From Anthoceros angustus (taxonomy: Eukaryota; Plantae; Anthocerotophyta), in NCBI GenBank assembly GCA_010909165.1, contig VJWM01000134.1:661812-725811 (forward strand): DNA of 64,000 nt, read 5' to 3'. The notes under the pieces were generated by a model, which was given only the letters and a program-made list of their open reading frames with translations, did no database searches and was not told the origin of the DNA. Shown here piece by piece: positions 1 through 64,000 of the stretch. A program made the position numbers and the translations under genes. Each line of letters starts with the position of its first letter. The stretch's first letter is position 1.

Positions 1-588
1 TGCAAGTGCGGGAAGTTGGACATGGGAGAGGCGGGAAGGGACTCACCCACAAGCATAAGAGGAGAATGGCGAAGCCTCCTCCTCACAGCTGCCTATTTTG
101 CTTTCCTTCTCGCTTGTGCTTTCCAATAGTGTTTTCCGACACTTCTATTGCTGTGTGCCCCAGCGCGCGGGAACTAGTCATGGCAGGATTCTCCCCAGAG
201 GCCAACAACAATAGTCGCGCAGAAATAGAGAGCTTGTGGGTGCATTGAATATGGCAAACTGTGTTCTTCGTTGTGCCTAGCCATGTGTTCAATGCTTGTA
301 TGGGATCGCTTGCTCACTGTCTTGTTGGATATTGGAGCTTGTGGCAGACAATTTGACGGCATATATGTTGCCACGACGCAAGAAAGTGTGGGGACCGAGC
401 AAGTTTTCCTTGTCTCGGAGGTGGAGGAGGATGACAGAGAGACGAAGGCTACATGCGATGTTGCAGGGCCGCTGAGCTTGATCACTTTACCGGACATCCC
501 CGCACCCCCCAAAGAAGAGACCCGCGTGGAGGCAACCGGCCAGGTCTCTGCTTGCAACACCGACAGTGATGACGCCCTCATCGCTGCT

Positions 589-1023
589 GTGATGAGGGAG
601 ACATCCGCCGATCGACATCGAACGGGGGGGTTGAGGAACGAGGTAGGGAGGAGGGCGCCTCGGAAACGAGGATGGCTGGGCGAGTATCGGCGGGGGATGA
701 CGCCAGTTTGGGAGTGGGAGAGCCCCAGGCACGTCCATAGCACGGACTCGGCGTGTGCTCGGGCATACCGCGGTGGACGGTTGCAAATGCCTTCTATTTG
801 GAGGCGTGCGTGATGAGAGACATCCGCCGATCGACATCGAGCGGGGTTGAGGAACGAGGTAGGGAGGCGCCTCGGAAGCGAGGATGGTGGGCGGTATCGG
901 CGGGGATGGCCTTGATTTGGGAGTGGGAGAGCCCCAGGCACGTCCATAGCACGGACTCGGCGTGTGCTCAGGCATACCGCGGTGGACGGTTGCAAATGCC
1001 TTCTATTTGGAGGCCGGCGCGTG
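589..1023. repeat. Two-copy tandem repeat, ~221-bp period
   Basis: GTGATGAG(G)GAGACATCCGCCGATCGACATCGA...GCAAATGCCTTCTATTTGGAGGC begins at 589 and again at 810; the second copy ends at the copia insertion site. Confidence 0.9.
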
Positions 1024-1260
1024 TGATGAAATAGGTCACTATTAGGGCACTCTTCACTAGGGCACCTAGAACTTAATGATTTATTTATTTGGATAGGGCA
1101 TTAAGTAGTTTAGGTAGTTTTCTTTAGTTGGTTACTTAAGTGGTTATTTGTTACAACCACTAGGTGGTTATAACCACTTCTAGCCTTCTATATAAGGCAT
1201 GTACTTTCTATCAAATGTAATGCAACACATATTGCTAGAGCTTGTGTATGATTCTCATCA
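1024..1260 (+). repeat. copia 5' LTR (237 bp)
   Basis: TGATGAAATAGG...TTCTCATCA. By eye it differs from the 3' LTR at 2 positions (ACTAGG/ACTATG; GGCATG/GGTATG). Confidence 0.97.
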
Positions 1261-1271
1261 TGGTATCGAGC
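1261..1271 (+). other. Primer-binding site, tRNA-iMet type
   Basis: TGGTATCGAGC directly after the LTR; one base short of canonical TGGTATCAGAGC. Confidence 0.85.
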
Positions 1272-2065
1272 ACACTTGCTCTTTGTTTGCTTGTGCATCC
1301 TCATGCATCTAAGTAGCTTATCTAGGAGACACTTTCTAATCTAGCATTTGCCTAGATGGATTGTGTTTATCCTAGAATTGCTATATTTGCATGCATTTTC
1401 TTTATGCTAACATTTCTCTTCTAACAATGCTTTTATGCACTAATTCTTTGTTCTTCCTCCATGGATTTGTGTTCCCTTAGAAGGAGAAGGCATAGAGTTA
1501 AGAAGAGAAGTAGTCTGCAAGACAACAAGAACAAATTAGGAGCCCAACACATAGAAGCAATAGAAGACAACAAGCTATAGAGGAGAGATAGTAGAAACCT
1601 CCTCTTGTATAGCAAACTTCATTGCATCTATTTTAATTTCTAAACCGGATCAAGGGAAGTTTATCAAGCTAGCTAGACGTGATTTGCTAGAAGTTTTAGT
1701 CCAATTCACGTCAAGGCATTAGAATTAGCTCTCCAACATATCCCAAATTTGAATCGGTATTAGTACTCCTTTATCTTCTAGTCGCAAGACAAAAATAGCA
1801 TAGAAACTCTTAGATTTCAAGAAATTGATAGTCAATTAGCAACTCTTAGAATCCAATCCTTTGATCTTAAGGGAGAATTATCTGAATTAAGGACAAAATT
1901 GTCTATTCTCTCTAAGGTTGATAATGCGCAGAGATTTGAGAGCATGCTATCATCATCCGAATCGACTATGATGCAAGAGAAGAGTTTCGTGCATGCAATA
2001 GAGAAGATGAGGGTCAGATCACGAGGCCTAGTCCTCTAAATCACCTACAATGGCTGGAGTGATCA

Positions 2066-5000
2066 ATGATGAAGAACAAAGCTCCTAATTCCCCATTGGG
2101 TAATGATAATGCTAACACTTCATTGCATTATCATTATGGTGACAGCTTCAAAGAGAAAGATAGATTCAATGGAAGGGATTATGACATCCGGTCATTGAGA
2201 ATGCGAGGAGCTTTGCGGCAAAGAGACCTTTGGGGCATCGTCGATGGATCAATTCCAAGGCCACACGCCCGATTTGAACGTGAACTTCAACCTTCCGGGA
2301 CGCTGGACGAGAAGGCACAAGATTTATTGGTCGGTGGACTTTCTCAACATATGGTGAGACATGTCGCTGCAAAGACCTCCAAGGATATGTGGACTCACCT
2401 TGCTCAATTATATTCATCTCGAGATGTAATGAGTATTGTTGCGACTTCACGTAACTTCCGCAACCTCTCAATGAAGGAGTCCGACACCATCGAACATCAT
2501 GTTAATGCATTTCGATTGGCACGATCCCATTTGGAATCTTCAATCGTACCTATCTCGGAGATGGAGGCTTACGTCATTCTCTTATCTTCATTGCCACCTT
2601 CTTATAGGGCTTTCATTACAACTCAAAATGCGTGATTAATGTCGAAAAGCTGCGGATGAAGATCCAAATGAAGAGCCGACATCGGTGTTTCCGAACTTAT
2701 TGGAGCATTGCTACAGGAGGAGGCAAGCGACGTCATCATCACTCCGAGCCAACAAGCAGTGATGTATTCACAAAGGGGTAGAGGAAGAGGACGAGGGAGG
2801 CCGAGGTTCTACTTTCCACGACCCCATATCCTGCACATACTTTCCATGATGGAGAGGCATCTTCTTCAACACCGCAAGAGGTAACAAGAAGATCGGGATT
2901 ATATGTAATTGGTGCGTAATCCCAAATCACATGGAAAAGGATTGTCGTAGAAGAAGAATGGGGAACCTCGCAAGGAGGCCCCACAGCTAACATTGCGTGA
3001 AGAAACAATCTTCCTCAACTCCAGCGGTGCTCACTGTGTGCTTGGCTTCTTCCAAGCCCTCCAATACCTCATGGTACTTAGGCAGTGGAGCTACTTCACA
3101 TATTTGTTACAACGAAACTCTTTTGAGTCTTACTCACCACAGGACATCGGTCTCCTCCGGAGATGATCACAACCTACCCATTGCGGGTGTTGGTTCGATT
3201 GTATTCAAGTGTGATTCGGTCGTTCTTCATCTTCATCACGTCCTCCATGTTCCTTCAATGTGCAAGAATCTAGTATCACCGCAAGTCTTTGTCAAGAACA
3301 CACTGCGGTGATCCTTTATGCGATAGTTGTCTTCTCTCTTTCATAAGTGATAGAAACTATACAATCGAGCACTTTAGATGATGGTCTCTATAGATTGTCG
3401 ACAAGTGGGAGCCACCCATTCGCTAATGTTGCCATTCCAAACCCATGACACCTACCCAAACCATGCTTTGGCATTGTCGCCTTGGTCATCCTAATAGTCA
3501 AAAATTAATCCAAATGTCTAAGGGAGCTTTATATAGAACCCTTGCCTTGCAAAGGTTGAACACCTACCTTGGTGCGAATCTTGTGTCCTCACTAAACGAC
3601 ATCAAGAGCCTTTCAAAATAAATCTCCACAAAGGGCCAAGTCACCTTTAGAGATAGTGCACAGACATTTGTGGACCCTTGTCTACACCCTCCTTTAGTGG
3701 TAGTAGATATTTTTGACCTTCAGATGATTTCTCTCGTTTTGTCTTTTCCTACATCCCGAAAAACAAGAGTGATGCCTTTCACTTCTTCAAGGACTACATG
3801 AAATGGGTGAGAGACTTACAGATCACAAACTCAAGACCTTACGTTCCGACAATGGTGGAGAGTTTACATCTCGAATTTGAGGATTTTGTCGAGTGAAGGT
3901 ATAGCTCAACAACTTACGATTGTCTACACTCCTCAACAAAATGGCGAGCCGAGAACAAGAATCTACGCCTCCAAGAGATCACAGTTGCTTATTGGTACAA
4001 GCTAAGTTATCTAAGGCTTATTGGGCGAGGCCCTCCTAAGAACCTATCTCATGAATCGATTGCCTACATCAGCAGTTCAAGGTATGACTCCATATGAAGC
4101 ATTCATTGGCAAGAAGCCTTCTATTGACCACCTTCAATTTTTGGATCCCGCATATGTTTTTATTCCCAAAGCATTGCGTAAGAAGTTGGATCCCAAAGCA
4201 AGTACACTTTCATTGGCTACAAGGTATCAAAGGGTACAAATTGTTCAACCCTTCTACAAGGCAACTTTTATACGCCCGGAGTGTTACTTTTCATGAGTCT
4301 TACCTCTTTTCCCCCACAGTGGGAGCTGATAGGCTTGGTCCTCCTCTTGATGAGACCATTGACCCTTCTTATTTTGATGATACTGATTATTTCACTCCAT
4401 TTCCCATTCCTGCTTCTCGTGTTCCTTTAGTTGAACCTATTATGCAGGAGGAGGAGGAGTTAGCATCTATTCCACAACCTGGTACAACTCAACCAGACGA
4501 ACCTGATGTTGACATCCCAGCAGAGGCGCCAGTTGACACTCATGATGATGAGTTTGATGACCCTCTGGAGGATGACATTGTGGAGCCAGCAGATCCTCGC
4601 TGATCCCGCCTCCTGGATGATGCACTGCACAAAGGTACAACCTTAGATCCCGACCTACTATCTCGAGTCCTGCAGTTGGAAGGAACCTCCTTTAGGATAC
4701 CTAGCTGTTTTGATGATCCTATACCCCTATATCACTTTATTCTCAAGCTGTCTACAAGGCAACTATAGACCCGGAAGAACCTCTTACCTTAAAACAAGCT
4801 TTCTCTCCGAAAAGACTTATGGAAGGTAGTCAGATTCAATATAATTCCCTAGTTAATAACTCTACATGGAATTGGTCAAACCACCTAGGGGTAGGAAGAT
4901 AGTAACCAGCAAATGGGTATTCAAAATTAAAAGAAAAGGAGATGGTTCTATAGAAAGGTATAAGGCACGCCTAGTAGAGGTTTTACACAAATTCTGGTCT

Positions 5001-6312
5001 AGATTACATACCTTGGGCCACTTATGCCCCAAGAGCCAAATTTGCCACACTTGAATGATATTTGCCTTATGTGCCCAACATGATCTTGAACTCCACATGA
5101 TGGATGTTAAGACAGCATATTTGTATGGGCGCCTGCAAGAGGAAATATACATGAGACAACCCGAGGGTTACGTCAAAGGCAAGAAGATTGGGTATGCCGA
5201 CTCATCAAAGGTTTGTATGGCCTTAAGCAACAAGAATTGGAACTTAACCATACATGTACAACTTATTGGGAGAGGATTTAAGCAAAGCCGGTGATGCTTG
5301 TATGTACATCCTAATATCCGCAATGATATATTTTATCTTCTACTTTATGTTGATGATGTTTTTATGGCAACAAACTCCCTTACTCTCCTAGCGAAACTAA
5401 AGCATGGCTTAGGACTCTATTTGAGATGTCCGATCTAGGAGAAATGACATATGCACTTGGTGTTAATATTATACGAAATAGAGGTAATAAGACTCTAAGT
5501 ATAGTTCAAACCAAGTATATTAAGGAGAGTTTAGCTAAATTTGGACTTGAGGATGCAAAGCCCGCACCCACACCTTTTGCAAGTGGTGTTAGGCTTACCT
5601 CGGATATGAGTCCCAAAACATGAAGAAAAGCTAGAAATGTCTAGTTCCATACCGACATCTTTGTTGGCACTCTAATATATTTATGCAATTTTACGAGACC
5701 GGATATATCTTTTGAAGTCGGCCTCGCTCACAATTCTTGGAGAACCACGGGCGTGAGCCTTTGGATGTCTGAGCGTATATTCGGTACCTTAAAGGCACTA
5801 TGTACACAGATCGATGTTCAAGCATACACCAGCTATCACATTAACTCTAACGGCATATGTGATGCCGATTATCTTTGGTGACCACGATACAAGAAAATCA
5901 GATCGTTATGTATCGCTTGGAGGAGCACCAATATCATGGTCAAGTAAGAAACAACCTACTATAGCTTTAGCAAGTCCGAGTATGAGTCCTAACCTCGGCT
6001 AAAGACATAGTGTGGTCTAGGTTAGTTTTGAGTGAACTTCACCATCCTCAACTTAAGCCTACATCTTTGTTTAGTGATAGCCTGTGGTGCCATTGCACTT
6101 GCACGAACTGCTTTTCATTCTAGAACTAAACATATAGCGTTGAGTATCACTATATAAGAGAAAAGTTAGAAGATAAAACTATAGATATTAGTTATGTTCA
6201 AACTTTAGATAATGCTTCTGATTTATTAACAAAGTCATGGGGAATTGAGTTACATAGGAAGAATATGAAATGTTTAGGTATTACGAACACAGAGCCCAAA
6301 CCTCCAGCCTAA
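2066..6312 (+). pseudogene. copia gag-pol, broken by many frameshifts/stops as assembled
   Basis: gag FNGRDY...DLWGIVDG; pre-integrase LWHCRLGH (~3465); integrase core (~3650-3950); RT WVFKIKR...YKARLV, MDVKTAYLYG, LYVDD (~5345); RNaseH GAPISWSSKKQ. Start and end approximate. Confidence 0.9.
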
Positions 6313-6850
6313 TACTCATCCTAGCAGCTAGTGGGTAGATTTAATATAACCTCAAAGTTTTAGCCCATATTGTTTTTATTTTTCACAAACTTATTTCTTC
6401 CTCCTCTATCTCAAAATAGCTATTGTCTTTTCCTTGTTCCTCATAGACGGTCCATAAACATCCTGGAATATTTATATTTAAAAATAAAAATAATATTTAA
6501 GCAGTATTTATGTGATTAAATCAACCATAAATATTAGTTATGTTCAAACTTTAGACAATGCTGATTTATTAACAAAGTCATTGGGAATTGAACTAGGAAA
6601 CACATGAAATGTTTGGGTATAATGGACACGTCCAAACCTTCTACCTAAAGTTCATCCTAGCGCTAATGGGCCTATTTAAGATAACCTCAAAATTTTAGCC
6701 CATATTGTCTTACTATTTTTCTGAACTTATTTCTTCTTCTATCTCAAAATAGCAAATATTGTCTTTTCCTTGTTCCTCATAGGCGGTCCATAAACATCCT
6801 GGAATATTTATATTTAAAAATAATTAATGCGTTTTGTATGCATTAAATCA
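6185..6850. repeat. Internal tandem duplication (~346 bp x2) of the RNaseH end and downstream sequence
   Basis: ATATTAGTTATGTTCAAACTTTAGA at 6185 and 6531, with the following ~320 bp colinear. Confidence 0.88.
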
Positions 6851-7105
6851 ACCATATTTTTCCTAACACCAATCACACTTACGGAAAACATGAGTAGTGT
6901 GCCCTGGAAAATCCAAACTATAGGCACATTTGGTTTTGATCATATGGATTCCGTCACTTCACAAACATATAGTATGGGACATCCACCTTGCTAGGGCCTC
7001 CTTTTGTCAATACAACTACTTTATCATAATCACCTAATGGGAGATATTCGATCGTAAAAGCCTATACTCTTCACTTCATTAGGCTGATGGATAGTTGTAG
7101 TCTTC

Positions 7106-7890
7106 GCACCAGGACACACAAGGATGCAAGGTTAGAACAATAAGTTACAAATTGAAAAGGAAACAAAACTAGAAAGAAATTAGGAATCAACATATACCTT
7201 TTCATTTTCCTTTCCTTTCCTTTTCTTTCAGTTTTCCTTTCCATCCTTCTTCCTCTTTTCTTCTCTCCTTCATCCTCCACGCACCCGCATCAGTGCCACC
7301 AACACCAAAGGAAGGGATGGTCGACACTTCAAAGTCGGCCATCCCCTCACCACAAGACCTCCATTAGCCCGGCTACCGCCTGAGGAAGGGCGCCCCCCCG
7401 GTGGAGGCGCACGCATAGGGAGGCCCATGATACCGCAATGCATTTTTCTTTCCTAGGCCTTTCTTCACACATTGGAAGTTCTTGGGGCCCTCTCTCCTAA
7501 CAATGAAGACATGAGGAAATGAAGACACACAAGGATCGCAAGGTTAGAACAATAAGCCAAATTGAAAAGGAAACAAAACTAGAAACTTTAGGAATCAACA
7601 TATACCTTTTCATTTTCCTTTCCTTTCCTTTTCTTTCGATTTTCCTTTCCATCCTTCTTCCCTCTTTTCTTCTCTCCTTCATCCTCCACTTGCACCAACA
7701 CCAAAGGAAGGGATGGTCGACACTTCAAAGTCGGCCATCCCCTCACAAGCCTCCATTAGCCCGCGCGCACGAGGAAGGCGCGTCCCCCGGAGGCGCGCGC
7801 ATAGGAGGCCCATGATACACCTGCGGGCATTTTTCTTTCCTAGGCCTTTCTTCACACATTGGAAGTTCGGGGCCCTCTCTCCTAACAATT
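7106..7890. repeat. Internal tandem duplication (~410 bp x2) with TTTCC-rich tract
   Basis: GACACACAAGGAT(C)GCAAGGTTAGAACAATAAG ... CACACATTGGAAGTTC...GGGCCCTCTCTCCTAACAAT occurs twice (~7110 and ~7525). Confidence 0.85.
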
Positions 7891-8421
7891 TCTGCGACAG
7901 GACACAAGACACACAGCAACACCACAACGCCGATTATACCAGAGCAAGAGATTGGAGATCATCGTCTCGGGTTGTTTAGCCTTCTTCTTCGAGGACTCCA
8001 AGATGATATAGGTCTTCTCCTCGATTTCGGTGTTTGAGAGCTGGTGTGTGTTCGAGATGTGTGGAGCAAGTCTTCTTTGACGAGATTGGGCGGGAGAAGC
8101 GGAAGATTTTGGAGAAAGATGCCCAGAATCTCCCATGGGCATCCCTCTCCTGGGGACGCCCTCACGGATTGAGGGAGGCGCGGCCGCGGGGCGGGCGCCG
8201 CGCGCGCCCCGCGCCTTCTCCGCCGTGCTGGGCCGATCGGCCGGGGCGCCTTCTCGCGCCCGTGCGCTGCGGCGGCCGATCGGCGGGGGGCGCCCTCGTC
8301 CTCTCGCCATCGCCACCTGCAGTTTGATGAGGGAAGGAGGGGTAGGAGCGGGAAGGCATGTCAGAATTCTAAAACTGACCCGTACATGGGCATGTGATGC
8401 CCATGGATGGTTAATAACCAT
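7882..8421 (-). CDS. Antisense ORF in the copia 3' region, Arg/Gly/Ala-rich, unknown function
   Basis: 179-aa ORF including MARGRGRPPP (AT-hook-like GRP). The core is GC-rich, so it could be a chance ORF. Confidence 0.3.
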   Translation of the reverse strand: MVINHPWASHAHVRVSFRILTCLPAPTPPSLIKLQVAMARGRGRPPPIGRRSARAREGAPADRPSTAEKARGARGARPAAAPPSIREGVPRRGMPMGDSGHLSPKSSASPAQSRQRRLAPHISNTHQLSNTEIEEKTYIILESSKKKAKQPETMISNLLLWYNRRCGVAVCLVSCRRNC

Positions 8422-8640
8422 CCATTTACGGATTTCCCGATAAATAGTTATTTTTCCTTTTTTTATAAATTGCTATTTTCCTTTTAAGCTCAATTATGAA
8501 TATGCTTAATTTCCAACTTAAGTTCCCTTTTACTTAATGCTTTTAAGCTCACTTGACTTTAGAACTAGTTTTCAGTTCTAGGCATATTTTGACTTATTTT
8601 GAAGCTAGAGTAATTCTCTATCATCACACCCTAGTTCGTA

Positions 8641-8888
8641 GTGAGTGGGAGTGATGAAATAGGTCACTATTAGGGCACTCTTCACTAGGGCACCTAGAAC
8701 TTAATGATTTATTTATTTGGATAGGGCATTAAGTAGTTTAGGTAGTTTTCTTTAGTTGGTTACTTAAGTGGTTATTTGTTACAACCACTATGTGGTTATA
8801 ACCACTTCTAGCCTTCTATATAAGGTATGTACTTTCTATCAAATGTAATGCAACACATATTGCTAGAGCTTGTGTATGATTCTCATCA
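8641..8888 (+). repeat. Polypurine tract (8641-8651) plus copia 3' LTR (8652-8888)
   Basis: GTGAGTGGGAG, then TGATGAAATAGG...TCTCATCA, then TSD GCGTG. Confidence 0.95.
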
Positions 8889-10838
8889 GCGTGGGAAGTG
8901 GGTACTGGAGGTAGTAGAGGTTGAAGGATTGGCTGGTATGTACAAGGAATTTGTTTTTTGTAAGCTTGACAATCACGATGGTGGTCCGCATGCCTTGAGG
9001 GAGAAGGAGAAGGAGACTCTGAGGTGGGAATCGGGAGGCTGGTGGGCTGGATGCCATGCACGGCTTGGGCAAGGGATGCTAGAGTGCAAAGGAGCTGGGC
9101 AGGCACGTCGCGATAGTCCTCGCTGCGATGAGGAGCGTGGAGGATTTGCGGACGGCGAACTTGACGATCGAGATTGGAACTCCGGCAGTTACCATGGTTT
9201 TTGAGCCTGCACTGTTTGGGAGCCTGTTCGACATTGTAGTTGTGGAGAAGGAAGCAGCATTTGGGGCGCAGCAAAATTCTTCTGAGAAAGAAAGGAGAAT
9301 TGGCGGCAATCTCCGGCAGCTGATAGAGAGGGAGCTAGATTACGTCGCGTGTTCAGGCTGGGGATTCAAGACTTGCGTGTGGACAGTTGGGTCGGAGTGG
9401 GAGCCCTTTCACATGTGCATCTGGACTGGTCCGCAGAAGTGTCTGAGGAACGTGGTGGTAACTCCTTCCCGTCTTGTGGGAAACATGAGCATTGTGCAGA
9501 AGGATGTCGATGGGGCAAACTTCTTCGGATACCAGCACAGGCTTCCCTTCGTCTACAATAGAACTGAGCACTTTGTGTGCTATCTTGATTTCAACCTGAC
9601 GGATGAGGGCGTGTTCCAAGTTCTAGAGGCGTGTGACTTGATTGTCCGAGCATGCCACACGATGGGGGGGCGCCGCGGGTATGCGCTGGTGGCAGGAAGG
9701 TCACATGCATTTTTGTTTCCTCCGCGCATTGTCAAGCATCCACTGAAGATTGAGGTAAGGCAAGCTGTTTTTATGTTTCCCGGGCTTGCAAGGCGAGCGG
9801 AGTCCGAGGATTGAGAGGGGGCTGCAATGGAGGACAGGAGAGAGGAGGCACCGGTTGGTGGCAGTGGGTGGACGGCCTATCGTCTGTTTGAGGTGGGTGG
9901 GAGGGCCCGCCATACGCCGCCTGGGAAGTGCGGTAATGGGGACGATGCGGTCGGGTCGGTGCACTCCGGCTGCGGAGCTGGAGCTGGGCGCTAAGGGGGT
10001 TCACTAGTTTTGGACTGGTTTGATGTTGGGTTTGATTGTTGAAAATTGTTTTGGTCAATGAAAGGAACTCGGATTCATCCTAAATTTTGCGAGCTTGTTG
10101 TTCTGAATGTGGGGAATCTGGTAGTGTAGTTTGCTCAACGAGCAAGTATGTACACATTGGTAGGTAAAGAAAGATGCTCACCTCACGTTGGTGCCCAAGG
10201 CGGATCGAACTGGCTATGGAAATTTGAGCATGTTCACTGAGCGGATGGTGCTTTTTTCTGAACATATGGTTGGAAAGATGATGTCATCATGATAATTGTG
10301 GTGTGAAGAACATTGCAGTCAGATTTTCCTATAATTAGTAATTCATAATAACAGCAAAAACGCCAAAAATAGAGCAAAAAGGCAGCCGGCCTTCTGGGGT
10401 TAAGGATAGAGAAGATCCGGGCTGCGCATGGAGGGGGATGGAGCCGAGCGAAGGAGGATCCCGGATTTGTGGTGCCCGTTTTTATGTCCGCCATAACTGG
10501 TGGAGCGTTTGGGTGGTGTGCTCTGCGAACTGTGTGATATGAAGTCTGAGGTGGTGGGAAGAGTTTGAGTAAGCGGCTCCTTGGGGGCCTTCACTTTGTT
10601 CCTTTTTCTGTGATTTGTGCTGGCCACGATGTGTCGGCCCGGCCTGCTTGGTTTCCCGACTCTGTCTGACCCCTGTCTTTGCTCCTGGTAAGCTGTACGA
10701 TCACATCCATCTAAAAAGTGCTGTATAAATTCCTCTTAAAAAAAGAGGCTTGCACGTGTGGCGGGGCGACGACATGGATGCGTCAGTTGCCACGGGCTGC
10801 CGGTGTCTCTCCGTTGCGGTAGGTGCAATGCTATTAAG

Positions 10839-13800
10839 ATGGAATTAGGTCAAGATGGATCTACTAGCGTAAGTTTTCAGTAGAGCAGGCAAGAATGAAA
10901 ATTTGAGAGCCTCTACGATGCATCGTTTAAGGGCGGCACACAGGCCCGAGTATCCGGGAATGGCAGTCAAGCTTCGTGTTTCCGCTTCCTGAGAGAATGC
11001 CATCTGCTTACCACCACCAACGATTGCATTTCGCAGCATACTGTCTTGTTACATGCCCACTGTAGAGCTGAGCTCTTGCGTGTAGGCTGTGAGGCCTAAG
11101 GCGTGCATAAGATTTGCTAACATGAGTTTTGCTGCATTGCGCATTGCAGAAGGAGCACAAGGGTGATCGTCTCGTGGTGCTTGAAGATGGAAGAATTACC
11201 TCGGTTATGTCGCTACCACCTCGGGTGTCAGTGGAGGGCAAAGATGCAGACTTGTTGCAGGACAAATGCTGCGAGAACTCAGGCCGTGCTCAAGCGCAAG
11301 TTCATCGTGGAGAGATCACCGAGGATGTACTGCTGGACCTGGTACAGAGCCATTGATCAAGCTTCATTGTCTTATTCGCTATTTTGTATCACATCTGGTT
11401 CCAGCGATCTCTTGAGTTGATCTGTCTCCCTTGTTGTTGGTGAGCTGTGTTCAGTGCATGGAGGAGGCTTGCTGCATCCTTCCAATGGCAACTTGGGATG
11501 TGGCAACGTTCCCCCTCGTGGATCCATTTCATGGGCAAGACCATGAGCATCGGGATGGCTGTGGGCACAGCCAAGTGGTGCATGGGGATCACAATGACTG
11601 GCTGATCCCTCAAAGCGATGGCTCATTTCTCCTCAGTCATGCAGACACGACAGGTCAGTTTCATGAACATGGACGGCTGGTTAAGGTTGGTGAACTGGAA
11701 AGCATGCCCAAGCAACGCAAATCTCTCTTTACCTTAAAGAGTCCCATCAAGGATGGGTATGCACCACTTTCTCCAAAGGAGGAACCGTGGCAAGTAGTTG
11801 CAAGTACAGTGGAAAAGAATGCAGCTCAGTTTGCTGGCAGGGTTCTACGTTCTGGACGGCCGGAGGACATGGTGATAGTTGCCATGCCTGAGGATGTTAA
11901 GCCGGTTCTTGCAAAGACAGTTCTCAACGTTATGGCTATGTGCTGCCCTGCTGAGGTTCAGCTCATCAGGAAAATATTGGAGCCGTTGCCAGGAGTTGCG
12001 GACGTTTCTGTCAACTTCACCGCTAGAACAGCAACAGTGCTCCATGATGTGAATTTAATCTCTGAAGGACGAGTATGTAAGTAAGCGGCACGCAAAGACT
12101 CAACTCTAGCTAACCTTCTGAGACGTAACGCATTGTAGACTTGGTTGTTCGTTTAATGTGTTTTACATTCTGTGCACGCACGTGCAGTGAAGCTTCTCAA
12201 CCATGCAAGACTGGAAGCCAGCATAAAGCGAAGAGGAGAAGAGATCATCACTAGCAAGTGGCCTAGTCCATGGACAATGGCTTCTGGTGTCCTCTTGGCC
12301 ATCTCTTTGTTCCATTACATATTCAGTCCGTTGCGATGGGTAGCTCTTGGTTGTATAGCAATTGGCCTTCCCCCTATGCTGCTCCGGAGTATGGTTGTGC
12401 TGAGAAGCTGTCACCTGGACATCAACGTGCTCATGGCAATTTCAGGTACACATCATGTGAATTGATCTGCTCCTCTCCCTTCTCCCCTTGATAAATACGA
12501 GTGTCCACAGGACATTTGCTTAGAAGCTTTGCAATTGTGCTGCAGTGGTGGGCGCAGCAGCTTTGGAAGATTTCGTAGAAGCTGGAACAATCACCTTTCT
12601 TTTTTCCGTTGCTGGTTGGCTGGAGTTACTTTCTGGTGAAAAGGTGAGATAAGACGGTAATGCAGTTTAAAGTCAACGTCAGTCCAATCTCCCTAACAAT
12701 GTACTGAAGCGCACAGGCACGAAAGGCAATTGGTTCTATTCTGAGTCTTGCACCTCAAACTGCTGTGCTGTCGGATACTGGGCTTCAAGTGAAAGTGGAG
12801 GAAGTGAAGGTGGGGACGAGTATTGCTGTTAAAGCTGGAGAGCTCATCCCACTGGATGGGGTGGTCATATCAGGGAAGAGCTCTGTGGATGAGAGTAGTT
12901 TAACTGGTGAATCACTACCTGTAGAGAAAGAGGCAGACTCAAGTGTTTGGGCAGGAACTGTCAACCTTTCAGGTATGTTGGTCTACCAGGGTTTCCTGTC
13001 ATAACGGAGTTAATCTCTACTGCAGCTCATGCAAAGACGTGGATGCAGGGTACATAAGCATGAAAACAACAGCTCTTGCTGAGGACTCGACAGTGGCCAG
13101 AATGATTAGGCTGGTTAAAGAAGCCCAGAGTGCACGGTCTCGTACTGAACAGTATGTGAACAAATTTGCAAAGTACTTCACACCAGGTACGTTGAGTGAG
13201 ACCCAACGATCTGGTGAGAGCTTGCTGTCTAATATGCTTAGAAATGATTCTGACATACAGGTGGTTTGCAGCTGTAGTACTAGCTGCTGTGCTGGTTGCA
13301 GTAATCCCAGCAGCTATTGGTGTACAAAACATGAGGCACTGGTTTTATTTGGCTCTTGTCATTCTCGTGGCAGCCTGCCCATGTGCCTTAGTGGTTTCAA
13401 CTCCAGTAACCACCACTTGTGCTCTTGCCCGAGCTGCCAAAGCTGGGCTTGTTATCAAGGGTGGAGCTTACTTGGAGGCACTTGGAGGTATGAAGTACGT
13501 TGCCATTGACAAGACCGGAACTCTTACAGAAGGACATTTCCATGTCCTAGGTATCGAGTCAGTCGACAAGCAAGCAGATACTGATCATATCTTGTACTGG
13601 TGAGTTGTTTAATCACATGGCAGCCTGCTTGTAGACCTGCAAAGGTTGCAGATCAGATTTTGTTCTTAGAGTTGAAGTTTTTGGTTTTTTTTTTAGGATG
13701 GCCTCTGTTGAGAACAAGGCGAGCCATCCAATGGCAGCAGCAATTGTGGCTCATGCTCGGATGCATAAAGTACAAATCTCCGATGATGTAGTCGATTTTC

Positions 13801-15944
13801 AACTTTTGGAAGGAGAAGGAGTATCTGCTGTAGTTGATGGTCGCCTTGTAAGCATCGGAAATGCACGGCTAGCATCTCGATTTGGCTGGCTTGAAGGTAA
13901 AACCTGTGGGTCAGAGCACGCATACGAGCAGGTTCATGCGAGACGGTAGCAGGGCCATGCTAACACGACATTTCACTATCTAAGGGCCTTTCTATTTCCG
14001 TGTTGCAGATACCCTGGCTGTGCCCATCTTGGATGAGTGGAAAAAAGAAGAGGCAACAATAGGCTGGATAGGTGTTGACGAAAAGTTGGTAGGTTTATTT
14101 TGTGTGGGTGATGAAGTAAGACCGGAGGCCGCAGAAGCAGTTTCAGATCTGAAGGTGCGTTGTAGCAGTTGGTGCAGTTGCTTATGTCGGAACTTGCAGG
14201 TGTTTGCTGATGAGCTCTGTATATGGTTCGCAGAAAGCAGGCATTTCAGTGGCAATACTGACTGGTGACAGTGAAGCAGCTGCCCAAGCAGTTCGTAAAA
14301 AGGTGAGAATCTTTCTAGACAGTACATGTTTGTCCTGTAAGTTGAGTCATCGACTTAAAGTGGTGTGAGGCACTGACCTGATGTGTAATGCAGATAGGTG
14401 AAGTGGATGTCCATGCGCAGCTGCTACCTGGCGACAAAGTCAGACTGGTGAAAGAGATGATGACCAAGGGAATGACAGGAATGATTGGGGATGGCATCAA
14501 TGACGCTCCGGCACTGGCAACTGCCGATATTGGAATTGCAATGGGAGTTGCTGGCTCCGCGGTTGCTATGGAAACTGCACATGTATCATTGATGACAAAT
14601 GACCTGACGAAGGTAGCAGGGGCGGTACTCCTGGGACAGGCGTGTCGGAGGAAGATACAGCTGAACATCTTCCTGGCACTCTTCACGAAGGCAGTCGTTT
14701 TGGGGCTAGCTCTTGGTGGATATGCTGCTCTTTGGGCTGCGGTAGTTGCAGACGTCGGTACTTGCCTTTTGGTGACGTTTAACAGCATGCGGTTGTTGAA
14801 GTGGAACAAATTTCAACGGCGGGAGTTAGGTGAGGACGACAAAGTGGGGGCACGAAGGATGATGAATTTTTTCCAAAAGGCCAAGTCACAGAGACTCGGT
14901 GCCAACTGCAATGAGGCATGCTGTACTCCAGGTCTGGAGAGGGGTTCCGATGAGCGGTTGCCGTGCTGCACTTATGACGAAGAATTGGGCACAGTGGTTT
15001 GTCAGCCTTCAGGCCCGTCTGGTGACACCATGAGGAGAAGGATTGGCGTCAAGGAGGCATGCGCAAGCAGCAAACATTTGCTACCAATTTCCTCCTTGGG
15101 AGCCGAGAGGGTCAAGACCACATGTTGCAGTGAAAGCTTTGCAGCTGCCACCCCGTTGGAAGCAAATGTCAGTGCCTGTTCAAAGCAGTGCTGTGGGTCT
15201 GCTTCCGCTGCTCCGGTGCCAGTGCCGGTACTAAAGCCAGCGACATGTGCCAAGAAATGCTGCGCAGAGCAGAAACCTGTCGGTGACACTGCAACTCCAG
15301 TCCCTCAAACTGAGAAGGCTTGTTCCAAGGGATGCTGCGGGGGGAAGAAACCAGCTCCAGTGGCAGAGGGTGCCAACCATTGCTCAGCAAACGTCAGTGC
15401 CTGTTCGAAGCAATGCTGTGGGCCTGCTTCCGCTCCACCGACGCCAGTGCCGGTACTAAAATCAGCGGCATGTGTCAAGAAATGCTGCGCAGAGCACAAG
15501 CCTGTCGGCGACACTGCACCACCCCCAGTCCCTCAAACTGAGAAGCCTTGTTCCAAGGCATGCTGCGGGGAGAAGAAACCATCTCCGGTGGCAGAGTGTA
15601 CCGACACTCGTTCGAAAAAATGCTGTGCGGGGAATCCCTTTCTGGTGGCAGACAGTGGCAAGGCTTGTGCTAAACAGTGCTGTGAGGAGAAGAAGCCCGT
15701 GGAGGTGGCCACTGCGTGTCCGGCTAAACATCCTGGAACAAAGCTGGTGGAAGATGGCAAGGTCACTAAGACGTGCTGTGGGCACAAGAAGCCTGTTTTG
15801 GTGGCAGAGAATGTTAAGTCCTGCTGCGATGAAGAAAAGCCCGTTGTGGTGGCCACTGCTTGTCATACGAAACAGTGTGGAACAGAGACGGTGGAAGGTG
15901 GGCAGAAGAAATGCTGTGGGCACAAGAAGCATATCTTGCACTGA
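10839..15944 (+). CDS. HMA2: P1B-2 heavy-metal (Zn/Cd) P-type ATPase, HMA2/3/4 clade, 12 exons
   Basis: Phase-consistent GT-AG exons: 10839-10868, 11150-11341, 11455-12076, 12188-12445, 12546-12643, 12717-12972, 13049-13186, 13272-13599, 13697-13896, 14009-14154, 14234-14302, 14394-15944. Motifs [28 protein letters not shown]. The first two exons are less certain; the symbol denotes the clade, not strict orthology. Confidence 0.95.
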
Positions 15945-16235
15945 GTGTTAAAGACCTGCTGTGAGGAGATGAAGCCTGTTGCGGTGGCAAACGATGCCAA
16001 TTAGAAGGGATGTACGGCAGGACAAATGTACATCGTGAATGCTTTGTGAGGCTACCTTAGGTAGGTGTTGTAAAGCCTTTCCTCCGTTCTCGCTGGAACT
16101 AGGCATACGTACCGTACCTAGGTAGGTACCCAATAAGGCCTGTATCAGAATCGCTATAAATCCTAACAAGGCTTGTATTTCGAAGCCCGAATGACCTAAG
16201 CAAAGACAGTGAGAAGGCCACACTGGTGTGTTGCG

Positions 16236-16985
16236 ATGGCGCGTTATGACAGAGCGATCACGGTATTTTCTCCAGATGGCCATCTCTTCCAGGTGGAGTA
16301 CGCACTGGAGGCAGTGCGGAAGGGAAACGCGGCTGTGGGAGTGCAGGGGCACTGATAATATTGTTCTAGGAGTGGAGAAGAAGTCCACGGCCAAGCTGCA
16401 GGATGCCAGGTCTTGGTTGCTTGTGGCATCGGTTTCGTGGCTTACGTTGCGAATGGTGGTCTTTTGAGGGCTACCTTGGAGCGTTGTTGAGCTGAGCTGA
16501 CGTGATTTGCAGGGCAAGAGCGTGCACACAAGAGCTGGTCACTCATGACCTAATTGTTTGTGGTTTTCAGGACTGTGCGGAAAATTCTGAGACTGGACGA
16601 GCATATTTCACTGGCTTTTGCCGGATTGACAGCAGACGCTCGTGTTCTGGTAAATAGGGCTCGTGTTGAGTGCCAAAGCCACAGACTGACAGTTGAAGAC
16701 CCGGTGACAGTGGAGTATATCACTCGCTTCATCGCAGGTTTGCAGCAGAAGTACACTCAGAGTGGAGGTGTGCGGCCGTTTGGAATTTCCACCTTGATCG
16801 TTGGATTCGACCCGTATACCAAAGTGCCTTCCCTCTACCAGACAGATCCGTCTGGGACTTTTTCTGCATGGAAGGCTAATGCTACGGGCAGAAACTCCAA
16901 CTCGGTGCGGGAATTTCTGGAGAAGAACTACACCGAGACATCAGGGGCGGAAACTGTGAAACTGGCTGTTCGAGCTCTTCTCGAG
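16236..16985 (+). pseudogene. PAD1: 20S proteasome alpha-4 subunit, copy 1: exons 1-2 only
   Basis: [23 protein letters not shown]; exons 16236-16409 and 16571-16985. An extra A at 16345 shifts the frame, and exon 3 is cut off by the duplication junction. Confidence 0.88.
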
Positions 16986-17029
16986 GTATGTAGGGGAAGT
17001 TTGGAGGAGTAACGTGTCCGTAAGTCTTC

Positions 17030-17508
17030 GTACTAAAATCAGCGGCATGTGTCAAGAAATGCTGCGAGCACAAGCCTGTCGGCGACACTGCACCACCCCA
17101 GTCCCTCAAACTGAGAAGCCTTGTTCCAAGGCATGCTGCGGGAGAAGATCTCCGGTGGCAGAGTGTACCGACACTGTTCGAAAAAATGCTGTGGGGAATC
17201 CCTTTCTGGTGGCAGACAGTGGCAAGGCTTGTGCTAAACAGTGCTGTGAGGAGAAGAAGCCCGTGGAGGTGGCCACTGCGTGTCCGGCTAAACATCCTGG
17301 AACAAAGCTGGTGGAAGATGGCAAGGTCACTAAGACGTGCTGTGGGCACAAGAAGCCTGTTTTGGTGGCAGAGAATGTTAAGTCCTGCTGCGATGAAGAA
17401 AAGCCCGTTGTGGTGGCCACTGCTTGTCATACGAAACAGTGTGGAACAGAGACGGTGGAAGGTGGGCAGAAGAAATGCTGTGGGCACAAGAAGCATATCT
17501 TGCACTGA
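17030..17508 (+). pseudogene. Duplicated fragment of the HMA Cys-rich tail
   Basis: Near-identical to 15453-15944 apart from several 1-5 nt deletions. Confidence 0.9.
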
Positions 17509-17795
17509 GTGTTAAAGACCTGCTGTGAGGAGATGAAGCCTGTTGCGGTGGCAAACGATGCCAATTAGAAGGGATGTACGGCAGGACAAATGTACATCGT
17601 GAATGCTGTGAGGCTACCTTAGGTAGGTGTTGTAAAGCCTTTCCTCCGTTCTCGCTGGAACTAGGCATACGTACCGTACCTAGGTAGGTACCCAATAAGG
17701 CCTGTATCAGAATCGCTATAAATCCTAACAAGGCTTGTATTTCAGCCCGAATGACCTAAGCAAAGACAGTGAGAAGGCCACACTGGTGTGTTGCG

Positions 17796-18774
17796 ATGGC
17801 GCGTTATGACAGAGCGATCACGGTATTTTCTCCAGATGGCCATCTCTTCCAGGTGGAGTACGCACTGGAGGCAGTGCGGAAGGGAAACGCGGCTGTGGGA
17901 GTGCGGGGCACTGATAATATTGTTCTAGGAGTGGAGAAGAAGTCCACGGCCAAGCTGCAGGATGCCAGGTCTTGGTTGCTTGTGGCATCGGTTTCGTGGC
18001 TTACGTTGCGAATGGTGGTCTTTTGAGGGCTACCTTGGAGCGTTGTTGAGCTGAGCTGACGTGATTTGCAGGGCAAGAGCGTGCACACAAGAGCTGGTCA
18101 CTCATGACCTAATTGTTTGTGGTTTTCAGGACTGTGCGGAAAATTCTGAGACTGGACGAGCATATTTCACTGGCTTTTGCCGGATTGACAGCAGACGCTC
18201 GTGTTCTGGTAAATAGGGCTCGTGTTGAGTGCCAAAGCCACAGACTGACAGTTGAAGACCCGGTGACAGTGGAGTATATCACTCGCTTCATCGCAGGTTT
18301 GCAGCAGAAGTACACTCAGAGTGGAGGTGTGCGGCCGTTTGGAATTTCCACCTTGATCGTTGGATTCGACCCGTATACCAAAGTGCCTTCCCTCTGACAG
18401 ATCCGTCTGGGACTTTTCTGCATGGAAGGCTAATGCTACGGGCAGAAACTCCAACTCGGTGCGGGAATTTCTGGAGAAGAACTACACCGAGACATCAGGG
18501 GCGGAAACTGTGAAACTGGCTGTTCGAGCTCTTCTCGAGGTATGTAGGGGAAGTTTGGAGGAGTAACGTGTCCGTAAGTCTTCATGCTAAAACCGTTATG
18601 CGCTCTACCCAGGTTGTGGAAAGCGGCGGAAAGAACATAGAGATTGCCGTGATGACCAAGGAGACAGGTTTGCGGCTGCTTGAAGAGTCTGAGATCGAAG
18701 AGATAGTCGCTGGCATAGAGGCAGAGAAAGCAGCTGCCGAGGCTGCCAAGAAGGGTCCACCAAGAGACACTTAA
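17796..18774 (+). CDS. PAD1: 20S proteasome alpha-4 subunit (PSMA7-type), copy 2, 3 exons
   Basis: Exons 17796-17968, 18130-18539, 18613-18774; ends [19 protein letters not shown]. Lacks ACCA after 18395 relative to copy 1, giving a frameshift that may be an assembly error. Confidence 0.92.
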
Positions 18775-19029
18775 GACCTTTCTTGCCCCTCAGGCGTATC
18801 ACACAAGCCCAAGGCCGGAGTTGGAGCTTCCTTGCTCCATTTTCATATCTAGACTTCTCGATTGCCCCCTCCATGCAACCAAGACGTCTACTCGCGTCCG
18901 TTTACCGTCCAACTCCATAATTTCTTTCCTAGTCAGGCCATTCCATAGCCAGCGGTACAATGTTAACATTAACCTGCATCAATCTGCTGGTAAATGAACT
19001 TGTTCATATTTGGCGGTCCAGGTTCCCGA

Positions 19030-19843
19030 TTAGCGATCAGCACATATGTGTATGCACAAATGACATACATATGACATGTATGTACATACATATGTGCATC
19101 CAGGGATGAGTTGACCTCGTGCGGCCGTGCCGCGTTGGAAAAGAGTGCAATAGCGCACATGTTTTGTGTGCGGTAGACAAGGCCAGCGGAACACGGAAGA
19201 TAATTGACCACATGACCACATGCGAAATAAAGCGCCTCGCAGCCGCCTCGTGAAGCTCGTTGTCGTTGTTGTCGGCCAGCAGGAAAACGTTGTTGGAGGC
19301 GCCGAGTCCCCCATTGCCGCGTCCCAGAGGGCAGAGCCGAGTGCTGAGCCCGTCGCTGCTGTCGCTGCTGTCGCTGCTCTTTGCTCTTTGCTCTCATCAG
19401 CTCTTTGTTTCCCAAGCCTGTCAGTGTGGTGCAGGCCGGGCCGGCGTCGCTCTGCACAGGTATCGCGGCAGCTGCTGGAGACTTGGGATGCGAGCTCGGA
19501 AATTCTGCACCAGATTGGGACGGAGTCGGAGTCGGAGTCGGAGGCGGTGCAATGCAAAGAAGCGTTCAGAGGAATCGAGCTCTCTTGCACTTGCGAGATT
19601 TTTGAGGCGATTGCTCCAACTCTCCAGTCCCTCGACTCGGTTCGTACCTGTGGAGGAGTCGGCGACCGCCAGCTTTGTCACTGCCAGCCTCTTCGCATTC
19701 TGCTCCAGGCATACAACGGAGCTAGTTCGAGGATTCCTTTTGAGAGGCGGGGAACCGGGAAGTGGAGACTCTGAGGAGAAGCGGAATTGCCAGGAGCTGG
19801 ATTTGACCAGTACAACGAGTGCTCCAGCTGCCTTCGGTTGCAA
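19030..19843 (-). CDS. Possible unidentified gene convergent with PAD1
   Basis: Overlapping minus-strand ORFs with codon-like simple repeats (SDSDSD, TAATAAT, TTTTT) and candidate splice sites. No family recognised. Confidence 0.25.
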
Positions 19844-19988
19844 GAAGTTTCACATTGCTGTGCTGTCAGAGCTCTGACTTGTTTGCGAGTATGTCCATCG
19901 ATGTCACCTCCAGTCGGCTTTAGCGGTGCAGATCAGGTGAGAACCGTCGAGTCGGGATGGTTTGATTGCGTGACTGAGAGTAAGCCCT

Positions 19989-20360
19989 GGTGAAGTTGCG
20001 AATTCGTCCGCTTGTCGTTTAGGTTACAAGTTTGAGCAGGACGATGCAGTAGACTTGAAATTGCAGCCACAGCACGATTGTGAGCCGAGCCTCCTGGCCC
20101 GCAGTGTCTGTCTTTGCTCAGCCTTACCGCTGGCTGAAATTTGAAGATCCACCTGAGCCTGCCGCGTTTGACGACAGCGCTTTAGTTTTGGTGCAAAGTC
20201 TGGTTGAAGTTGCAAGATCCAGCTGCGCATCGTCACCGCGGTGTCCGTCAAGTTGCTTTAGCTCACTCAGTGCGGCTGAAATTTCAACATCCAGCTTCAG
20301 ACGCATGCGTGCCGCTGCAGTGCCCGTATGGAGTCGCAGGCTGAAATTTCAAGATCCAGC
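19989..20360. repeat. Degenerate ~70-bp-period array with core GCTGAAATTTCAAGATCCAGC
   Basis: Core copies at 20133, 20203, 20275 and 20340; weaker copies near 19989 and 20054. Confidence 0.7.
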
Positions 20361-20573
20361 TGTCAGTCTCAGTGTGGACTCATGCCTCTCCATTTGCTTG
20401 TGCGCAGTGTCATGTGACAGGCTTCGGGGCCTACAGGCAGGAGAGCTGATGAGAATCGGGACTCCGCCGCTCCGACTCGTTGTTCAAGGATTCAACACAG
20501 ATTAGAGCTTTCTTTCCTCCATTGCACTTGGAGGTGCAGGCACCAGGACTGCTTCCAGCACAGAGCGCGTGAC

Positions 20574-21352
20574 ATGGCTTCCGGAATATCAAGAACGCGT
20601 TCAACGGACTCAGACGCGGCAGCACCGCATGAGACCATGCAGGCCGAGTATATTGCGGATTCCAGTGCAGCAATGATCCGCTCAAGTTCCACCAGCGCTA
20701 CCGCACGGCCTTATTCTGCGTGGACGGAAGTCGCGGGAACACAGTTCGTGTGCAGTCAGGGCAGAACAGCCTCGCAGGTGTCCGCAATCGGCAGCCGGAG
20801 GACGGCATTCCAGAAATGGCCAGGGAGGAGCCCGGGCTTCACCAGCGGGAAACCGAATCACTGGCTGCTGCGGAGATGCTTGAGCAGCCTCTCGGAGTGT
20901 CAGGCAACGGCAACGGCAACGGCAGCCGCCGCCGAGGCCAGGCTACAGGGCCGCTATTCTGACGACCAGTCGCGCAGATGCAGCATTCATCACATTCAGG
21001 CTGAGCGGAGGAGGAGGAAGTTACAGAACGACAGCATTGCGGAGCTCCGACGCTTGCTTCCTAAGACGAACAAGGTTCTTTCTCGTCTCCCTCGCAAGCT
21101 GGTGTGTGTTGATCTGGCCCTAATCCGCTACACTATCGTCTCATTTGTTCGTCGATTTGTGAAATTGTGTGGATGCAGAAGGACAAAGCGTTCGTCCTGC
21201 GCCACACGATCGACTATATGAACACCCTGCTTTCCCAGAACCGGCAGCTCGAGGAGTGCAGTCGTCAGCTTGGGGAAAAAATTCGTCAGCAGGACGAGGA
21301 ACTTTCCCGGCTCAGGGCCAACGCCTCCGCTCGGAGCGTGCAGGAAGCCTAA
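20574..21352 (+). CDS. bHLH(-zipper) transcription factor, 2 exons
   Basis: Exons 20574-21074 and 21179-21352 give HIQAERRRRKLQNDSIAELRRLLPKTNK|KDKAFVLRHTIDYMNTLLSQNRQLEECSRQL. The true 5' end may lie further upstream. Confidence 0.85.
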
Positions 21353-21460
21353 ACTCACTGGCCGCACGTTTTCGGCATTGTCCGAGGCGCAAGTTCGGAG
21401 GCAATACCTAATATCTCAACGTGAGGTAATTCGGACGCTCGTTTTCCTTATGCTTGGAAT

Positions 21461-21580
21461 GGGTTAGGCAGGGGTTCCCACAGGCTAAGCAGGGTTAAGT
21501 AGGGGGTTCTACAGGCTAAGCAGGGGTTACGTAGGGGGGTGCAACAGGTTAAGCGGTTGAGGCGTTAGTTTAGGGTTAGA
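21461..21580 (+). repeat. G-rich ~31-33-bp degenerate minisatellite with telomere-like words
   Basis: CAGG(C/T)TAAGC at 21481, 21512 and 21545, with GGG/GGGG runs between them; ends TTTAGGGTTAG. Confidence 0.6.
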
Positions 21581-21880
21581 TACTGGGACCGGGGACAGGT
21601 GAAGTGGGCGTATTTCACGTTGAAAACAGGACTGACAGGGTGACGACGGAGGCCGGCCTAGTTTGTCGTGTTGTAGGAGCGGAGCGCCTTCTCTGTCTCC
21701 TGCAGCCTGCTCCCAAACCGGCTTTGCTGCTATACAAGGATGGGTCTTCCAGTCCGATCTTCAGGCTTCTCCTGTCTGGCTCTCACAACCTTGGGGCAGC
21801 AGCCAGCCGCCAGCAGCCTCTACTGTGGACGTGCACTTGTGTGCCGAGGTGACTACCTCGAGGCTAAGGCTGGAAGTGCA

Positions 21881-21910
21881 GAGGAGGAGGAGGAGGAGGA
21901 GGAGGAGGAG
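21881..21910 (+). repeat. (GAG)10 microsatellite
   Basis: Read directly from the sequence. Confidence 0.95.
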
Positions 21911-22219
21911 GGGGATCCAGAGGAGCTGCAATTGTGGGAATGAGGTTTGGTCCGACCGAGAGGAGACATTGCAGGCTCTGCTATCCTGCTCGACTGAAGA
22001 GCGGCGCAGCTTGGAAATTCAGAGCCGCAGCTAGCTGTGGCCAATTTGGCTTAGAGGGAGTCCGTGTAGGAGCTGATACAGGGGCTGTGGTAGTGTAACA
22101 TCAGTGCTTCGGGAACATTGCTTGCTGGAGACCGTCGTGCCCAGGTTGAAGGCAGGTGCAGGTGTGGTCGACCCCCTGCCTGAGGAAGGATTTTGGAACA
22201 TTGTGGGGATATATCCCGG

Positions 22220-23779
22220 ATGGCTATGTCTGGAAGTGCAGCGCTGGAGAAATTGGTGGAGGAAAGTGGGTGGGATTACGCGGTTGTGTGGACGCTGGAC
22301 GAAAGGTAGTGGCGGACACGCGGGCTGTTTGTGCATTGTGGGTTTGAGAGTCTAATGTAGGTTGCGCATTTGTTGAAACTTGCGCGCGTTTGGTGCTTCA
22401 GTTATCGGCCCATATATCAGAGCGGCATCTACAAATGGTTGAGCGAGGGACCTGCGCCCTATGCCTATGAGGATCGATGCCGTGCCACCTTCTGCAGGGG
22501 CTTCACTTTTGGGTACAAGGTCATCCTGTGCCTTGTGGATTATTGCGGTGAAGGCGCACACAGGCAAGTTTAATTTGTTGTGCAGCTCAAGTACTGATAG
22601 CTGTTGATTGCTAATGTGTGAGCAGGGCTGCCGCCCAAGTAGTGATGGAAACAATGGAAGAGGGGATGATCCTGGATCTGCAAGCACTGTCCACTCAGTT
22701 GATTGCGAGTGCTGAGCACGTTCGATTTCATACAGCTGTCCGCACACAGGTAGGGATGCCGATGATAGATATCGCATTGTTTGTAGATGATGAACGTTGT
22801 GTGCTGTTCTGAGACCAGCTGCTGTCCTCCATAAGCGCGCTTCTGGCCGGGCCCTGATGTTGTCCGTGAATTTGTGCGTGGCAGACAATACTCTATATCC
22901 CAGGTGTCTTGTTCCCATGTAAAGCCTTGCTCGAGATGGGGACAGCTCGACTCGCGGAAGATGAGGTAAGAAACTTTTTCAACCGTCATGTGCTATTTTG
23001 AAGCTGGTATCAGCTAATTCAACAGCGTGTTTCACACATTGGGTATCCGCAGGCTCGCGTGCAGCGTATACTGTGCCTGGGTAATCAGTTTTATGAGGAA
23101 GAAAACTTGCGTCAACAGCAAATGTTAAACAGCTATTTGATAGCCGATTCGCCCCTTCTCGACTTAGCAGGCTCGCCTTCCAGCTGCGGCACCGACTGTA
23201 GCGGATTCCCCAACTTGCAATCGGAGGTGGAGGATGTCCCCACAGTTTTCCAGACACGCCAGGAGTCAGCAGTCCCAGAGCTGGTTAACCAGCTCCAGCA
23301 GGTGACTACGAACTCCCGGACAGCGCCACCTGCCACTATGAATGAGATTCCAGGCTCTGCACCTGCACACCGCGAGCTGCAACAAGGAAAGATACTAAAG
23401 GACAAAGTGCATGCCCGAAACGAGAAAGCAAGGCGGATGAAGCATTCAGAGTACATCATGAAGCTGAGAATTGTGACAGGATGTAAGAAGGTAACAAGTC
23501 CTTTACCCGCCTCTAAGTGCTACTTTCATGTGTTTCTGAAACGTCCTCGGCTCCATGTGTTCAAGCACTTGACCTCATCCAGCTGCACCTTTGTGTCTGT
23601 TTCAGCGGGACAAGACTTCCGTCCTCCAGTACGCCGTGGAGAAGTTCAAGGAGCTGACGGATGACAATGAGCGTTTACAGAGGCGAGTACAAGAAAGTGA
23701 GGAGATTGTTAAGCGTAAGACTGAGGAAATTGAAAAGGTACTGCAGCAGCAGCAACATTCAACACAAAGTACCTTTTGA
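22220..23779 (+). CDS. bHLH-zipper transcription factor with N-terminal bHLH-MYC_N-like domain, 6 exons
   Basis: Phase-consistent exons 22220-22305, 22402-22512, 22626-22749, 22885-22965, 23053-23490, 23606-23779. MYC_N-like motifs LEKLVEESGWDYAVVW and QTILYIPG...LLEMGTARLAEDE-ARVQRI. bHLH HARNEKARRMKHSEYIMKLRIVTGCKK|RDKTSVLQYAVEKFKEL. Exons 2-3 are less certain. Confidence 0.8.
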
Positions 23780-25009
23780 CATGGCTTCCGGTGTGTGTAC
23801 AGCTTGTAAATTATTCTGGGAGTTTTTCTATCATCAATGGTATACCATCAAAAGAGACTATTCTACGGTTTCAATATCAATGAAAAATAATATCATAAAT
23901 TAATCTAGCAATATATATTTAAATTAGTATATAGTACTATACCGTACCCCGAGGGGTGGTTCATATGCCATACCAAAGGGTAGAGAGGGGATGGGACATT
24001 TTTTTTTTCGCGAAACCCATGCAAGGCGTAGGGATCTTGCAGAATATACCCTAGATTCCAGTACGGTTTCTTTTTCACAGCACATGGTCGGATGGCCGCT
24101 TTGGCCCTAACCAAGAGCGGCCAAGCACCAAAGGGACACACACGCTTTCTCCTCGAAAAGGGTGTAGGGTTCAAAATGTTTTGTGCTTGCAACTTTCAAA
24201 ACAAAGAGCCGGACATTGTTTTCGATCTTGCTACCTTCGCCATAAAGTTTTCTTCCATGGTTTGCCATGGACGGCAAACCCTAACACGCCCGCCGCGCCG
24301 ACCGCACCAATGTGGTTGCCGAACCCTACCTCGGCTGCAGGCATGGTCTGCGAAGGCAATGATGGCTGCGGCCCCCGGCGCGGCCATGGTCTTCTTCATT
24401 CGGCTCTTTACGATGGCGGCGGATGGTGCTTCTTAATGTTTCCAGCATCAAAGACTCCCCCACAAAATCACGATTCCATTGTCACAGCTAAGAAACGGAC
24501 AGCAGGCGTGTGGAGGTTCAAAATGTTCTTTGGAACATAGAAGCCGCCCGATTGCCTCAAACCGGGTGCATGTGGCGAGACTACATTCGTGGTGGGATTT
24601 GGGGAATCCTGTGCTGAAATTTGTTCTACCACTCCTCCGATCCCAGCGCTTTACGGGAGTAGCAGAGATCCTTCTCGTTGCGCGTTTCCTCAAATGCCTG
24701 AAGATAGCGGTCAAACGGTCGAGCAAGGCGATTCGAGGACATGTAGGCGATTCACTGACGATACCTCACCAACAAAGTTTACGGTCCCTCCAACCAACCG
24801 TTCACATGAAAAGGGTGCCATTCCATTGATCAAAAAAGGATGTCCACTGCACACATCGCAAAATTGCACAGTTAGCATCAAACCCTATCTTCTACTGCGG
24901 CCTTCCTACGGCGCATGCTTCGGCCCCCTATGCAAAAAACCAAAAAGCGCTGCTGATGCATCTCTCAGCACAAGGGATGACGACGCCGCCTACTTCTCCT
25001 CGTCGTCCA

Positions 25010-26480
25010 TGCGCTTGATCATCTGCCGGAGAACCTTAATTGTGCCCTCAATGGCCTCGACGGCGTCGAGCATTCCGCGGCTCATTGCTCTCTCCCTGGC
25101 GGCGTCCCGCCTCCGGCGGGCGCGTCATTCGGCGTCGGAGGCACCCGCCTTGCGCTTGATCATCTGCTGGAGAACCTTAATTGTGCCCTCAATGGCCTCG
25201 GCCAGCGTCCGCGGCGCTCATTGCTCTCTGTCCCTCGGCGTCCCGCCTCCGGCGAGGCGTCGGCGTCCTCCACCCCGCCGTCCCCGACCTCTTCCACGTT
25301 GCCTTCCTCCTCGAACGATGGCAGCTCCCGCCTGCTCTCGCGAGAAGCAGCGTCTTTGCCCGCCATCGCCGGCGGGGAGGGCAAAGTGACCTCCCCCCTA
25401 GGAGGTCGGGCGGAGGCACCTCCGCTCGAACTCGCCCCCTCCTCCATAGCCAATGAGGCGAGAATGCCCTCCCCTGCCTCCATGGCTGGGGAGGCGGTGC
25501 CCTCCCGCTCTGCGCCCGGACTCGGACCCCAGCGACCACGGTGCCTCCACGCGCCGGAGGCGCACGCCCTCCCCTTGCCATGGCGGGGAGGCGGTGCCAT
25601 CCCCCGCCTGTGGCCCGGACTCACCCCCGGCGCGCGCTTCGCCATGAGGCGAGGCCAGCCTCCCCTTGCTTGGAGGCGGTGCCCTCCCCCTCCCCTCCCG
25701 CCTCCATCGACATGGGAGGCGGTGCCCTCCCCGCCGCCCACGCCCGTCGTCGGTGAGCATGGCCAAGTGGGAGGCAAGGTGCCTCTTCCCCTCCTCCTCC
25801 CCCTCCCCCTCCCCCTCTTCCCCTCCTCCATCGCCAGGGGTTGGCACCTCCCCCTCCCCATGGCGCCGCCCGAGGTGCCCTCTTCCCCTCCTCCATAGCC
25901 AATGAGGCGAGAATGCCCTCCCAGGCCTCCCGCTCTGCGCCCGCCGCCCCTCACCTCCTACCCTTGCTCGCCGGGGATGGCAGTGCCCGCCCCCCGGCGG
26001 GCTGTTGTGCCGCCGCCCCTCTATGGCGCCTCCGCCCGGGGAGGAGAGTCCCCTCCCGTCGCCCCAATGCGCCATCGCCATGGTCAGCCGGAGGGCGTCT
26101 GCCCCGCCTCCTCCATCGCCATGGCGCCGCCGCCTCATGTGCCTCGCCGCCATGGCGGAGGGGCTCCCCCTCCGCCATGGCGCTCGAGCCTCACTCCCCC
26201 CCGCCATCTTGGCGGCAGCGGCGCGGGGCGGCCTCCATCGCCCGGGGAGGAGAGTCCCCTCCCGTCGCCCGCCCCAATCTTGCCCGCCGCCATGGTCAGC
26301 CGGAGGGGCGTCTCTCCCGCCTCCTCCCCTTGCCATGGCGCCGCCGCCTCAGGTGTGCGCCTCGCGCCATGGCGGAGGACAATCCCCCGCCATGGCGCTC
26401 GAGCCTCACTCCTGCCCACGCCATCTTGGCCAGCAGCGGCGCGGGCGTGGCCTCCACCATGGCGCCGCCGCCGCCTCCGC
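25010..26480. repeat. Very GC-rich degenerate repeat region rich in CCATGG/CCTCCAT
   Basis: ~140-bp duplication (25011/25151); CCTCCATAGCCAATGAGGCGAGAATGCCCTCCC twice (~25440, ~25890); ~210-bp duplication (GGGGAGGAGAGTCCCCTCCCGTCGCCC at ~26037 and ~26245). Confidence 0.8.
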
Positions 26481-28109
26481 CCTCCCACTTCCCGCCACCA
26501 CCGGCGCTCGCTCCTCCTCCATTGCTCTTGCCTTCCACGCCCGGTGCCCTTTTTCTTCACTCCCCTTGCGCCCTTCTGCTCCCTACTTTCCTATTACGTG
26601 CACTTCCGGCTACCTCGTGTCGGCGTTGGCGACTCCGCGTATCTCATGGTGGGGTTCCTAATTATGTCCAGTGCACTTGTCTTCTGCAATGGCCCTTGAG
26701 CCGCCCATTTCGCTCCCAATTTTCCCTCCATGCGTGTCTGAAATGGCTGCTGTAGTTCGTGCAGCGTGCACCGCCACTGCCGATCATGAACTCAGCTGTC
26801 CACCACCCGGTTTAGCGAGCGGATGGCAACCAAACAATTATGTCTCCGCGCGATTTGTCAACCCTTTTGGCCTTCCTTCTGTTCGTAGCCTTAACCGCCA
26901 ACTCCTTTCCTCTTCACATGACATTCGCAGTGGAGCGTATACTGGACTGCCCAAAACACAGCACTATTCAGAATCATTATTTGGGGTTTCATACCAATTG
27001 CATATCATCACTTTATCCGGGTCAGCCGTCTCGGTCCACGCAAACAGAAGCTGCGGCTGCCACCACCACTATTACTACCATTGCCACTACTGCACAGCAT
27101 GGCAAGCTCATAGCAAGCTAAAAACAACAGCAAAAGTGTAGCGCTAGACTCCTTCACTGGCGTCGCCAAGACACCGTCCCGTTCTCCCGTCATCCATGGC
27201 ACTCCCGCCTCCTCCATCGCCTTCCGTTCCACAATGGCCATCCCCGCTTGGGCCACCGCTCGTCCTGCCCCGATTCCTTGCCCTTTGTCCCACCGATGCT
27301 TCACCTCCTTGGCCGAGCACCTTGTGGCGACAACGTCCCTTTTCTGGCTCTGGTGTGTGTTGTGATCGTTAAGCTGCACCTGTAAGTCCTCCCTTCAGCC
27401 TTCCGCACCACCTCCTCGACGTTTCCACTAGCCACTCGCGATGCAAACTCCTCACTTCCATTCCAGGAGGTGCCGTGCGGAAAAGCGATTGCCGCGTCCA
27501 GCCATCGGCCGAGGAGTCGCGCCCCTCAGCTCCTTCCCTCTCCATCCATCACACTTGCGGCGGTGTTTCGTCCACAGCAGTTCGCACCCTACACCCGTGT
27601 AGAAAAAGCGGGAGGTGTCCACGCGCATAATCACCTCCACACCAATCGCCCGACAACAGGGTGGCGGCGCGGCCGGCCACCACCATTCTATGCACGATCG
27701 TCGGCATATGTCTCGCCCCTCCGCCATTCTTAGTGCGCTTCTTGCTTTCCCCTTGGTATGTCCAAGTTCGTTCTTCCCATCTCAGCATGATCGGGACTGG
27801 CATCCCAACGTTCACCTGCCGCTTCCTATTGGAACCCACCGGACGGGATGGGTTTGCCGCAGCCATTCCATCGCTTGTCACTCGTCCTCCACACTCGCGC
27901 TATTCCAGGTGATTTATACACCACCCGATCCCCGTTTGTCCTTTCGCCATTGCGGAAATCGCATTGGAAATGCCGCAGGTAACCTACCCTCATCACAAAG
28001 CGATGGCAACCTGCAGTTCCCTGCCGTAAAAACCTAGTTAACAAGCCCAACAGCCTTTGCTAGTCTGCACTTTGATTCAAAGATGGAACAACCCAAGTGC
28101 AGTCATGCA

Positions 28110-29990
28110 CGACAACGTATTGGCATGCATCCTGGAAAAACGTCCTTCGCCATAGGCCAAGGATGTTTGTCCAGGATGCATGCAAACATTGCCATAGGGC
28201 TATGATAGCGGAGGGAAAAACCGGAAACCAACTTGGCAAGCACCATGTTGGGTTTTCACGTTATTCCTGCATATATAGACATATATTATATAACTATTTT
28301 CAAAGACCAGGTCATGAACAATGACTTCTACCATAGGCCAAGGCCAAGGACCCTTTTCAATGATGCATCGAAAGAAAATTCCATTGGCGAAGCATACAAA
28401 AGGGAAAAAATGGAAGGCAATTTTTCAATGCATCCTGGGAAAAGTGCCTACGCCATAGGCCAAGGAACTGTGTCGAGGATGCCTGGAAAAAATGCCATGG
28501 GCGAAGGATAGAGGGAGAAAAAACTACAACACAAGTTGTCACATAACATGCAGGTTAACAGTGTTATTCATGCATATATAGACATACATAATATACCTCA
28601 GTTCAAAGACGAAGACATTAACATTCACTTCTACCAAAGGCCAAGGACCCTTTTCAATGATGCATCGAAAGAAAATTCCATTGGCGAAGCATACAAAAGG
28701 GAAAAAATGGAAAGCAATTTTTCAATGCATCCTGGGAAAAGTTCCTTCGCCATAGGCCAAGGAACTCTGTCCAGGATGCATGGAAAAAATGCGATGGGCG
28801 AAGGCTATAGGAAGAAAAATCTACAACAACATATCATGCGAGGTTAGCGGTGTTATTCTGCATATAGACATACATAATATACCTTAGTTCAAAGACGAAG
28901 ACATTAACAATCACTTCTACCAAAGGCCAAGGACCCTTTTCAATGATGCATGGAAAGAAAAACCCATTTGCGAAGCATACATAAGGGCAAAAACAAAAGG
29001 CATTTTTCGAATGCATCATGGACAAAGTACCTTCGCCATAGGCCAAGGCACTTTGTTAATGATGCATGGAAAACATTGCCATGGGCGAAGGATAGAAGAA
29101 GGCAAAACCAGAACACAACTTGTCACATATCATGCGGTATACGGTGTTATTCACGCATATATGAACATACATATACCTCATTTCCAAGGCGAAGACATTA
29201 AGTCACTTCTACCAAAGGCCAAGGACCCTTTTCATTGATGCATAAAAAACCCATCCATGAAGCATACAAAGGGCAAAAAAAAGCGGTTTCCATTGCATCT
29301 GCACAAAGTTCCTTAGCCATAGGCCAAGGAACTTTGTCGAGATGCATGGAAAAAATCGATGGCGAAACTATAGGAAGAAAAACTACAACACAACTTGTCA
29401 CATATCATGCGAGTTAACGGTGTTATTCACGCATATATAGATACATAATATACCTTAGTTCAAAGATGAAGACATTACCAAACACTTCTACCAAAGGCCA
29501 AGGACCATTTTCAATGATGCTTCGAACGAAAAACCCATTTCGAAGCATACATGAGGCAAAAACAATAGGCATTTTTCGAATGCATCATGGACAAAGTACC
29601 TTCGCCATAGGCCAAGGCACTTTGTTAATGATGCATGGAAAACATTGCCATGGGCGAAGGATAGAAGAAGGCAAAACCAGAACACAACTTGTCACATATC
29701 ATGCAGGTATACGGTGTTATTCCTGCATATATAGACATACATAATATACCTCATTTCCAAGACGAAGACATTAACAGTCACTTCTACCAAAGGCCAAGGA
29801 CCATTTTCATTGATGCATGCAAAGAAAAACCCATCCGCGAAGCATACAAAAGGGCAAAAAAAAAAGGCAGTTTTCCATTGCAGCCTGCACAAAGTTCCTT
29901 AGCCATAGGCCAAGGAACTTTGTCGAGGATGCATGGAAAATTTGCTTTCCAAGGCGAAGATAGAGGAAGAAAAACGAGCACATCACTGCG
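28110..29990 (+). repeat. AT-rich tandem satellite, ~290-bp monomer x ~6.5
   Basis: GCCATAGGCCAAGG at about 28149, 28451, 28749, 29034, 29315, 29603 and 29903, alternating with TTCTACCA(A/T)AGGCCAAGG. Confidence 0.92.
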
Positions 29991-29999
29991 TGACATGCT

Positions 30000-30960
30000 T
30001 AGTTTTCAACTTTCTCCTACATATATATCCATATATTATATACCTACCTTTCTATGATGCAAGCATGTCCTATCACTCCTACTATAGGCCAAAGTCCAAG
30101 GAACTAGACATAGATGTTATTTATGTCTATATATGCAGGAATATAGGCATATGTGCACATGCTCTAACAGGCGCACGTCCCTTCGCCATAGACCAAGGAT
30201 GTTTTACCTTTAAATCTACTCTGCCATCCAACTATTGACACACACATATGGGAAGGGCATGCCTAGCTGTAGTATATGTAGCACTAACTTCCTTGGCCTT
30301 TGGTGATTGAAACATCATGCATGATGTTCCATTTTGTGACAAATCCCAAAGGCCAAGGATGACATGTCTTTTGTAGTATATGCCTCTCGCCTTCCTTGGC
30401 CTTTGCCATGGAAAACATCATGCATGATGTTTCCTCCTTATTCCTACATATATAGCCATATATTATATACCTACCTTTCTATGACGCAAGCATGATCTCA
30501 CTCCTACTATAGGCCAAAGGCCAAGGAACTAGACATATATGTCATTTATGTCTATATATGTAGGAATATAGGCATATGTGCACATGCTCTTACAGGCGCA
30601 CGTCCCTTCGCCATAGACCAAGGATGTTTTACCTTTAAATCTACTATACCATCCAACTACTGACGCACATATGGGAAGGGCATGCCTAGCTATAGTATAT
30701 GTACCACTAACTTCCTTGGCCTTTGGCGATTGAAACATCATGCATGATGTTCCATTCTGTCAAAAATCCCAACGGCCAAGGATGTCCTGTCTTTTGTAGT
30801 ATATGTCTCACTACCTTCCTTGGCCTTTGCCATCGAAACATCATGCATGATGTTTCCTTCTTTCAAATATCCCAAAGGCCAAGGATGTTATGTCTTCTGT
30901 AGTATATGCCTCACTATCTTCCTTGGCCTTTGCCATCAAAACATCATGCATGATGTTTCC
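30000..30960. repeat. Array of 103/423-bp units with inverted CAAAGGCCAAGG motifs and perfect palindrome AACATCATGCATGATGTT
   Basis: Palindrome at 30311, 30414, 30734, 30837 and 30940, each shortly after CCTTGGCCTTTG. Confidence 0.92.
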
Positions 30961-33900
30961 TTCTTTCTTCCATTTCTTTAAAACATATCTTCCTAGTACA
31001 ACATCAGCATGATACCATATAAGCGTACTATACATGTGTGAACAAAAATATATCATACTTATAATCCATCTGTTTTTCCGCCATCCATTCAAGTTCTCAT
31101 ATGCCAGGGACTAATTCACTATATATGCTTGGGTTCGGGGCTGTATACTGTATGGAAGAAGTGATATGACATAAACATGATTCGTTCGGCAGCGGGGCCG
31201 TCCGTGTTCATGTCAAAATCCCGCGTTCATATGAAAAGCACGATATTTTGAAGGCGGGCGCGACGCCGATTCACGGCCGTGGCGGTGCATGGAGCTTGTT
31301 TGCTGAAGATGTGAACCGCGTCTTCCCCAAGCGTCGCGCGGGCCGCATTCCTGTCTACGGCCTCATGTCGCGGTCCCTCTGCACCAGATTACTTCAAACA
31401 TAAAAAACGCGTCTTCTAGAAGGGCGCGTTTAAAGACATGTCGATCTCCGGTCGGCCTTAAACAATGCGGACATCCGACGAGGTGCATCTTTGGAGCGGC
31501 GCACGGCGCGTCGACTCCGTCTTTCCGTTCTAATGAATGTCCCATGTCCCGTCTGGCCGGGCGGGCATTCTTTTAATCTAAGCGGGGTTTGAGGCGTTTG
31601 GGGCGACTCCACGAAATAATGGCCCTGCACTCTTGTCATGCGGAAAGAATGTGAAGCGGGAGGCGGCGCTCCGTATCTTCCTTGACCTCCGGCTGGTCCT
31701 CCATCAGCAGACGGACTTCGCCCCTCTGCCCTCGCACCACAGGAAATCGGGCGGAGGCGTGTCAGAAACATCTAATTTACGGTGGGTGCACCAATCAAGT
31801 GAAAACATGGCGAGCGAGGAGGCCGTCGCCGTCCCGAATCTTGTGCCGATGGCGGTGGCGACATTCTCGGAGATTGGGTGAACTCAGGCGAGGATGCAAA
31901 TGTCTTCAAACAAATCCCCCTTTGCCAAAATCGGTCATCGCGTTTCCAAGCTCCTGCCTGCTAGAATTCCGACGCGCGAGGCAATCCGCAAACCCCTCGG
32001 TGTTGCGGACACCGGCGCCCTGCTGGCGGACCCTTGGCAGTGGCGATTGCGAGCTCGGCGTCGCGATGCAGGCGCGGCGCACGGTACCTTGGGATCGGGG
32101 CGGCGGCGTGGACGGTGGCATCTTCCCGCCTCCCCGCACGGCGGCTTCATCGGCGGCGGTGCAGCGTTCGCATTGCGATCCTCACAGATGACCCTCTCTG
32201 TTCCCGAGAACCGCATCACAGGCGCTCACGTTTTGCAAGGTCGTTGTTGCATGTGGGCACATATCCCAGATAGCGCCGTTCATGGCAACTCACAGCGGGG
32301 GTCTTGGAAGGAGGATGGCGCGGCGTGGCGATTCGGCGGAATGATGTGCAGCATGGGGGTGGGCCGGACCGACTCGTTGCATCGAGGCCGAGATCCGACG
32401 ACCAAAGTGGCTTCGGCGACATCGCCCGACCTCAAGGCACCACAGTTGCTGCGGTGGAGCCTGGTGATTGGCGATTCCCGGATGAAAGGATGGCGGCGCC
32501 CTCGCGCTTGTTGTGGGGCGATGGATGGTCACCTGGAGCCTCGGTCGCGCGGGCAGCTCACTGCGGCCATCCGCCATTGGCATCGATTGCGAAACTTTCT
32601 GGCCTGGTTGCGGCGTGGCGATGCCTTCCGTCCTCCTAGGCTGCGGCGACCATCTCCCGTGTAAAGCGGAATGCTCGGCGCGTGAGGCCCGTTTTGACAT
32701 CCCTGCGCGGTAGCGCGAGGAGTGCGGATGGGGAATCCGGACCGCACTGCGGTGTTGACGAAGTGCACTCGATTATGGAAGCGGCGAGGACGCCGGATAG
32801 ACACGGGAGGGTTTGCGGCGGTGGTCGGCGTCCGGGGTTGGAGCTTTACGATGTCGGGACAATAAGCTTCATCGGCGGTCGCGCCGCGGCGAGCTCTTGA
32901 GCTCTTTGGAAGGCGTAGACCCGGCCCTCGATCTAGGGGCCATAGAGCTGAGACTTTGGAGACATGGGCCTCAACCAACCTCGCCACTCTGTTGATGAGG
33001 AGGTTGCTGCACTGTGCCACAGGAATGGAAGGAAGCGCCAGGCGGGCGAGGGCGTGATTTGCGGGAGGCGTCGCGGTTTACGGAAGTGGCGCAAGAGGCC
33101 CGCGATGCCGCCAACTCCGCTATCGCGGTTCGCCTCACAAATACCACTCTGGAGCCCATCCAGCAGACGGCCGCCGCGGCAGGCGGATTGTCTTGAAGGT
33201 AGGACCTCCTGCGCCTCTTGCCATTCGGCATTGAAGTGCCCGGCTCTGCGCCATGGCCACTTTCACGTTTTGCGGGTGGCGGTGGGGCTGGCGGAATCAC
33301 GAGGCCTGTCGACCTCTTCAAGCAACATTGTGATGGGAAGTATGTGTTCCCGGTTCCATGTCGATCGCAACCCGGCATGGGGGGTTGTTTACGGAGCAGT
33401 TGGCGAGGGCCGACTCGCGGCATCGGCGAGCATGGCGGCAATTACAGAATCCCATGTTCATGAAGCTGCGTGTTTGAGGCGAGGACAACCGGGGCTCGGG
33501 GACCTTTGCACCACATCAAAGGAAGTCCATCTCGCGGATGGCGATTGTGTGGTGAGTCGGCGTGTGTGTGGAGTGTTCATCATAACTGCGGGCCTTTCAT
33601 TCTAACACATGAGCCTCGACTCACGAGGCTCGGTTCTTTGGCTACCTCGTGTACATGGTCTTTGGCGGCCGTGCAAGTGTCATGCCCCATGGCCAGTGGC
33701 CATTACTGCACGCCCTTGGCGGCCGGATGGGCCAGGCGTGCACAAGGTGTGGCAAGATCGCCGGGCTCATCGTTCTTGAGGAAGGCCTTCTTCGGACATG
33801 AAAGCGTGCTGAGGTGATGGGTGTGTTGTCTATCTTTGAAGAAGGCCTCATGGGCAAGTGCGGACCGGCAACATGCGGCCATCAAGGAGGTTGCCCTCAT

Positions 33901-35575
33901 CACGGTGGGGACCGGAGTTTTTCGACATTTTGCGGCTTCGTGGGACCTTTGGGCATGGAGGTGAGCATGGTCCGGAGGCTAGCAGGAGCTCTTGTTTAAA
34001 AGTGCTTGCATGTTGGAGGGCTTGTGGGGCAGGTTGAGACTTGTGTGGACTTGGGCCTCGAGCGGTGATGCCCATTGTGAACATGTTATCTTTGGAGGTG
34101 GTCGATTTCTTTTCTCGGTGCTCAAGGATGTCTGACGGAGATGACTTCTGAGCAGGACGACCTTTGAGGCATGCACCGGGCCGAAGACATGTTCGTTGCG
34201 GCACGGTCACGGAGGTGTCTTTTTGCAGACGAGCTAGCGTACACCTTCATAGACAGCGTGTTCTTTGGTGAGCGAATTGTGGTGTTTAAGTACCATTGAT
34301 GCGGGAGGACGGCTCCCACAGCCATGGCGTGCGGCGGACATTGCTCCTTCCATTGTATGACTCGAGAGGACACTATGTGCGGCGGTCTTGACGCCATTTC
34401 TCACAACACGGTTTATGGCATGGCCTAGCCGATTCTTAGAACCATTGTGAGGAAGGTCGTTGTGTGATGTGTGATGTCGAGTTGGGAGTGTGGACTACAT
34501 GTTTAAAATGCCATCCCATTGGTAATTATTGATGAGCAAATTGCGTGTTCATTATGCGGTGTTGGATGTGAGTATGTGGGGCGAATCGGTGGCTTGTGCA
34601 CACAAAGGAGGCGAATTAATGCACCAGCTGGCAGAGGACAACGTAACGGCGCGTGCGGTATCTTAAGGCAGCGGCGCGGTGAGCGGCCGGTGCCTGCAGG
34701 TGTGGGCATCGCGATGCGGCCTATTCAATTTCAGCGGAAGGGAAGAGTCCATACTTGGTTGAGGGACTCCATTCTCTGGCGAGTCAGAGTTGTGAAATCG
34801 TGGAGCCATGGCGGGTCATCAGGCGAAGCGGCGGCGTCGGCGCAACTGTGTCGGCAACCTATGGGTGAAGGACGCCATCTTGTGGGGCGGTCGGTGCGGT
34901 AGTGGGTGTGCAAGTCCATGAGGGGCGTGGGAGAAGGGCAAAGGCTCGGGAGGGTGAAAACATTCATTGAGCAGGAATGAAGTCTGCAGGCGTTGGCTCT
35001 CGCGGTTGGTTTTGCGGGTTAGGGGCCAGGTAGCAGTGGATGCGTTGGGCGGAAGCGAGGCGCCTGGCGTGGGATGAGGATGGCGGCGGGGGGCAGCATT
35101 CCGCGGGGATGGCCATGAACAAGGCAATCCGTCCATGCCCGATGTTGGGCAGCTTGGGGCGACATTCGGTGGCAAGAGGATGGGCCAGGGGACATGGTCG
35201 AGCATATCTTGGAGGTAGATTGGAGGAGGCAAGGGCTGGGATTGGACTCGTGGGTGGTTTTTGGTGCGTGCAGGATGGAACCATGCGGAAGTGGAGGATG
35301 CCCCGGATGAGAGGTGGGCAATGCAGTTGTGGGCGGGCGGGGTTGCGGCATGCAGGGATACCAATTCAGCATGGACATTTCAATTAGGAGCTGCGAGACA
35401 AGAGCTGCGGCAGCGGCGGATTGGTGGGTTGGCGGGTCCAACGGAAGGACAAGGGATGAAGGCGATGGCGGCGTTGAGCGATGCTACAATGGTGGTGTGG
35501 TGAGGCGATGCTGGAAGTCATCTTGTGCTTGAGTGGCGATGGTGCGACCCGGTGTGCGATGCGATTCGATCTCGG

Positions 35576-38500
35576 TGTGGCGGGACTTTATTTGGCGATG
35601 TGACCCGGCGCGCCTAATCCGTGTCGTTGTAGGAAGAAGTCCGTTCCCAAGGGAATGATAGGCCTGCCATCGCTTGTGTGATTCACCGCTCTTAGCGCCT
35701 GCCTCAAGACACACATACTCCTAACTACTCACAACGTTCAGACAGCCCAGATGGCTAAACGTTTAGGGACCCGTCTCTCAGATCGCTCACATACATCCTC
35801 ACATCCGCCTTTCCTCTCTCTCTCACGCTACACTCTTCGCCTTAGAAAAGACGCTGGTTACGCAGCCCCGACCTCCTCGCTGCCGGCCTCTCCGCCCGGC
35901 TCTACACGCCTCCCGAGTTCCTCCGGCTCACGCTGCCAAATTGCTCTCGGACCGCTCGCACGAGTCACCGTCACCCTTCCCCGCACACCACAACGCTAAG
36001 TCCGCCACCGGACCTTGATCAATCTCCCGAGTGCGCTCGCCTGACTCAGACTCACGTTAGCAAGAAGACTCACAAAGGTCCGCAAGAACGCGCATCAACA
36101 CCAAGAGAAAGATGCTTTACTAGCGACCTCGGCCCTCTTATCTGCGCCCAAGGTGGCGTCTTTATTACCCCTATTCGAAACATAGCCAGCTCGGTATACC
36201 CTAATCGGCCGCCTATCCTATCCCTATCTCCTTCGCCGACGTGGAAGGTCCTGGCCCCGCCGGAATGGGTGGTCCAATCCCGACAGCTTGTGGTGCACCC
36301 AATCGGATGATCCGTGAGGCGGGCCCCTCCTCTCCCTAATCCTCGTTCGGCGGTCGACAACCGCCGCTACCACGACGTCATCCTCCTGGCCTCCAGGTCC
36401 TTCGCCGGCCACCACCATCGGCTCCCCTAGCGTAAGTCAAGGGGCTCCTCCCATCAGCCGGCCCCTCGAGGTCTGCCTCGACTCGAACTTGGAGTCCGGC
36501 TTATTTCCTGGGTCCGCCGGCCAGGTCCGACCTGTCGGGTCCGGACCTTGGTCCTCCGGACTGGTCCGGACTTATTACCGAGGTCCGGACTGTGGTCCGG
36601 CCTCCCTCCCACAAAGTCCGGACTCACGCCCCGGGTTTCCTCCCTCACGGACTCCTCCGTGGCTCTCCTCAAGTCCTCCACTGCTCCCGATCGCCTGGTG
36701 ACTCCTTGTTGGCCCCTCCTTCCATGGTGAGGTGCGGGTGCTTACCACCGCATCCGCCTCCTCGCTCGCCTCCTGCTCCTCCGCCGCCTCCCGTCATCTC
36801 CAAACAGGGCCACTAGGGTCCTGTCTTTGTCCCGTGGCCTTCATCTCCTTGAGCCTTCCGTGGGTCCGTCCGCTTGCGCCGCCGAGGCTTCTACCGCCTT
36901 GAGCTCCGTGGTAATAGGCAAAGTCCGAATCGACTTGTTGAATTGCCTCTTCCACGTGTGCCCGAGCACCCGATACTCCCTCCGCCATAAGTGTTCGGGG
37001 CGGGGCCTTGTTGGGCCACCTCCGCCAGATTGGGTGGGTGTATCACGCGAGGCTACAAGGCGGCCTCGGTCACCTCTGCTGCCACTGCTGCTCGCCCAGC
37101 TCGCTTCTCCATCGCCACCATTCCGCCATAGCGCAGCTGCTCCCTTCCGCCTTTCTCATGGACCAGCAGCTTCTTCTGCCCAGTGCTCGCCTCCGCTCAT
37201 TCTCGGCCTTTAGCGCCTCCTCTCCAGGCCGACCTCCGTCCGACTCGGACTTCCTCCCCCTTCAGTAGCTGGCAACGCCCAACTCGATAGTCGCCGATTT
37301 TCCTCCGTCTTGACGGAGCCGAGGCACTCTCGTGCTCGAGGTCGTGGATTCTCTCGTTGAGAATCACCCGCCGCCCGACGCATCTTGGAGTTGTAGCTCC
37401 AGGTCCTGCTGCCTCCATCCGCCGCCGCCCTTCTACCTCTCTGCACTGACTGAGATCCCCTATCTCCCGAGTGCCGCCCTTGCTCGCCTCCATAGCCACT
37501 GCGGCCTTCGAGTTAGCCTCCGTCATACTGACTCTTCCACCGGCCCGATCACGTCTGTAGTGATCCTGCCTTTGCCGCTCCGACCTTCGCCTTTACTGGC
37601 CTCGCCCACTTGGCCCCTCTGGCCGGGCCGCCTCCGAGTCCAGCTCTCTGCTTGTGCGGGCCTCTTAGCCTCTGCTGCGCTTCCCCTCTTCGCAAAGGTC
37701 CTCCGCGCTTGGGCCTCTGAGCTTGCTTCACTGTCGCAACAAGAACCTTGGCCCGGTCCCTGAACCGCCTGGCCTGCTCCGCCACCCGGCGTTCCCTTCC
37801 TCGATCCGAGCGAGGACTCCGCCTTTTCCTTTGCCCCTCCGCCTTCACTTGCTCTTGAGTTCCACCATCCTCCTCCGGGTGGCCTCCACTTCACAGGTCT
37901 TCTCCACTGTACTACGAGACCCCAAAGCATTCCGTCCATGACGGTAGCTGACTCGCCGTGTTTCTTCCACCGCACCGGTGAGGCCCCACAAAGTCCGTAG
38001 TGGGAGCCGGCATTTCTCGGTCCAAGGACCTCCATACCGCAGTCCGAGTAAGTCCGACTGGGTTCTCGGACCTAATCGGGACCCTCAGTCCCGAGTGGTG
38101 AGTCTCACCTCTTGGCCCTCTTGGCCTCTAACTCCTTTGTGCCCTCTTTCTCCGGGCTCGGAGGAGGTGAGGGGTCCGGAGCAAGCTCTTGCCCCTTCCG
38201 CAGGGACTGCCTGGTGGGGCGCTGCCTGACCTCCGCCTCCTTGGGCCACGTCCCTTCGCCTCCTTACCGCCTCTTGACCTCTTGCCACTCCGCAAGGTGG
38301 GTAAGGGTACCGCACCGAGGCCGCGTTGGTAGGCGGCACCGTCCCGCCTCGGCTCCCGAGTTCCGGGCTCGCGCCGTCGTGGTTGTTGGTCGTTCCGGCT
38401 GCCGAGCGCCAACGCCTCCCAGACTCCCTCCTGCTGCCGCCCGAGGGCACCAAAAGGAGGAAGGGGAATCGCCTCCCAAACTTGGGTGGTGAGGGGTTCG

Positions 38501-39851
38501 CCTGACGTATGGAGTCCGGAATCCTCCGGCCCTCCTCCCGAGTCCGCTTGGTCTTGAAGGCGACCCCCACCTCAGGCGCCCTTGCACGCTCTACCCAGGG
38601 CCTCCACCTCCCGAGCGCCGCCTGCTCTCCCTCCTTCAGAGCTCGAAATGTCCCCATACATGAATCGTATGGGGTCACCGATGGCGAGGCTTCGCTCCTT
38701 AGCTTGCGTGCCTCGATCAACCGGCGATAATCCTTCCCGCCTTCCTCACTGAGCGCATGCAGAATACCAACAGTTATCACCAAGGTGATCCACCTTGGTG
38801 AGCAGTTCCAATGGACAATGATCCGGGCTACCGCCTTACTTGTCCATCGGATATCAACCATCCGTTGGTTGTCCGCTGCGTGCCTCGATCGCCGGCCGTG
38901 GCCCTATCTTCCCGCCTTAAGGGGCTGCACCACGCCCCTTCTTCCTCCTTGGGCGGTTGTAGGCCATCCTCGGGACCTCCAAGGTCCATCGCCTCGGTCC
39001 TCCGGAGGTTCTTGGATCGGACCTCCTTGTTGATCGCCACAGATCTTCCCGGCAAACTCCGGACTAGAGTAGCGTTGTCAAAGGTCAGACCATTTGGAAC
39101 ACGCCCAGATGCCACTCGCCACCCCCGCTTCCTCCACCCGGCCCAAGTCCGGATAGCGCCGGTCACAATGTTGCGCTCCACGAGGTCCATGGCTCCCAGA
39201 CTCCGTCGGCTTTTGGGTGCCATTGCTTTCTCCTCCTCTTGTTGTAGGCTGGCGTCGTGGCACGATGTTCCTCCTTCGCACCGCTCCAACCTTGACGCGC
39301 GCCACGCCTGTGCCGGGCGCCCAAAAGATAGCGCCAGAGCCGGATTGCGGAGCGCAAGGACCGTGAGGATTGTCGAGGTCACAGCAAAATGACCTCCTCC
39401 TTGGCCGCCAGGAAGTAACTGGCGGAAGGCGCCTGTCCGAATCGCTGTGGGTGCATGGCTTACTCGACCCTACGCCCGCTTACTGCCTTACGCCGCCGCG
39501 TGCCCGCGGGCGTGAATCTATAACGGCCTGCAAGGTTACGGCCCCGCACTGCATGCCCGACCTCCACTCGTGCCGCCCACGTGGCGCCGCCCGTCCCTCA
39601 CGCCTCTCCTAGGTTACTTTCACTGGCGTACTTATCCTATTTTGACTGAGTGGGTTCCGGACTTATCCGTTACTCCGTAGTCCGGAGCTTGCCATAGTGG
39701 TACCGGGGTCCGTTGTTCACTCCAGTCCGAGTATACTCCGAGCCTCGTCCAAGCGCTACCCCAATTTATTCCTCCTTTTCCCTTTATTTATCCTTCAATC
39801 CTAAAAACAAAACCCTACTTATTTCTAACTCCCGGAAGTGCATAGCCCACA
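35576..39851 (-). repeat. Gypsy LTR, left copy (~4.28 kb)
   Basis: Plus strand TGTGGCGG...GCCCACA. The right end abuts the PPT (39852-39866; minus GAGATGAAGGGAGTA); the left end is where homology to the other copies stops. Confidence 0.88.
36454..39223 (-). CDS. Large sense coding region inside the LTR (copy 1), fragmented by indels; unknown protein, ~900 aa by consensus
   Basis: Starts MAPKSRR. Protein-like blocks recur in the three LTR copies, often in different frames: WEPWTLVERN, WCEWHLDVFQMV, FDNVTLVRSLP, IIVHWNCSPRWITLVI, TPYDSCMGTFRALKEG, WKKHGESATVMDGMLWG, AHVEEAIQQVDSDFAYYH. End approximate. Confidence 0.6.
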
Positions 39852-39879
39852 TACTCCCTTCATCTCATACGCCTCCGCC

Positions 39880-42800
39880 AACACTAAGCATGATACTTCA
39901 CCCGCCACCCGTCACCCGAGTGGGCAGCTCTCCATCTAGTCGCCGTAACGGACCCGTTGTCATATACTTGCACCACTTGGTACGGACCCATCCATCTCGT
40001 GAAGTTTGGAAAATGCATGTGACGACTATCATAAAGGAGGGCCAGGTCCCTTCCTTTACATACTCGATTCGCATCGATCGTGCCAAATCTTGTGGTTTTG
40101 CACTGCATCTTCACTGAGCTTCTTCCTGTCCTCGTGGCCGACAAACCCCAAGAGTCGCCGAGCTGGCTTTCCTCCTCCGCCTCCCTTCCATCATTACTCG
40201 AAAAGTGGGCACTTCAAACTCCACGGCAGGAGAGTGTCCGTAGGTCAAGTAAGGGTCCGTTGTGTGGTCACCTTCTCTCTGTCAACGCCCACGATGGCCT
40301 ATCCTCATGGGCGTAGTTCACTGTGAGTTTATTCGGGATCCTGCAGGATGAGCCCATTTGTCTTCTCTGTCGACCCATTGGCCTTAGGATTGTAGGGTGC
40401 CGTCTTGCGATGATTGATGCGAAATACTCCGTCATGGCGGCCACCACATCATTAAGGAAATGGGTTCCCCTATCACTTACCAAGCGCGGACATCCGTCGG
40501 GGTTATGATGTTCTCGCAGAATTTGGCCACGGTATTTGGAGTCCGTTCTTGCCACCGCCTCTACCCACCGTGCGAGTCCGTTGCCACCGGGATGTATCTC
40601 CTTTGTGTGTGTCTTGTCGTAGGTCGATAGGTCCAACAAAGTCAATACCCCACTTTTCGAAGGTGCCAATATCGGTACTAGCGGCCACCGTGTCGTCGGG
40701 GTTGGCTTCCGATCCGACAAGCATCACACTTCTTCACAAACCGGGTGGGTGTCCCCATACATTGTTGGCCACGTATCCGCTTCAAAATCTTTTGGTGGTG
40801 ACTGTCTTGCGTAGTGTCCACCCCAATCGTGCATTCCTCGACGACCGCTCCTGTCTCTGCCGGTTGCAAGTACCTTCGCTCTACTCCGCCCTAATTTGAA
40901 CACACACCGTTGTACATTCTCAAGGGTCGAGCATAGTGCACGAATGCCTCCTCTCCACGAGTCGATTTTCGGAAGCTCCATTCCCAGGTACCGCCTATTT
41001 CTTCGTGAGGTCGGACGGCAGCGCCCTCCCTTCTCCGCTCGCTAAGGCCGCGCTCGTAGCTTGGGGTTCTGGGCTCCTCCGGTTGTACTTTCTGCGGCAA
41101 CCAATGTCTCATCCGGAACGCATCTTCCGATCTCTCAACACCGCCTGTTTTCAATCGTGAAATCGCATTTTGGTGCCGCCTCCCTTGTCTTGTTTCCACT
41201 TAACGTGAACTCCTGCAGCAACAATATCCACCTTGCTATCCGTCCCAGTGTCCTTTTATTCACCGGATGCGCCAAAGTGGTCTACATAGAACACAAACTC
41301 ACTAGGTAGGTAGTGTCGAATTTCTTGACGATATACCATACCCGGCTTGGCCTCTGTAGTTGTGTATTTTCGTTCAGCGTGGTGAGCTGTCGTCCGTAGT
41401 ACGGATAATCCGCTTGTCGTCCTTCCCGGCTCAAGACTACTCCGATAGCAAAGCGGACACTACTACATACATGAAATTTCTGCTCGATCCGGTCCTCTTA
41501 GAACCGTGCGCCACCAAGGTGTTCTCAGAATCCGAAGGCCTCCTCTCGCTCGTGACGGTCCAAACCTCCTCCTTCCGCAGAGTTCAACTTAGCCGCTCTT
41601 CGCAAAGTCCTTAATAAACCGGCGGTAGTATCCCACCATTCCTGTGAAACCTCACTCCTTTAGGTTCGTTGGGGAGAGATGACCGGACCTTGTCTGGTCC
41701 ACCTCGATTCCACCGACACCCGATGTCCCAGAAGATTCCCTCCGTCATTCCAAAGTAGCATTTCTCGGTGTAGGCTCAATTGAGTCTGGCGCTCAAGCAC
41801 CTTCTTAGATGCCCAAGGTGTTTGTCCCGCTCCCCATGCACACAAAATCATCCAGAATATCTCCATGAAGTCCCTCGGAAGTCACGGAAGACGCGTTGGT
41901 CACCATACGCATGAAGCGACCACAGGCGCTCCGGTCATCCCAAAGGCACTTCTCTTGTAGGCAAACGCATTCCCACTCGTAGTGAAGGTCGTCTTGTCCC
42001 ATCGACTCCCTTAGGTGCAATTGGTTATATCCGAGTAGCCATCCGGAAGGAGTAAGTAGTCCGTCCACCACCTTGTCCAAAATGTCGTCTGAATGGCATC
42101 GGAAGTGGTCCTTCTCCGGCGTTGAGCTTCCTCCAATCTTGGCATACCGAATTTGTCTGGCTGTTTCTTGGGAACCACCACAATCAGCGACCCACTTTGT
42201 GTGATGGGGAAAATGATGCCTCCGGTACTTATCAAGGACCTCCTTCACCTTGATCGAATACTTGGGGTTGAGCTTGTATTGTCGGATTCGGCACCGCTCC
42301 GGCTTCAAATCGATCTTATGCTCCCACTTCTTGAATGCCCTTCATGTCCGTGACCTTGAAGGCGAACACCTCAAAACTCCCCAGTGCTTTAGTCCTTCCA
42401 GTCCGGAGGCATGCCTTTCTTAAACTTGAATTTGCTGGCCGGACCTCCACTTCTTCCACGTCGTCCGGGTTCACTGCCTCTCTCTGCTGCGGCCCAAACC
42501 CTCGTCCTCCTCTCGGGATCGTCCTCTCGCATCCCCATTCTCGAAGAGCTCGTCGGAGGTGAATCGTGTTACTCCTTCGATGTCCGCTTTTCCTTGGTCC
42601 GACTCTTCACTCCCCCCGGGTCCGACCTCCTCTTCACTTCCTTCCTCCGGCCCGTTGTAGGCGCGTTTACAAAACAATCAACACTTCCGCACCAAAGGCA
42701 TCCATGAGTCCATCTCCTCCTCAGCGGATCTTGGCGGGGTACGCCTCCTCGGAACTATCTTGTTCGCCGCTGGAGTCCTCCAGAGGTATACCCTCGGTAG

Positions 42801-45060
42801 TGCTCGTTCCACAATAGGTGTCCTTGCTCCGGTGATAGCAACCCTCCTTCTCGCACCTTAGGGTCCCACCCACCGGCTTGAAGTGAATCTCCTTCCTTCC
42901 AAAGTGTAGCTTGCAGGCCAACCCCATGGCCGCCCAAAGAAACACCTCATACCCTAATGGTCCGGCGGTTTGATCACAACAAAATCCGGTTTGTAGGGTG
43001 CACGCTAATGGTGGCCAAGACTCGGTTAACTCCCCACGGGATCTCTTCTTGACATGTCCGCCATTCTCGAGTCTTCGTTGAGGGTTGGATGTGAAGCCCA
43101 ATTTTCGTGCCGTGGCTTGTGATGAGGTTGACTCGGACCCGTGTCCAACGGTACATCCTTGATGATACATCCAATCTCCACTTGTACCACCCTGGGTCCG
43201 TATGGGACACCACCCTCACTTCCACTGCTACCCTTCACGGCTTTGGTGCTCCGCCGAGGTGGGTTTCCTAACGGCCCGACGGACCTCTTGCCGGATTTGG
43301 GTTATCCTCGTGTCGAAAGGACACAAGGTCCGATTCATCATCGTCCGCCACATTAAAGGCGAGGCTTCTACCCCAATCGAGGATCCTGCTGGCCCTCATC
43401 CTCTCCGGATCACTTGTGTTCGGTATTCTCCGGATGCTTGCGCATTTCCTCCTGCAACATCTCGGTCACCTCCGGACTCGTCCGTGGAAATCCGCCGCGG
43501 AGGCACTGCCCTTCTCCCTCCCCTGCATCGGGAGAACTTCCTTGGGTAATCCCTCCGAGCTGCCGCCCTCCTTCATCGGTCGGATCCTCTGCTGGTATTT
43601 CCGTTTGATTGCCTTCCTCGGCGCGTGACGCTTCTCGATCTTGTTCTTCTTCAACTGGCGCCTTTCTCGCCCTTCCTTCCTGGCCACAGTAGACACCTCC
43701 AAGATTTCCACCCGACTCCCTTCCTTCGACACCCCACCGTACCTTCTTGTTCTTTTCCATCTCGTACCTCTGGGAATCTCTTCCCACTCCGCCAATCGAG
43801 CATCTTGACTTGCCGTGTGCCTCTTAGGTGGTGGCGTTGGTGGTCGGGGTTCTCCGCTTGGTGTGGCATATCGCCCTTGTGCGGGGTTGGGACATAGCGC
43901 ATCGCCATATATGCCCACCGCCACACCCGCTCAAGTCCCCATTACACCTCCTGGAGTACGGACACGCGTTGGAGTAATGGCGGATTCCAGTTCCAGACCA
44001 CGGCCGTCGGAGGATACGAAGGGCTCCCATGCGGTCTTTGCATCGGTGGGGCTCGTTGTATTGTGGACCTCCGGTTGGCGGATACATGGTTTTGGGATAT
44101 CGCGCCCGAGGGGCTTCTGCACTGATAGGCCTCTTCCCATTGCTCCTCGGCCTCCTCCTCGTATTCGTAGTCCACTTGATGCACCGGCCTTGAGGCGGTT
44201 GGATTCGAATGGCCGTGCGGCACACGACACCAGATGCGTCGCACCGTAGTCGGTGTTTTCCGCGCTCTCGGTCCTTAACTGGTTTATCGCGGTCCTCCTC
44301 TCTTTATCACTTTTCCGGTCCTCCCGGACTGCCACCTCCTTTGAGGGAGTCGGGTCCGTGGAGCTTCTGACCCGTGTCACCACCTCCTTCTTACCCCGCT
44401 TCTTTTTAGCCGGGCTTTCTTGCTCTTCTTCTTGGGATACTCTTCCTAGAGACCTCCGTCTCTTCTTGGACGATCGCCTCCTCCAAGACACCTCCGATTG
44501 GTCTTCCTCCTCCTCCTCAAGACTCTTCCTCCTGAGTCCCGAACCCCGCTTCTTCTTCTTCTTGCCTCCTTGAGCGGATTTCTTTATCCTCGATGTAGCG
44601 ATTCCTCGTAGTTTTCGGCCGCTCGACCGCCTTGCCCACGTCCTTCTCGGCGGCAGGACGTGCTGCCATGGGTTTGGCTAGACCGCGAACCACCGTACCG
44701 CTTGCATCGTGGTTGGATGCCGATCCTCGGGCATAGAACTCGATGTACGAGCCTTTTCTCCTTCTTCCCTCGCTTGATTTTCCAACTTTGATAATACATA
44801 CCCCTCTGGTCGATCCTCGAAACCGTTCTAAGAAGGCATTTTCAAAGCTTCAAACGAGGCGGGGGGCATTCTCCTGGTCGGTACTTTCTCCGATATTGAG
44901 CTTGCCCTCTGAGAACCCCTTGGAAAAGCTGGATGAGTCACTCCCTCTGAAGTTGGCTTTGGACACGAAGTCCTCCACAAAGGTCTCCGCATCCGCTCCT
45001 TCTTCCCTCCGAATATGGAGTACGCTTGTTTGGTCGAGTAGGGGCCATGGCTGCCGCCAT
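39880..45060 (-). pseudogene. Gypsy gag-pol, internal domain 1 (frameshifted as assembled)
   Basis: gag (AETFVEDFVSKANF); protease LDTG(S)GVNLIT near 43135; RT IVVVPKKQ, DGYSGYNQ, LDDF; RNaseH; integrase CDAC, WGIDFVGP, SDRGTHF; C-terminal RWMGPYQV. Confidence 0.92.
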
Positions 45061-45306
45061 CGGGTTAGGCGTGTCCCTACCTTCTTCCGCCCCTCCCCTC
45101 GTACACTCGTCTTGGTCCGACAATTCGACGTTCTCCTCCTCCGATCGACGGTGCTCTCGTTGGGTTTGACGCTCTCCTCTCCTCGGCTCGGAGAGCACGC
45201 GAGGTGACCACCCGATCCTCCCGACGGTTCACTCTTGACCGCCGCTCGACCGCCACGCATTCACTTACCTTCTCTTCCTAAGGGCGCACTGCGGCACACC
45301 GATTTC

Positions 45307-45321
45307 ATTCCCGCACGGCCA
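45307..45321 (-). other. PBS, tRNA-Asp-like
   Basis: Minus strand CA-TTT-TGGCCGTGCGGGAAT; resembles the Asp-type TGGCGCCGTTGCCGGGGAT with small deletions. Confidence 0.7.
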
Positions 45322-45324
45322 AAA

Positions 45325-48300
45325 TGTGGCGGGACTTTGCGATGGCGGTAGGCCGCACAATCCGTGTCGTTGTAGGAAGAAGTCCGTTCCCAAGGGAATG
45401 ATAGGCCCGACGCGTTCGTGATTCTACCGTCTTAGCGCCTGCTCGCCTCAACACACACATACTCCTAACTACTCACAACGCGTTCAGACAGTCTGAGTAT
45501 GGCCAAACGTTTAAGGACGTCTTCAGACGTCACATACATCCTCACGCATCATCCTTTCCTCTCTCCTCTCACGCTACACTCTTGCCTTAGAAAAGACGCT
45601 GGTTACGCAGGACCTCCTCCGCTGCCGGGCCTCCGTCCGGCTCTACACGCCTCCGAGTTCCTCCGGCTCACGCTCCAAATTGCTCGGTGCGCTCCCAGCA
45701 CGGGTCACCGTCACCCTTCCCGCACACACCACAACGCGTTAAGTCCGTCACGGGACCTTGATCAATCTCCCCGGAGCTGTCGTGCCTGCTCAGTGACTCA
45801 GGACTCACGTTAGCAAGAAGACTCACAAAGGTCTGCAAGAACGCGGCATCAACACCAAGAGAAAGATGCTTTACTAGAGCATCCTCACCCCTCTTATATG
45901 CGCCCAAGGTGGCGTCTTATTACACCCCTATTCGAGTGATAGCCACCGGTATACCTAATCGGCCGCCTACCTATATCCCCTATCTCCTTCACAGGGAAGG
46001 TCTGGGCCCCCGGAATGGGTGGTCCAATCCCGTCCCGACAGCTTGTGGTGCACCCAATCGGATGATCCGTGAGGCGGGCCCTCCTCTCCCGGAATCCTGG
46101 TTGCTCGGCCCGACAACCGCGTTACGACGTCATCCTCCTCCCCTCCCTCGGGTCCTTCGCCGGGGCCACCACTATCGGCTCCCCTAGCGTAAGTCGGGGG
46201 CTCCTCCTCATCGCCGCAGCCCGGTCCTCGAGGTCTGTCTCGACTCCCGAACTCGTGGAGTCCGGCTTATTTCGGTCCACCGGCCAGGTCCGACCTTGTC
46301 GGGTCCGGACCGTGGTCCGACTTATCGGGTCCGGACTTGGTCCGGACTTATTACCGAGGTCCGGACTTGGTCCGGCCTCCTCCGGGGTCCGGACAAGTCC
46401 GACTCACGCCCACCCGGTTTCCTCCTCACGGACTCCTCCGTGGCTCTCCTCAAGTCCTCCGCTCCCGATCGCCCAAGTGACTCCTTGGCCCTCCTTCCAT
46501 GGTGAGGTGCGGTGCTTACCTCGCCGTCGCATCCGCCTCCTCGTTTCGCTCCTCCTGCTCCTCTCCGCCGCTCCGTCATCTCAAACAGGGCCACTAGGGT
46601 CCTGGCCCCGTGGCCTTCATCTCCTTCCCTTCCAGGGTCCGTCTGTTGGCCCGAGAGGCTTCTACGCCTTGAGCTCGGCGTAATAGGCAAAGTCCGAATC
46701 GACTTGTTGAATTGCCTCTTCCACGTGTGCCCGAGCACCGATACTCCCTCCGCCATAAGTGTTCCGGAGGGGTCTGCGGCTTGTTGGGCGCCACCTCTGC
46801 CACGGTTGGAGTGGTCAGTATCACGCGAGGCTACAAGGCGGCCTCGGTCACCTCCCTGCGCCTGCACTTGCCCCGCCCAGCTCCGTGCTTCCTTCCATTG
46901 CCACTTACCCGCCATAGCGCGTTCCCTTCCGCCTTTCTCATGGACCAGCAGCTTCTTCTCGCCTCCGGCTCGCGCGCCCTCCGTTCATTCGGCCTTAGCC
47001 CGCCACCTCCTCTCCAGCGGTCGACCTCCGTCCGACTCGGACTTCCTCCAGCCTCCTTCCAGAGCGGCAACGCCCAACTCCTTGGATAGTCGCCGATTTT
47101 CCTCCGTCTTGACGGAGCCGAGGCACTGTTTCGCTTTCGAAGTCGTGGATTCTCGTTGAGAATCACCGCCGCTCCGACGCATCTTGGAGTTGTAGCTCAG
47201 TGTGTCCTTGCTGCCCTCCATCTGCCGCCGCCTCCTTCTACCTCCTGCACTGCATTTCTGAGATCCCCTATCTCCCGAGCCTGCACTCCATAGCACTGCG
47301 GCGGCCTTCGAGTTAGCCTCACTACGACTCTCTCCACCGGTTCCCGATCACGTGTAGTGATCCTGCCGCTCTTGCCGCGGCTCACCTTCGCCGCCTTTAC
47401 TGGCCTCGCCCACTTGGCGCCGCTCTAGCCGGGCCCCGCCAGTCCGAGCTCTCTGCTTGTGCCCGGGCCTCTCCGCCTCGCTGCGCTTCCCCGCAGAAAG
47501 GTCCTCCGCCCGCTTGGCCTCTGAGCTTGTTTCACTGTGACAAAGAACCTTGGCCTTGGCCCGAACCGCCTGGGCCTCGCCGCCACCCGGCGTTCCCTTC
47601 CTCGATCCGAGAGGGACTCCGCCTTTCCTTTGCCCCTGGCCGCCTTCACTTGCTCTTGAGTTCCACCATCCTCCTCGGGTGGCCTCCACTTCCCGGGTCT
47701 TCTCCTGTACCAGAGACCCCAAAGCATTCCGCCCATGACGGTAGCGGACTCGCCGTGTTTCTTCCACGGCCAGTGAGGCCCCCACAAAGTCCGTGAGGAG
47801 CCGGCATTTCTCGGTCCGCCAAGGACCTCCATACCGCATCCGAGTAAGTCCGATGGGTTCTCGGACCTAATCAGGGACCCTCACCCGAGTGGTGAGGTCC
47901 GAGTCTCACCCTCTTGGCCCTCTTGGCCTCTAACTCCTTTGCCCCTCTTTCTCCCGGGGCTCGGAGGAGGTGAGGGGTCCGGAGCAAGCTCTTTTGCCCC
48001 TTCCCGCGGGACAGACTGCTCGGTGGGGCCTGACCTCCGCCTCCTTGGGCCACGCCCTTCGCCTCCCACGCCTCTTGACCTCTTGCCACTCAGGGTAAGG
48101 GCACCGCACCTTCCGAGGTGTCACAGGCGGCACCGCCTCTCCGCCTCGGCTCCCGCTGAGTTCGGGGCTCGCAGCCGTGGTTGTTGGTCGTGCCGGTGCG
48201 GAGCCGCCAACGCCTCCCGATCGCCTCCTCCGGCTACCGCCCGAGGGGGCACCAAAAGGAGGAAGGGGAATCGCCCAAACTTCCCTGGTGGTGGGGGGTT

Positions 48301-49610
48301 CGCCCACGTATGGAGTCCGGAATCCTCCCGTCGTCCTCCTCCCGAGTCCGCTTGGTCTTCGGGACGACCCCCACCTCGGCGCCCTTGCACGCCTACTCGG
48401 GGGCCTCCACCCCTTCCCGAGCTCAAGCTCTCCCTCCAGAGCTCGAAATGTCCCCATACATGAATCGTATGGGGTCACCGATGGCGGCTCGCCTTAGCTT
48501 GGCCTCGATCAACCGGCGAAGATAATCCTTCCCACCGCCTCTTCCGAGCGCATGCGGAATACCAGTTATCACCAAGGTGATCCACCTTGGTGAGCAGTTC
48601 CAATGGACAATGATCCGCCCTTACTCGACTCAGATCGGATATCAACCATCCGTTGGTTGTCCGCTGCGTTCTGTGCCTCAAGACGCCACTGGTGGCCCTA
48701 TCTTCCCTTCGCCTTAAGGGGCTCGCACCACGCCCCTTCTTCCTCCTTCGCGTAGGCCATCCTCGGGACCTCCAAGGTCCATCGGGTCCTCCGGAGGTTC
48801 TTGGATCGGACCTCCTTGTTGATCGCCAACATCTTCGGGCAAACTCCGGACTAGAGTGACGTTGTCAAAGGTCCAGACCATTTGGAACACGTCCAGATGC
48901 CACTCGCACCAATTCCCGCCTTCCTCCAGGGCCGAAGTCCGGATAGCGGTCACAATGTTGCGCTCCACGAGGGTCCATGGCTCCCAGATCCGGCTTTTGG
49001 GTGCCATTGCTTTCCTCCTCCTCTGTCAGTAGGCCGAGTCCGGCACGATGTTCCTCCTTCGCGCTGCTCCAACCTTGACGGTGCGCCACGCTTGGACTGG
49101 CGCCCAAAAGAGCGCCAGAGAGCCGGATTGCGGAGCGCAAGGCTGTGAGGATATCTGAGGTCGCGCAAATGACCTCCCTCCTTGGCGCTTGGAAGTAACG
49201 CTGGGCGGGCGCTGTCAATCGCTGTGGGTCCGCATGGCTTACTCGACCCCCACGCCCGCTTACTCGCCTTACGCCGCGCACCGCGGCGTGAATACTTATA
49301 ACGGCCCAAGGTTACTGGCCCATTGCATGCCCGACCTCCACTGGGGCCGCGCCGTCTGTCCTCACGCCTCCTCCTAGGTTACTCGTACTTATCCTATTTT
49401 GACTGGAGTGGGTTCCGGACTTATCTTACTCGGCGTAGTCCGGAGCTTGCCATAGTGGTACCGGGTCCGTTGTTCACTCAGTCCGGAGTATACTCCGAGC
49501 CTCGTCCAAGCGCTACCCCAATTTATTCCTCCTTTTCCGCCTTATTTATCCTTCAATCCTAAAAAAGCGAAACCCTACTTATTTTAACTCCCGAAAGTGC
49601 ATAGCCCACA
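45325..49610 (-). repeat. Gypsy LTR, middle copy (~4.29 kb)
   Basis: Flanked by the PBS on the left (45321) and the PPT on the right (49611-49622); TGTGG...CCACA termini. Confidence 0.9.
46200..49007 (-). CDS. LTR-internal coding region, copy 2 (fragmented)
   Basis: ORF 48714-49007 begins MAPKSRIWEPWTLVERN; the same downstream blocks as copy 1 follow. End approximate. Confidence 0.55.
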
Positions 49611-49639
49611 TACTCCCTTCTCATCTGCGCTCCGCCAAC

Positions 49640-52600
49640 ACTAATGATACTTCTTCACCCGCCACCCGTTACCCGAGTGGGCACTCTCCATCTACCGTCA
49701 GTGGACGGACCCGTTGTCATATACTTGCACCACTTGGTACGGACCCATCCATCTCGGTGAAGTTTGCGGAAAATGCATGTGACTATCATAAAGGAGGGCG
49801 TCCCTTCCTTTACATACTCGATTCATGCGATCGTGCCAAATCTTCACCTGGTTTTGCACCATCGCATCTTCACCGAGCTTCTCCTGTCTGACAAACCCCA
49901 AGAGTCGCTCGAGGGCTTTCCTCCTCCGCCTCCTTCCATCATTACTCGAAAAGTGGGCACTTCAAACTCCACGGCATTACGGAGAGTGTCCGTAGGTCAA
50001 GAAGCAGGTCCGTTGTGGTCACCTTCTGCTGTCCGAACGCCCACATGGATGGCTCGTATCATGGGCGTAGTTCAGTGTGAGTTTATTCAGGATCCCAGAT
50101 GAGCCCATTTGTCTTCTCCACCATTGGCCTTAGGATTGTAGGGTCTTCATGATGATTGATGCCGAAATACTCCGTCATGGCCACCACATCATTAAGGAAA
50201 TGGGTTCCCCTATCACTTACCAAGCGGACATCCGCATCTATGATGTTCTCGCAGAATTTGGCCACGATTTTGGAGTCCGTTCTTGTCGCCACCGCCTCTA
50301 CCCACAGTGCGAGTCCGCTGCCACCGGGATGTATCTCCTTTGTGTGTGTCTTGTCGAGGTCATAGGTCCAACAAAGTCAATACCCCACTTTTCGAAGGTG
50401 CGGTGCCAATATCGGTACTAGCGGCCACCGTGTCGTCGGGGTTGGCTTTCCGATCCGACAAGCATCACACTTCTAAACCGGGTGGGTGTCCCCATACATT
50501 GTTGGCCACCGATCCGCTTCAAAATCTTTTGGTGGTGACTGCTGCGTAGTGTCCTCCCCCAATCCTTCGTGCATTCCTCGACGACGCCTGCCTCGCCGGC
50601 CAAGTACCTTCGCTCTACTCCGCCCTAATTTGAACACACCCGTTGTACATTACGAAGGGTCGAGCATAGTGCACGAATGCCTCCCTCCGTCCACGAGTCG
50701 ATTTGGAAGCTCCATTCCCAGGTACCGCTCTATTTCTTCAGAGGGTCGGACGACCGCGAGCCCTCCCTTCTCCGCCGCTCGCTAAGGCTGCCGTAGCTTG
50801 GGGGTCGGTGGGCCTCCGGTTGTACTTTACCGGCAACCAATGTCTCATCCGGAACGCATCTTCACGATCTCTCAACACCGCCTGTTTTCAATCGTGACAG
50901 AAATCGCTTTGGTGCTGCCTCCCTTGTCTTGTTTCCACTTGAACGTGAACTCCTGCAACAATATCCACCTTGCTATCCGTCCGGACAGTCCGCCTTTATT
51001 CACCGGATGCTTGCAAAGTGGTCTACATAGAACACAAACTCACCGGGTAGTAGTAGTGTCGAATTTCTTGATATATATACCCGGTGCTTGGCCTCTGTAG
51101 TTGTGTATTTTCGTTCAGCGTGGTGAGCTGTCGTCCAGTATACGGGATAATCCGCTTGTCGCCCTTCCGGCTCGACTACTCCGATAGCAAAAGCGGACAC
51201 ATCTACATACACATGAAATTTCTGCTCGATCCGGTCCTCTTAGAACTGCGGCGCTTACCAAGGTGTTCTCAGAATCAAAGGCCTCCTCTCGCTCGTGACC
51301 GGTCCAAACCTCCTCCTTCCGCAGAGTTCAACTTAGCCGCTCTTCGCAAAGTCCTTAATAAACCGCGGTAGTATCCCACCATTCCTGTGAAACCTCTCCT
51401 CCTTTAGGTTCGTCCTGGAGAGCTGGATGACCGGACCTTGTCTGGTCCACCTCGACCCCCGCCGACACCCGATGTCCCACAAGATTCCCTCCGTCATTCC
51501 AAAGTAGCATTTCTCGGGTGTAGGCTCAATTGAGTCTCCGGCGCTCAAGCACCTTCTTAGATGCCCAAGGTGTTTGTCCTGCTCCCCATGCACACAAAAA
51601 TCATCCAGAATATCTCCATGAAGTCCCTCGGAAGTCACAAGACGTTGGTCACCATACGCATGAACGACCACGCCCGGTCATCCCAAAGGCACTTCTCTTG
51701 TAGGCAAACGTACCCACTCCGTAGTGAAGGTCGTCTTGTCCCCCCGACTCCCTTAGGTGCAATTGGTTATATCCGGAGTAGCCATCCAGGAAGGAGTAAG
51801 TAGTCCGTCCACCCACCTTGTCCAAAATGTCGTCACGAATGGCATCGGAAGTGGTCCTTCTCCGTGTTGAGCTTCCTCCAATCTTGGCATACCCGAATTT
51901 GTCTGGCTGTTTCTTGGGAACCACCACAATCGGCCGACCCACTGTGACGATGGGAAAATGATGTCCGCCTGTACTTATCAAGGACCTCCTTCACCTTGAT
52001 CGAATACTTGGGGTTGAGCTTGTATTGTCGGATTCGATGGCACCGCTCCCGGCTTCAAATCGATCTTATGCTCTCCCACTTCTTGAATGCCCTTCATGTC
52101 CGTGACCTTGAAGGCGAACACCTCAAAACTCCCCAGTGCTTTAGTCCTTCCTTCAGTCCGGAGGCATGCCTTTCTTAAACTTGTGAATTTGGCCGGACCT
52201 CCACTTCTTCCACGCCGTCCGGGTTCACTGCCTCCCTGCTCCTCCGGCCCAAACCCTCGTCCTCCTCTCGGGATCGTCCTCGCATCCCCATTCTCTCAAG
52301 AGCTCGGAGGTGAATCGTGTTACTCCTTCGATGTCCGCTTTTCCTTGGTCCGACTCTTCACTGCCTCCCTTGGTCCGACCTCCTCTTCACTTCCTTCCTC
52401 CAGCCCGTTGTGGCGTTTACTCGAAAACAATCAACCACTTCCGCACCAAAGGCATCCACGAGTCCATCTCCTCCTCGGACCGGATCTTGGCGAAAGGTAC
52501 GCCTCCTCGGAACTATCTTGTTCGTGTGGAGTCCTCCACGAGGTATACCCTTCCAGTGTGCTCACGCTTTTCCCACAATAGGTGTCCTTGCTCCGGTGAT

Positions 52601-54799
52601 AGCAACCCTCCCTTCTCGCACCTTAGGGTCCCACCACCGGCTTGAAGTGAATCTCCTTCCTTCCAAAGTGTAGCTGCAGGCCAACACCATGGCCGCCCCA
52701 AAGAACACCTCATACCCTAATGGTCCGGCCGGTTTGATCACAACAAAATCTTTGTAGGGTGCGGCTATGGTGGCCAAGACTTAACTCCCCTCCGGATCTC
52801 TTCTTGACATGTCCGCCATTCTCGAGTCTTCGTTGAGGGTTCAAGGATGTGAAGCCCACCGTGCCGTGGCGTGATGAGGTTGACTCGGACCCGTGTCCAA
52901 CGGTACATCCTTGATGATACATCGAAATCTCCACTTGTACCATCGGGCGCCTGGGTCCGTATGGGACACCACCCTCACTTCCACTGCTACCTTCCCGGCT
53001 TTGGTGCTCCGAGGCTGGGTTTCCTAACGGCCCGACGGACCTCTTGCCGTATTTGGGTTATCCCTCGTCGAAAGGACACAAGGTGCTGATTCATCATCGT
53101 CCGCCACATTAAAGGGGGAGAGGCTTCTACCCCAATCGAGGATCCTCGGCCTCATCCTCTCCCGGTCACTGTGTTCGGTATTCTCCGGATGCTTGCATTT
53201 CCTCTGCAACATCTCACCTCCTGACCACGTCCGGTGGAAATCGTGCGGCCGGAGGCACCGTCCTTCTCTCCCCTGCACGGAGAACTTCCTTCGGTAATCC
53301 TCCCAGAGGCTGCCGTCCCTCCTTCACGGATCCTCTCGGTATTTCCGTTTGATTGCCTTCCTCGTCCGTGACGCTTCTCCTTGTTCTTCTTCAATGGCGC
53401 CTTTCTCGTCGCTCCTTCCTTCGGCCACGAGTAGACACCTCAAGATTTCCACGCCCGACTCCCTTCCTTCGACACCCCCACCTTCTTGTTCTTTTCCATC
53501 TCGCACTGGGAATCTCTTCCCACTCCGCCAATCGAGCATCTTCGACTTGCCGCAGTCCTTAGGAGGTGGCGTGGTGGTTCTCCGCTTGGTGTGGCATATC
53601 GCATCCCCTTGCGGGGTTGGGACATAGCGATCGTCATATGCCCACCGCTTGCGCCGCCACACTCCGAAGTCCCCATTACCACCTCTGGGTACAGGACACG
53701 CGTTGGAGTAATGGCGGATTCCGTTCCAGCACCACGGCCGTGGAGGATACGAAGGGCTCCCATGCCGCATCGGTGGGGCCCGTTGACGGACCTCCTTGGC
53801 GGATACATGGTTTTGGGATATCGCGCCCGGAGGGGCTTCTGACTGATAGGCCTCTTCCCATTGCTCCTCGGCCTCCTCCTCGTATTCGTAGTCCACTTGA
53901 TGCACCGGCCTTGAGGCGGTTGGATTTCGAATGGCCGTGTCTGGCACACACACCAGATGCTCGCACCGTAGTCGGTGTTTTCCGCCGCTCGGTCCTTAAC
54001 CCGGTTTATCGCTGTCCTCTACTCTCTTTATCACTTTTCCAGTCCTCCCAGACACTGCCACCTCCTTTGAGGAGTCGGGTCCGTGGAGCTTCTCGGACGG
54101 TCACCACCTCCTTCTTACCCCGCTTCTTTTAGCCGGGCCTTGCTCTTCTTCTTGGGATACTCTTCCTCGCTAGAGACCTCCGTCTCTTCTTGGACGACTG
54201 CTCCTCCTCAAGACACCTCCGATTGGTCTTCCTCCTCCTCTCAAGACTCTTCCTCCTGAGTCCGAACCCCGCTTTCTTCTTCTTCTTGCCTCCTTGAGCG
54301 GATTTCTTTATCCTCGATGTAGCGATTCCTCGTAGTTTTCGCCGCTCGACCGCCTTGCCCACGTCCTTCTCGGCTAGCGGGACGTGCCATGGGTTTGGCT
54401 AGACCGGCCGAACCACCGCACTTGCATCGTGGTATGGGTTGGATGCCGATCCTCGGGGCATAGAACCGCTCGATGTACGAGCCTCCTTCTTCCCTCGCTT
54501 GATTTTCCAACTTTGATAATACATACCCCTCCCGGTCGATCCTCGAAACCGTTCTAAGAAGGCATTTTCAAAGCTTCAAACGAGGCGGGTGGGGCATTCT
54601 CCTGGTCGGTACTTTCTCCGATACCATTGAGCTGTCCTCGGAGAACCCCTTGGAAAAGCTGGATGAGTCGCGCCGCCTCCCTCTCCGTTGAAGTTGGCTT
54701 TGGACACGAAGTCCTCCACAAAGGTCTCGCATCCCGCTCCTTCTTCCCTCCGAATATGGAGTACGCTTGTTTGGTCGAGGTAGGGGCCATGGCTGCCAT
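49640..54799 (-). pseudogene. Gypsy gag-pol, internal domain 2 (frameshifted as assembled)
   Basis: Colinear with 39880-45060; YSFLDGYSGYNQL, YVDVSAFAIGVV, LVSDRGTHFLND, RWMGPYQVVQVYDNG. Confidence 0.92.
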
Positions 54800-55027
54800 C
54801 AAGGCGTGGTCCTACCTTCTTCCATGCCCCTCGCCCGTACTGCCTTGGTCCGACAATTCGACCACGTTCTCCCTCCTCGATCGACGGCTCTCGTTGGACG
54901 CCTCTCTCTCTCTCGGAGAGCAGAGGTGACCACGTCCGATCCTCCCGACGGTTCACTCTTGACCGCCGCCCACGCATTCACTTACCTTCTCTTCCTAAGG
55001 ACGCACTTTGCGCACCACGACGATTTC

Positions 55028-55043
55028 ATTCCCGCAACGGCCA
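55028..55043 (-). other. PBS, tRNA-Asp-like
   Basis: Minus strand CA-TTT-TGGCCGTTGCGGGAAT. Confidence 0.72.
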
Positions 55044-55046
55044 AAA

Positions 55047-58000
55047 TGTGGCGGACTTCGATGGCGAGCGCGCACAATCCGTGTCGTTGTAGGAAGAAGT
55101 CCGTTCCCAAGGGAATGATAGGCCCGCTGCACGCTTTTGTGTGATTCTACCGCCCTTAGCGCTCGTTCGCCTCACACACACATACTCCTAACTACTCACA
55201 ACGCACGTGACAGCGTATGGCTAAACGCGTTAAGGACGCTCGTCTCAGATCGCTCACATACATCCTTCACGCATCCCCTTTCCTCTCTCACGCTACACTC
55301 GCCTTAGAAAGACGCGGTTACGCACCCGGACCTCCTCGTTCGCGGGCCTCCGTCCGGCTCTACACCTCCGGAGTTCCTCCGGCTCACGCTCCAGCTTCGG
55401 ACCGCGGCTCGGACGAGCACGGATCACCGTCACCCTTCCCCGCACACCACAACGCTTAAGTCCGTCACGGGACCTTGATCAATCTCCGGGCTCGTGCTCG
55501 CCTGACTCGTGACTCACGTTAGCAAGAAGACTCACAAAGGTGCAAGAACGCGCATCAACACCAAGAGAAAGATGCTTTACTAGAGCCTCCCTCTTATCTG
55601 CGCCCAAGGCGCTTTATTACACCCCTATTCGATGATAGCCACTCGGTATACCCTAATCGGCCTACCATATCCCCTATCTCCTTCGACTGTGGTGGAAGGT
55701 CCTGGCCCCGCCTGGGAATGGGTGGTCCAATCCCCGCCCCGAGTGGTGCACCCAATCGGATGATCCGTGAGGCGGGCCTCTCCTCTCTGTCACATCGGCG
55801 GTCTGACAACCGCCGTTACCACGACGTCATCCTCCCCTGGCCCCTCCCTGGGTCCTTCGCCGGTGGGGCCACCAGCTATCGGCTCCCCTAGCGTAAGTCG
55901 AAGGGGGCTCCTCCTCGCGCGGCCCCTCGAGGTCTGTCTCCCCACCGAACTCGTGAGTCCGGCTTATTTCCTGGGTCCGGCCGGCTAGGTCCGACCTTGT
56001 CTCTGGGGTCCGGACCTCAGGGTCCGGATGACACGGGGTCCGGACTGTGGTCCGGACTTACACGAGGTCCGGACTTGTGGTCCGGCCTCCGGGTCCGACA
56101 AAGTCCGGACTCACGCCCACCCGGTTTCCTCCTCACGGACTCCTCCGTGGCTCTCCTCAAGTCCCGATCGCAAGTGACTCCTTCGTTGGCCCCTCCTTCC
56201 ATGGTGAGGTGGTTACCTCCGCATCCGCCGCCTCGCTTCGCCTCCTCCGGTTGCTCCTCCGCCCGCTCCGTCATCTCAAACAGGGCCACTAGGGTCCTGT
56301 CCCGTGGCCTTCATCTCCTTCGAGCCTTCCAGGGTCCGTCTGCTTGCGCCGAGAGGCTTCTACCCGGGAGCTCGTGGTAATAGGCAAAGTCCGAATCGAC
56401 TTGTTGAATTGCCTCTTCCACGTGTGCGGAGCACCCGATACTCCCTCCGCCATAAGTGTTCGGAGGGCGTGCCGGCTTGTTGGGCCACCTCTCCCGCGAT
56501 TTGACACCGAGCCGGTGACGCGAGGCTACAAGGGCGGCCTCACACCTCGTACCGCCACTGTTCACCGCCCGCCCGCTCCTTCCATCGCCACCACCATATA
56601 GCGCAGCTTCCCTTCCGCCTTTCTCACCGGACCAGCTTCTTTCGCTTCCGGCTCGCGCTCCTCCGCTTCATTCGGCCTTTAGCCCGCCCTCCTCCAGCGG
56701 TCGGATACCTCGTCCGACTCGGACTTCCTCCAGCTCAGAGCTGGCAACGCCCAACTCCTTGGATAGTCGCCGATTTTCCTCCGTCTTGACGGAGCCGAGG
56801 CACTCTTCGTGCTCGAAGTCGTGGATTCTCTCGTTGAGAATCACCGCCGCTCCGACGCATCTTGGAGTTGTAGCTCCAGTGTCCTCTCATCCTCCATCTC
56901 GCCTTCTACCTCCCCTGCTTGCTCGGAGATCCCTATCTCCCGAGTGCCGGCCCTTGCTGCCTCCATAGCTGCGCCTCGAGTTAGCCTCGGCCGCTCTGAC
57001 TCTCTCCACCGGCCCGATCACGTCAGAGTGATCCGCCGCTCTCTTGCGGCTTCCGACTCCTTCGCGCCTCTCGCCCACTTGGCGCCGCCTAGCCGCCTCC
57101 GCCAGTCCCGAGCTCTCTCGCCCGGCCTCCGCCTCCGCCGCGCTTCCCCTCGCAAAGGTCCTCCGGCTTGGGCCTCCTGAGCTTGTTTTGCTCAGACATT
57201 GAAGAACCTTCCCCTGAACGCCTCCGCTCGCCACCCGGCTTTCCTTCCTCGATCCGAGCGAGGGACTCCGCCTTTCCTTTGCCCCTCCGCCTTCACTTGC
57301 TCTTGAGTTCCACCATCCTCCGGGTGGCCTCCACTTCGGGTCTTCTCATTGCACTACACGAGACCCCAAAGCATTCCGTCCATGACGGTAGCTGTGGACT
57401 CGCCGTGTTTCTTCCACGGCCAGTGAGGCCCCCACAAAGTCCGTAGTGAGCCGGCATTTCTTCCGCCAAGGACCTCCATACCGCAGTCCGAGTAAGTCCT
57501 GGGTTCTCGGACCTAATCAGGGACCCTCGGGTCCCGAGTGGTGAGGTCCGAGTCTCACCCTCTTGGCCCTCTTGGCCTCTAACCTTTTTGTGCCCTCTTT
57601 CTCTGGGGCTCGGAGGAGGTGAGGGGTCCGGAGCAAGCTCTTTTGCCCCTTCTGGGAGGGGACTGGCTGGGCCGCTGACCTCCCCGCCTTGGGCCACGCC
57701 CTTTCTCGCCAGCCCTACCGCCGGCCTGTTGCCTCGCCCCGGCCGAGTTCGCCGGCCCGCAGCCTGCCGTTGTTGGCCGTTGTTCTCCGGCCGTGAGCCG
57801 CCAACGCCCGACGCCTCCCTCCTGCCGGGCCTCCCGAGGGGGCACCAAAAGGAGGAAGGGGAATCGCCCAAACTTCGGTGGTGGTGAGGGGTTCGCTCAC
57901 GATGGAGTCCGAATCCTCCCGCCCCTCCTCCCGAGTCCGCTTGGTCAAGGACGACCCCCACCTCGGCGCCTTGCACGCCTACTGGGGGCCTCCCGAGCGC

Positions 58001-59237
58001 CTCAAGCTCTCCCTCCTTCAGAGCTCGAAATGTCCCCATACATGAATCGTGTATGGGTCACCGATGGCGAGGCTTCGCTCCTTAGCTTGCGCCTCCCGAT
58101 CAACCGGCGAAGATAATCCTTCCCATCCGCTCTTCCCACCGAGCGCATGCGTGAATACCATCAGGTTATCACCAAGGTGATCCACCTTGGTGAGCGTGTT
58201 CCAATGGACAATGATCCGGGCTACCGCCCTTACTCGACCGGCCCATCGGATATCAACCATCCGTTGGTTGTCCGCTGCCTGTGCCCTCGACGCTGGCCGG
58301 CCCTATCTTCCCTTCGCCTTAAGGGCCTGCACCACGCCCCTTCTTCCTCCTTGGTTGTAGGCCATCCTCGGACCTCCAAGGTCCATCGCCTCGGGTCCTC
58401 CCGGAGGTTCTTGGATCGGACCTCCTTGTTGAGCCACATCTTCCGGGCAAACTCCGGACTAGAGTGACGTTGTCAAAGGTCGAGACCATTTGGAACACGT
58501 CCAGATGCCACTCGCACCAATTCCCTGCTTCCGGCCAGGGCAAGTCCGGATAGCGCGGGTCACAATTGCGCTCCACGAGGGTCCATGGCTCCCAGACTCC
58601 GCCGGCTTTTGGGTGCCATTGCTTTCCTCCTCTTGTTCGTAGCTGGCCGAGTCCGGCACGATGTTCCTCCTTCGCGCGTCGCTCCAACCTTGACGGTGCG
58701 CCACGCCGATCGGCGCCAAAAGATAGCCAGAGAGCCGGATTGGAGCGCAAGGGACTGTGAGGATTGTCGAGGCAGCGAAATGACCTCCTCCTTGGCCGCG
58801 AAAGTAACTGGGCGGAAGGCGCCTCGTTGAATCGCTGTGGGTCCGTGCATGGCTTACTCGACCACGCCCGCTTACTGCCTTACGCGCGGCGCCATGGGCG
58901 TGAATACCGCTATAACGGCCTGCAAGGTTACGGCCCGCCTCCGCATGCCCGACCTCCACTCGGCCGCCCACGTGGCGCCGCCCGTCCTCACGCCTCTCCT
59001 AGGTTACTTTCGGCGTATTTATCCTATTTTGACTGGAGTGGGTTCCGGACTTATCCTACTGGCGTAGTCCGAGCTTGCCATAGTGGTACCGGGGTCCGTT
59101 GTTCACTCCAGTCCGGAGTATACTCCGAGCCTCGTCCAAGCGCTACCCCAATTTATTCCTCCTTTTCCGCCTTTATTTATCCTTCAATCCTAAAAAAACC
59201 CTACTTATCTTAACTCCTGTGAAGTGCATAGCCCACA
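55047..59237 (-). repeat. Gypsy LTR, right (5') copy (~4.19 kb)
   Basis: Homology to the other copies stops right after GTGCATAGCCCACA at 59237, the same base at which the other LTR copies meet the PPT. Confidence 0.9.
55900..58619 (-). CDS. LTR-internal coding region, copy 3 (fragmented)
   Basis: ATG at 58619; the same peptide blocks as copies 1 and 2. End approximate. Confidence 0.55.
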
Positions 59238-59346
59238 CCGCCACGTGTACCACGCGCTGGGCCGTGGATACTGATGCTCGACCGCAACACGGAGTGCCAT
59301 GCATAATGAAAAGTGAGCATGCTGTAATCCGCAAAGGCGCTATGCG

Positions 59347-59800
59347 CACTACTACAAAACATATGGTTTTTAACGCACCATATATCACGAAAGTTCTCTC
59401 GTGATATTGGTGTTATAAAATAATAACGCATACTTGATTATAACGTGAATGGCTGTTGGACGCCACACTCCACCGTAAGCATAATAACGTGCCATGTCCC
59501 CGTGATACATTTGCCCTTTGTGACCGGATAAATCTTGTTCACGCCTTTGTAACCGGATAAATTCCCTGCTCACCCAAGCAGTTGGTAGCGCCGCACCGTG
59601 TTGTACCCGATGTCCCCTTCTCGTGTGTAGCATGCGTGTTGCATGCAAAGTAGCCAAGTCACTGATCCGGAGGGCATGGCATGCCACATGGGCCAAGTAA
59701 ATAGCCGTTACCTGATCCGGAGGGCATGGCAATGTGCCATATGGGCCAAGTAGCCAGCCAAGTTATCAGATCCGGAGGCGCCATGTCCCGGCTAGCACCA
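59347..59800 (+). mobile_element. Probable CACTA/EnSpm transposon terminus with subterminal repeats
   Basis: CACTACTACAAAA at 59347, then short repeated words (ATAACG/TAACGC, CCGGATAAAT x2) and GATCCGGAGG x3 (59660-59780). The opposite end and a transposase were not identified. Confidence 0.5.
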
Positions 59801-62800
59801 TAGGAACCGGGTTGAGGGCCACCAACTGGGCATGCTTAAGGGAACGAACTATGTACTGAGTTGTGGTTTGAACCCTGGTTTGCCCCTAGCCTAGCCCGCT
59901 TGATGTTCTATAACTTCTAAAAGGACAACTGGTAGCAAGGTCGACCGTTGGTCACCCCTTTTCGAGTACCGTTTATCTACCACCGCGACACATGAGTGTA
60001 CGAAGTATGAGGGGGTTACTTTTTGATGTGAACACAAATGTAGTCCCCAAGCTTGTCGTGACACCGTCATGTCCAGCAAGCCCAAAAGCCATCACTAGGC
60101 ATGTCAAACTCAAGTGCTGCTCCTCAAAACACAATCTCCAAAATTGCCTAATGCCTCATCGCTGTGCTACACATGTGTATTCGCCTTTGAAAAACCTACG
60201 ATCTCCATGCGCCGTAGCTGCGTGCACGCCCACTACCACAATGCCGTAATGTCCGAGGCTCAAAGATGAATGCATATGTCTTGCCAACCAGCGAACCTTC
60301 CGCTACCAATGCAAAGGGCGTCCTCACGATGGCATTGCAAGCTCCGAAAGCACCTGAATGCACATTTATTAGACATAAAATACAATAGCACACAAAGGCC
60401 CTGTGATGCGTTGTAAATGAAGGGCATGCGAAAAAGGGTGATGCCCCGATGCATATCAACCTCCATGGACACAATCTTGGGATTGACCGGCGATCTTGCG
60501 AGGCGCTCGATGGAATTCATGGAGTGGGACGAAGAGGGCCCTGTCCACTACAACCAGGCATTTTGGGATCACGGTGAATGAGGCGAACTCGCACAATTTT
60601 GGCCCCACTGTGAGCTCGAGGTCACTGGATCTCCCCAGCTCCAACTCAAGTAGGCTTCCTTCACCGCATGGTCTCCAACCACGTCCACCTGACCCGGATG
60701 CTTGGCCTTGGGTCACCTTCAAAGGTGGCTCAGGTCGACAATCATCACGAAACTTCCGTCGATGGAGTGGGACAAAAACATCTTGCTCACGGGTCCCGGC
60801 CTCAAGAACGATTGGGATGTTCAAGAGATGTGTGACGCCCCTCGGTCCTCTACCACATCGGCCACAAATATGCCCAATTCCTTGGCTCGGGTCCACCATG
60901 CCTTGCCCCAACCTCGATGCACATCCAACCCACCACTTCCGACATTGCTTGCACCGCGATGGAGCGCAATGGCGGGTCCCGCATCATCATTGCCGAGACG
61001 CTGATGATAGGCTTTCCATACTAAACATCCATTGGTACGAGTGTGACCCAACACATGACCCGCCTCAATGGTCCGTGATTACGCCCGGGTCAAGGATACA
61101 AGACGCCCTTGCGACACGGTGGATCACGTAATGTGACCGTATACATTTCCCGAGCACGCCACTCGCATTCACCCCATCGGACGCTGAACAGCAATGGATG
61201 ATATGCACACCAATACATGCTAGGTGGGATAGTTCAAGTCGACTAAGGGAAAAACTAAGATGTCGATTAGTGGGGTCCCAGTGCAACTGGGTAAATACAC
61301 ATAATTATAAATGGGTCAAAATATGTTTCTTTGTGGAATGGGATCATTAATTACCAGGACCGACTCCAATTGGACTCATATCACAACCTAAATTGCGTGC
61401 ACCGATCTGTTTGCAGACCACCATTCTGCTTCCTATGGCCTAGTAGCCACGGGGAATGCCGAGATGCACAAGGCGCCGCTGATGTCCGCTATTTCAATGG
61501 GTTTTCGAGGATGTGGCAACACCTTTCATGTTGCCATTTCATATTGGAGGGTTTGTGGCAAGGGTTTCCACAACAGGGTTTAATGACAAAATATATGTAG
61601 GGGTGCATTTTAACCTCCGCCCATACACGCCAACATAGCTCATGTTCACCATTAAAAACAAAACATGGCATCATACCACATGCAAACCCCTACCTAAACC
61701 GAGCTTGTCATGTCCATGGGCACATACGCACTAATGCTCTACGAACGAATCCGGGCGGTGCGGTCCTCACGCTATGGCGTGTGTAATGCCACCGTCCTTC
61801 ACACGCCCTATCCTGGCTCTTCGATGCCCAAGGCTTTCGATTGAAGTATGCCTTGAAATCCACAACCCCCATGGCCATTATCACCCCACACACTTCTTGT
61901 CCGCCTTTCAAACAACTCCAACTCCGCCTGCACAAGCTTATCGCGGTGCTTGCGTGAGCCATCAGGCGCCCGAGGAGAAAGTGCGAGAGGAGCCCGGCCT
62001 GGCCGATGAGGGCTGCTCATGCTTGGTCGTTCTCGTAATGTGTGGAGGTATCCGGGATGTTGGCCCCAATTACGTGAGCCATGGTCCTCCTGTTAATCGC
62101 AACCCCGACCCTACATTACAAGCCAAAACGAATTTAAGTTGTGTGGCGCAACAAGTGACAACAAAGTGGCAACAAGCAAACTCCCAAACTCGGACTCGGG
62201 CAGCAATTGGGAGCACAACGTCTTACCAGAAGACGCTCAAATTCCACACCTCACGAGCTGTGGGCCGAAATCGCGCCAAGAGAGACAGTGTGGCTTGGAA
62301 AAGAGGGGATCGATGCATCCTTCTTATGGGAAACGGGTTACCATTGGGATAGCGCCACGTGTCCGAGGAAAACGTGACAACGAAGTTCGCCTGCGTGCGC
62401 AAAGGCATGTGTTGGAGCGAAGGCATCGCGCATGCAAGAGGACGCACTCGAAAGTTGTCAGCGGTGTGATGAGTGGTCAAGGAAAATCACAAGGGTGGAT
62501 ATACCTAAACTAAGTAGTTCATACTGGATTATATAATCGCTGCTTTCGCGGCCTTGGTCAAGGAGGCACCCAAAGCAGTCAATACGATTGCCATCACCAC
62601 GGCCATGGCGGTGGCGATTTGTAGTCGGCATAGTTGATGGTGACTACGCCCCCGCCAAACGTGAAAGTACCACGCCCGAAGGCGTGTTGCAGTGCACCGG
62701 CTCTATGGCGGCCTTTTTCCATCTCACATATGCGAACACATTTTGCGCAATCGATCTGTGAGGAGGGAAAAGGATGGTGCAATGCTTGATGTCGATAGAA

Positions 62801-64000
62801 GTGCGGCCATGCACCCATGGTCGGACGGGCAAAACAACGGATAGGGAGGAACGCGATAGGGAAGAACGCGATAGCCTTAGCGACGGCAAACAAACTGGAT
62901 AGGGAGGAGCGCGATGAAACGCTGCCGCGAGATGTCGCAATGAAGGCGTGAAATGTGCGTGCCGTGGCGAATCGCGCCCATGACAGCGAGATGGCGTGTG
63001 GGGAATCGTGCAACCAAAGGTTCTAACCATGAATGTTCGACTTAGTCTCGGCGTGTTGTGTCTTTGCAGGGGACCGCAGGAGGCGTGTTGTGTCGGACGA
63101 TGAGCTGTGGAAGAGAAACCTAGCGAGCCGGTGGAAAGGGGGTTAAGGTGGCGGCGTCGGGATTGGGGTCAAAACATGGCCCTGATCGGGTTCCAGCAGA
63201 GGGATTTGCCATTTTGCGGGCGAGCCACTCATACAAATGGTGAGGCGGACAATGCAAGATGCGTCATGAGTGGCAGCCAGCACCACCAATTGTCATTCAT
63301 CGCCTCCACTTGGAGGGCTCAATTATGAGGCATCTCTCATTTGTGACTACTACCTCTTCTTGAGCAACACAACAATCATTTTTCTCTGGTTTGTGTGGTA
63401 TCTTGTAGGATTTTCGTCTAAGCGGCGACATGGCCCATGAGTGGGTGGAGATTGGAGGAGGGCTCCTATCATGGGTGGAGAATCAGCCGAGGAGGGTCGG
63501 GTGCACCTCGATGATTACACAACAAAATGATCGTCTAGTAGATAAAATTTTGAAGCTTATTTTTTGTATCCTTGAGAATTCTAGTAGTTAATAGAAAAAC
63601 AAAATATGAGATTATAATCATTTGCAAAGAGCTCCATATTTATAAAAGAAAAGATACTTAAACAAATAAACTAAAATACTAAATGATTGATCCTTTTTTA
63701 CTATCTACAACGTTTACTTCTTTGCTTGGTTTTAGAAAATCACACTCCTTCTTTAATATCAAGTACATGATTTGGGATATAGCACCTGTGGAATGGGGTT
63801 TTGCATCCGAAGGTGCAAAGAGGCCACATTTACCCTCTACGTCGTTATAGTCCTGAGATTCGATCCCAAGGGAATGGTTTTGTGTCAGTTGTTCCAAAAC
63901 TAGGACTCTAGCCCTACCACGATCGATCACTACCTCTCCATATCCGGCTACCATGCCCAAACCCACCGTGGAGGACTCAACCAACTGCAGTTGGCTGGTC

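Follow-up and report, generated by a model that had tools for sequence, protein, structure and literature searches.

The extra open reading frames (ORFs) known from plant gypsy retrotransposons lie in the internal domain, and what they do has long been an open question (PMC7264820, PMC6317226). The products of such accessory ORFs, namely TRP28 of Retand, PMD of Ogre and ORF0 of Tekay/Retrosat2, are proposed to bind DNA or to regulate (PMC11963269); Retrosat2 has LTRs of more than 3.2 kb together with an extra ORF (PMC3485330). A protein of a different kind of element, VANC21 of the DNA transposon VANDAL21 (MuDR), belongs to a dicot-specific group (PMC13547354) which structurally resembles MAIN/PMD (PMC13547354; 10.1101/2024.09.27.615353) and recognises short motifs that have multiplied in the non-coding parts of its own element (PMC5735166). 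Both Athila-domain and VANC proteins have been modelled as pentamers held by coiled coils, for which many host contacts are predicted (PMC13547354).

The window analysed here, 64,000 nucleotides of the Anthoceros angustus genome, contains a minus-strand array in which LTR C (the 5'-most copy, 59237-55047, 4191 bp), the shared middle LTR B (49610-45325, 4286 bp) and LTR A (the 3'-most copy, 39851-35576, 4276 bp, TG...CA) are separated by two internal domains, one unit measuring 14.0 kb. Such LTR-internal-LTR-internal-LTR arrays with a shared LTR are common in plants and are mostly gypsy (PMC11899658), so that the array as such is ordinary and useful only for fixing the LTR ends. In a self-blastn of the window, its units align at 84% identity across 14,755 columns, and 726 gaps are opened. 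All three LTRs start with TGTGGGC and end with GCCACA; a purine-rich tract stands before 39851 and 49610, and TTTTGGCCG.. after 45325 and 55047. Since LTR B has a polypurine tract (PPT) and a primer-binding site (PBS) at its own ends, its length is independent of the ends of the array. The giant LTR of about 4.3 kb posited by the original prediction, delimited by a PPT-adjacent TG and a PBS-adjacent CA, is thus borne out by the sequence and by self-blastn (4191-4286 bp), and so is the absence of a shorter LTR-like repeat within LTR A, where only chance-level short repeats and a cluster of GTCCGGAC were seen. The outer ends of the array carry no matching target-site duplication (TCGG on the left, CCGC on the right, + strand), possibly owing to sequencing error, recombination or a mis-join; among rice tandem arrays, 10 of 28 have perfect duplications (PMC11899658). 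Both flanks are compatible with NCGN, the Phygy target.

The internal domains (39852..45324, 5473 bp, and 49611..55046, 5436 bp; minus strand) are polyprotein almost throughout, from gag to the PPT. The first of them is frameshifted about every 50 nt; gag and pol of the window were located by frameshift-aware alignment to clean proteins of the metagenomic relatives L004 and L003, on which Pfam was run. With 55-78 breaks in gag-pol, gag aligned at 45042-44486 and 54790-54183, and pol, in the order PR-RT-RH-INT, at 43673-39890 and 53453-49647; both domains are colinear with gag and pol of L004, at about 45% identity over some 1190 residues. The L004 proteins contain Retrotrans_gag, RVT_1, RT_RNaseH, Integrase_H2C2 and rve, and a protease motif is present by eye. 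The PPT (39852..39875; second copy 49611-49634) directly follows the integrase end, at most about 40 bp from the end of pol (60-90 bp in the relatives L004 and L018). The PBS (45306..45321; second copy at about 55027-55043) is tRNA-Asp-like: in noisy sequence, it is 3-4 bases off the canonical Asp form printed in PMC2844528, the PBS of L004 and L018 being one base off. Gag followed by PR-RT-RH-INT, together with TG...CA LTRs, PBS and PPT, corresponds to the layout of Ty3/gypsy elements.

Within Ty3/gypsy, no chromodomain and no additional RNase H were seen in the first internal domain, and Pfam finds no additional RNase H family in pol of L003, L004 or L018, the window pol being colinear with that of L004. 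The hallmark of Tat elements (TatI-III, Ogre, Retand), an additional archaeal-type RNase H (aRH), is absent here; Tat Z1/Z2 of non-flowering plants also lack aRH (PMC10508981), and the element may belong to them. Athila (PF03078 ATHILA, PF20167 Transposase_32) likewise has no additional RNase H, uses a PBS for tRNA-Asp or Asn, of the Asp type in 72% of cases in the REXdb table (the PBS is Asp-type also in L004 and L018, but in the window only Asp-like), carries an accessory ORF in sense orientation behind pol, as here, and encodes a protein that is similar at the level of language-model features. Unlike in Athila, the PPT here adjoins the integrase and the ORF lies inside the LTR, the long members of its protein family lack a transmembrane segment, and the Pfam cut-offs are not reached. 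Phygy and Selgy share an internal domain that is almost all polyprotein, and the relatives of the window element also have overlapping gag/pol frames in common with them, but they measure 7.7-10 kb and 4.4-6.7 kb, respectively, and have, in the REXdb table, a Trp or Ala PBS and no extra ORF. Retand, in turn, has LTRs of only 315-1194 bp, as compared with 4.2 kb here, and the cited descriptions of TRP28, PMD and ORF0 do not place these ORFs in the LTR.

Inside the window LTRs, a coding-like zone of about 2.5 kb extends over LTR positions 629-3200. It comprises an N-terminal globular domain, which in copy A (38548..39223, minus strand) starts at the ATG at 39223 and is homologous to the LTR-ORF family of L004 and L018, and which was placed in copies B (48430..49007) and C (58021..58619), also on the minus strand, by alignment of the family profile and of its member P0082. 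The rest of the zone (36680..38547 in LTR A, minus strand), a linker followed by a charged stretch that is coiled-coil-like by eye, is without significant homology. In blocks identical in the three copies, the zone holds 20 sense-strand stop triplets against 31.0 expected, whereas the LTR head and tail hold 39 against 32.5 (p = 0.015 for the difference); the depletion is on par with that of pol (61 against 81.1), gag having 18 against 38.1. The period-3 signal reaches z of 2.1-3.8 in the zone; on either side of it, in the heads and 3' tails of the three LTRs, z does not exceed 0.7, apart from one 400-bp piece past the ORF in copy A (z 2.0).

By virtue of the stop depletion and the period-3 signal, the sense-strand coding-like region claimed by the original prediction holds up, as do its three start codons (39223, 49007 and 58619); MAPKS follows in all three copies, the longer MAPKSRR only in A and C. 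A single frame of about 2.8 kb encoding some 900 aa could not be confirmed: no stop-free piece exceeds 272 aa, and the end of the ORF is not placeable. The block EEMPAHY...DGMLWG, said to be conserved, is indeed so among the three array copies but not beyond, since the middle and C-terminal parts of the ORF do not align to the family profiles (z below 1, from -1.0 to 0.7). The window copies contain a frameshift about every 20 codons, so that no intact ORF is legible. These frameshifts are likely to be sequencing errors: differences between the copies are clustered in noisy patches amid perfect blocks, as uncorrected long reads would give. A composition-only test of frame paths was powerless (z 0.5-2.2 for the ORF, 1.1-3.2 for the gag/pol controls), and searches with pieces of the window frames carry no weight because their positive controls failed as well; these include Pfam (0 of 41 pieces), homolog searches with one ORF piece and one RT piece (no homolog for either), and comparison with the atlas, PDB sequences, phages, viral contigs and prokaryote genomes. 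Equally devoid of weight is the outcome of Pfam searched with 18 whole frames, stops being written as X, which returned only RT_RNaseH_2 (E 0.29) and two chance rows. A degenerate ORF-derived pattern retrieved 0 metagenome stretches.

By sequence comparison, the first 220 or so codons of the window ORF are homologous to a large protein family, which comprises 1287 clusters at E<=0.001. A frameshift-tolerant alignment of a profile of 67 N-terminal domains gave scores of 89/85/76 in the three LTRs, with z of 8.5/6.2/5.1 against column shuffles, the best non-LTR tile scoring 57. These values refer to a break penalty of -7, which is close to the error rate and is one of four tried; z falls to 6.9/4.2/1.3 at -10 and to 2.2/3.7/1.0 at -12, the latter under the best non-LTR tile. 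The alignments are in register across the three LTRs (LTR positions 650-1240), and the forward score exceeds the reversed one in 65 of 67 family members. The closest relative, P0082, chosen post hoc, scores 134/112/86 against shuffle maxima of 68/69/72; in copies A and C, its alignment begins at the ATG with the start of the protein itself (MAPRTRK). Significance was reached only with the 67-sequence profile, the single L004 relative (z 2.6, -0.5, 2.4) and a narrow 12-sequence profile (z 2.3, -0.1, 0.7) being too weak. In plain hmmsearch, the LTR piece was outranked by a piece of satellite; a 34-residue match in the satellite at 28-30 kb (E 0.02) was judged to be due to chance. The long relatives measure 491-709 aa, as compared with about 850 codons in the window, and share a conserved coiled-coil-like region.

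The position of the ORF relative to the LTR ends can be judged from clean relatives. A search of metagenomes with an RT pattern yielded 20 loci, namely 6 gypsy relatives and 14 chance matches; of the former, only L003, L004 and L018 extend past pol. In L004 and L018, which are independent short-read contigs of clean sequence, the PPT follows the integrase and leads into the LTR with the ORF within it: the PPT ends in GGGGTAA, directly followed by TGTGGGAG, and the ATG of the ORF is found 514 bp (L004) and 660 bp (L018) downstream of that word. The LTR start TGTGGGAG reappears, inverted, as the LTR end that stands before an Asp-type PBS in both contigs; the 3' end of the LTR does not recur ahead of the ORF. 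The LTRs are longer than 1.5 kb in L004 and than 2.2 kb in L018. A short true LTR with the ORF in the internal domain was looked for, and the opposite was seen in both clean relatives in which the two LTR ends are visible, supporting the original reading of an accessory gene inside the LTR. Retroviral U3 genes, such as MMTV sag and HIV nef, similarly lie in or overlap the LTR and are copied along with it; compared with the window ORF, they encode unrelated, shorter proteins of animal retroviruses. Between L004 and L018, pS is 0.76 and pN 0.30 over 69 codons, with synonymous sites saturated, and the LTR-ORF is, by this measure, under purifying selection. Position and orientation of the ORF agree between three element families. 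The ORF of L003 is not counted in the protein family because it does not align to the window and is marginal to the family (hhalign probability 2.8%).

Two models of the N-terminal domain, both built from the relatives rather than from the window protein and sharing most alignment rows, have pLDDT of 94 and 93. In the search with either model, DNA-bound VANC21 (9lnk_A) was the sole chain among 48,161 with Z>=5: the first model matched it with Z 6.6 and rmsd 4.2 over 197 of 225 residues (next row 3.7), and the second with Z 6.5 and rmsd 4.1 over 191 of 217 (next row 4.0). The match is modest, with Z below 8 and 11-13% identity, and may reflect a common arrangement by the tool's own warning. Foldseek of the models against PDB and viral models gave nothing at E<=0.001, and a profile sequence search of PDB found coiled coils only. 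With language-model features, 23 of 30 atlas hits were Transposase_32 and 3 of 30 ATHILA, at 0.91; by sequence, Transposase_32 was matched by only 1 of 68 members (E 0.005), and no gathering score for PF20167 or PF03078 was reached, the L003 ORF having 21.4 bits against a cut-off of 45. The predicted fold shared with VANC21, together with the Transposase_32/ATHILA likeness, points to a protein that is likely to be soluble and DNA-binding. The resemblance to VANC21 and MAIN/MAIL1, which extends over some 190 of 220 residues, also includes the combination of a domain with a coiled coil and short motifs amplified in the element; VANC, by contrast, is carried by a DNA transposon.

Taken together, these data lead us to favour, on balance, a tandem pair of non-chromoviral Ty3/gypsy elements in which a gene inside the LTR encodes a protein of VANC21-like predicted fold that would be soluble, bind DNA and counter host silencing; on this view it is an accessory gene of Athila/Tat type, likely DNA-binding and anti-silencing, set in the LTR. 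The gene could be equally real and its product could assist the virus-like particle or the integration complex, structurally or as a regulator, with the coiled coil serving oligomerisation, and act in RNA packaging, nuclear import or target-site choice. The coiled-coil-like region of the long members and the pentamer models of Athila-domain and VANC proteins are in line with such a role, and a shared fold proves no function; yet the one protein matched by fold is anti-silencing and was DNA-bound in the structure, and the LTR holds amplified short motifs that are specific to the family, so that we consider this role unlikely, if deserving of serious attention. It is still less probable that the gene, once carried by the family, is a decayed relic in this host, with truly broken copies and no product of about 900 aa. 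The shortness of the stop-free pieces, the undetectable homology of the C-terminal part and a stop near 37850, which the three copies have in common in the frame that looks most helix-like, would fit decay, but breaks are about as frequent in gag-pol, the noisy patches between perfect blocks fit uncorrected reads, and stops are depleted as in pol.

Two further possibilities appear highly improbable. An Athila-style env-like membrane protein, or a part of an element nested in the LTR, might be suggested by the ATHILA clusters among the atlas hits and by the Asp-type PBS of the relatives; this is largely refuted by hydropathy, as none of 25 long members exceeds 1.6 in a 19-residue window (maximum 1.38), by the lack of terminal inverted or long direct repeats flanking the ORF and by its constant position and sense in the three element families. 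Equally far-fetched is the idea that misassembly of a tandem array created the long LTR. The assembly is noisy and the flanks do not match, and the array itself may be an assembly duplication, which would leave the LTR length unchanged; LTR B, however, is delimited by PPT and PBS by itself, and the independent short-read contigs have the same layout.

If a DNA-binding, anti-silencing gene does reside in the LTR, reverse transcription would copy it into both LTRs and it would persist in solo LTRs, each repeat, even alone, being likely to carry the predicted gene. Gene, promoter and target motifs would then form one cassette, doubled at each replication, and a solo LTR would have to be redefined, since deletion of gag-pol would spare an intact gene, a candidate promoter and target sites. 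Anti-silencing of the VANC type would predate the dicots by far and occur in retrotransposons, and its sequence-specific form would reach retrotransposons of other land plants, providing new protein-motif pairs. More tentatively, we entertain a widespread, undescribed gypsy lineage of non-flowering plants that moved a VANC/PMD-like anti-silencing gene into U3 and whose solo LTRs act in trans against silencing of the family. An LTR-internal accessory gene common to three element families has more than 1000 protein clusters behind it, and a VANC21-like fold combined with family-specific motif arrays suggests a direct, testable function for extra ORFs.

A candidate promoter and R start (36049..36145, minus strand) consists of a TATA-like word, exact as TATAAG only in copy B (45893-45898), and pyrimidine-rich blocks identical in the three copies. 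With such a promoter near LTR position 3700, the ORF upstream of it would likely belong to U3; its expression could depend on another promoter, within the first 600 bp of the LTR, or on spliced RNA. The protein would bind clusters of short palindromes that its own LTR contains and counter host silencing. Candidate binding sites are four GTCCGGAC palindromes clustered where the coding-like zone of LTR A ends (36539..36623), with five each in B (46303-46394) and C (56008-56110) and none in the 35.6 kb to the left of the array. Palindromes are frequent in L004 pol too, in all three codon phases, and may therefore reflect another bias. In a circumstantial parallel to VANC, short motifs are over-represented in the element itself, in L004 and L018 also in coding parts: the top motif is CGGACT/AGTCCG in LTRs B and C of the window, TCCGGA in L004 and L018, and CCAATT in L003.

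A protein gene inside a giant retrotransposon LTR is a real feature of this element, and the overall architecture is well supported and very probably correct. For genes located in LTRs, the comparisons are retroviral (MMTV sag, HIV nef); a phrase-based search of part of the literature showed no title or abstract opening that claims an ORF within the LTR of a retrotransposon, though such ORFs may be annotated in repeat databases. Self-comparison of the window shows three 4.2-4.3 kb repeat copies (A, 35576..39851; B, 45325..49610; C, 55047..59237) alternating with two 5.4-5.5 kb segments, all on the minus strand, a type of tandem LTR array described as ordinary (PMC11899658). Every copy (3/3) starts with TGTGGGC and ends with GCCACA; a purine-rich tract lies just before two of the three, and TTTTGGCCG directly after two of the three. 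Since the middle copy has both and is thus bounded on both sides, the LTR length is by definition 4286 bp, and repeat comparison within the LTR found no shorter LTR inside, so that the giant gypsy LTR (~4.3 kb) of the original prediction is borne out. No matching target-site duplication was found at the outer flanks of the array, the ends of which may stem from two insertions or a mis-join. The flanks 35572-35575 and 59238-59241 are unlike each other, yet both fit NCGN, the target preference given for Phygy in the REXdb lineage table (supplement of PMC6317226).

Substitutions between the LTR copies amount to 13-14%, with 169-182 gap events, these differences forming noisy patches separated by perfect blocks, and the pol region has 55-78 breaks per copy; uncorrected long-read error probably underlies both. 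In each LTR, a coding-like zone extends from an ATG (39223, 49007, 58619), 603-628 bp from the LTR 5' end, to about LTR position 3200. Sense-strand stops are depleted in this zone as compared to the LTR head and tail (p = 0.015, the three copies not being independent), and its period-3 signal resembles that of gag-pol, with neither signal present in the head and tail. Searches with pieces of the window ORF gave no match, nor did RT control pieces, and the coding signal from the window alone is modest.

An RT-motif scan of metagenomes yielded 20 loci, six of them gypsy relatives; in two of these, contigs L004 and L018, which we infer to be plant DNA in environmental samples, gag and pol are intact. 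The window pol aligns end to end with that of L004 at 45% identity, errors counted in, and contains neither an additional RNase H (aRH) nor a chromodomain in this alignment. In both contigs, a polypurine tract (PPT) and TGTGGGAG follow within 60-90 bp after pol, TGTGGGAG being the inverted repeat of the LTR end that precedes the primer-binding site (PBS) TGGCGCCGCTGCCGGGGA at the opposite contig end. The ORF begins inside the LTR, at a distance from the LTR 5' end of 514 bp in L004 and 660 bp in L018, and this shared placement upholds the proposed accessory gene within the LTR. Because no further copy of the LTR 3' end lies ahead of the ORF or in the part of it that is present, these LTRs exceed 1.5 and 2.2 kb, and that of L018 would reach ~4 kb if its ORF matches its closest relatives in length. 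Over 69 shared codons, the two ORFs show pS 0.76 and pN 0.30, and selection in the relatives is established. The 3' part of the L018 LTR carries a 219-bp direct repeat. In another gypsy relative, L003 (40% GC), an ORF of 557 aa is intact (425-2098, minus strand), with a weak Transposase_32 match (E 2.5e-4) and a coiled coil. It starts ~230 bp after a TG and the PPT-like GAGGAGGGGAGAC and may represent another accessory gene carried in an LTR, but the contig does not include the LTR end.

The L004 ORF as query retrieved 11 long proteins, and their profile matched 1287 clusters at E<=0.001. A profile of the N-terminal domain, made from the 67 proteins out of 194 that cover it and aligned with frameshifts allowed, matches each of the three LTRs of the window in sense orientation at positions 650-1240, with z values (column shuffles) of 8.5/6.2/5.1 at a break penalty of -7, 8.6/6.1/2.4 at -8, which approximately corresponds to the observed break rate, 6.9/4.2/1.3 at -10 and 2.2/3.7/1.0 at -12. 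The forward score exceeds the reversed one for 65 of the 67 members, and the first residue of the best member, P0082, aligns to the predicted ATG in copies A and C. Judged by this sequence homology, the window ORF is a member of the L004/L018 family. Of the predicted protein, the N-terminal domain is homologous to the family, from the ATG onwards in copies A and C, and the ~900-aa length stays putative: no stop-free piece exceeds 272 aa, the 25 long family members have 491-709 aa, and the remainder of the ORF, including the putative conserved middle block, gives no significant alignment to the family profiles.

Pfam returned no family above cut-off for family members, and none of the 25 long ones examined has a transmembrane segment; a coiled-coil-like conserved region follows the linker. 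Two models of the N-terminal domain, both of relatives of the window protein, are confident. Foldseek gave no match; with a wider structural aligner, each model matched a single chain above Z 5 among 48,161, namely DNA-bound VANC21, the anti-silencing factor of the VANDAL21 DNA transposon, over ~88% of the model. As Z is only 6.5-6.6 and the two models share most alignment rows, this match is suggestive and unsettled, and a VANC21-like fold may be considered rather likely. Language-model features independently point to Transposase_32 and ATHILA clusters (0.91). Published modelling connects VANC with both MAIN and the plant mobile domain (PMD), which is also encoded by retrotransposons (PMC13547354; 10.1101/2024.09.27.615353).

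A TATA-like word and pyrimidine-rich blocks at LTR position 3700-3800 mark a candidate promoter, which would make the first 3.7 kb of the LTR U3; the gene would therefore be copied into both LTRs in each round and retained in solo LTRs. VANC21 is described as binding a short motif amplified in the non-coding parts of its element and removing methylation (PMC5735166). In each window LTR, 4-5 GTCCGGAC palindromes cluster at the ORF end, with zero in the 35.6 kb left of the array, and the relatives each have their own top over-represented motifs. An anti-silencing role of the LTR protein, which is open to test, has about an even chance, followed by a role in the particle or in integration; VANC/PMD would be at most the working analogue. 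In L004 and L018, TCCGGA is the top over-represented hexamer of the whole contigs, and CCGG occurs at ~4x expectation, also within pol and in all codon phases.

The window element is a Ty3/gypsy non-chromovirus. As compared to the lineages in the REXdb table (supplement of PMC6317226), it differs from Athila in ORF position, from Tat in having no aRH, and from Phygy and Selgy in size and PBS; it may belong to Tat Z1/Z2, which are described as aRH-less (PMC10508981).

Elsewhere in the window, host genes at 11400-18600, which by eye we take to encode a proteasome alpha subunit and a heavy-metal P-type ATPase whose tail is rich in Cys, have long clean ORFs, whereas the repeats are noisy, which suggests a compact plant genome. 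A 1.59 kb tandem duplication (15453-18592, 98% identity) is possibly an assembly artefact. Fragments resembling Ty1/copia by eye (gag- and RT-like pieces) lie at 2000-5300. The stretch at 25000-26500 is very GC-rich (65-71%) and of low complexity; it contains short tandem duplications, and its long open frames overlap. An AT-rich satellite with a period of ~300 bp lies at 28125-30970.
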